Source of the DNA: Intoshia linei
Lineage: Eukaryota; Animalia; Orthonectida
Length of the DNA: 64,000 bases
Direction of reading: 5' to 3'
Assembly: GCA_001642005.1 (NCBI GenBank)
Contig: LWCA01000055.1
Coordinates: forward strand, 1 to 64,000
In this document: in pieces, positions 1-64,000 of the stretch
How the letters are laid out: each line of letters opens with the position of its first letter
Position numbering within the stretch: the first letter of the stretch is position 1
Notes under the pieces: model-generated
What the model was told of the DNA's origin: nothing
The model's database searches: none
What the model saw: the letters and a program-made list of their open reading frames with translations, nothing else
Translations under genes and position numbers: made by a program

Positions 1-76
1 AATCAAATAAACTTTTTAATTTTGTTAAAAAAACGACATTACTTATGAAACGACATAATACATTTGTATGTAATCA

Positions 77-476
77 CATTGAAAATGACAAAATAGGTTT
101 TTATAATTTTATTTTTTTTGGAATTTATTCTATGACAATTTTTAGGATTGGACTGTTTTTAATTTATTTTTAATGTTATACACACATTTTGTCTTATAAA
201 TTAAAAAAATGGGATAATTGTTTTTAAAATTATTTACGAAAATGTTAAAAAACAAAAAATTAAGATAAAAAAATTTACTTTAAAGTAAAAAGTAATGTGA
301 TAGGATGGTTCTACCATAAACAAGTTTGGGAACCACTCTTTTAAATGATTGATAGTAGTGAATAGTAGGATTTTTGAGTTAGATTTTCAACGTGAATTTA
401 TTTTTTCAGTATAGTAAAAATGTGACCTCGGCAGAGCTAGGTCCCGTTTGTACGTAGTACATAACAGTCAACCTAG
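77..476 (+). mobile_element. 3' part of non-autonomous Helitron (family also at 2815, 35536, 48157, 60413)
   Basis: Ends in an imperfect hairpin (GTTTGTAC-GTA-GTACATAAC) followed by CTAG|T at 473-477; reverse complement of 2815-3345 and near-identical to 49185-49586. Confidence 0.8.
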
Positions 477-499
477 TTCATAATATATTAATATTAAAA

Positions 500-914
500 T
501 TAATATAATATGAAAAAAACATTGATAAGTATTTTGATGATTACATTTAATTGGGTTTGGCGTTTTTTGAAGTATTGTACCATCATTCTTTTCTAAAAAT
601 ATATTTAATATAAATTAAATTGCGTTTTATAAACAAAAAATTACAACTTCATTCAAATCGTCTTTATCATCGTCTTCAAGAAGATCAAGCAAATTGTCCT
701 GCTTTTCGAGAATATTTGCATGAGTGTATAATGCATTATTACTAATCTGTTTTTTTTGAAGGCGAGATTTAATAGTCTGAATTGTTAATTAAAATGTTTT
801 CAAAATTTTTAAATACAAATACAATATTTATATTTTAGAAAATATAAAACATACAGATCTGGCAGACACAGCGTAAATGATGAAAAATAGAAAAAAGATA
901 AATATTCCTTTCAT
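500..914 (-). CDS. Small secreted precursor, gene A (exons 914-855, 776-645, 592-500?)
   Basis: Exon 1 = MKGIFIFFLFFIIYAVSARS (signal peptide) then GTATGT donor. Exon 2 = TIKSRLQKKQISNNALYTHANILEKQDNLLDLLEDDDKDDLNEV (acidic). Exon 3 begins KRMMVQYFKKRQ. TATATAAG lies ~50 bp upstream. 3' end is uncertain and may splice beyond the adjacent Helitron. Confidence 0.65.
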
Positions 915-1681
915 TTTGACAAACAAGAATTGACTGAATATTACAAGAAAATTTTTTTCTTATATACAGGAATTTAATAGTAATGTTAACTGGACCGTTA
1001 CTTTGTATTTATAATTTTACATATTTATTGAATTCATAGTTTTTTGACTTTAAATTTTACAGTGAAAATGCCCAGTTTGATAAGTCTGTTAATAATATTA
1101 ATAAGTTTACTTTTGTTTATAATGTGTATGATTCTAACATGTTATTGTTTTTATTAACTACATAATATATCGACTTTTCAACTATTCAACTGAATTATTA
1201 TTATTTTAATTATATATCTCATCTAGCATATATGTGTATATATGAGTATAGCATAAATGAAAAAATATTAATTTTTGAAATTTGATAAATGTGAAGAAAT
1301 TATTTTAGAGTGGTTATAATTTTAAAGGTAAAACTTTCCAATTTTATTAATAATGAATGAGATTTGTGATGCAATAATAAATAATTGTTTATAAGTCCAT
1401 TGACGTCTATTCTCGAGAGCATTGATTCTTAACATTTTTTATGATGTGGACTACATTACATGAATAAAAATATGTGGAACACTTTTAATTTGATATTTAA
1501 AAAATAATTACTTAAGATAAAGTCAAATAAATTAAGTTTAATAGAATAATATTTATACAATCATCTAATCATATAATAATTGATAATAATCAGAAACATA
1601 TTGGCTGATAATATACTGATAGTATTAAAAGTTATTTTTTACTGAGAAAGCGTGGATTTCTGAGGTTGAAATTTTTTTAAC

Positions 1682-1754
1682 TATAGTATAACCTTTGTTA
1701 TTCGCCCAAAGTCGAGGTTTGAAATATCGGGCGAATAAAGGAGGTTATACTGTA
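1682..1754. mobile_element. Palindromic mini-MITE with pogo/Tigger-like ends
   Basis: TATAGTATAACCTTTGTTATTCGCCC...GGGCGAATAAAGGAGGTTATACTGTA inverted repeat with TA ends; related end motifs at ~2013 and ~2082-2124. Confidence 0.55.
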
Positions 1755-2480
1755 CTTTATTTCAAGTTATTTAAAGTCTATTTTTGACATATTACTAGTT
1801 TCTATGACAAAAAAATTAAAATGAAATTATATTAATAACCAATTATAATCAAAGTTGGTTATTTTAGTTATTGAATTAACGTAATAATACAGGATATATG
1901 AGTATGATTAAATATAATCATATGGTTATGTTATAGCTACATATGTTAGTTGGTGGTTATATAAAATGGTTTAAAAATTTATTATGAAAAACATGAAAAA
2001 CATGAATAATTTTGGGCGAATAACGGAATCGAACGAATTATAGAATTTTACTAGACTAGTACTATATAAACATAAATTAACCGGGCGAATAACGGAATGA
2101 CCTAATGACATAGTTTTTACTGTATATCAGCTGGAATGAGCTGTATCAAAATAATTGTTTTATAATTGTGGGACCGTTAATTATTTCAAATTTTTTTTTT
2201 AATAAAATCGTTTCGAAATAAAAAAATGAAGTGCTATTTTGGCCACGAAGGAGTCTTTTTTTAGATTGAAATTTTTTGAGTGTATAAACTGTATTTTTTT
2301 TAATTCTAGTAAAAAACATTATTTCGTATATTTTAAAATTTAAATTATGATTAAATTTTAGGTTAACTATATTTATAGCTATTAATAAGTTTCTCATGAT
2401 AAATATATGATAGCTCATGAATCCTTACTTATATATATTTGAAGTACATAAACTCATTTTTTATTTTACTTTTTATATAT

Positions 2481-4944
2481 AGGTCTACATAAAAGTCTAC
2501 ATACACCCAACTTTTTGATGATGCAATTTTAATACAGATTAAATTAAAAATTTTTTATAAATCACAGAAAAAATGATATTAGGAACAATAATATTGTTGC
2601 AAAAGTCTACTTAAACGTTCTAATATTTAATATGACACCCTTTAGCTTTAAATAAATCGCTAATTCTGTATTTATATCCATTTATAAGAGCATACATGAT
2701 ATTTTTGGACATTTACCCTATCATTCCTGGCAGTAAATGTCTAATTATTCATATTTTCAGGTTTCCTCGCATCACCGTTTTTATTAGTAAAACAGTTATT
2801 AAAAATATGTCTTACTAGGTTGACTGTAATGTACTACGTACAAACAGCACCTAGCTCTGCCGAGGGCACATTTTTATTATACCAAAAAAATAAATTAATG
2901 TTGAAAATCTAACTTAAAAATCCTATTATTCACTATTATCAATCCTTTAAAGGATTGAAAATCTAACTTAAAAATCCTACTATTCACTATTATCAATTCT
3001 TTAAAGGAAAAAATAAATTCACGTTGAAAATCTAATTTAAAAATCCTACTATTCACTATTATCAATCCTTTAAAGGAGTGGTTCCCAAATTTATTTCAGG
3101 TGGAACCATCATATCACATTATTTTTTACTATAAAGTAAATTATTCCATCTTAATTTATTTTGTTAACATTTACGTAAAGAATTTTAAAAACAATTGTTA
3201 TCCTATTTTTTTAATTTATTAGACAGAATGTGTGTATAATATTAAAAATAAAGTAAAACAGTCCAATCCTAAAAATTATCATAAATAACATAAATTCCAG
3301 AAAAAATAAAATTATAAAAACTTATTTTGTCATTTACAATGTGATGAATCATTGAGACGTTTCATCTTTACCTTTATGGTCTGTTTGCTTCTGAATGTCC
3401 GTTTTCTTTTTGCCATTTTATGTTAAATTTGAAACAATTATCAATAAAAAAATAACACGTTTAATAAAATATTTTGGAAAAAAAATATATAAATACTAAA
3501 ATGCTTGTTTGACCGTGAACTTGTCACTTATTCGGATTGAAATTTTTTGTGTGTATTAACAGGATACAACGGTACCATCTGTAAATTCAGTAAATTATAG
3601 GGCTGTTTTTATTAAAAAAAGAAGGGTAATTTTGGGTTTTGGCTCTGAAGATATAATTTTTTTAAATTTATGATAATGTTTATAATTATAAAATGTGTAT
3701 TAGCGTATATATTTTTTTAAATTTTCCAACTCGTTTGATTTTTAAAAAGAGGGACAATTGGAGTTTTTGACTGGTAAGATGTGAGTTTGGGAGGTTGACA
3801 TTTATCTTATTATACGTCTTGGAACAAACTGTAATTGATATGTGGACTTTAAAAAATTCTAACACTGGTAGTTATTTCAATAAAGTGGAACACACACACA
3901 CAAACAAAAATCGCGTAGCATATTTTATAAGTTAGGATTTTATTTATTTTTTTTATTTTTTAATTTATTTTTTTTAGTAGACATTTTCGATTTGATTTAG
4001 ATCAAGTGATTGGGAGTTCCATTCTAATACCTTGATTTTTTTGGAGCAAAGCAACATTTATGTTTTGTTCAATGTAATGTTTGCAATTGTCTTGTTGTAG
4101 TACAAAATTTTTCTCTAATTGAAGACTTTTTAATATACATTATACTATTTGACAAGTGATCCAACTCCCTTTATACCGAAACATCTCCAATAAACCAGAC
4201 TTCTACGGTATAGTTAACGGTGGGGTTCATATTTTTTTGTTCCAACCCCTCATTTGACCTACTCCACTGTTGAGTCTACACAAATCGTTTCTTATTATGT
4301 CCAGATAATTTAATTTTTGTTTTATCTGTCAAAATAACACCAAACCATTAAGAATTGGGCATATTTATATATTTTAAGGAAAAAAGGTATCGATTTTTTA
4401 TTCTTTTCACGGAAAAATGGTTGTCATATTGCTGCGAATGCTCTCAACCATCGTGCCTTATTTTTTCAAGATTTATAAAAGAATCTTTAATAATAGACCT
4501 CATTATCAAGGACATTAATCTATCATTTATTTTAATTGGCTTACCTGATCTTGGTTTATTTTTTAACAGAGTAAGATTTTTCCCATCTTTATATTATTAA
4601 TACTACACTAGGTATCGGCATAATTAAATTTTTGGAGATATTTCCATATGATAATCTTTTAAGGTATAATTCCACAACTCTAATCTTCAAATCATCCGAG
4701 TATTGGCGATATGGTAATTTTGACAAAATATATATAGCTAAATACATAATGTTAACTATTAAATAATTGTATCGATTAAATGTCTTGAAATATAGCGTTA
4801 ATCGAAAAAACTGAAGGGGATTTAATTTTCAATTTTTTTACATTTTTAGTAAATGGTTACATATTTTTATAGTAATAAAAAAATAATTATCATACTTGCT
4901 TCATCAAAAATTGGGGTGTATGTAGACTTTTGCAATGCACTGTA
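2481..4944 (-). mobile_element. Degenerate Tc1 (DD34E-type) transposon; transposase pseudogene ~4720-3980, interrupted by a Helitron
   Basis: TIR TACAGTGCATTGCAAAAGTCTACATACACCCC at 4944-4913 matches 2491-2520. Minus strand reads YSDDLKIRVVELY..KNKPRSGKP (HTH), FVLQQDNCKH and IKVLEWNSQSLDLNQIENV (Tc1 WPSQSPDLNPIEN motif), with stops and frameshifts. Confidence 0.85.
2815..3937 (-). mobile_element. Full-length non-autonomous Helitron nested in Tc1
   Basis: Minus strand: A|TC 5' end, TG microsatellite near the 5' end, 3' hairpin then CTAG|T, no TSD. Three internal tandem copies of a ~54 bp unit at 2900-3077. Confidence 0.85.
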
Positions 4945-6350
4945 TAATTAAAATAATTTAAATTATAATTTAAAATCAATTTTCTATTTATTAATAATGT
5001 GACCAAGCCGTAGAGATAAAACAATAAGAGATTAGCCCGATCAGATGAAAATGATAGGTCCTTACTGATTTAAAACATTTTTTGGTTACTCTATATCAGT
5101 GATGGCAGCCAACTAAAACTAGGTGTGTTAAATTTAATACTATTTTCAGAAATTTTTTTCTAGTGTTTTTATTAAAAAAATATTAGGTTAATCCAAAACG
5201 TCAATTAAGTCGAACAAATTAATGATGGAAAATGAGTTAAAAAATAATTTTTACATTTATTTGGATTTAAAAAATTGATTCTAACATGAATTTTTTCAAT
5301 TTAGGGAAATATTTGTAATCTTTATTTTCTTTTTTTATTTTTCTTTAATATCACGATAAAATATTGATAGTTTTCAGTCAAATGCCTTAATAATACTAAA
5401 CATTGCACATAGCACATAATGTTGAAAAAAAATTACAATTATAATAATTATTCAAAGTATGAGTCAATACAAAAATAAAAAATATTAATAATATAATAAA
5501 ATAATCAATTTAGTGCATCGCCCAAAAGTTAAACCTTTTCCCAACAAAGCTCTTTAAAACCCTTCATGTTGGTTAAATTATTAAAATATTTTTTTATGGA
5601 TATAAATTATTTTATTTACAAGGCTCTCCAAGATAATTATCAAATTAAATCATTCGGTCGCTTGCTTTTTTGTAATTTTCACTCCAAAAACTGCGTTTTA
5701 ACGTATCTGAATTTCATTATTGCAAATAAACACACAAAGTGCATTGGTATAAACTGTTAGTATCAACATTTTAATATGTACATTGTATTTGATTGACACA
5801 TACATAAATTACTCTGTAATACATGTACATGTATTTAAGGTTAACACTTATGCAAGGTTAAAATTGAAAAAGGTTGTGTTTGTGTCATATGTTATTATTT
5901 TACACATTTTATAGCTATTGACAAAAGGATTAATAATCATAATAATTATTAATAATAATTTATCAGTGACACAATAGGAATATGTAAGAAATAAAATATT
6001 AAATCACAGTAATTAAAGATAGTAAGTAAAATATTATAGAATTAGAACTATACCAAAGTAACTTATTAGAAAATCACATATAAAACCGACAAATTGACTG
6101 TATTATTTAAATAATTTACAAACATGTTGTTTTAAAATAAATTTTATTATTTACAAGATTAATTCTTATATCTATTGTTAAACATAAAATATTTAAGATT
6201 ATCTAATATCAAAACATGTACCATTTAACAAAAAACCTACCGAACCAATTATTTTCTTAATTAAATTTTATAGATAAATTGACTCTATTGTAAATAGGTG
6301 TATATATAACGGGGAAAAGTATATAAAATTCATTATTCTTTAATTTAAAT

Positions 6351-9300
6351 ATGAAAAATTTATATTTGATTGTCTTGTTTTTCGCAATCATCTCTGTGTC
6401 TACCACAAAAGTAATTTTATTTATAAATTTATAAAAAATTCATCACGTTTAATTTAAACTAGCATATTTACACAAATGGAGGTGCACTAAAAAGATTGGT
6501 ATTTAATTGTCGTATTTATATTAGGATGACCAATATATACCAATATACATATGTATGTACGTCGTTTGAGATAAAATCTAATCATTGTTATGTATTAATG
6601 ATTAATAATAATTCCAAAATTATTTCGTAATTATATCATCGGTACACAACCAATATCAGTGGGTCATTCCAGTTATACATTACAGCATATTGATATTCAA
6701 GTTATACATGTATATTCAGAATTAACGCACTACAGAACTGGCGAAATGTAGTGAAAATATCGTTTTCAGTGTTAAAAAAATAGAATTATTAATTTTTGTA
6801 GTGTATATCACTATAAAGTAATTAATAGTGGCTTCACTGTATTAATATATCTCTAAAATACATAGATTACATGTATTAATGTATATTATTTTATATAGCG
6901 TCGTAGTATTCATCTTAGTAGTAAACGTTATGTCGAAAATGGGTTGCATGAAGCAGTTGATAATACAAACAATGATGACCATGACCATCATGATAATGAA
7001 GTAAAAATAAAATTAAGAGGTATATTCGATTCTATTGGTAAATCAGTGAAAAGTGGATTGAGTAAGGCCGGAAATGCCATAAAAAAGGGATCAAAAAAAG
7101 TATTTAACAACGTGAAGAATGATGTCAAAAAGGCCGGAAATAAAATACAAAAAACGTTCAAAAATGTGAAGAATGGAGTGCATAAGGCCGGAAATGCCAT
7201 AAAAAAGGGATCAAAAAAAGTATTTAACAACATGAAGAATGATGTCAAAAAGGCCGGAAATAAAATACAAAAAACGTTCAAAAATGTGAAAAATGGAGTT
7301 CATAAGGCCGGAAATGCCATAAAAAAGGGATCAAAAAAAGTATTTAAGAACGCTAAAAATTTCGTGAATAATGCCGGAAATACCGTGAAGAATATGATAA
7401 ATAATGCTGGAAAAATTGGAAAAAAAAACAAAAATTCAAAGTTGAAATTTAAGAAATTTAAGACGATTACTAGTCCTATGAATCGCAAAATTATTACAAG
7501 TAAATTATGTTATATTATTTATCTTATCAAACATTTGTTATTAAATGTTTTAAATTTGATCAATTTATAATTTAGGAACAGCTAAACAATATAAAAGGGA
7601 TGCACTAAATGAAAACATGTGCGATGATGAAAAAACCCATCATCCATATGAAGTATTGGAAGGTTGATTAATTAAAAAATCAAATTTAAATTACGTTTAT
7701 TTAGATATTGATCCACAAGATTATGAGGAGAAAAAAAATGAAATTGCAAACCTTTTTTCACACATTTCAGAAGTGTTTAATGTTGGTTCCTACAAAGTTG
7801 GAGAATTTTTCCAAAATGATGAAGATATATCACGTAATAAAATTTAAATGTAATGATACATGTACATTGTATGTACATTGTACAATGTATATTAATATAA
7901 TTTATGTGATTTTGTCACATTAAAAGTAATTTATATTCACACTGTGCCTTATTTTACAAATGCAAACCGCTGAAATGTGTATACACTAATATTTTAAAAT
8001 ATTTTTTTAACATGTAAATACTTTTTTTTTTAATATTTAAATTAATTTAATTTAATCCAATGTAGCAACATTATAAATAATGAAAATTTGCAAAGTTTTT
8101 ATTTCTAAACGTATTCTAGTCTAGACCAGCGATTCCAAAATGCCGTCCGTCTTTATGCTAGTAATTTCGTTTTAGCGGTCCGTGAGAAATTTTATATTAA
8201 ATACTAATCCGTGGAGAAAAAAGTGTGGGACCCTTAGCCTAGACCAGTGGTTTTCAACCGGGGGGTCGCGAAATTTATCAGGGGGTCGTGAGAATTTGAA
8301 CACAGTATAAAATATAAATAAAACTGAATATGCTTTTTTAATATTTTCATTTATGTGAATTTATTAGATGTTTATAAGGGGGTCGCGAACACAAAAAGGT
8401 TGAAAACCACTGGCCTAGACTATTCGTTAAAATCACAAATTTCAAATTTTTGGTGAATAGACGAGTCTCCATTATATTACTACACTATATTTTTAATCTT
8501 ATTTCTTACTTAATAGTTATGTTTATATTTCTGATAGGACCAGAAGTGGAAGAATTGGTAGAAATAATCATAGACCAATTGGATAATATACGAGAAAGAT
8601 TTGGGCTAAGATTTGAAGAAATGTATCAACGCTTCATGAAATATTACATTTTCAGTAATTTATTCATTAATAACAATTTATTAACTTAATTTATAGTACA
8701 TTTATGTATATGTATTGTTATAAAATTACATTGTATTCTGTTGTATCTATAAAATGAAACAATTGTACAAAAAACGATTACATAATTTGTGAATTCTGTG
8801 TTCCACTAAATTATTATAAATTTTAATTCGATTTACCTCTAAACTCGCCATAAAATAAGTTTACGATTGAAATTTATTTGTAATAATAATTAGTAAAACC
8901 AAAATTAAATCAAATTATGAACCTATGTTGAAATAAAAATTACAATAACTTTCATCTCATTAATCTTAATTAAACGATAAATACTGATTTTACTTATTAT
9001 TATTTTAATTTTACATCTTATGTGTCGTGAATTTAATTTTAAACTATACATATTATATGTATTATCATATAACTTTATTAATATATTAATCAGCAAACTT
9101 TTTAATTTAAAGACATATTTTTTAATTTATTATAGACAATGAGACTAAAATCTTAAAAACAATGCAATTATAGTTAAACCCTATAAAATGATATTATAAT
9201 GCTTATATTTTTTAAAACTATTCCAAAATCTGTTTAATAATATTCCAAGACTTGTTTTATTTAAAAAAAGGGTAATTTTAGGTTTTGACTGAAGGTGTAA

Positions 9301-12300
9301 TTTTCTGAAGCTGAAATTTACGACAATGTTCATTGTTTTAAAACGCGTCAAAGAATTTATTTTTTTTCAAATTGTATGGTTGATTATATGTTTAAAAAAA
9401 GGTAGAATTCGGTTTTTGACCCTGAAGGACTCAACTTGGGAAATGAAACTGATATATAAACATTATGCGTGAAAAACTATATTAAAAATTGGCTTTTGTT
9501 AAATTTTAGATAAAGGTAACACACGGACACACACAGAAATTCAATTTTATATATAAACATTTTTAGTACATATACTTTATGATAAAGTCGTTTTATCATA
9601 ACTAACGTCATATTAAAAACTAAAGTCAGTTTTATTTTTGATTTTTGATCAGACGTGTCAAACTAAATTTGCTTGTCGGGCGAAATCTTTTTTGCATTAT
9701 GGTTATTGCGTTATTATCAATATTTATTTATAAATCAAAAAAATTAATTATAATTAATTTTTAACATGTTTAATTAATTTATATATCAGATTATAAGGAA
9801 TGTAATCCAGTTACAAGAGAGGAAGCAATGGAAGATTACTGTGTACAAGAGGCAATGAGTGAAATTTTTGATATTTTTGATCAAATCAGTAAATTTATAT
9901 TTAAATATGTACTGATACATCTATTGATCAATAGATTCCTTTATCATAACGCCATAAAAAATGACACGTAAGATGTGAGTTTGGGAGGTTGACATTTAGT
10001 TTGCGAACACGCCCGGAAAAAATAAGTTTATTTAAATAAAGTTGAACACACACACACAAAAATCGCGAAGCATATTATATAGGTAAAAGTATATTATTAT
10101 GTATAATATTATACAATGTTGGAAAAGTGACAAAAATGATGGTCCATTAACTAACATTTTTAGAAAAAAATTGTCCGCGAATCAATTATATTGTTGTCCT
10201 ATTTTTTATTTATATAAAATTGATATTGACATTAATAATAATAAACTACTAATATTAAAAAATTAGTTTCAATAAAAATGACTCACTACAACTACAGATA
10301 CAATTTATTTATGTAATAATTACAATTTATTTAGATTTTGATGATAGAGAATGTGATTTGATTGCTTCAACTGATAATTTCCATAGTATTTATTATTATT
10401 ATATATTATTATTATTGTATACATAAATTAAATAGTCAACGATTTTGGACACGCACTTGCAAGTGAATTTTCATGCTTTAGTAATAGTATTGCTGATATC
10501 TCTGACTTCGTTGCTAAATATGATTTGCCAGGTATATTGTTCTATCAATTATAAATAGTCAAATTAATATTTAAAAATTATAATGAGGTAAATTTACGTA
10601 CCATTATTTTATTACTACAAATAAAATTAATTAGACACTAGTTGACGGTTATGTACTACGTAATACTTACAAAAAACCTAGTTCTGCCGAGGGCGGACAT
10701 TTTTATTCTACCAAAAAAATAAATTCAATAAGAAAATCTTACTTAAAAATGTTAAATTCACTATTAGAAAATCTTTAAATGGTGGATCCCAAACATGTAT
10801 CACCAGGACCAGTCATTAAAAATTATAAGTGTTAATATTCATTTAAAGTGAAGTATCCCACTTAATTTTATTGTAACATGTGTAAAGAATTTTAAAAACA
10901 ATTTTTTCATCCCATTTTTTTAATCATTAGAGAGAATGTATCATCTATAAAATAAAATTAAAACAATAAAATCCTAAAAATTGAAAATAACCGGTATTTC
11001 CTTATTTAGTGTATGGTATATTAGGTGTAATTATATAATTATTCAAATATTCAAATTCATACAAAAATCAATTTAAATGTAACTTTATTTAATATATATT
11101 CAGTTTTTATGTTGTTTCTATCGATAATTATGTTGGTAATTCTTTTGATGTGTTTATCGTTCTTTATGAACCATTTTGTTTGTTTAAATTCATTTATAGC
11201 TTATTTATTTTGGTTTTTATAGATGTTTTAATTCCTCTTTAATTAACCCGAAAAACTAAACATAAAATTTATTATGTAATTAAAATGAATGTCATAAAAA
11301 CCAAAATAAATGAGGTAAATTTTTATTTTAAAAAACAAAATGGTTCATAAACATTGACAACCCATTAAAGGAATTACAACCACAACAACACATATATCTT
11401 TGACAGTTTTTAATAAATATAACTTTTATATTATATTTTAATAAAATCTTGTATTCTATTGTATTACAATTATAAATTAATATTTTGAATTTGAATACAA
11501 TAATAATGTATAATAATAAAGATAATAACACACTCTTAAATCGTACTAACCAAAGGAAAAAAGTAAATTAAGTTGTTAATCTTATTTATATATTAAAATA
11601 TTAACATAAGTTATATTTATCAAAAACTATTAAATTTATATGGGTTTCTATGGTTGTAATTCCTTTGGTGGATTGTCCATGTTTTGTGTACCATTTTTTT
11701 TAAATTTATTTCTAGGTCATTTATTTTTGTTTTTACGAAATTCATTTTAAGTATATAATGAACTTTATGTATAGTTTTTGGGGTTAATTATGAGGAATTC
11801 AAATATCATTAAAAACCAAAATAAATGAGCTAGAAATGAATTAAAAAAAAAAAAAATTGTCCACAAAGCATGATAAACACATCAAGGGAATTACCAACAT
11901 AATTATCCATATAAAAAAAATAAAGCTCATTATACATAAAATAAAATTATATTTTAAATTTATCTCAACATTTTTGTATGAATTGCAATAATTACATTTA
12001 AGGGGTAAATATTAACCGATTTCATTTTTTTGGGTGATAAATGCTTAAAATCAAAAAAGGCACCCACATGCAAAATGAGTTTTCTAATAAAAAAAGACAC
12101 ATCAAAAGTGGACACCCTAATGATATATGTTAATGTATATTGTGTATAATGTGCGCCAGCTTTCTGTTTTTTGTATTAATTTTTATATTAATTAATAATC
12201 TAAATTTTTGTATTAATAAATTAACAGACTTAGAAATTTAAAAAAGTATTTATTTCGGGTCAATTTTACCAATTTTGTTATAAATATAAAAATGATAATA

Positions 12301-13072
12301 ATAAAGTTATATGGAAATGTGTAAACTTTTATTGTTATAAAAATGTTATTGCAAATTGGGAACTTTTTTTGTGTTTGCAATTTATGTTAATGTTTATGAT
12401 TTTAAACTTAATCCACAATTTATCTTGAATAAAAATACATTTTTCATTTTTAAAAAAAGGAGTAATTTGGATAATTGGTCAAAACGATATAAGATTTTGT
12501 AAATGACATTGATGATAATGTGGATAATTTTTTAAATCTTTATCAGATTAGGTATTTTTTATAATTTTAGGATGGTTTAAATATAAATAAAAAGGATAGT
12601 TGTGGTTTTTCATCTTGAAGGACTTAATTTCTGAAAATAAAATTTGTGATAAAACATCAGCCTCGAACAACTGTAATTGAAATATGGAATTTTTATAACT
12701 TGACTCCTCTTATTTTCTTAAATAAGCTGGAACAAACAGACCGACAAACCGAGAAATCAATAAATAAACAAATATACATTTTTACATTAACTAAATTACT
12801 AGTTAAAAGTTTTGCAAAATTTTTGAAAACCACAATTACAAATATAAAATGAAACTATTAATATATTTTGTACATTATTGTACATTTTAGATAACAAAGA
12901 AGCCATTATCGTGTTCATGGCCAGTGTTTTGACAAAATCATATATAGTGGGAATGGAACTCCATCAATTCCAAAATCGATTGGAACAATTGGATCAATTA
13001 ATACTAAACAACGAAGATATAAATGGAGGAAATCCATTGCCGCAGCTCATTAGTTTAGATGATAATAATTAA
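6351..13072 (+). CDS. Secreted precursor, gene B: signal peptide, acidic propiece, cationic amphipathic tandem repeats, acidic Cys-containing helical domain (9 exons)
   Basis: Exons 6351-6410, 6899-7499, 7576-7662, 7705-7833, 8538-8654, 9790-9888, 10335-10385, 10436-10531, 12891-13072 join through GT-AG introns into one open frame: MKNLYLIVLFFAIISVSTTK|RRSIHLSSKR...DDHDHHDNEVKIKLR-GIFDSIGKSVKSGLSKAGNAIKKGSKKVF...YKRDALNENMC...DDNN*. TATA-like motifs at 6301-6327. Confidence 0.85.
7064..7346 (+). repeat. Coding tandem repeat, 120 bp (40 aa) x ~2.4
   Basis: Units 7064-7183 and 7184-7303 are nearly identical (KAGNAIKKGSKKVFNNxKNDVKKAGNKIQKTFKNVKNGVH); each unit has 22+18 aa sub-repeats starting KAGN. 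Confidence 0.95.
8245..8412. mobile_element. hAT (Charlie/Buster-like) MITE, 168 bp, in gene B intron
   Basis: TIR CAGTGGTTTTCAACC / GGTTGAAAACCACTG with a perfect 8-bp TSD GCCTAGAC; abuts an older hAT MITE at ~8127-8236. Confidence 0.9.
10638..10990 (-). mobile_element. Helitron 3' fragment
   Basis: CTAGTTGACGGTTATGTACTACGTA...CTGCCGAGGGC, homologous to 2815-3300. Confidence 0.7.
11022..12000. repeat. ~1 kb foldback element; each arm is itself an inverted repeat
   Basis: 11057 TCATACAAAAAT pairs with 11970 ATTTTTGTATGA; GATAATTATGTTGGTAATTC at ~11123 pairs with ~11888-11907; internal inverted repeats at 11130-11390 and 11650-11900. Confidence 0.75.
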
Positions 13073-13398
13073 TGCATACATGTAACTGAAATACAAATAT
13101 ACTAAAACATGAATTATTTAATTAGTTTTTGTTATTCGTAGCGATTTGCTAGTTAATAGAATTATATACATTATGTACTTATTAACACTAAATCACTAAA
13201 AAATGACATTATGTAACAATAAGTACAATTTGTTAATAATAATTTATTATTAATAAATAATTATTATAAGAACTGATGCAACGATTAAACAATAACTATG
13301 AAAAGTTGGTATACTATTTAAATTTATTTTATTTAAAGTATACAATGAACTAATTCCATCTACTACATTAATATATAATGCTTTGAGTAATTTTTAGT

Positions 13399-14683
13399 TT
13401 AAATTTTCATTTTTTTCGATTTCTGTATGATAGTTTCTTTAGACACTGTTGTACTGTTTGGAAAATTGAATCCATCATCTTTTCCACTATCCCATTCCAG
13501 TTGGTATATAGATAGTTTAGACTGAACATATCGATACCACTTCAAAATTTGTTATATAAATATTGCATATTTATATTCATGCTCATTAGTAGAATTATTG
13601 AAAATAGTATCTTGACACAAAACTTCCATAAATCGTGTAAAATCGATACCATAATTAACATCAAAATTGTTGGGTTCTATTTTGGAAAGTCTAGGAAGGA
13701 AATATTTGTTTGGTATCACAGAGGGAATGATTTCTCCAGTATCGAAGCCATTTAAATATAGTAAATCCATTTTATTATCTGGTAAAATTACCTTAACTAC
13801 ATCGGGATTAACAAACATTATGGAATCTGATGGCAAAAAATTCGCAATGTACCCAATAGGAAGTTTAGCTATTGCGGCAGCTTGAAATATAATATAGCTG
13901 TAAACTCCGTTTTTCATAAAAATAGTTCGAATAAATTATCCACGTAATGGATTCTTTGTGTCCCAGTTTTTGAGCATGATTTTGTACGATCACGTTACGA
14001 AACTTTGTATAAACACTTTCAGGTGGATAAACAATTTTGTTGTACTAATCAATTGTCGTGCAATGAAAATGTGGATAAAATAATTGGCTACAGCTTTTAA
14101 ATGATTAGTATACTCGTAAAACGTAAAGAAATCCAATGTATCTTTAAACAACAGTGTAAAGTAAAAGCTATTGTAAGGTGTTTCACAGTTTTTTCGGTTA
14201 TGATAGACACGCTTTTGAATGGTAATATTCTCGTACAAAATTGTTGTCGTGTAATTCAATATCCAATGCAGTAGCAGTGTAAAATTTATCAGTTGACACT
14301 GTAATGTATTTTTTTATTATTGAACCAAGATTGTTTTGATCACATTGAAACTTGTTCTTAACACTTTTAGACGACGTCAAATGACTACTATTTAACCCAA
14401 CGGTAGAGTTTGGATTGACATCTAATTTACTGTATTCTTTATCATCAATATTCTTCATTACGATGTCACAAGAATCCTTTTTCCTGGATTTATTTTAATC
14501 GTCTAAATTTTTATTGTAATAAATATTTATTGGAATGTTACCTTTAATTTTTATATCATGAATAACAACATTGTTTTATATTTTTTCGATAAGTCTAGTG
14601 CTAGTTTCATCATTAATGCAAATACCGGAAATATTAAGTTGGTCGATATCGATATTTATATCGTTCCATTTAGACTTGTTCAT
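13399..14683 (-). pseudogene. Decayed orphan gene between genes B and C
   Basis: ATG at 14683 and a GT-AG intron at ~14541-14503. ORF-track pieces 13990-14259 and 13552-13917 are in one frame separated by TGA/TAA; further TAA stops and one frameshift near 14200-14260. No recognisable domain. Confidence 0.55.
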
Positions 14684-16518
14684 AGTTTGATTTTATTCTT
14701 TCTCTAAAGGTAAAATTAAAAAAATATTTAGTTTGTATAAATTGCTCAATTCAAACCAAAATTAGTTCCAACAAAAAAACTCTAATGCTGGAAGCGGATA
14801 CATGTATTATTTTTAGTAATTACCGATATATTATGCAGTATATTCAATTTTTAAAGTTTTTTAAAATGTTAAAATATTATTCAAATTTAATGTTGCAGTC
14901 AAGTAAATTACTGTAGAATGAAAAGATAGTAACTAATATTTATCAATGCTAAATAGCACATTTTATGTTGACGCGACTGATGTAATTGGCTATTATACAT
15001 CAAAATAATTAAAATAAAATGCAGTTAATAATTGAATATGTGCTTTGCTTTCACTGGTCAACGGTGTCGATATGATTTTAGTCATGTCGAATGAAATACC
15101 GATTTACAAAGGAAATGTGATAGTGTAATTTTAATATACAAATTGTATTGTGTTAATGTCACAATATTAAATGTTCTAATATTGGATATTGAATTTAAAT
15201 TACAAAATAACCAATCATTTATTTTGTCTAATTTATGACATTATAACGGTTTTTTATCCGTACTAATAAATATGTATAATATGCTATGCAATATTTTTAG
15301 TGCGTGTCAGTATATGTTATTGATTATTTCAATAACTACCAGTCTTAAAATTTTATAAAGTCTCCATTTCAATTACAGTTTTTTCTGGGGTGTTAGCAAA
15401 ATAATTTTTAATCACCCAAACTCACATCTTACGAGTCAAAAAGCCTAATTATCCTTTTTTTTGAAAATCAAACTTGTTAGAGAATTTAAAAAAATATATA
15501 GTCTGATACAGATTTTAAAATGATAAATATTATCATCAATTTAAATTTAAAAAAAATATATCTTCGGGCCAAAACCCCAAATGACCCTTTTTTTATGAAA
15601 ACAGCCCTGTAAGATGATCAATTTTGTGTATGTTACGAATATCCATATTAAAATATTTGAACGCAAAAAAAACACACCTACTTTTGCCCTAAATGTCCTT
15701 AAAAAAGGATAATGTACTGTGAAAATTTATACTAAATTTAAAATTGAAGCTTACTAAATTCAATAATTAGTAATTAATTTGTTGCTATGATGTAAATTAA
15801 ATTTTTTTCTATCAAAAAATCGTTTAAAGTTAAAATATAATACATTTAAATCGTTACAGAAATTACTTTAAGATGCATATTACAGCAAAAATTGAATATT
15901 AAAGTGATTTTTTGATCGTGAAGGCATCACGTTTTCAGATTAAAATTTTTTATGTGTATTAACTGGATGTAACTGTATCAACTATATTATTTTTTAATAC
16001 CTAGGACTATTTTCATTTTTAAAAAAAGGGTAATCTGTGGTTTTTATCGTAAAAATCACTTCTCTAGGTTGGTGATTTATGATTATGTTTATGAGTTTAA
16101 ACACTATTCCAAAATTTATGTTGTATACAATTCTAGGACTCGTTTGACTTAAAAAAAAAGATAATTGGGGTTTTTTAATTAAAGAACTTAAATTCTGAAA
16201 GTGAAATTTGCGATAAAACATGACACTCGAAAAATTTATTGAATTTTTAAAGCTTGAGTCTTCTTACTTTCTTAAATAAACTGATACACAGATAGACAAA
16301 TAAATAAAAATACATACATTTTTATCTAAATTACTTTATATACGTAAGGTGGAGATGATGATGATGATATTGGATCAGTTTTAACATTTCCTATATAGAT
16401 AGGTTTATCAATTTAATATATGAAATTGACAAACTAAAATGAAACATTTACGAATAAAATTTTAATAATTTATTAATTATATTTTACTATATAATATTGA
16501 ATTTTTTTTTTTTGATAT

Positions 16519-19147
16519 TTATATAGTTCCCTCGATGGTCTCTGGTAAGTTTCGTTCATCCAACAACATTTTATCAATAGAATGTAAAGATTGCGATAGT
16601 GTCCAAATTTTATTTCCAACTTGAACTATTCCAATCAAAACATCACTCATGTATTAAACAACGTCTTCAGGTCCAGCTAAAATGTACATAGTTATATAAT
16701 TAACATTTACTTGCACAAATTAGTTAATGGATATACAATTCAAACATCATCTTTTTAAAAAAAAGTAAATTATAGGTACTATCCAAACGTAGACCAAGAG
16801 GATGCATTTATAATGAAAATTAGTACAATACACCATTATTTCTTTCAGCAGACTTATATTTATCAAAATTAATATATATTAATTATTTATAATTAATAAT
16901 TATAATTATTATAATTATAATATAATATATAATATAAAAAAAGCACTTTTGAAATGATAAAACGAGTCAAAAAATAATAAAATGTTATCGTTGATTTATA
17001 TTTACAATGCGTTTGAAAACAAAAATTTTATATTAAAATCATTAATCAAATGAAAAAGAAAAACGGATATTGCTTAAATAGAATTAATCAATATCAAATA
17101 AATTAGATTTAAACCACAAAAATTATCAAAATTTTCTGATTCAAATTAGTTGATCATATATTTATAACAAAAAATATGTTACAACATTAAAATTTTTAAA
17201 TGGCCGATCTTTCCTTAAAATACGTTTTAACATTAAGAATGATCGTTCTACTGAATCGGAAGTGCATTGCAAAGTTGTAAATCACAATATAAAGATGATT
17301 CCATATTTCCTACAGGATTTATAATATCATTAATGTGAGAGTAAATTTCTTTGATTTATAAATAAAATATAAACCAAAGGATAGGCAATCTTGACAGAGC
17401 TAAATTTTCCAAAGTATAATAGTGAAAGGAAAAAACAATAGTTAGGAAATGTAATGAGATGATCAGATAAGCTTGAGAAAAAGAAAACGACTGAAAAATT
17501 TATTAGGAAAATAAAATTTAAAACTGTTTAAATATAAAATTAACCATTTAGTTAACATGAAAATGTGAAAGTTTTAAAATTTAAATGTAAAAATTAAATG
17601 TTTACTGTATAATACAAAATGTCTACTTATATAGTATTCACAAAAGAGCAAATAAATTTTGAAAAAATCGAGCACTATAAATTGAAAAACGAGTACATTT
17701 TTACATTCCGAGTAATCATGCAACATTTGTATTAAAAAGAGCAGATGTCAATTATTTTAGTGTATATGAGTATTTCGATCACTTTACTCGTTTTTATCTA
17801 CTCTAATTATAACAGTGTAAATATATATACTTAAAGCTTTATTAAACATAAAATCACCCATGGATCATGGGTCATGGTATTATATTATATAAATGTTATT
17901 ATATATTACTAGGTTCCGGTAATTCATTGATGAAATTAATAACTTCTCCAATAGCATCAGTGAAACAAGATATTTTGTCTAAACTGTTACCAAATTCAGA
18001 AACTATAATTTGGCAAATTATAATTATTAAATTAAATTTTAATAAACAAATATAAATTAAAATGAAATGTTACTGGAAGCCATGTCATTAATATCAAAAT
18101 TGGGACATATTCCATTTTCGAAATCTAAATTGAAAATATAAATTTTTTTATTTTTCAACTGTTAAATAATATGATCAATGATTATACATAAATTACTTAA
18201 ATGTACTTACCTATTTCAGATAAAATTTCAATAAGTTCATTTACTGCCTCAGATGTACATTCATCTTCCCAAATGTCAAATTTGCGTGCAGGGTCACAAT
18301 TTTTGAAATCTATTTTAAATTTATTGGTAGTTTTTAAAAGTAAAATTACTAAATGCATAAAATTGCATAAATATTTCAAAAACTTTCTGGAATTTTCTTC
18401 CTTCATTTTCCTCAAGGCTATTTAATTTATCTAATATGATTTCTACTAATTCTTCTACATCAGCAACTAAATGTATTGTATAATTACATGATATTTATTT
18501 AAATTTAATCAAGACCCTTTTTTTTCATATTGTTTCGTTATTTCGTATATTATAATGCCATTATAGTTAAAAATTCACCTTCTGGATCAGATTCAAAGAA
18601 ATTTTTTATTTTTTCAATTCCGCTCTCGAATTTACCGTGTACACGTTCAATCATATCTAGCCAGTTTTTTCCATTTTCAAACATTTCCTGCTTTTCAATT
18701 TCTAAAATTTAATAAAACAAATTTTTTGTTAGATTCATTATATTTCATGTTAATTAAAATTAGTAAATTGTGTTACATTCGAATTTTTTATTTGGATGCT
18801 CTTCATCTTTATCTTTACGGCATTTTTTTTTTCCATTCATTTCTTTTTTTATTTTGATTAAAGATTTCATTATTGGATGTGTACGTTTATCAACTGACCC
18901 ATGTGTTAAATCGGCTATAGCGTCATTAAGTTGTCTTTTAGTTTCTATGACAGTTCTTTTTACTGTGAGTTTAACGTTGTTTTTCTTTTTTGCCTCTTCT
19001 ACATCATGGTGGGCTTTATCAACTATATCTTTTTTGCCTCGCATTACACTTCTTAGCTTACTTAAATCATCGTCAATTTCGTCCATGTTGTCATCATCAT
19101 CATCATTTTGACCATCACGTTTCAAAAGTAATTTTATTACTCTTTTC
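16519..19147 (-). pseudogene. Gene C, paralogue of gene B, with premature stop(s); first (signal) exon not located
   Basis: Exons 19147-~18777, 18701-~18579, 18466-18350, 18309-18211, 18124-18074, 18002-17910, 16676-16519. Exon lengths 117/99/51 nt equal gene B exons 5-7. ADVEELVEIILDKL aligns to PEVEELVEIIIDQL and the Cys residues align. In-frame TAA at 16654-16656. Confidence 0.8.
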
Positions 19148-19409
19148 TTTAAAATATTGTACTATATTTAATATATTGTAGTATCATTTTAAAAATTTAT
19201 TATTAATTACTATTATTAATATTGATATACATGTCATGTTGCATGTTGTCATGTAGATGTTAAATTTATATAGACCAGGGGTGTCAGACTCAATTTGCTC
19301 AACGGGCCAAATGTGAAAAAAATTATGTTAAAACTAACAGATTTAATTAATTAATATATATACACTATAGTATTTAATAATATATTGTATTGTAAACAAT
19401 TATTTATGA

Positions 19410-21782
19410 ACCTTGATTGATAAATCCTTTCCCAAAATTAGTTCTTTGTGGTTGTTCATCTATTACGTTAATAACAATATGATTATTGTCACCGCTTAGA
19501 TTATTCGGCCTGACATCTATTAGTAAAACATATATAATAAATAATCAAGCTAGTATATATATTGTATACTAGCTTGAGTGTTATGTTCTTCGTACAAACA
19601 TTAACGAGCTCTGCCGAGTACGGCCTTTTTTAATTCAAAATTTCTATCAAAAAATACATTCAATAATATTAGCTTACATAAAAATGCTACTATTCACCAC
19701 AGTTAACACTCGTAAAATGTCTACTTTTTTGTGAAAGTGATCACGTTTTCCACTATAGGTACAATTATCATACTACCATAGTTATGGTACTAATTAAACT
19801 AATTAAAAAAATAATGAGTCATTATTAAGGACTTAGACTGTATATGTATTAATATTTATTTATTATATTTATCTAAGAATCTAAATGTATTAAATATGTA
19901 ATCATTGTCATCAGAGCTCAGTTTCGGATTTCAAATTTTCAGCCAGGGGAACAAAATAATTATAATTATTAAGGGGCTAAACTGATGTAATGCATTTAAA
20001 TTAAAATTTTTGTAATATGTTTTTTCTTCTAGTTTTCATTCTACTAAATTTTTCAACAATGGCATCAAAATCGAGATTTTCGACTAGTTCTTTCGATGGT
20101 CAACAAAGTGAAGTGTGATAATTCAACTTAAACTGCTGTTATTAGCATAAAAAATAATTTATAGATTGATGATCATTGATCATTACATAAAACGTATACA
20201 ATAATCACAAACATAATTCAATAAATGCAATTTCATGGGTCCCAAAAAAAGTTTGGTAATTTAATACAAAAATTAAAATATTTTAGAGGTACATTTGTTA
20301 CGCCAAGGGGCTCTTAGATCCACTACTGCTTGTGCTAGTTCAGTTAGGAGCCAAAATTAATTGATCTTTTACAACTGGTTATTTAATTTTATCAAAATGA
20401 ATGTAATACTGCTTCCAAGCACTAAATTTCCTTCTCTAACAATTTCTCGTACATTTACTTGTGTGTTTTCAATTAAACTATCGTTTGTTTCATTTTCTGC
20501 ATTCGGTGTTATATCTTTTAATAAAAACATGTTAATATAATAATTAATCTGAATGCTTATAATCTTAAATAAATACTTTATTTAAATTTAAAGCTAAAAT
20601 ATAATTAAGACTACACATTAAGGTGTTAACATTTTTCTAAAACATAAAATCCAAGGTTGTACGGCATGAGAAATGAGTTAAAACTAACCTCTATGATTTT
20701 AGTATTGCAAAAACATCAGACTACTCAGCGATTTAAAATTACTCGTTTAATTTGAAATTAACTTTATTTTGATTGTTAATTATTAAATTTATTATAATTT
20801 TGAAGATGATTAACACTGTCATTTAATAATTCATCATCAATATACTTGATTCACACCTTCTCACGAAGATATTGGACTTTGTGTATTGCACGTTCGGCCA
20901 CTTCGTTTGTTAGAGCAACATTAAATGGGGGTATGGAGGTATAATTATGTTTTTTTAGAAACATAGACAATAAAAATATTTAAAATGATCAACCTCACTC
21001 GAATCGACATTTTTCCAACACCCCATTCTAGATTATATTATTTTACATGAAAATACACTAGATGCGCACTAGTCGCTCTATTCTTGAATACGTGTGACAC
21101 CCTAATCGACATATTAAAGAATTATTTTTAAATTTTCACAATTTCAGATAAAACTAATTTTATCAATTACATAAATTTAAATAGATATTAATTTTAAAAT
21201 ATTTCTGGCATTAATTTTTTTATAATTAGAAATTGCGGACAAGTTGAGTTATTTTAAATGTTTTTAAATTTTATATTTTAATTTCTTGATATATAAGATA
21301 AAATGTGTCCCTATAAACCCGAGCTAAAACTTAAAAACGGGAAAATTAACTAATATTACAAACTTACATTTTAATGGTGTTTACATTGCATGTCATACAA
21401 TATTATCAGTGGTGGCTCTTCATTGAAGTTTTATGGGCTACAGTGCAGTGTTATAATTAAATTAACTGAATAAAATTAACTAAAATTATTTAATTAAATT
21501 CATACACTAACAGTGCACTGTTTGTAGCCTGATATTCGTAAATTTCCTCGTGTAACAGTATTACAATTCAATACATGCCAAATACATGTCTATGAATATG
21601 TTCATGCAGTTTCACTAATTATTTTGTCTACGAGCCGCCACTGAATATTATATTCAGATTAATCCTTATTATTATTATTGTTTGAATACCATTATGTGAA
21701 AATTGTACATGGCCACCTTTTGTGTTCCTTTCATTCAATTTTTGGTCGGCCCTATGTCGAAGAATATGCATGGATGTGACAT
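19410..21782 (-). CDS. Exon-like segments (~21782-21691, ~20514-20410, ~19516-19410) of an unresolved gene, possibly the 5' part of gene C
   Basis: Each begins after a AG acceptor in phase 1 and is open: DVTSMHILRHRADQK..., DITPNAENETNDSL..., DVRPNNLSGDNNH...; no homology recognised and linkage unproven. Confidence 0.3.
20619..21104. mobile_element. hATm-like internally deleted element
   Basis: Ends TAAGGTGTTAAC...GTGACACCCTA; minus-strand remnant TNEVAERAIHKV (C-terminal NxxAER motif); the left end resembles the reverse complement of 51256-51316. Confidence 0.6.
21407..21643. mobile_element. hAT (Tip100-like) MITE
   Basis: TIR CAGTGGTGGCTC / GAGCCGCCACTG; perfect 8-bp TSD AATATTAT. Confidence 0.85.
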
Positions 21783-23359
21783 CTAATTAATTAAATTCAA
21801 ATTAAATTATTACAAAATCATTAATATACAAAACTACAATTCAAAAAAAAAATAATAAATTCTCCTAAAATTTTAAAAAGAAACCAAAATTAAACCACCA
21901 CGGTCAACTTTAAAGTTCAAAGGTCAATATAACGCGTCGATGCTAAATTATATTACATTAGTTTAAATTAATATACTAAATTAATTTACAATTTAGTATT
22001 TTCTTTAATGTTTAACAACTTAATGTTAAGTTATATTAACCATTTTTAAAATAAATTTCATTTTAAAATTAATAAGTATGACCTTAAGACATGATAATTC
22101 CAAATATTATTTGGAAAACTCGTTTAATTTTCATTTAATTTTTAAAACTATTTTGAAAATGGTTTAGCGATAATCTCAACAATGATAAACATATCAACAG
22201 TTATATTTTATTACTTTATTTCACGAAATAAGAATAATTTAAAAAACTGTGCATTTCTTTTTATTTGCTTTGTACTAACAATCCTTAGTAAAGAAATAAT
22301 TAATTTACAAAGTGTGCAATGCATAGTATCATTGTATTGCATATTATACTTTTTAGCTCAGAATGTAGATAAAAACATACTTGAACATTAGGGTGTCAAG
22401 TGATTTTTACCTAGTTATATTTTCCTTTACTGGTAGGGAAAATCGTATTCGTTCTCAAAATCGACAGATATGATGCAATTGAATTTCAATACATTGTAAT
22501 ACATTGTAGACAGCACATTTTTTAAAAGCATAAACATTATCATAAATCACAACCTCAAAAAAATGGTAATTTGAGGTTTTAGTCGTGAAGCTATAAGATT
22601 TTGAAATTAAAATTTATCATAATTTTTTATTATTTTAAAATCTGTATTTATATAAATTAACTAGCTTTACTGTTATGTACTTCGTAAAAACAGCAGATAG
22701 ATTTGCCAACGGTCGACTTTTTAATTGATTATATACAGTGTGTACCATTTAAAACAGTGCAATTGAAAATAAGAAGTTTATCAAAAAACATTTTCACTAG
22801 TAACACCCAAATTTGATCAATAATAAAATTATTTGGATATTTATCTAAAGTATTTAATCCTTACAAAACTATGCTGATTTTCAAAATTGAAAGCAAAAAA
22901 TTTCACTTTTGAAATGTTAAAAAACACCAAAAAAGTAAAAATTAAAATTCAGAAATTTCAAACATGATTATTTGTAAAGTGAACAACTTAAATTTAACTT
23001 TAATATTTGGCTTACTTGGCTAATTCTAAGTTATACATAGCAATAAAATATATTTAATTTATGACACGTAATTACAATCACGTCGCGTGATTGTATTTTA
23101 TTAGAATATTTTATTTTAGGCACAAAGTAAACATTGATAATAAAATAAATTTTTACGAATATTACATGTTATTGTATGATCATTATTATAATATATTATA
23201 AGCTCATTGAGCAGTAATTTGTTCATAATTTATATTAATACCGCCTTATTTTGGTTTGTATACAAACCAATATAAATTTTTGAGTGTAGTTTTTGGCATC
23301 TATACATGCAATTGTTTGGTAAGGGTTAAGAAATAGAAACATAAAATTATTTAATTTAA

Positions 23360-23573
23360 CCCTTTCACTGTCTGATGCAATTTTATATACTATTACCACA
23401 CGTCTGAAATTTATGTTTTAATTTAAATTTGTATTATTTTTAAATTACCTATGTGAAAATGTGAAAATAAAAGAATAAAGTTTTTCAAAATTATGCTGTG
23501 TATATCACAGAATACATAAACGTGTGAAGTGAAATTGCTGTGCATAGTATAAAATACACAGACAGTGAATGGG
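23360..23573. mobile_element. piggyBac-type MITE
   Basis: TTAA|CCCTTTCACTGTCTG ... CAGACAGTGAATGGG|TTAA: TTAA TSD with CCC/GGG termini. Confidence 0.85.
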
Positions 23574-23580
23574 TTAATAA

Positions 23581-23704
23581 CAGGGGTGTAAGACACAATT
23601 TGCTTGGCGAAACAAATATGTGTACAAAATTGTTATAAAAAATAAAAATTTATATTATAACGCAAGCCGGAAATGGCCCGAGGGTCGCATAATTGACACC
23701 CCTG
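23581..23704. mobile_element. hAT MITE
   Basis: TIR CAGGGGTGT / ACACCCCTG; perfect 8-bp TSD GTTAATAA overlapping the piggyBac right end. Confidence 0.85.
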
Positions 23705-25007
23705 GTTAATAATAAATGTTCAAAATGACTACCATCAGATTGGATACATAAATCAATGCGTTTAAGGAAATTATTCTAAACATTAGATAATTCTTGAGTG
23801 CTAATTGAGTTAATACTGTTAATGTTATTGGTTTTTAAGAATTCTATATTTAAAGGGGAATTTTTATAAATTTTAGATTTTATTGATCCCCACAAATAAA
23901 AATCATATGGCGTTAGATCAGGAGACCTTGGTGACCATATACTTTTTGATATTATTTTTTCGTCAAATTTTTGATTTAACCAATTCATGAATATTAATGA
24001 AGTATGGCATGTTGCTCATTCTTGTTGAAACCACACTTTTTTGCGTTCAATTGGGTTTAATAAATTGTAAAATTGCTCCAAAATATTAATATACAATTTA
24101 CTGTTATTATTAGTAGTAGTAATACACATCAATTTTGTATCATTCTGTATTTACGTCAATTTACATACAATTAAATTGTAATTGGTAAAATTTATCTGAA
24201 GTTAAATTATAGTTACACTAATTAATGTATTCGCGCAAATGGTTATATTTATAATAAAACCATGCACGGTCAACAATTTCAAATTCTTATCCGCCGCCTA
24301 TTCGTTGTCAATTTTTTTAAAATTTGAGCATTTAAAATAATTACATGTTTGAATATCGTAACTATTTTTTATTTTAAATTTAAACTCTAACATCATATCC
24401 ATGGTAAGTATAAATAAGGTATTATATAAGTATATTATAAGTATTAAGTATAAATTTCGAGAAATGTTAAAAATGTCAAATTTTTCGAAGTAAATTTAGT
24501 TAAAATCATTTATCTCTATTAAACGTTCTGTAGTGATTTTCAAAGCTATATAAGGTGATTTCAATAAGCTTTTCTATATTTATTTATCTATATTTTATAT
24601 ATTATGAATATACGTGTTTTTCGACTGTGATTAAAATTATTTACAAGATAAATTATAGATATGCATTATTGTACATAAATAATCAAATTTATTTTAGAGT
24701 AAAATATATTAATTAGTCAGTAATTTTCTTAGAAACTTTGTTATACATATTTGTATTACAATATTGATTTCACGAAATTCCATAATTCGCCAAAAATTTT
24801 GAATTTCCAATTTTGGCGATTAGTGGAGGTGGAACTTTACATCAGGGATTATTTTAACAAATTATTACAACTACACATGTAGTTGTTAACATTATTATAT
24901 TATTTTAAATTATATATTGTTTTTCGGTTCCCTTGAAACGTAAATACAATTATAATAAATTATATGTTGACTTGGTACAATTACTAATAAAAATATTTGA
25001 GAAAAAA

Positions 25008-28000
25008 ATGAATTTTTTATTTACACTCGTAAAAGATAAAAGGCAGACTACAAATCTAATAAAATCAAAAAAAATCTTAAATAATCTTTATAAATGGTAA
25101 CATTAAAATTAATTTTTGAGAATACATCACATTCAAATTTATACAATTTATAGGGGAATGGATAAATCGTTAATATTTGAAACTTTTACATATAATGAAA
25201 AATTAAATGAAATGAATACTCAACAATTTGTTAAGGTTTATCAATTTGTTTCTCACCTATTTAGAAACCTAATATAGATACTCGTAACTCATTTCCATTT
25301 GGGGTGTACAATGTAGATTCTAGATTGTATTAATATTAGTTATAAGGAAATAATGAATACTTGCAATCCTATATTAAATTTAATTTTAAAATTGTCATAT
25401 TGAATATAGTTCCTAACTGTACCTACAGTACCCGGTGTATTTATAATGTAGACCAGTGATTTTTAAGAGGTCATGTGGTCCTTAAAGTCAACTGGATAAA
25501 TTACACGTATAGGCGTCCACCAGCTTTACATTGCCGTCGCATTCTCGACAATGGAGGAAATTTTGGTCTCCAGTAATATGCTAAACCGTCTGATCTATTC
25601 TATTTGCACTATTAATTTCTGAAAAAAAGGTCCAATCTGTGTTTGTTATTTTTATTAAAAATTACCTCATATTATTGTCACCTGCATTTAAATATGGGTA
25701 CATTTAAATTTTTTTCGAGTCGAATTTAAAATTTGAATTTGATTTTGAAAATCAAACAAGTTCGAGAATTTATTAAACTGTATACTCTGATACGAATTTT
25801 AAAATCATAAATATTATCATAAATTTAAATTTAAAAAAAAATCTCCAGGTCCTGTTAACACACACACACAAAAATTTCAATCTGAATAAGTGATGCCTTC
25901 ACGGTCAAAAAAGCATTTTTATTTTGATATATTTTTTTTCCGAAATATTTTAATAAAACAAAAAATCTGAAATAATTAACGGTCCAAAAATTAAAAAAAA
26001 GATTATTCTGATAAAGCTTATTCCAGTTAATATAAATACAAAATTTATACTTCAGAAAACTACGCATACCAGGTGAAAAATAACTTTTACTATATTATCA
26101 AGGCTACGAATAATATAAAATAGCTGAAGGGGTCATAGACAGAAAAAGGTTAAGACCCACTAATGTAGACACTCTATCTGATATATTCCGAGTGTGAAAA
26201 ACAAATTTTTTAGTTATTTTATTATTGCCCATTGATTTTAATTTTTTAGGATTTGATTGATAATGAATATTTTAATCATTGGACAATGAATAAAAAAGGT
26301 ATTTTTAGTCTAATAAAACTAGTTGTATAATATAGTACAAGTAATTTATCATCTATTATAATAGTTACAGAAATTTCGTGCGATAAAATACCTTGCAACA
26401 TTACAAATATGGATTTTTTCAATCGAATTTGTAACAATGAGATTGTACGTGAAGGTGGAGAAATTTGTGGGTGTATGGATGTTATGTGTAATGATTATAT
26501 AATTGATAATGAACTGAAAAAGGTAATATTATTGAATCAACTACAAAAGCATTTTCCTAACCTACTTTTGTGGGCCGGTAAAGGTATAAAATTTATAAAA
26601 TGTTATTAGAGTGGTTTTCATCGGGACATAGATCGCTATTTTTGATTTATTTGAAATAATTATGGTATTTTTCTTCGACCATTTTACCTCTAGAAAATTA
26701 TACGGAGCGGTGATGGAAAACGCTGAATTACATCGTTGTATAACATAGTGAAGATTAAAATAATTTATTTACAATTTTAATAATAGTTATTTTATTGTTT
26801 TAGTTATTAATATTTCCTGAAGAAAGTGATTTCTTTGATATATATTCCTCCGATGAAAGAAAACAGTTCATTTTTCTTCTTTTAAAACATTTAGTTATAG
26901 GTGGAAAATTTTGTCAATATGATAGTAATATTGAAACATACATTTCTACAATCAAATCAATATACAAATATTTAATAACGTAATAGTATTAATAGTGACG
27001 CGACGGTTATTAAATTTTTAACGATTCTGATTAGAAAAAGTTTGGAAAAGCTGAATTCTATCTATCTGCAATTTAAAATATATATCATACATTAGGGTGT
27101 CACATTTTTTGAACAATTTTAGAATTCGATGGGCAATTAGCACTAAAAGTGTGTATTTTTAAAATAGAAAAACAAATTCGCAATCAAAAATATTTAACGC
27201 TATCTATTCGAGTTGCGTTTGTCATTTTAAATATCACTATAAGTATTATAAAAAAATTAAAACTGAACTTTATTTTAATGGAAATCGGGGTTTGAGCTTT
27301 AAAACGTGGTACCGCCTTTATAATACTGTTCTCCATGTTTAGTTATACAGTTTATTTTTTTAAATTTTTTCTAGTTTTTTTGGATTTTATTAACGATTTA
27401 ATTTCTCTAATTTCGATAAAAGAATTCTGGTTATTTACAATATAATAAATTTATTCAAATACAATACATTCACGATCTTGTTAATCATGTTTGCAAAAAT
27501 AAAGTCGTGTTTGCAATGAATATGGTCAATACAGAGATTCCATAATATACCAAAATTTATTACATATTTTTTGTTAAAATAACTTTTAAGTCATTTTTAA
27601 GAAGCACAAATTAAATTAATCTATCACAATATATTCGGAAAATTTTTTTTCATGATAATTGTATCATAATAATTTTTAATTGCACATGTTTCGATAATTA
27701 TATTTAAATTTTATATTATTTAATTAAATAAATTTATATTTATAATTTTAAATATATTTATATAGAGTTAATATTATTTGCATGAATTGTTGTTTCAAGA
27801 ACATGATTGGATGTAATTCTACTTTTACAACCAGAACTTACACATTTCCAGTATAATGTGGTCATGTTCCTTTAATGTATTGTATACATATATCTAAAGT
27901 GGTATAGCTTAGCCTTTCCTCTTATTGTCGAAAATAATTTTATACTGTTCGATTATATGTTGATGTTAGTCTCTTCCATTAAGTCTTTTGTTTATAATTC

Positions 28001-31000
28001 GAGTGACTATTATTAAGAGATTAAAATTATTTTTCAATTAAAAATAATCTTGTTGCGATTTTTTATTATAAAGTATTATAATCAAAATATTTTACCTTTT
28101 TTTTCTTGGACAGATTACAGTGCCAATATAATTTAATTGAAATATAATATTAGATTAATTAATATCTAATCATTATTTATTATTAATCTCGCCTTATAAC
28201 TACTGCAGCACATACATACTTTACGCTATTGAATATTTGATTTACGTTTATTGTTTTTATATCAATATCAATTTCAATTCAATTTTATTGCAATTTTTTA
28301 AAATACTAAAAATGACCACAAGAATTGGAGATATTTTGGTTGGTCCATATGTCGGTTTCATTTTTAATGAACAGAAGCTACCTACTAGTAAAAATGTTCT
28401 TTGTAGAATATTGTCAAAAAAGAATCAAAACATAATATTGCCATTTCGTGGTATTGCAAGAGAGATTTTAGATATATATTGTAAAACTGGATTAAATTTA
28501 ATAGGCATTGAACCTATTTATGTTAAATTAAAATATTTATTTCAAAATTACAAAAATGCATTAAGAAATCCTAATTTTTATGTATCAAACAATTTTAAGC
28601 ATGACTTAAATGCTTTATGTGAGGTTGCCAAATTCGAGCAAAGCAAGACACTTAGTGAAGATATAGATTTTTTCGAGAAGCAAAAAATCGGAACAGGATA
28701 TATGGCCAGGGAACAAAATGATACTCCACATAAAAAAGAAATATTGGGTACCAGTAAAAGTGAAAAAAACTATTATATTAAAAAGAAAAATTCGTATGGC
28801 CCGTCAATGTGGATCTTATGGTAGTCCATCATTTAATTATGATATGTCAACTGAAGAAAATATATTTAAAGAGAAAGACGATTTTAAAATTAATATGTAA
28901 CGCGTATGTAACTCTAAGTCAATTTTAACACGAGGGGCAGCTATATTAATGGTAAATTATTAACACTAATGTAAATTAAGGTTTGGCAACCTTTTTCATT
29001 TTGTGGATGACTTTTATCAAACTTTACACATGATAAATTTTATAAAAATTTTATTATAATACAAACAAATAAATGTTTGGCGTAGGTAATATCAAATCAT
29101 GATTAATTTTGATAAATTTATTATTCACGTTAATTAATGTAACAATGCATTCTAATCAAAATTTTAATCCCATTTTTTATGACGGTTATATATTGATTGA
29201 TAAAAATTTAAAAATAAATCATTTACTCAAAGGGCCACCAAAATTAATATGTGGACCACTGGTTGCCGACTTCAAATACAAATAATGTATATATTAAATT
29301 TATGTTAATTAAATAACATGTATTATTATTAAAGTATATATTAATTTAGGGTACATCTCATAAAACCAATAGAAGGAACAGAATGTTGGTTAGAATGAAA
29401 GACATGAAAACTATTCGGAGTTTAGTTAACAAAATTGTCAAATTTGTTATATATTTTGATAGCAAAAAATTTGGAACCGACGAAAAAATTGCAGTGGTGG
29501 CAATTGACACCGAAGCAGCCAAAGAAATTGTTTACAATTGAATTATAATTGAACATTGAAAAAATACACACGTTTAGTGCTAATTGCCCTTGATTCTTTG
29601 ATGGGTGTGACACCCTAATATACATTGTACATTATGTATATTATACAATTTATATTAGGCATTTTATATATACACTTTTTGTAATACATTGTATATTTAT
29701 TTTTTTAAACGGTGATTAAAAACATACAGTGAAGCTACTATTCGCCAAAATCGGAAAGTCAACATTATTTGGTAAATAAAATAACGTATTTTCTTGGAAC
29801 CTGCTGACAATGTAGTATATATCATTATTGTTAATACTGAATCCAGTATTTATCTACACTTTCCAGTTCTCTAGTTATCCATATATTTAAGGCTTTTCTA
29901 TATAACATTTTTGGTCTCATTTTGCAAAAGAGTAGGCGATTTTTTTCACGTTAGCCAATCCCTCTTAATCGTCGTGTCACTAATTATAATTATTCATCAG
30001 TTATTTATATTTTCTTTATGTAATTTTTTTAGTGTCTACAAGGACAGTAAAACGGATGATATGATTATAAGTTCCATTGTGTACAAATTTAATTTTAAGG
30101 TATTTCCTTATTTATATAAATTAACTAGCTTTACTGTTATGTACTTCGTAAAAACAGCAGATAGATTTGCCAACGGTCGACTTTTTAATTGATTATATAC
30201 AGTGTGTACCATTTAAAACAGTGCACTTAAAAATAAGAAGTTTATTAAAAAACATTTTGACTGTAATAATTAAATTTGCTCATTTATAAAATTATTTGGA
30301 TATTTATCTAAAGTATTTAGGAAAAAGTTAGAAACTTAAAATTATTTAATTTACAATAAATGTTCAAAATGACCACCATCAGATTGGATACATAAATCAA
30401 TGCGTTTAAGGAAATTGTTGTAAACATTAGATAATTTTAGAGTGCTAATTGAGTTAATACTGTTAATGATATTGTTTTTTACGGATTCCATATTTGAAAG
30501 GGAATTTTTATAAATTTTAGATTTTATTGTTCCCCACAAATAAAAATCACATGGCGTTAAATCAGGAGACCTTGGTGACCATATACTTTTTGATATTATT
30601 TTTTCGTTGAATTTTTGATTTAACCAATTCATGGATATAAATAAAGTATGGCATGTTTTAAACTCGATTAATAGCTAGACAAGAAATATTCTTTTACTCG
30701 TGGTTAACATTTCAAAAAATTAATATGAACTTGTTTTTATACAGTTGATTTGTTTTTTATTTCGTTAGTGCACTCATAATATGAAATGTTTTAACAAGTG
30801 CACTGTTCTGAATAGTACACGCTGTACAACGAGTGTATAATTGTAAGAACAATCCAATTGTTACAACCCTAAAAAATCATCATAGAAAACGTGAATTCCA
30901 GAAAAAATAAAAATTTAAATACATGTAGTACTTCTTTCTTCTATGATGAATTTCTGATAAAGCAATGTTTCCATTGAAATTTAATCCATTTAATAATAAT

Positions 31001-31207
31001 TGATTAAAGCTCAAAATTAAACTAAAAATTAGATTTTATAACACGTTTTGAGTCATTATATTTATATTTTTACGTATTATAATATAATCAAATATATTTT
31101 AGATTGCTGGTGAATGGATAATACCACCAGAAGATTTGGAACATTTTATCTATATTATTGTAGATCCTGTATATCGAAAATGTTTGTTAATGCTCCAATT
31201 AAAATAA
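25008..31207 (+). CDS. CFAP300: Cilia- and flagella-associated protein 300 (C11orf70), dynein-arm assembly factor
   Basis: Exons 25008-25096, 25154-25235, 26250-26298, 26365-26522, 26804-26979, 30033-30099, 31103-31207 give an open frame with IPCNITNMDFFNRICNNEIVREGGEI, FIFLLLKHLVIGGKFCQYD and FIYIIVDP, matching C11orf70 motifs ([39 protein letters not shown]). Confidence 0.92.
25454..26162. mobile_element. hAT MITE containing a Helitron fragment, CFAP300 intron 2
   Basis: Starts CAGTG; 8-bp TSD ATGTAGAC on both sides; 25730-26090 matches the Helitron internal sequence. Confidence 0.75.
27093..29617 (+). mobile_element. hATm-like transposon with truncated transposase, CFAP300 intron 5
   Basis: TIRs TAGGGTGTCACA...GGGCAATTAGCACTAAA at both ends; degenerate TSD TCATACAT/ATATACAT; ORF 28237-28824 has LPTSKNVLCR..IAREILDIY, the same N-terminal pattern as the ORFs at 45749 and 50409. 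Confidence 0.8.
30200..30824 (-). mobile_element. Internally deleted rosa-type mariner, CFAP300 intron 6
   Basis: Both TIRs present with TA TSD; ORF 30351-30632 WSPRSPDLTPCDFYLWG...CIQSDGGHFEHLL is the transposase C-terminus. Confidence 0.88.
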
Positions 31208-31572
31208 AATAATTAATTAACTGTGTGCGACACCTTATACCAGCCATTCTTAATATTTACGACAGCGCGCACTAGTGTGCGCTGAGATATTTAAAGTAAA
31301 TCTTAATTTTATAGAAAAAAATGTGTGGGTCCAAATTGTCAAATGAGGCAATACTTCATAGAAGGTTATTGAAAAATTTGAAATCTGAAGATTCTCATCT
31401 TTAAAATATAGAATGAAAATTATTCTCTTACTAATTCAGATTTAACTAAGGTTGTTAAATAAAGAAAAACAACATTCAAAAATATTTGAAATAACCATAA
31501 CCGTATCTATAAATGCTCAATTAGCATCATTTGAAATATCATAATTAATATCACTGTCACTATCGCTGTTAT

Positions 31573-31807
31573 CAGATCCGTCTTAATCCACTTCGTGGCT
31601 CTGGGCTAAGAAAAGGGCCGGAGCCCCTTTAAAGTTTTGAGCGAAGCGATAAAAAAATTTTAGGGCCCCTTTTTAGAAGACAGGGCATACTGTTGGTTAG
31701 CGACTTATTAGAGTTTTATTTCATTGAGTATTAATAAAAGCATTAAAAGATATTATGTAGGTTTTTAGTCACTTATTTCTTTTACCCCATGCCTTAAAAC
31801 GGCCTTG
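31573..31807. mobile_element. hAT MITE
   Basis: CAGATCCGTCTTAA...TTAAAACGGCCTTG; TSD GCTGTTAT/GTTGTTAT. Confidence 0.65.
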
Positions 31808-32294
31808 GTTGTTATGCCTTTTGCAATAGTCGCTATTTTGAAGTTTCTATTAATATTGAACAACTTTGGGGAACAGTCCTTTAAAGGATCAGTTTTGGCA
31901 AATTATTAGCTTTCCTGTAGTTACAACCGTAGATCAGAACGGAACCACCTTGAAATGATTTGATAATTTTATTCTGATAGTATTATTACGACTCGTAATC
32001 CTACGTAATTTACGACGGTAGTATAACTAAAAATACAAAATTCAAAACTATAAATATTTAATTATCGCTCACATAGCAAAATAATGAAAACCAAATAAGT
32101 TTCTATTAATATGGTAATTTTATATACAGTATGTAATATGTGTAGTTATTATAATATATTTATGACAGCCGAATTTAATTTATTTTTATACAACCTTCAG
32201 AATCTTACCTCAAAATTTTTACAATTTTGAATTTAAATGTTAATACGTGGTACTAGATATGAACAGACCTAACATTATTATATGAATTATTTAG

Positions 32295-33649
32295 AAATAC
32301 AATATTAGTGATATCGAAGAATTTGAATCACTAGAAAAGCACCTGTCTCTATTACTCGACAAATCTAATGATGTCGAACGAGAATTTAATGAATATCTTC
32401 TATCATCAAAGGTTATCAAATTTAAATTATGTTATCACTGTTATGCTATTTGATAACATGGTTTATTAAAAGTGTTGGCAGCAGTAGTGATTCTGCCTCA
32501 TATTTAATGTTAGCATAATTCAATACCCATAAATAATTTGTAATAATTATTAAACCTAGCACGATGAAAACTTGAAAAAATTATCCGGTCGTTTACTTCT
32601 GTACAATATCAATTTATTAAATCTTTGTTATCAAAGATTTTCTGGTTTGTCAATATTTGGAACAGAATACGTTCAAAATACTGTTTCTAGTCGAATTGTA
32701 AGTTTTTAAAAATTTTGTTTATTTTCATAATTTAATTTAGAATTTGGAAAAAAATATGAATCAAATTGATTTAAAATGTGAAGCAAAAAATTCAAATAGT
32801 AAAAATTAAATTAATTTTTTATTACAATTACAATGTACTTTGTTGTCGATAGCTTTTATAATATTACTTTTTTCAAATTATAATTTCATCATTTAGAAAC
32901 ATTTGAAAATGAACAAACAAATTCAAAGCCAGATATTTCGGACCTTAGCGATGAGGAGGTTTATTTAATTTACATTTTAATAATTAGTTTAATATAATTA
33001 TATGAACATAGGAAACAACGGACAAGTTCAGGCCTTCCAAAATTGCTCCTGTTCATTTTGGTAATTTATTCTCTTAATTCAACTTATTTCACAATTTTTC
33101 TTTTTTCTAATAAAATTTCTCAACATTTAATCATTGTTAAATGAACTTAGTTAATTTTTCTTACAATTTGTTAATAGAATTGATTTGAAAAAAATATTTT
33201 CTTTTATAGAAAATTTTATGTATTTATTTTTTAGATGAACTTACATTTGCTGAAAAGCGAGAAAAAAACAAGAACAAGATTAAAAAAAGGAAAATGGATG
33301 AAAATCTCATAGCTCAATTGAAGGATGAATATGGAGATGAACCAGAAGAACAATCATCTGTAATAAATTTTTATTTTAAATAAATCAATATTTTTTGATT
33401 TTAGAATATATTTGGTGTTGAAAAGAACGATAAAGAAGATAAAGAGTAAATTCTTAATAAATTTTTAGTTTAAAAAAAAAATTTATAGATATCGTGAAGA
33501 AAACTACAAAGCCATAAATATTCGTAAAACCAAAAAGGTTTCAGTATTATATAAATCTTTAATTTATATTTTAGGCACGCCGTCTTCAAGAAAGGAAAGG
33601 AGTGAGTTTTGACTGTAAATTAAATTTTTCAGATTCTGATGAAATGTAA
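32295..33649 (+). CDS. NGDN: Neuroguidin (Sas10/Utp3/C1D family, SSU processome); start codon unresolved
   Basis: Short-intron exons give GRLLLYNINLLNLCYQRFSG and KFRPSKIAPVHF|DELTFAEKREKNKNKIKKRKMDENLIAQLKDEYGDEPEE, matching NGDN KYVPPRLVPVHYDE...IRELKEQYSDAPEE; stop at 33647-33649. Some 5' junctions could not be resolved. Confidence 0.8.
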
Positions 33650-34319
33650 TATAATAACATTATAAAACTTGTCATGTTTGATATTAAAATTTTATTTATT
33701 TTTTATATTACCTGTCAACTTTCTTGGCTCATAGAAACTTTTTTTGGCCAAGTAAAGAGACGAAAAACATTAAACATTGTATTTATTAAAATGTAATACA
33801 ATTGTGACGATATTAGATATCAACTTTTTGAATTTAATAACATAACCTGTTTAAAATTATTTTTATTTGGCGCCATTTGTCTAGTTCTGTTTTTTCAATT
33901 TATATTATTGTGTTATGATTGTATATAAATAAATCACTTAATATTTTTACTAACGTTAGTAATTATTGAGATATACATCAATTAATTTTAGAACTATTTA
34001 TTATTATCTCGTTACCTTATTAACATAATCATTTTTTTACCGCAATTTTATAAATTTAGTATTTCAGGTAATATTTTTATTGATTACATATATTTGCATG
34101 TTTTTCAGCATTCACCAAGTAATTTTTGTTAAACAAATCAAAACAACAATGATTAATTCCATAAATCTTTAACAAAGTATCCATCAAAGAATTTGGAACT
34201 TGCAATGGTGACTGCCACAACGGATTTTCTTTTCAAAAAAGGTATATTTTTTTGTATTTAAAAATAAACATTTTATATAATAAATTTATTTAAAATTTTA
34301 ATGTCTTGATATTAAAAAT

Positions 34320-37300
34320 TTAAATGTTAGCTTTGTTAATTGCATGAGTTAAAAAAGATAAATTAGAGATGGTCGATGATAATGAATTTCGATTATCTAC
34401 TGAATCATCACTCATGGATTTAACTTCCAAATCATTATGACGAATCGTTTTTTTATTAATATCCTCAATGTTACGAATTGGTATGGTGGATTTACGACGA
34501 TTTACATTCCTAGTTGTAGTAGTCAGTGTTGATGGTGTTAAATTTTTAGTATTTTGTGTCGTATTAGGATTAAATTGAATGCTGAATTGTACATCTTTAT
34601 AAACGTTTGTTTTTGTTGTATGAGTTAATGGACTTATACTCACTGGTCTTGAGTGGATTTTTGGGTTTGGGTTGTTACTGTGCCGGTTTCTGCTACGCCG
34701 AGATGTAAATGTTTGTTTGCACCCATTCACAAAGCATAAATGTTGTTCCTTTACTACACGTATAATATATTATATCTATATTAAAATATGAATGAATACT
34801 CCACATATATTTACAACCACCAGTCATCTGTATATCCAGAGACTGATCGGAGATCATGAAAAAATAATTTAGTTAGTCTTAAGGGAACAATGATAAAGTG
34901 TGTTCAACGTATAAATGACCCTCCCATATATTTATTTAATGTGAGGCTTCCGAAGAAGAATATCGGTCCGGTAGGTTCGGCATGCATACAATATTCAAAA
35001 AATGTTTTGCCCGTCCGTAACCGTAGAACTATACAATATACCTTCGAAACATCTTTTAAATTTTTATTCTATTTTCCCTTTTTGTAAAATTATGATTGCC
35101 ACTGGCCCGAAATAATTACATGAAAAAATTATAAACCTAATGATTAAATTCATATTTTAAATATATTACTAAATAAAATTACAATGAACAGCACTATGAT
35201 GGATTTTCAAAGCACCTCTATCGCAAAACGTTTTATTGCATATTTCACAAAAAGCACGTTTTTTTCCAATTTTGCTAGTCTTAGTTTTAAGCTTTTGCTT
35301 CGCATTGATTTTGTGAATGTCTTGTATAGCTTTTTGAAATTTTGGATAGCGTAGATTTTTAAAGGTTTGTTTGTTACTACTCAAATTTATAGGAGTAGAA
35401 TTCATATCGCAACCTAAAAATTCATTAAATTGTTAAAATATAAATACAGGTAGAGCTAGATTACTAAGGTTAATCTACATGTTCAACTATCCTACTTTTG
35501 AGAAAAATAAATTACAATATGATAATTATAAAGTACTAGCTTGGCTGTTTTGTACTACGTACAAACAGCTGCTTACTGAATGTAGTTATTCTTTTTACCA
35601 TTTTATGTTAAATTTGTAACAATTATCAATAAAAAAAATAACGTTTCAGTTAGTATAAATTTAATTTTATATTTTATATTACGTTGCTGTAGTGTCATAA
35701 ATTAATTAAAGTTACAAAATTTTTTGAAAATGCAAAATCATTCCGAAGGAATGAATTATATAGATTTTCACTTATAGGTCTTTACTGGAAATGTGTAGAC
35801 GTAGTAGACGAGTAGACGTAAAATCCACTTTTTTTTTTTGAAATTGTAGGATCAATATTTACATTTTCAATTTTTTATTTTTATCGAAATATTTGAAAAA
35901 TATTGGTTGATAATATATTAAAAATTATTTTTCACCGGGAATGCGTGGATTTCTGGGGTTGAAATTTTTGTATTTATATCAACTGGAATGAGCTCTATGA
36001 GAATAATCCTTTTTTTAATTTTCGGACTGTTAATTATCTGACATTTATTGTTTTAATAAAATGATTCGAAAAAAAAATATATGAATACTAAAATGCTTTT
36101 TTGACCGTGAAGTCGTCACTTATCAGATTTAAATTTTTTGTTATTAACATGATACAACTGTACCACCTGTAATTTTTTTTAAATTCTACGGCTGTTTTCA
36201 TAAAAAAAAGGGTAATTTGGGGTTTTGGTCTTGAAGATATAATTTTTTTATATGTAAATTTATGATAATGTTTATGATTTGAAAATCTGTATCAGCGTAT
36301 ATATTTTTTAAATTCTCCAACTCATTTGATTTTCAAAAAAAAGGACAATTGTGGTTTTTGACCCTTAAGATGTGAAATTAGGAGGTTGAAATTTATGTTA
36401 TTATACGCCCCGAAAAAAACTGTAATTGAAATGTGGTCTTTAAAAAATTCTAAGAGTGCTAGTTATTTTAAAAAAGTAACACACACAGACAGACACACAA
36501 ACAAAAATCGCGTCGCATTTTATATAAGTTAGGATATCCAAAATTCTACTTATATTTGAAACATTTTCACATCTTGTCCAGTGCCTTATTGGCACATATC
36601 GAAAAAATTTTGATACAACAGGAACTGGCGAACTGTAAAGAAAATGGATTTTATTATCAGTATTAATCAATAAACAAATCTATTTATATAGTGAGACAGA
36701 GTCGAAACTACTGTAGGAATAAACCGTAGTATTACCAACTATACATGTATAGCAAAAGTCAGTATATTCACCATTATATGTTATTATAACTCTGATATAT
36801 GAGAACATAGCTTAATAATAAGAGTACTTTTAAAAATGTAATTCAGTTCAGTGTGACGGTACCAAAATTTGATAGTTTAATCTCTTTGAAAAGCTTGATT
36901 ATCAAAAAATTTACTATACTTACATGTATCTTTTAATTGAAATTTAATTACTTTTTGTAGAAATGGACGATATATTTCCTATAGAAACGGTAGAATTGCT
37001 TCTCGTAGACATGTTTGATTTGTTTTGATTTTCAGAGTTAACAGAATAGGTATTGGTGCTATGTTTTGATAAATCTTCTGGTTTCATATCATTATTATAT
37101 GAATCAAATTTAGTATTTTTATTATTTTGAGTAGCTATGCTTGAAAAGGTATCTATGATACTTTTTTTAATTTCGAGTGGATGCATGCAGTCATTGTTTG
37201 TATTAGTAATTTTGTTCATTGATTGTTGTGTATCTTCACATATATACTGAAGAGCCAACTGTTTTGTTAAATTAAATGTTATAAATTTTTGTATCAAAAT

Positions 37301-38047
37301 TGACTCTTCTTCCCTCTTGATTATACTAAATTGTTTCATTTTATTTCCAGGTGTAAACTAAAAATTTTACATTAAATGTTGCCGAGTGTTGTAATATGTA
37401 AAATCAGTGTTGGTTAAGCAACGCCAATTATTTCAGGGCATGTACAATAATTCTACTAGAATTAAGCGTATTTAAAAAAAATAAGTGGTTTAAATTATAG
37501 CTATAAAATTGTTATTGGGAATCTCTACTCTTTATGATTTATAAAAATTTTGAAATAGTTAATTAATTTTAATAATTACTATGGTTTTATATCCCCTTTC
37601 ATATTCAGCAATTGTCCACCCCAAATTAAACAAAACTGTATTAATTTCCTTTGTGTCAATTTGAGATAGCAAAATATCAAACAAAATTTTAATACGGATC
37701 GGTATCGATGAGTATCCAAATAAAAACAAACTGGCAATTTGAAATATGTCAGTTAAAGTTATGTTTTGATCCGAAATGTTGCATTCGCCTAAGATTGATT
37801 GATTAGGTAGCAATGAAATTCCATGCCAAAACCAGGTGTGACCACAGTAGCATAATTTTGCATCTCCAGACTTTTCAAATTGTGCGCATTTACATTTTGA
37901 AGCTGAACATTTTACTTTCTAAATAGTGTATTACACCGCGTAATTTACACGTATGATACGTATATATATGTATATATAATAAATAAAATTATTGCATTTT
38001 TACATTTCGGCAATTAAAACTTACATATTTATTTTGTGACTTAGCTC
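34320..38047 (-). CDS. BNC2: Basonuclin/disconnected-family C2H2 zinc-finger protein
   Basis: Exons 38047-38025, 37918-37580, 37357-36952, 35413-35183, 34753-34320. The N-terminal BNC domain (C..C.C..F..., IPIRIKILFD, LGWTIAEYERGY, REEE) and the finger pair [56 protein letters not shown] are diagnostic. Possible start exon ATGTATCCAG at 39794-39785. Confidence 0.92.
35536..36534 (-). mobile_element. Non-autonomous Helitron in basonuclin intron
   Basis: A|TC 5' end at 36534, TG/TCTG microsatellite, 3' hairpin then CTAG|T at 35536. Confidence 0.85.
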
Positions 38048-38171
38048 CTGAATATTATAAAGCGTCAATGAAATCTAATAGTTATTATATTTTGATGGTT
38101 GAACATATATAATTTATACGTCGACAATATATACGATAACATATATAATATGTCGGATTATTCATCTAGAT

Positions 38172-38789
38172 CAGTGGTTCCCAAATTTTTTACTGTTGCA
38201 GTGCACTCAATAGGTAAAAATTTTTCTTAACACTTCAAATCTAATTTATCAAATCAATAAATGAAATTTAATTTAACTGAGTTTTATGAAATAGTCACCC
38301 ATAACAATGTGGACTCAAATGTTTAGAAATTAATAAAATGACTACAAAACGTTTAATGATTTTTTTGTCTTATACAAACAAAATTTGAAAATTATAAATT
38401 AAGTAAATTAAATAAAATAATACACAAACTTAAATTATGGCACAAATATATATAACTTTAATGTAAAATTTGGGATTCATTCATGATATATGAAATGTAT
38501 ACATTGAAATGAATCATCCTGGATATTTTTTATTAGCTTATAAAAGTTTTATTAAATTTTTGAATTATAGTTAAAAATTTCGTAACGCACCTAATTTTGT
38601 CTTGCGGCGCACAAGTGCGCCGCATAAAATGTATTCTTGAATTATTAATATAATTTTATATATTTATCATTTTTCATCTTTGCACATTTTCGAATATCGA
38701 TGTTTTTTGGTTATCAAAATTTAAGGTTGACCCAAATTTTTATTTATATCACAGGTGCACCCTGAAGTAAAAAAGCTTAAGAAACACTG
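38172..38789. mobile_element. hAT MITE
   Basis: CAGTGGTTCCCAA...AAACACTG; perfect 8-bp TSD ATCTAGAT. Confidence 0.85.
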
Positions 38790-38895
38790 ATCTAGATTAT
38801 ACTTGTAGATATTTTGCTCACGTTATAGCGAAATTGATGAATATCTCATTACAGTGCATTCCAATAATAAAATTACAAATTCCAACAATAATAAT

Positions 38896-39166
38896 AATTT
38901 ATAGTGCAATTTCAATAATATAATTACAAATTCGAACAACACATTTATAGATTCCAATCGTATAATTAATTAATTAATGTTTTCAAAATGTATTAGCCCA
39001 AATTTCATTTTACATTTGTATCTCAAAATTTTTCATCGTGGTGTTATAATAATATGATCATACAAAAATGTAAAAAAAAATTGTTGGAATCCATAATTAT
39101 ATTTTTGGAATCTATAATTGTGTTGTTCGAATTTGTAATTATATTATTGAAATTGCACTATAAATT
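38896..39166. repeat. Foldback inverted repeat
   Basis: ~60 bp arms AATTTATAGTGCAATTTCAATAATATAATTACAAATTCGAACAACAC...TTCCAA, nearly perfectly complementary to 39105-39166. Confidence 0.85.
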
Positions 39167-40300
39167 GAAATAAGAATTTAAAATCATGCAATAGAAATTT
39201 AAGAGTACTAAATGAATGACTAAAAACAATTTTAACAAACTTTAACTGAAAGCATACATTTTTGATTTTTATATTGGTTTCTGTATACGCAAACCATATC
39301 ATAATTGATAAATATAAACTGTTCTTTTTTTATTTTGACTAACAATAAGATGAGAAAATAAAATGTAAAATAAGAAACATTATCAAAAAAATAATTTATT
39401 TTAATATATGCAACTGTATATTAAAGTATATAACCAGTTTTTGAATAAATAAGTGTAAATTACCTGAATATTCATATGTAATGTCCAGTAAGAATCAACT
39501 TTTATATTTCAATTTCTTCATCTATAAATTAAAGTTTTGTATATTTTTGTAAACATGATACATTTCAAGAGAATTTTATTTAGAATGAATGCAAATGTCA
39601 ACAAATGTTGAATGTCACATTGATTTTATTTCGTAATTATCAAAATGTAATGATTTATTCATCATAACAATAAATTATTACCCGCCATTTAACCAACCCT
39701 GACCGTCTGATGTTACTGATTAATTAAACTTAAAATTTTTGTAAGTAAACTAGTAAAATGACACATTATCATAATTAAAAATACCTGGATACATTACAGT
39801 AGTTTTGATAAATTTAACAATATAAAAATTATAAATGAATATATAGATTGAAATAGGATGAGTAGGTTACATTAAAATGTTGATTTCTTGTCTGAGACTC
39901 TAACAATTTGTCATACTCCATTTTGTCAAAATGGTGATTCTAGCCAGAGGTTATCATATTACTTGGCTAAAATTTGCTAATGTTCATTAGACAAATTTTT
40001 TATTTATTAGCTTTAATGTTTTATAAAATGTATTTCATCTATATAAGATTTCAGTTTCACACTATTCAAAGAGGTAAATTACACATTTACAAGTAATGAT
40101 ATTTTTAATTTTTCAAATAACCATTAAATTTCATAGTTACTATAAAAGATTCTTCATTTTCATTAAAATTTTACATTATATTCATTATTGTAGTCAACAA
40201 TATTTTATAAACGACATAACAAACTAGACATGTGTTTATATTTATTAAAATTGACATTAAATAAATTAACAAAATCTGCTATCATATATAGTAATTTCTA

Positions 40301-47020
<6,720 letters not shown>

Positions 47021-47652
47021 GTTTTATTTTGTTGAAATTGTATCCTAGATAATCTAGGATATATAGTAAAGTTATATTTATTATTTAAATTGAATTAGAA
47101 TTATAAATGACGGATATTAAATTATTTGTGTCAGAAGTATTTGGAAACCAAATACAATTATATGTAATACAGGAGAACTAAACATTGATATAAAAGGTGG
47201 GATTAACCAATTTGAAAATTTTAGGGAAATTAATTTTGATGAGATTAAAGCCGTGTCTGTGCAAAAAATCGTAACTCCTTTAATTAGAACATTTAATATA
47301 TATGGTATAAATAAATTGTAAACCTTTCAAAAAAAACAATTCAACATCTTTAGATGTAAAATTTTTAAGCATGATGGATTGTATAACGATAAAACAATTT
47401 TTAGTTTTGCTTTTTTTAAATTTTTGAATTTAATTTAATTTGACTATAGCAACTGAACTTTATATTTTGTAGCAGTTTCGAAATGGTATCTGTTTTGACA
47501 TTTATTGTATTTGGTAGTAAAGCATCGCGGGCCATAATTTGGCCATCTCTGCTTTAAAATATATTTCTTTGTGATTATAATTATTTTTCTGTAACGATTG
47601 GCAGATAAGAACTCTGATAAGTTCATCTTAAATAAAAAGATGTCCAAATCTC

Positions 47653-47705
47653 GATTCGAACTTAGTCACGCAGAATACAATTATATGACTATAACCACTC
47701 TGCCA
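47653..47705 (-). other. tRNA-like Pol III promoter remnant (SINE head or tRNA pseudogene)
   Basis: A box TGGCAGAGTGG and B box GTTCGAATC ~33 bp apart; no convincing cloverleaf. Confidence 0.35.
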
Positions 47706-48156
47706 GTTAAACATCACCACTAAGTTATATCAAACGTATATATTCGAATCTCGATTAGTATGATAGCAATATATCACTACACTTTCTAATTTAATTTAAA
47801 ATTTTCATTATAAAAACATTATAAATTATTGCATTTGAGGAGACCCCTATTAAAAAAGTTTGAGAACAACATTGATAATACACATTTTCAAAGATATAAA
47901 TATATATTCAATCTATATGGTGCGGCGCAATTTTTTAGTTCATTTTTTAATGCGCAGCGAACATAAAAAGCCCCCTGCACCTTACCTAGATCTGTTACTG
48001 GGTTGAGATACGGCAGTAGCAGCCAAGAAATTTGAGATTGAATTGTCATACATTCTTACCTGAAACAAAAAAGAAACAGAAAATGTCATTGAATATTCGA
48101 CCCGAGAAAAAACCTGTATGATAAAACAGAATGAACATTTTATAAATATTACGACA

Positions 48157-49586
48157 TCTTTACTTATATAATATGCTACGCAATATTTGTTTGTGTGTGT
48201 GTTACCGTTTATTTCAATAACTACCAGTCTTAGAATTTTATAAAGTCCACATCGTTTATTTCAATAACTACCAGTCTTAGAATTTTATAAAGTCCACATT
48301 TCAATTATAACTTTTTCTGGAAGTGCTAGCAACATAAATTTCAACCTCCCAAACTTACATCTTACGGGTCAAAAACACCAATTGTGCTTTTTTATGAAAA
48401 TCAAACCAGTTGGAGAATTATTAAAAAAATATATACTTTGATACGGATTTTAAAATTATAAATATTATCATAAATTTAAATTTAAAAAACATATATCTTC
48501 AGGGCCAAAACCAAATTACCTTTTTTTTTAATGAAAACAGACCTAGAATTTAAAAAAAATAAATGTGAATAAGTGACGCCTTCATAGTCAAAAAAGCATT
48601 TTAATTTTTATGTTTTTTTTTCCGAAATTTTTTTTTTAAAACAAAAAATGTGAAATAATTAACGATGCGAAAATTAAAAAAAAAGATTATTCTGATAGAG
48701 CTTATTCCAGTTGATATAAATACAAAATTTCAACCTAGAAATCTACGCATTCCCGGTGAAAAATAATTTTAAATATATTTATTTACTCTATCAACCAATA
48801 TTTTTTAAATATTTCGATTAAAATAAAAATATTGATCCTACAATTTCAAAAAAAATGTACATTAAACGTCTACACATTTCCAATAAAGAAATATAGATGA
48901 AAATCTATATAATTCATTCATTCGGATTTTTTTTCATTGCTACGCAATTTTTAAATTTCAAATTCTCATTTTCAAAACATTTGGTTGCAAATTATTCAAC
49001 TTAAACTGCAACAACGAAATTAAAAGTAATACGACTTTGTTAGTATCATTTTTATATTTATTACAATGCTTTGCAATATTGGTAAAATTCGCCTGAAATA
49101 TGATTATTAAGTGAAGATTCCATTAATTATTGATACATAATTGGTATTTTTTATTATTTGTTTAAATAGGTACTGAATATATATTGTAACATTGAAAATG
49201 ACAAAATAGGTTTTTATAATTTTATTTTTTCTGGAATTTATGACAATGTTTAGGATAGGACTGTTTTTACTTTATTTTTAATATTATACACACATTCCGT
49301 CTAATAAATTAAAAAAATGGGATAACAAGTGTTTCTAAAATTCTTTACGCAAATGTTAACAAAACAAAATTAAGATAGAATAATTCACTTTAAAGTAAAA
49401 AGTAATGTGATATGACGATTCCACCTGAAACAAGTTTGGGAACCACTCTTTTAAAGGATTGATAATAGTGAATAATAGGATTTTTAAGTTATATTTTTAA
49501 CGTGAATTTATTGTTTTGGTAGAATAAAAATGTGCCATCGGCAGAGCTAGTTGGTGTTTGTATTTAGTAAATAACAGTCAGCCTAG
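48157..49586 (+). mobile_element. Non-autonomous Helitron (longest copy, or two adjacent pieces)
   Basis: A|TC at 48157, TG microsatellite, 47-bp direct duplication at 48206-48300, CTAG|T at 49583-49587. Confidence 0.8.
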
Positions 49587-50345
49587 TTTTTATATATCAG
49601 TCGAATTGTATTATATATTTTAAATAAAAATATGGATAATATTTGATGAGACTAATAAAACATTCAATGTTATTTATTATTTTATTACTAGTAAAAAATT
49701 TTAATAATTCTAATAAATTATGAGTAATATTGACACAATGAAATTAATGGTGGATAATAAACTAACTTTTCATACTACAACTATAATAACTTGATAGTGT
49801 TGTATTTTAAATCTTTGCGGCAACTGCATCTTGTGGATCATAACTTTAATACATTTCATTTAAAAATTGGACACTTAAAACCAGTCTCAATTTCCTGTAT
49901 TTTATTTGTCATTGTATCCTTATAAACTACGGTATATTTACACTATTTTATTTAAATTCAATCATCTAAAATGTTTTGAATTTTAGATGGCATAAGCTTT
50001 TTAAGATGGCGATTTATGATATTAATTATTACTTTAAAAAATAAAAATATTAACAAAAAAAAAAAATAATTAAATTTGTTCTATAAAATTGTGGGACTTT
50101 TTTAATTTTTAAATAAAAGGGTTATTTGTGACTTTCGCCCTTAAGATACCTATTTTAAATTGATATTTATGTTATTAAATCTATTTTATTATTAAAATTT
50201 TTAGTAATATTGCCTAGTAATTTCGCTTTAATGGTCTGCCATAAATTTCATAAAATATTACATGTTCGCATGAAAAAAGTGTGGGAACCCTTGGCTTTAA
50301 CATATAACATAAAATTTATTATCTATTTTATTTATTTATTAGTAT

Positions 50346-51316
50346 TAGGATGTCGCTTAAAACCATAATAATCAGTCATGATTTTTGACAATTTTCGTTT
50401 TATGCTAGTCACACAAATAAGTCTATGTTAAATTTAATCAAAAATAAATTTTTCATTTCTTGTGCTATGCGTAACATGGTATTCGATCTGGAGCCTTCTA
50501 TAACCGCAAGGTATCTTCCAATAATGGATTTAATGTTTGGAACTCGTATTAGTTTTTCAAGGCTTTCCTCTAATCGAGGAAAATCAGAACATCTCTTAGC
50601 CTTTATCTGTATATTACCGGAACGCTCTTTCTGGCTTTTAGTTGTAGTATTAGAAACATTACACATTAAAATATCAGTAAAATCTATAATCACAAGGCGC
50701 AAAATATCATTATATCAAATTAAATGAATTGTTGATGTTGAATTAATAATAATGAAACAAGAATAATCGGTGTCTGATTGATGTCTAACTAACAGGATTT
50801 AGGTAAATAGGATTACAAAGTTTAATGTAATTAATATTAATCAGAATCAAAGTATTCATTTTCCGGTTTAATTATTAATAATCCACAAATATTTTATTTA
50901 TAATATTTTATAACCACATAATACCGTTAACAATATATAAGTTCAATTAATAATAAATTGAGATTTATGAAAACTGTTTCCGTCGAGTAGTCTGATGTTT
51001 TTTAAAATTATGATATAATTTTAAATTAAAATTTAACGGAATTTTTGTACTTGAGAAAAATTCACAGTCCGTTAATCATAAATTTTTTTCCGTTAACGAG
51101 GAATTCCGTTACCAAGGAATTATCCTGTATAATGAAAATAAACTAAATGACAACGTTACGAAAAATATATTATATATATTTTAGCAAACTATTTTGTCGA
51201 CGTGGGCCTGACTTTTTGGAAAATTATACTTTAAAAACATAACAATCATAAATATACTTACATTTCTCATCATGTATGACCCTGTATTTTTTGTTTTGTG
51301 AAAAAGTTAACACCTA
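50346..51316 (-). mobile_element. hATm-like deletion derivative
   Basis: Ends TAGGATGTC / AACACCTA; ORF 50409-50702 (VPNIKSIIGRYL..IAQEMKNLF) is a transposase N-terminus. Confidence 0.65.
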
Positions 51317-52814
51317 GTGTTCAATGAACACTGTTCATCTAACAATACAATTGTATTTTCATTGTTATGTAATTATAATTATTTAAGTTGTGCCGTTTTT
51401 ACCATAAATCTCCATTCAAAGAGGTGTCTAATTTTTGAACCATTATGATTGTATTTAGTTGGTAGATTGTTATAGTTTCACTGGAACAATTATTTATTGT
51501 ATTATTTAGAATCTAACGGTTTTAACAAAGTCTTATTGTAACTAATAGAAAAAAATCAACTAAAAAAGTTGAAAGTGCGCTTTGTGGCAACTTTGGTTTA
51601 AAACATTAAAAATTTTTAAATGTTGACGTGATTTTTTAATCCAACACCATTTTTATCAAAATTACAAATAATCAATTGAAATGTATTTATTTGAAAAATT
51701 AACTAAAATTACACGACAAGGAAATATTATTGAAACCTTCAAATATTTCAAGAATTGTGTTGAATTGTTCTCATTAATAGAAAAACACAAAAAATATAAA
51801 TTGGATGCAATTTTTACATCACAACGACAAATTATTAAACGTAATTTTTTTAAATATATTATTGTGGCCAAATTATGATATTAAATCTTAGTCTGATAAG
51901 AAATATTTTATATTGTTAATACATATAATATTAGATTAAAATAATTAATAGTCACGTTCAATTACTTCAATTTTAGTTTATTTGGAGTTTAATGTAAAGC
52001 CAAAATTACATATTTATGATTGCAAAAAATATTTTTGGCTTAAAATTGTTTCTAAATAAACTAAAATTTAAGTAATCGAACGTGACTATATCGAGATATC
52101 ACTCTACCTATATTTTTATATTTCAGAGAGCGATAGTTTATTAATAACTAGCTTCAGCCCCTCTTTGCGACTCTATGAAATTTTTGTAAAAATGGTGGCT
52201 CATTTTTCTATATTAAACTTTTTACTTTACTTTTAAATATCATACCAATTTTGTGTGTCAATTTTAAATTTCCAGACTCTGGACGCATGGAGATAGATGG
52301 TGGTTATATGGTACTGTACATCATTTGGATTTTTAGATATTTTTAGATAAAAGGTTAATATTTTTTTGACATTGTCTGATGAAAAATATGGGCATAATGT
52401 ATGAAAAATGCATTAAATATAATGCACTCAAATATGGGATATAATTGAAAATCTCAGACATAAACATTTTTAACGCAGACTATTTTAAATAATTTTAATG
52501 AAACCAATTGTACTTTACTATATGTTTATTTTACTAATTTTTGAACACTAATTATACAATGTACAATTTATACGATGAGATTTTGTCTTTTTTTTAATTT
52601 AATTTAGCTGAAATGTAAAAATCTAAATACAATGCATTGTAATGTATTTGTAGATTCTACATATTGTACTAGATAATTTCTGTAATTTCATGAAAGTATC
52701 CAACCAGTGTATCGGTATTATCGAAAAATTTTTCGATATAATCCTGCCTGTTTTTGTGTATCGATAATAAGTTTTTTTGATTTTTGATTTTTTAATTTAC
52801 ATGTACTATTTTAG

Positions 52815-54602
52815 AAAAAACAATAGAATTAATGGAACAATTGAAAAAATTAAATTTAAAATGCATCTTCAGACCCAATGAAAATATTGTATTCGATTTG
52901 TGCAAAATGTATGAATGTTTACAAATGTTGATTAAAATAGACCATAATGAAATATACTTAAACCTGATAAAATTAGTTGGATATTTATCTCAAATGCGAA
53001 AAGTAAATGTAGATGAATTATCCAAAATTATTATAACATTGATTGAAAAAGAAATTAATTTAATGGATAAATCTACTCAATTTACCCTTTCTGACAGAAA
53101 ATTGGCTTGTTCCGAAATAATAGACATGTTGATAGTTTTAACAAGTGATAATATTCATAAATTTGCAAAATTATTTACCAATAACAGTCTACTGGATTAC
53201 ATTGAAAAATATATTTTTAACCCTGATACAGGATTATTTTTGTTTTACGATCTTGATCCCGTCATGAGATTGTTGGGCGCAGAACCGTCATATTTGAAAA
53301 GATACGATCTTGTGATTAATCTGAATATTGTAAAAAGTTTATGCTGCGATTATTCGAGTTGGATAAAAGTGTTTAACACTTGTGAAACTATTGAGTTTCC
53401 TGTGGAAACTATTCGAAATTATCCTTTAGGTGAAATAATACTAAGAGATTTTCACAATCAGTATCATAATCAGTATGAATCCCAAAAGAAGACTGTAGCT
53501 ATAATTACAAACGTAATCTCGAATAGTTTAGTTTGGATACAAAAAGACTTGAATTATAAAAATGTGATGGCTTGTAGCAGTGAAATACTTTTACAGTACA
53601 CTCACAACGATAATTGTTATGATTGTATTAATGAATTAACTATCGGGAAAATTGTGATTGTGAATCGGAATGTTTTTGCATTTTTGGGATTTGTTGTCCA
53701 TATTGTAAATCGAAATGAAATATACATAATAAACATAATGACTGGCATGCAATCTATTTTTAACAATAATCATCTTTTCAAGATTAATCGACATCAAATT
53801 AATGAGTTGATGATTAGTAGTGCAGAAATTTGTAAATTAAAAAGTTGCGTTTTTTTTTACTTTTTTTAAATTTTATTTAGATGTAAAAATTGACCTTGAA
53901 AAATTTAATTTCCAGCGACTATTCAAAATGGTTTCACAAATGTATCCAATTTATAAAAGTTATTATTTTTTGAATTCTTACATTCATACAGGGTATTACT
54001 TTGTTGGTATTTTCATTGGAATGATCCATTTATAGGGATTTTGTGGAATTTGAAATAATTTAATCAAAGTGACTACCTTAATTGAAAATTTATATAAATT
54101 TTATATTTATATTCATTTTAGATGTTGTAACACCTGAAGTGTATAAAGTAATGTTAAACCCAAAAATTGTGGAACCTTTTGTATATAATCAATCCTGTGA
54201 ATTTTGGCAATTTATAATTAGTGATCTCGAATACAGAAAGGATCATAATTTATATAAATTTGACATTGAATGGAGAATAATTCGATTATATCTGAGTAAT
54301 GCATGTGCGTTTTGTAAATTCATTTTAATTTTAATTTTAGATAAAATGTTGAAAGAAATTTTGAATAATGGATATGTAATATATGAAAATTACAATATTT
54401 TACGCAATGTTATCAATCGGGTAGACTTGTCGGATAATTTTGTATATGCATTTTATAAAAAATACTTTTATTTCAATCACTTTGAAAAAATTTTACCATT
54501 TTTTGGTGATGATTTTAAATTTCTATCACAGTTTAGCCAATTTATTAAACAGGATAGCTTTAATTCACATCAATATGTTCCTCTTGAAAATAAACCCTTT
54601 AG
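52815..54602 (+). pseudogene. Helical-repeat plus degenerate extended-Tudor protein, probably decaying; may extend 5' to ATG 47107
   Basis: 345-aa open exon ending TVAIITNVISNSLVWIQ...LTIGKIVIV..GFVVHI..IYIINIMTG..LFKI..AEICKL (extended-Tudor layout). Following exons splice in phase but contain TAA at ~54056; upstream exon-like pieces (52276, 52654, 47990) carry stops. Confidence 0.5.
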
Positions 54603-55544
54603 ATTGTTTAAATTTTAATCTGTCATTTATTCAATTTGTTGTATATATATGTTATTAAACGTATTAATGTTTTTTTAATAGTCAGTGTTTGTTAAATATT
54701 ATCAAATTATCTTGTACTAGCTTGAATATTTAAACTATTTACCGGGTGTAACCGTATTACTATTTTTGGTATAATTAGAAATCTTTATTTTGTGAATCTG
54801 CATTATTCAGTTTTTTACATTACAAGTAGTATTTGTAATTTATATTATTTTACGAGGATATGATTGAAATGCGAGCCCGTTACGGTGAAATTTTAGGACT
54901 GGTCAGTTTTAATGTCTTAGAAGAAAAATTTCAGATTTTTCCATTTTAATCGTTTATAATTATTTAATTAATTTTTGGTAGATTTCTCTTTACATGTATA
55001 AAGTAATTTATAGCTAAAAATTAATGAATGTGAATGTTTATTTTAGAAAGTAAGAAAATTAAAGTTATTTAAATATCAATTTCCGATGCAGTCTTTCAAA
55101 AGTAAGGTTTTATCCCAAATTTTATTTTCAGAAATTGATTTCATCAGGGTTAAATACCCAAATGACCTTTTTTTTTTGAATAAAATTAATTTTAAGAAAT
55201 TATATAATATACTGCCTTAATCATATTTTCTAATGCAGATTCTAAAACCATGAGCATTATCATAAATTTTATTTTTAAATACTTATATCTTGACGGTCAA
55301 ACCACAAATTACCCAGTATTTTGAATAATGGGGAAAAAATTTTGCCCTATAATTTTGAAAAACACCGCATCTAATACAGCTTTTTCCAATAAACATACTC
55401 TAAAAATGTCAATATCACAAATTTAAGCGTTCACCTTCAAAAAAAATAATTTAATATTTACTCGTTTTTAACTTTAAACCAGTGGTTCTCAACAAGTGGA
55501 GGGGATAATTCAGAAATTAAAAGTGTGTAATTCATACCATATAC

Positions 55545-56320
55545 TAGTGATTGTTATTTCCCGGGTCCCGGGAATTTCCTGGGAAAAATAAAAAAATTTT
55601 ATTCATACATAATATAGAAGCATTAAAAATTTTAGAGACTTTAATTAATTTTAGAAATAAAAAGAAATTTAATTAATGAAATAACACGAATCTAGATTGT
55701 AAATTTACAAATTTAATTAGAAAAAAATTTATTTATTTTAGATTGTTGAAAAAGTGTTTCAAAACACATATAATATTGATAGATTCGTCTTTTAAACGCT
55801 TCAACGTTTTGTAACGAAATTAGATCAGTAGAGAAATTTCTTTCATTTTGTGTTGACGTAGGTTGAACGGTCATAAGTCTTTTAATTTTAATAATCTTGA
55901 TAATAGCGTTCCAGTTAGTAACAACTCATAATGTTTTTCAAAATAATATTGGAAAAAGAGGATAATTCCCTTAAGCGTTAGTAACTTGTGGTTGGAATAC
56001 GATTTTTTATTTGTGGTTTTATGAAGTGGATTTTTTTCATAAGATTTCGTAAAATCGGATTTTTGAAAAGAATATCGGAGTAAGTCAATTTTTCCATGAG
56101 GGCTTGAAATGGTATTTTTGATTAAATTTTAGTAGTTGTGGGATTTTTGAAATGTTAAATTTTAAATATTATAATATGATCATATTTTTATAGTAATAAC
56201 AAACATAAATCAAATACAGGTATGTCTCAATTTTTTTCAAAAAATTTCCCGGGAAATTTAATTCTTGGAAATTATTAAATATCCCGGGATAAAAAATATT
56301 AAATTTTCACTTAGAGAAAA
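55545..56320 (-). mobile_element. hAT remnant
   Basis: Subterminal CCCGGGAA repeats at both ends; VQPTSTQNERNFS..RLKDESINIICVLKHFF (hATC domain). Confidence 0.7.
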
Positions 56321-56384
56321 TATATGAGAACTCTATTACCAAATAGTATTTAGAAATTAGAAATTTATGGTAGAATGGGGTGTT

Positions 56385-57455
56385 CAGGGCCAACCCAAGA
56401 GGCTAGTTAATGGAGTGCGAACGAAGAAAGCAATATATTTAACTTTGCCTAAGACGAAAAAAATTTTAGGGGCGTCTCTTGTAATTTCATTTAAAGGTTG
56501 TTATACATAGTTTCCGAATTTGTATTTTTTCGCAAAAATAAAAAAAAATGATTAGATCAAAAAAAGAGAAATTAATTTTGTTTATTAAATAATCCTAAAT
56601 CAATTAGGTCCAGTCTTTTTGGATGAAGTATTGCGAATTCATTAATAAAACTTTCAATATCAAAATTATAGTCATAGTGGCAATTCATGAGGGCCAGTCC
56701 ACATAGACGATTACCAGTCATTGTTGATCTTGAAAAGGTTTTTAATATTTTCAAAATACTAATGGAGCGTTCACATTCACATGTGGTGATTGGCAATGTT
56801 GCTAAAACAATTAAAAGTTGTTAAGTATTTGGGAACAAATTAGAATTGCAGCTTTCGATTAATTGTATGATAGTGGTCTTTGAATCAAGTTCTTTTTTTT
56901 CCATCTAGTATATTCTGCTTTGAGAACCTAATCTAATGATATGCATGGTACAAATAATTCATATTTTTCTGTAAATTCTTTCAAATCTTCAAAATGACTT
57001 GTTTTGAAATAAGTGGGATATAGGTAAAATCCTTTCAAAAAAACTGATAAATCGTAAGCTGAGTTCAGCTAAAATAGAATCGAGAAAAGGAATTGCAATG
57101 TTTATTTTAAAAAAACTCTCAATGTCAGATCCCTCTATATTTGATATGTTAGCTTGTTTCTTTGTACAGCGTGGTTTTTTTCTTCAATATTTAAAGAGAA
57201 GGAAAACTCTTTTAAAGCTTCATACCACTCATGAAAATGATCATCAATTTTTTTCCCGTATTTTTTTTAATTTCCTTTTTTTATTGTTAGTCTCTTTGTA
57301 TGCACTTGCAATATCTAAATCTTTTTCTTGAAGGAGCGTTGTCAAGCCATATAAATTTGAAACATTTTTAGTTATTTTATAAAACATTAATTAAAAATTT
57401 TTTTGAAAAAATTTAGGGGTGCAACTGCACCTTCTGCACCCCTGAATCCGCCCTG
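56385..57455 (-). mobile_element. hAT (Tip100/P52rIPK-like) deletion derivative
   Basis: TIR CAGGGC / GCCCTG; LPITTCECERSISILKILKTFSRSTMTGNRLCGLALMNCH is the hATC dimerisation motif. Confidence 0.85.
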
Positions 57456-57758
57456 GTGTAGTACGTTTAATGATTCAATTTATCCCCAGTTCTTAATCAT
57501 TATTAGTAAGTATAGTTATAAATCTTACGATAAAATACATCATGTATCATAAAAATTGTAGATAAAGAAATCTGTGTCCCCGATTTTTTCCATTCATGTA
57601 ATATATTGATAAGGAATATGTAATTAACCAGTTAAATTAATTTGAACGGAAACTATTGAAATAAACTGGTTTGACAATAAATTGCCTTTAATATTTTTTA
57701 AACGATATTTTTTATCATTTACAATTATTAATTATAAAATTTTAATACATTACAAAAA

Positions 57759-60700
57759 ATGCCGTCTCCGACTAAAGATGATGCAATTAATAAAGACTAT
57801 CAGGATAATAGCGACGATAAAACAGGTAAATAATGATAAATATGATTTATTAATAATTTTCAAAATAAGGATTAAAGGATAAAGTAAATGAAATGAAACA
57901 AAAAGTAGATGAGATGAAAGAAAAGGTTAATGAAATAAAGGAACAAATTAGCAATTTTTATTTGCAAGAATCATTTCATAGTGACGATGATTTCATACAC
58001 ATCAACCGAATTACTCCTGACTTTAACGTAAACAAGAATAATGAAGGTTTGACAACAAGTAATGAAAAAGTTGAAAAATCTGAAAAAGATAAAAGTTGCA
58101 TGGATAATACAAATAAAATGTTAAATTTACGAGACGTGGGTCCGATTGACAATAATTTTGTATTTATTGACCATATTCTTAACAACAATCCGAAAGACAT
58201 GCAAAACAATGTTAAAATTAGATATGATGAACAAATCAAAATGGATGAAGTTAGAAAAGATGATGGTATTCGAAAATATGAAATAAAGCTATTAAATTCA
58301 GAAAAAACTGATTCAATGGAAAATTGTACGGTTAAAAAAATTGGTGGGAAAAAATCTAAAAAGAAGAAAAGTAAGTTTTTTCTGTTTTATACATTTCCTA
58401 GGACCTAGTTGACTGCTATGTACTTGGTACAAACAGCACCTAGATCTGAAAAGGGTGGACTTTTTTATTCTACAAAAAATAAATTAAATAATAAAATCTT
58501 ACTTAAAAATAATACATTCTCTATTATCAACCCTGAAATTTCATAAATTAACATTGACCGTAAAGATATAAGATTTTGAAATAGACATTTTGAATAATAA
58601 AATTGCACATTTTTTAGAATTCTAGGACTCATTTCAATTTTTAAAAAAATGATAATTGGGATTTTTAACCTTGAATCATTAATTTCTATAAATCAAATTT
58701 ATGATAAAATAGGACCCTCGAAAAACGATATTCGAAAATGGTAGTCTTAAAACTCCACACATATTACTTTCTGAAATAAATAGTAACAAAAAAATCACAG
58801 ACATACGTTAGTGAGTATATTTTTAACTAAATTACTTTATGTAAGTTAAGATATTACGTTTTAATAATAATTTTAAATAGAAACTGCAAAACCAAATCTT
58901 CAACTAATGTATATTGACAAAAACGGACAATATGTTACACTCGATCCGAAAACAACTGGAAAAAAAATTAGAGATCAAATGACATTAGATTTAGAAAAGT
59001 CAAAACTGGAAAATGAAAGAATTGAAAATGAAAAAATTGAAAAAATTCGAATTGAAAAGGAAAAAAAGGAAAAGGAAATTGAAAGAATTAAAACGGAAAA
59101 AATTGAAATGGAAAAATGGAGAATTGAACAAGAAAAAATTAAAATGGAAAAAATTGAAAAGAAAAGGATTAAAAATGAAAAACTTAAAAAAGAAAAAATT
59201 GAAAAGTATGAAAAATCTGAAAAATTAAAATTTGAAAATGAAACTGCAATGTTGGAAACTGAAAAAAAGATTGAAAATGACAAAGTAAATAAAATGGAAA
59301 ATAAAGAAAAAGTCGATAAAGGAAATGAACATATTTATGTGATTGAATCTAATATTGAAACTGAAAACATTGAAAGTAACCAATTAACAGAGATGCTAGT
59401 TGAAGAAGCTGTAAAAAAACTAAATTTTTTTGATTTGATGCAAATGATTAATAAAATTAGTTATTCTGATAAATTAAAATTTCTAAAGTCAATTGAGAAA
59501 AGTAACAAGATTTTGAATCAAGAAAACATCATAAATGTTGATAAAAAAAGTAAAGGTGAAACAAAAATTGTTGAAAAAGTTGTAAGATTTGAGGAAAGTA
59601 TTATAGAAAAATTTGAAAAAAAGTTCCAAGATTCTATAGCTGATCCCATCAATAAATCTTTACTATATTCTGTGCATAGTGCAGTTGAAGCATCAAATAG
59701 GTTACATAAAAAAAAGAGTATTGATAACAGTAAAGATGAAGAACATAGATCAGAGTACATTTTTATTATGAAATATTTTTATATATTTTTTACTCAATTT
59801 AGTATGATTTTGATATATTAATGTCAATTTTAGGGTTTTTCACGTTTTTTCTTAATTCGGAAACAGTAGGCTTTTATGTTACAAAAATTTTTCGGATTCA
59901 AAAAAATCCCTTTGAGGAGAGCCTCAATGTATTTTACGGTAGATTCGGATCTGTGTATCGAGCACAGCCTTCCGGTTGTAAAAATATATATAGTCTACAT
60001 CAGTGGTTTCCGATTGGGGTCTATGGAGCCCTTGGGTCAAAAACTATATGCCTAGGGATAAGTGAGATTCAAATAAAGTATAAAAAATAAATTATTAATT
60101 TTGTTTATTTTTAATATTTGTTGTAATACTGTTGTTTTATGTTGTCTTAATACAGATGTTGCGAATTTACCACAATGTTTAGACGGCAGCTATATTATTA
60201 TTTAAATAATACCATTTCAAATTCTCTGGAAAAAATCGACTTTTACTGATATTTTTTTGAAAAATTCGATTTTACAACATCTCGCCAAAAAAATTCAAAA
60301 ATACATGAAATCCCAAAATTAAAATTAGTCTTTTCCAAAATTTTTTTTAAAATACAATTTTACCAAATCTCATGAGAAAAACCGTTAAATGTTTCATAAA
60401 TTTTATATTTCACTAGCTTGACTGTTATGTACTACGTACAAACAGAATCTAGCTCTGATGAGGGCACATTTTTATTATACTAAAAAAATTGGTAAATTCG
60501 GTATTGGAAATCTGTGGACTAGGATCAATATTTACATTTTTAATTTTTATTTTAATCGAAATATTTAAAAAATATTGGTTGATAATATATTAAAAATTAT
60601 TTTTCATCGGGAATGCGTAGATTCCTCGGGTTGAAATTTTGTATGTATATCAACTGGAATAAGCTCTATTAGAATAATTTTTTTTTTTAATTTTCGGAGC

Positions 60701-63700
60701 GTTAATTATTTCACATTTTTTGTTTTAATAAAATATTTTCGAAAAAAATATACAAAAATTAAAATGTTTTTTTGACCGTGAAGGCGTCACTTATTCAGAT
60801 TGAAATTTTTTATGTGTGTTAACAGGATACAACTGTACCACCTGTAAATTTTTTTAAATTCTCCAACTCGTTTAATTTTCAAAAAGAGGGACAACAGCGG
60901 TTTTTGACCTTTAAGATGTGAAATTGGGAGATTGAAATTTATCTTATTATACGTTCCGGAAAAAACTGTAATTGAAATGTGGTCTTTAAAAAATTTTAAA
61001 AATGCTATTTATTTCAAAAAAGTAACACACACAGACAGACACACAAACAAAAATCGCGTTGCATTTTATATAAGTTAGGATGTTTTCTTTGAGGTACAAA
61101 AAAATAATTATTTGAAATGGGGATTAGTACACTATTTGAATCAGGATTCCCGAAACTACTGGTCTAGATTGATTTATTGACAAAACTCGAAATTTTTCTA
61201 TTTGGATTAGATGTGATGAGGATTAGAATGATTTTTAATATTTTAACTGAATAATGAATAATTTTAGAAATGAAATGGAAAATAAGACAGTTAATAACGA
61301 CGAAAAAAATAAAAATAAAATTAAGAAAAATGGCAATAATTCAAAAATGCAAAAAAACAAAAATGAGATTTTATTTGAAAATTCTTATGACTTACACGAT
61401 AACTCGTGGAAACAGAAAAATAAACATAAATCAACCAAATATACAAAAAATTCCCCCAAAAAAACATTTAAAAATCAGAATATCCCTAAATCAACAGATT
61501 CATACCTGCAATCTTATAAAACTGTACAAAATAAAAATAAAATTGTTACAAAAGGAGTGAAAGATGCCTCCAATGAATCAAAAAATGAAAAAATTGAACA
61601 TAAAATGAAGGACGATCATATTAGAGTAGATCAAAATATTGTTAAAACACAAAAACATTCTAAACACACTGAAGATCAAATAAGAACCGTTTTAAGAAAA
61701 CAACCTGTAGACGTTTGTTTAAAATGTGTTGCAGCACTAACCGTCACAAATAAACTAGATTTTTCTGTAGTTTCGAGTTGTGCAAATTGTACCATAAAAT
61801 TGTACGAAGATAGTGGTTATTACATTACACTACGTGATTATCGCAACATTTTGAGAAATGTTGAAAGAAATGCTACTCGTCTGTTTAATGAAGAATGTGG
61901 CAATGAGGAACAAATTGAAGATGTAAATAAACCTATTCAAGAGCATGATTGTAACCATAAACAAAAAAGGGATGACTCAGATAATGATCAAAGTGGGGCA
62001 GGAGGTGGAAACTATCCAAACCGACAATCTCACAAGAGAGGTAAAAATTATTCCGGAGGTACAAATGGTCGAAATATTCAATCTGATAAAAAAAAACAAA
62101 ATGGAGGTGGAAACACGAAAAGTAAAAAATATGGTAAAACGAGACATGGAAGCGGAGGTGCAAAATGTAAAAATCTTGAAAGTCTCAAAATTACTAGAAA
62201 TAAAAGTGAAGGTGGACATGTTGGAAATATTAAATCTGAACTAAACCAACATGGAGGTGGAGGTGTATTTAATGAAATTTTTCAACTTGTCAAGTTAATT
62301 GGAAATAAGAATGGAGGTAAAAATATTCAAAATACCAAGTCTGTCAAAGCAAACCAAAGTGGAGGTGTAAATAATGAAAATTCTCAATTTTGCAGGGTAA
62401 TTAGAAATAAAGCTAGAGGTGCAAATATCCGAAATATTAAATTTAAAATAAAACAAAGTGGTGGTGAAGATCATGGTGTAAATAATATAAACCATAAATT
62501 TGAAAACGTAATTCCAATTAAGAGTGGAGGTGCTAATGTTGGAAATATTAAATTTGATAAAGGAAAAAAAATTAGAATTGAATGTGTAAATACAAAAAGT
62601 AACAATTATTTTTATGAAAGAAAAAATGACGGTAATGTAAATCATCTTGATCAACTTGCCCAAGTTAATGGAAGTGCAAATTTTGGAAATATTAAAGATA
62701 ATAACAAAATTATAACCGGAGGTGTAAATGTAAAAGTTAAAACTGGTGAGACTGCAAAAAAAAATAAACTTTATTATGGAAATCGAAAATATCTACATAT
62801 TGATGACTATAAAGACCGAAAGAACAAAAATGGTCAAAATACTATTGGAGGAGATGAGTTGAGAAATTATCGATTATCTCAAATGAAAAAATATAAAATT
62901 GATAATTCAAATTACGGAAAAATTCCATATAAAAAAAATAAACTGGACAAACGAGTAGATCATCCATATTATATTCTCGACTCAAAATATAATAAGATGG
63001 ATGTAATTACTAATGGTCATACAAATAACGAAATTGGTAATTTTGACGTACGACTTGAAAATATGGACAGACATGTAAACGTAGAGAATATTGAATCTAA
63101 TAAACGACTAAAAAAATGGATTGAAGTTGTGAAAAAGGTTAGTGCTAAATTGGATGAAATATGTCCAAAGGGATATATTTCATCTCGAAATTTTAACAAT
63201 GATGTAGAATTTGAAAAATCGAATGTATGTGCAAATCAAAAAGCACCTCAAACTCTAATTCCACCTCTACCAGCCAACAAGAAACATATTAGTGATAATG
63301 ACGTTGCTGAAAAGGAAAAAAATGTATCAAATTGCAGAAAATTGGTCGTGTACGAAGACGTTGAAAAAAATGCATGGTACCAACCAGAAACCTTTAATCA
63401 ACATTTCAATTATAATTATCCAAACAACAAAAAAAAAATTGAAAAATATCCATTTTCAAGTATCAATGAATCGAAACTAGCAGATACGCTGAATCGTAAA
63501 CTACGTCAAGAAAATGTGGTTATAAAAAGACGTATTCGAAAAAACAACCTACTATTGCAAATCAATAATGAACAAAATATGAAGGGACCATATAAAAAAT
63601 TAATAAATGAATATAAATCGAAACATGTTGAAAAAAAAATGTTGTCAAAAAACCCTCCACTTTACACTACCAAAAGTAATATAAAAGGTAAAACTGAATT

Positions 63701-64000
63701 GCAAAATTTGAAAAAAATAGGTCAAAACATTAAAAATGCGCAATACCAAAGCCATGACAATGTTAAAAAAAGCAAAAAAAAATTTAAAACAGATTACGTA
63801 CTTTTGAAAAAATGGCAATATCAACAATCATTAAAAAAATTCTACATGATGAGTCAAAATTTAAATGAACTTGTACCACCATACGTGCAATATCAGCCTG
63901 TTCCGTATATTCCTAATAATGATCAAGTTCCTCCACAAAGCACTATACAATCTTTTCCAAACAATTTTTACAATCATCCAATTTATCCAATTAATCGAGT
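57759..64000 (+). CDS. Large low-complexity orphan protein (K/E coiled coil, CxxC..CxxC, GG repeats); 3'-partial
   Basis: Exons 57759-57825, 57870-58370, 58881-59754 and 61268->64000 are phase-consistent; the last exon is open for ~910 codons to the window edge, which is why it is missing from the ORF track. Confidence 0.8.
60001..61161. mobile_element. hAT MITE carrying a nested Helitron
   Basis: CAGTGGTTTC / GAAACTACTG; TSD GTCTACAT/GTCTAGAT. Confidence 0.8.
60413..61080 (-). mobile_element. Non-autonomous Helitron
   Basis: A|TC at 61080, microsatellite, hairpin then CTAG|T at 60413. Confidence 0.85.

Follow-up and report, generated by a model that had tools for sequence, protein, structure and literature searches.

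An orphan family of putative secreted precursors with variable payloads and an acidic, predicted helical domain in the orthonectid Intoshia linei

Introduction

In cathelicidins, a conserved disulfide-bonded carrier is combined with a hypervariable cationic helix, a combination seen also in the family of the Intoshia linei hypothetical protein A3Q56_00836 described here. The order of the two parts is, however, reversed in A3Q56_00836, its carrier is predicted to be all-alpha rather than cystatin-like, and neither Pfam nor fold searches gave a match. In polychaetes a BRICHOS carrier is joined to a variable peptide (PMC6780910), and orthonectids group with annelids (PMC6543705). The BRICHOS-containing antimicrobial peptides (arenicin, alvinellacin and nicomicin) share with A3Q56_00836 a conserved folded domain, set in acidic surroundings, and a cationic payload that varies, yet the payload here precedes the carrier in the chain and forms a helix free of Cys instead of a C-terminal disulfide hairpin; neither Pfam nor the predicted fold of A3Q56_00836 revealed a BRICHOS domain.

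The cecropins P1-P4 of Ascaris, likewise an animal parasite, are made from precursors with a signal, a basic amphipathic helix and an acidic pro-region that is thought to restrain the basic helical peptide (PMC6780910). While mature Ascaris cecropins are highly conserved and 31 aa long, the payload of A3Q56_00836 is variable, repeat-expanded and 133-168 aa long; there is no sequence similarity between them, and the acidic part here is a 245-aa Cys-containing domain that is predicted to fold. Cationic peptides of spiders are mirrored by acidic propeptides, and linear cytolytic spider precursors have, as A3Q56_00836 does, an acidic propeptide ending in Arg, a cationic residue at every third or fourth position and repeats (PMC8290080). 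Unlike them, A3Q56_00836 has neither Glu-containing processing quadruplets nor acidic linkers between its repeat units, lacks Arg inside the repeat and bears a large conserved C-terminal domain.

Outside host defence, perilipin 4, apolipoproteins and alpha-synuclein resemble A3Q56_00836 in a long proline-free helix of 11/18-residue periodicity with few large hydrophobics and a bundle downstream; A3Q56_00836 differs in being predicted to be secreted and cleavable and in being far more cationic, which leaves periodicity as the sole likeness. The lattice (trichocyst matrix) proteins of ciliate granules, and likewise granins, are also acidic, abundant and processed granule cargo forming a gene family (PMC2133959), but no sequence or fold link joins them to A3Q56_00836, whose own granule location is only putative.

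Orthonectids are reduced annelid-related parasites that form a plasmodium in the host and whose adults are short-lived and non-feeding (PMC12249979; PMC6543705). We analysed a window of 64,000 nt of I. linei DNA (GC 25%; genome assembly of 41.6 Mb), in which an original prediction had described a secreted precursor with a lysine-rich amphipathic block and an acidic C-terminal domain; all the features it described were confirmed at their coordinates.

Results

Gene structure and expression

The locus is that of A3Q56_00836 (OAF71384.1, equal to P0001; 473 aa): phmmer with the Lys-rich exon recovered P0001, whose sequence is identical to the nine-exon translation. This nine-exon model reads through 473 aa without a stop, every intron is bounded by GT..AG, and its exons downstream of the Lys-rich one are all in phase 1. 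Run X1 carries no RNA label; its contigs skip GT..AG intervals precisely at the introns, and the run therefore behaves as RNA. Joints in this run confirm five introns (7500-7575, 7663-7704, 7834-8537, 8655-9789, 9889-10334). At 10531 there is a loose end that runs on into the first letters of the exon at 12891. For the intron of 50 nt at 10386-10435 no joint is recorded in run X1, whose records are cut at a skipped repeat near it; this intron is placed by GT..AG, frame and paralog homology. Alternative last exons at 12494-12551 and 12900-13053 conflict with the loose RNA end at 10531 and with paralog homology and were rejected.

The nine exons first proposed were upheld in this way, but a tenth had been missed, by that model as well as by the NCBI annotation. 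It measures 36 nt (6463-6498), splits the former intron 1 and is defined by the spliced joints 6410>6463 and 6498>6899; among the joints listed for run X1, none goes straight from 6410 to 6899. The corrected gene has 10 exons and encodes 485 aa, the additional exon contributing another KR and completing a furin-type RLRR over the junction. Contig depth in run X1, considered for the part of the gene up to 10700, reaches 10,000-14,000 over the exons against ~10 in most intron bins; the transcript is apparently abundant and spliced, contig depth being a rough sign that cannot rank genes. Single exons or the public 473-aa P0001 served as database queries, and the joined 485-aa and paralog models were used only in alignments and statistics. 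No literature naming the A3Q56 locus tags was found.

All parts of the gene lie on the forward strand, behind a promoter or 5' region (6115-6350) with TATA-like and CCAAT-like words. Exon 1 (6351-6410) encodes 20 aa with a hydrophobic, signal-peptide-like N-terminus and exon 2 (6463-6498) a further 12 aa. The first part of exon 3 (6899-7018) contains KR (6923-6928) and a His/Asp-rich spacer of net charge -5, and ends in KLR (7010-7018), both motifs being conserved in paralogs. It is followed by the cationic amphipathic region (7019-7417), which stops just before G-K-K, and by a basic, weakly amphipathic linker at the end of the exon (7418-7499).

The lysine-rich amphipathic region

An amphipathic, Lys-rich block of about 170 residues, as originally predicted, is well borne out. 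Residues 61-228 of P0001 (168 aa) have a net charge of +46, from 46 Lys and 3 Arg against 3 Asp and no Glu, and within them the 133 residues at 61-193 (net +32, or +0.24 per residue; pI 10.9) include neither Pro nor Trp and a single Leu. The payload between the conserved basic sites measures 133-168 aa, with no internal Arg. It contains a 120-nt tandem repeat (7046-7372, ~2.6 copies) encoding 40 aa, divided into halves of 22 and 18 aa; since units 1 and 2 differ at three of 120 bases, two of the differences being silent, the repeat expansion is recent.

Hydrophobicity along the 133 residues peaks at 99.0 degrees, with a power of 4509 (at most 1561 among 1000 shuffles), and this angle is exactly 40 residues per 11 turns. 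The peak, absent at the heptad angle, indicates one straight apolar stripe along the whole 133-aa length; a heptad coiled coil was rejected for the block (value 0.09 at 102.9 degrees). The stripe is narrow (~110 degrees) and composed of Ala, Val, Ile, Phe and Gly, with Lys on both of its edges and Asn filling the centre of the polar face. Hydrophobic-moment analysis gave a mean 18-mer moment of 0.52 at a mean hydrophobicity of 0.01, and the lipid-binding discriminant averages 2.05, the HeliQuest threshold being 1.34. For comparison, helical moments of apolipoprotein A-I, perilipin 3 and alpha-synuclein are 0.39, 0.35 and 0.30, respectively (PMC5889406). Such a moment at such a hydrophobicity suggests that the modelled helix would bind anionic surfaces by charge and length and not by deep insertion, and the lack of Trp, the single Leu and the low hydrophobicity argue against a broad cytolysin.

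The Lys-rich exon is single copy in the genome. Of those of its 380 phmmer matches that were checked, several were long repeat proteins of tape-measure-like or apolipoprotein-like type and others were kinase or unnamed proteins; what they appear to share with the repeat is periodicity, and homology was rejected. The apolar stripe ends immediately before G-K-K, from which an amidated 133-mer might be made; this amidation-like motif turns up in 78% of shuffles and is absent from the paralog.

The acidic C-terminal domain

Exon 4 (7576-7662; joints and paralogs) carries the KR (7593-7598) behind which the acidic domain begins, with its first Cys at 7620. Exons 5 (7705-7833) and 6 (8538-8654), both delimited by joints, are predicted by AlphaFold to form long helices 1 and 2, and exon 7 (9790-9888; joints) contributes two invariant Cys and a short helix. 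Paralog homology and run X1 place exon 8 (10335-10385), a loop with a conserved Cys; paralogs, run X1 and AlphaFold support exon 9 (10436-10531), a predicted helix with another conserved Cys. The last long helix, the acidic tail and the stop are encoded by exon 10 (12891-13072), which was located by the loose end and whose frame was set by paralog homology.

The domain that follows KR is, as had been anticipated, strongly acidic, rich in predicted helix and provided with Cys (245 aa, net -38, 5 Cys). With an alignment of eight rows (stored proteins plus single exons), AlphaFold reached a pLDDT of 76.8 and a pTM of 0.73, and on the single sequence a pLDDT of 37.5. The predicted bundle has five helices, four of them of 28-41 residues, at about one helix per exon. 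Four of the Cys are invariant where covered, an odd fifth stands right after KR in all four long members of the family, and the paralog A3Q56_06554 has an extra Cys pair on helices 1 and 5. No hydrophobic segment of transmembrane length is present in the domain.

For the predicted bundle, Foldseek against the PDB and viral models returned nothing at E <= 0.001. Exhaustive structure alignment gave generic bundles, the best rows being BAR/F-BAR (Z 9.8, rmsd 5.8 A, 139 residues; Foldseek E >= 0.26), below the Z of ~13 that the aligner asks for helical bundles. Against ESM Atlas structures TM by query did not exceed 0.39, and no apolipoprotein or perilipin was among the fold matches listed. By sequence, no homologue of the domain was found outside I. 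linei in 5.8 billion proteins (a word- and length-limited search), nor any in ESM Atlas, PDB sequences, Pfam/NCBIfam, prokaryotic genomes or metagenomes. Known structural or storage families were likewise matched in none of the Pfam, sequence or fold searches, and the original prediction stands in this respect. The lack of matches proves neither a new fold nor absence from other orthonectids. Most pairs of C-domains within the family have dN/dS of 0.17-0.4, with higher values in pairs of the paralog on contig C1508 and in the 123-nt exon, and dS near saturation; together with the model, this points to a folded domain under purifying selection.

A family of five paralogs

Searches with the C-domain exons found four further loci, giving five members, all in I. 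linei. A3Q56_06554 (contig C2242) is intact, encodes 423 aa and has a 33-nt exon homologous to exon 2. The 5' end of the paralog on contig C2203 was not found on that contig, and the one on C1508 comprises three exons before the contig ends. The remaining copy lies on the minus strand of the window (19146-16519), with the same exon sizes, a short acidic spacer, KLR and a different payload of +10. Two in-frame TAA interrupt it, at the junction after the payload exon and early in the last exon; both were read as X, and NCBI annotates only the 158 aa between them, in its middle part, as A3Q56_00840. Its 5' exons were not found. Neither a profile of the family nor inspection turned up a third member in the window near position 500. 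Throughout the family, phase 1 and the exon sizes 123/117/99/51/96 are almost exactly kept, with 129 and 93 in one gene each. The C-domain tree has two groups, A3Q56_00836 with A3Q56_06554 (48% identical, dN/dS ~0.4) and the other three.

Each of the four long members has KR ahead of its acidic spacer; KLR follows the spacer in three and KR stands before the C-domain in three. Net charges in these four are -5, -38, -9 and -49 for the spacer, +46, +27, +10 and none for the payload, and -38, -41, -28 and -24 for the C-domain. The +27 payload is Lys/Ala-rich, with a moment of up to 0.54. Payloads of the two closest paralogs cannot be aligned (E 0.18) while their flanks are kept, in agreement with the AMP-precursor-like layout of the original prediction. 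The paralog without basic payload has a block of -49 instead, and Asp/Glu blocks of 67-96 aa occur even where a payload is lacking. Whole-protein charges of the relatives are -48, -71 and -22, and A3Q56_00836 alone is near neutral.

It had also been proposed that the acidic domain holds the payload inactive. The near-balanced charge of A3Q56_00836 (proprotein +9 without the signal) fits such self-inhibition, but the family does not: the charge of the domain (-24 to -41) is independent of that of the payload, the bundle persists in the paralog without any basic payload, and extra polyanion is added. As the payload varies and the acidic domain stays, the constant of the family is the acidic domain, and a role of this domain as dedicated inhibitor of the A3Q56_00836 payload is not supported.

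A3Q56_00836 and A3Q56_06554 agree at about 72% of positions over some 235 nt in front of the ATG (alignment score 120 against a background of -6.5 +/- 13.6, maximum 48 of 1500). Conservation ends there, and neither DNA farther upstream nor that after the stop codon is conserved between them, which suggests that the two genes share regulation.

Processing sites

Three loci in the genome carry both a subtilase (S8) and a P-domain, as kexin-type convertases do, and a single copper monooxygenase of the peptide-amidating class is present as well; cutting by convertases is therefore feasible, and the basic sites of A3Q56_00836 may be cleaved. KIKLR|G is neither dibasic nor an R-X-X-R convertase consensus, and the sole pointer to its cleavage is the conservation of KLR in paralogs, one of which has the canonical convertase site RKLR|S as its counterpart. 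The proposal of a secreted precursor with basic processing thus agrees with the signal-like N-terminus, the sites kept in paralogs and the convertases, and sits badly with KIKLR|G.

Discussion

A3Q56_00836 shares with linear alpha-helical AMPs the succession of signal, acidic propiece, basic site and cationic helix, in layout only and with a non-canonical KLR. AMPs usually have 10-100 aa (PMC6780910), a range that the 133-168 aa of its payload exceed, a shorter product arising only if KK pairs were cut. No Pfam AMP family was above cut-off, the nearest being a 12-aa sub-threshold stretch of Entericidin, and no PDB sequence matched. In place of the six Cys within ~80 aa of saposin-like pore formers (caenopores), there are five over 160 aa, with long helices and no Pfam or listed fold match. 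A3Q56_00836 belongs to none of the known AMP families and may by analogy be likened to carrier-plus-payload precursors.

The reading that we tentatively place first, although we hold it well short of probable, is that of a granule precursor which convertases process and from which a polycation with affinity for anionic membranes is set free. The members of the family open with a predicted signal and a short N-terminal peptide, followed by KR, the acidic spacer and KLR, and continue with the variable payload, KR and a conserved acidic bundle of predicted helices with putative disulfides. Kexin-type convertases would cut at the basic sites, freeing from A3Q56_00836 a polycation of 133-168 aa. 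During storage the acidic bundle may neutralise part of its charge in cis, as the charge of the proprotein would allow, and the long Asp/Glu stretches of the co-regulated paralog might contribute in trans. Once released, the polycation would be unfolded in water and form one unbroken amphipathic helix of ~20 nm on anionic surfaces, coating and weakening anionic membranes, most plausibly bacterial ones, by avidity in a carpet-like manner; it would act as a selective defence at surfaces and not as a broad cytolysin. The bundle may be the constant carrier or assembly domain, probably with a role of its own. Three kept basic sites, the convertases, the moment, the flanking Lys and a variable payload beside a conserved C-domain lend this reading its tentative lead, and the length beyond that of AMPs, the low hydrophobicity, the payload-less paralog with its -49 block, the +10 paralog and the non-canonical KIKLR|G argue against it. 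Its most far-reaching form we consider rather unlikely: an orthonectid carrier-and-payload system with a new helical carrier and an exchangeable N-terminal slot, in which co-regulated giant polycationic helices and polyanionic blocks would be neutralised in the granule and freed by convertases, yielding the longest known linear membrane-active polypeptide of host defence or host manipulation.

Nearly as likely as a payload for anionic membranes, and in itself possible, is a secreted polyelectrolyte material, in which the bundle would be the assembly domain and the paralogs would hang polyanionic or polycationic blocks on it. Paralogs made in the same cell might then co-condense in granules, as a complex coacervate or a Ca2+-condensed core, and after processing give rise to a coat, an adhesive, a matrix or a layer of the cuticle. 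This would suit relatives that are polyanions with A3Q56_00836 as the lone near-neutral member, Asp/Glu blocks retained without any payload, and a promoter held in common with a polyanionic paralog; the Cys after KR could cross-link chains, the transcript is apparently abundant, and the lattice cargo of dense-core granules typically consists of acidic proteins (PMC2133959). Against this, the in-register apolar stripe over 133 aa exceeds the needs of a simple polycation, and the Gly/Tyr/Ser-rich composition of cement-type proteins is missing.

Distinctly improbable is an apolipoprotein- or perilipin-like lipid carrier or a yolk protein, whose 11/18-mer helix would coat lipid particles and whose layout the C-terminal bundle would complete. 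Perilipins are not secreted, which counts against this, and A3Q56_00836 has a signal-like N-terminus, no perilipin match in Pfam and, in common with perilipins, the 11/18-mer periodicity alone. The LEA/perilipin-like alternative of the original prediction fails on the LEA side also: no LEA family was among the best 25 of 35 Pfam matches, and the block has 3 acidic residues in 168, at odds with the mixed-charge hydrophilic composition of LEA group 3. The best Pfam match is ApoLp-III (E 2e-6), below cut-off at 28.4 bits where 36.3 are asked for this apolipoprotein and A1-A4-E group, and the look-alike matches have apolipoprotein-type or tape-measure repeats. An 11-mer helix with a four-helix bundle is indeed the perilipin plan, the fraction of hydrophobic residues (0.32) is close to that of known lipid-binding helices (PMC5889406), and adults do not feed (PMC12249979). 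Yet a net charge of +0.24 per residue is set against +1 per 33-mer in Plin4, KR divides the helix from the bundle, the fold matches listed are free of apolipoproteins and perilipins, and one paralog has no helix at all.

Equally improbable is the bundle as the active product (a host-directed effector, pheromone or ligand) with the N-terminal blocks drifting as discarded sorting or solubility propeptides: the bundle alone is conserved under purifying selection, has a confident fold from eight rows and bears in one paralog a Cys pair that fits a real bundle, but the recent repeat expansion keeps the exact helical register, cationic helical payloads without sequence similarity in two paralogs suggest selection on physical properties, and a pore former would find no transmembrane-length segment.

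The gene set of I. linei ranks among the most reduced of any animal, and the genome nevertheless retains an orphan family of five members, apparently strongly expressed, whose modular proteins are presumably processed. Were the family a material, it would show in compact natural form how blocks of opposite charge can be mounted on one scaffold. Should the payload, as we tentatively prefer, be membrane-active, it would be a linear defence polypeptide of a new and unusually long type, joined to a carrier domain that is itself new, and would give a first molecular handle on orthonectid defence or action on the host.

Gene model and repeat of A3Q56_00836

According to the spliced contigs, the 36-nt exon at 6463-6498 (+) is included in the main form of A3Q56_00836, the gene for the putative secreted precursor, and the NCBI model OAF71384.1 is without it. 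Over the repeat region at 7035-7330 (+), summed contig depth reaches ~10x that of the flanking exons; this excess may arise artificially where short contigs overlap, or it may reflect repeat copies collapsed in the assembly. Within intron 5 (8130-8420), we also observed a short element of higher GC with the look of terminal inverted repeats (about 8245-8415), which is probably a small non-autonomous transposon.

Surrounding sequence

Decayed stretches resembling a Tc1/mariner transposase were recognized by eye on the minus strand at 4000-4700, 23700-24050 and 30351-30632, and a Pfam scan of one of the three returned no match. At 510-742 (+), an ATG with a hydrophobic stretch is followed by a 43-aa open stretch containing one Cys; the family profile gave no match there. 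Coding-looking stretches at 13552-14750 (-), with ORFs at 13552-13917 and 13990-14259, lie between A3Q56_00836 and its minus-strand paralog, tail-to-tail with the former, and had no match in a Pfam scan. Further long ORFs, of 345 aa and 178 aa together with a Glu/Lys-rich repeat ORF of 304 aa, occupy 52832-54618 and 58907-59821 (+); the first two were likewise scanned against Pfam, with no match.

Paralogous copies

The minus-strand paralog (16519-19146) carries two TAA in frame, no signal exon was identified for it, and it is probably a pseudogene or a truncated copy. Its dN/dS against the family copy on contig C2203, elsewhere in the genome, is 0.17, and thus any loss of function would be recent. 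Just upstream, a coding-looking stretch of 40 codons with a stop at its end (19397-19515, -) either closes another gene or is one of the 5′ exons that this paralog lacks.

In the C2203 paralog, one exon (positions 3923-4277, -, of the stretch L014 on that contig) is mostly a tandem hexapeptide repeat of Asp/Glu/Asn, encoding 96 aa with a net charge of -49, and recalls acidic proteins that bind Ca or mineral.
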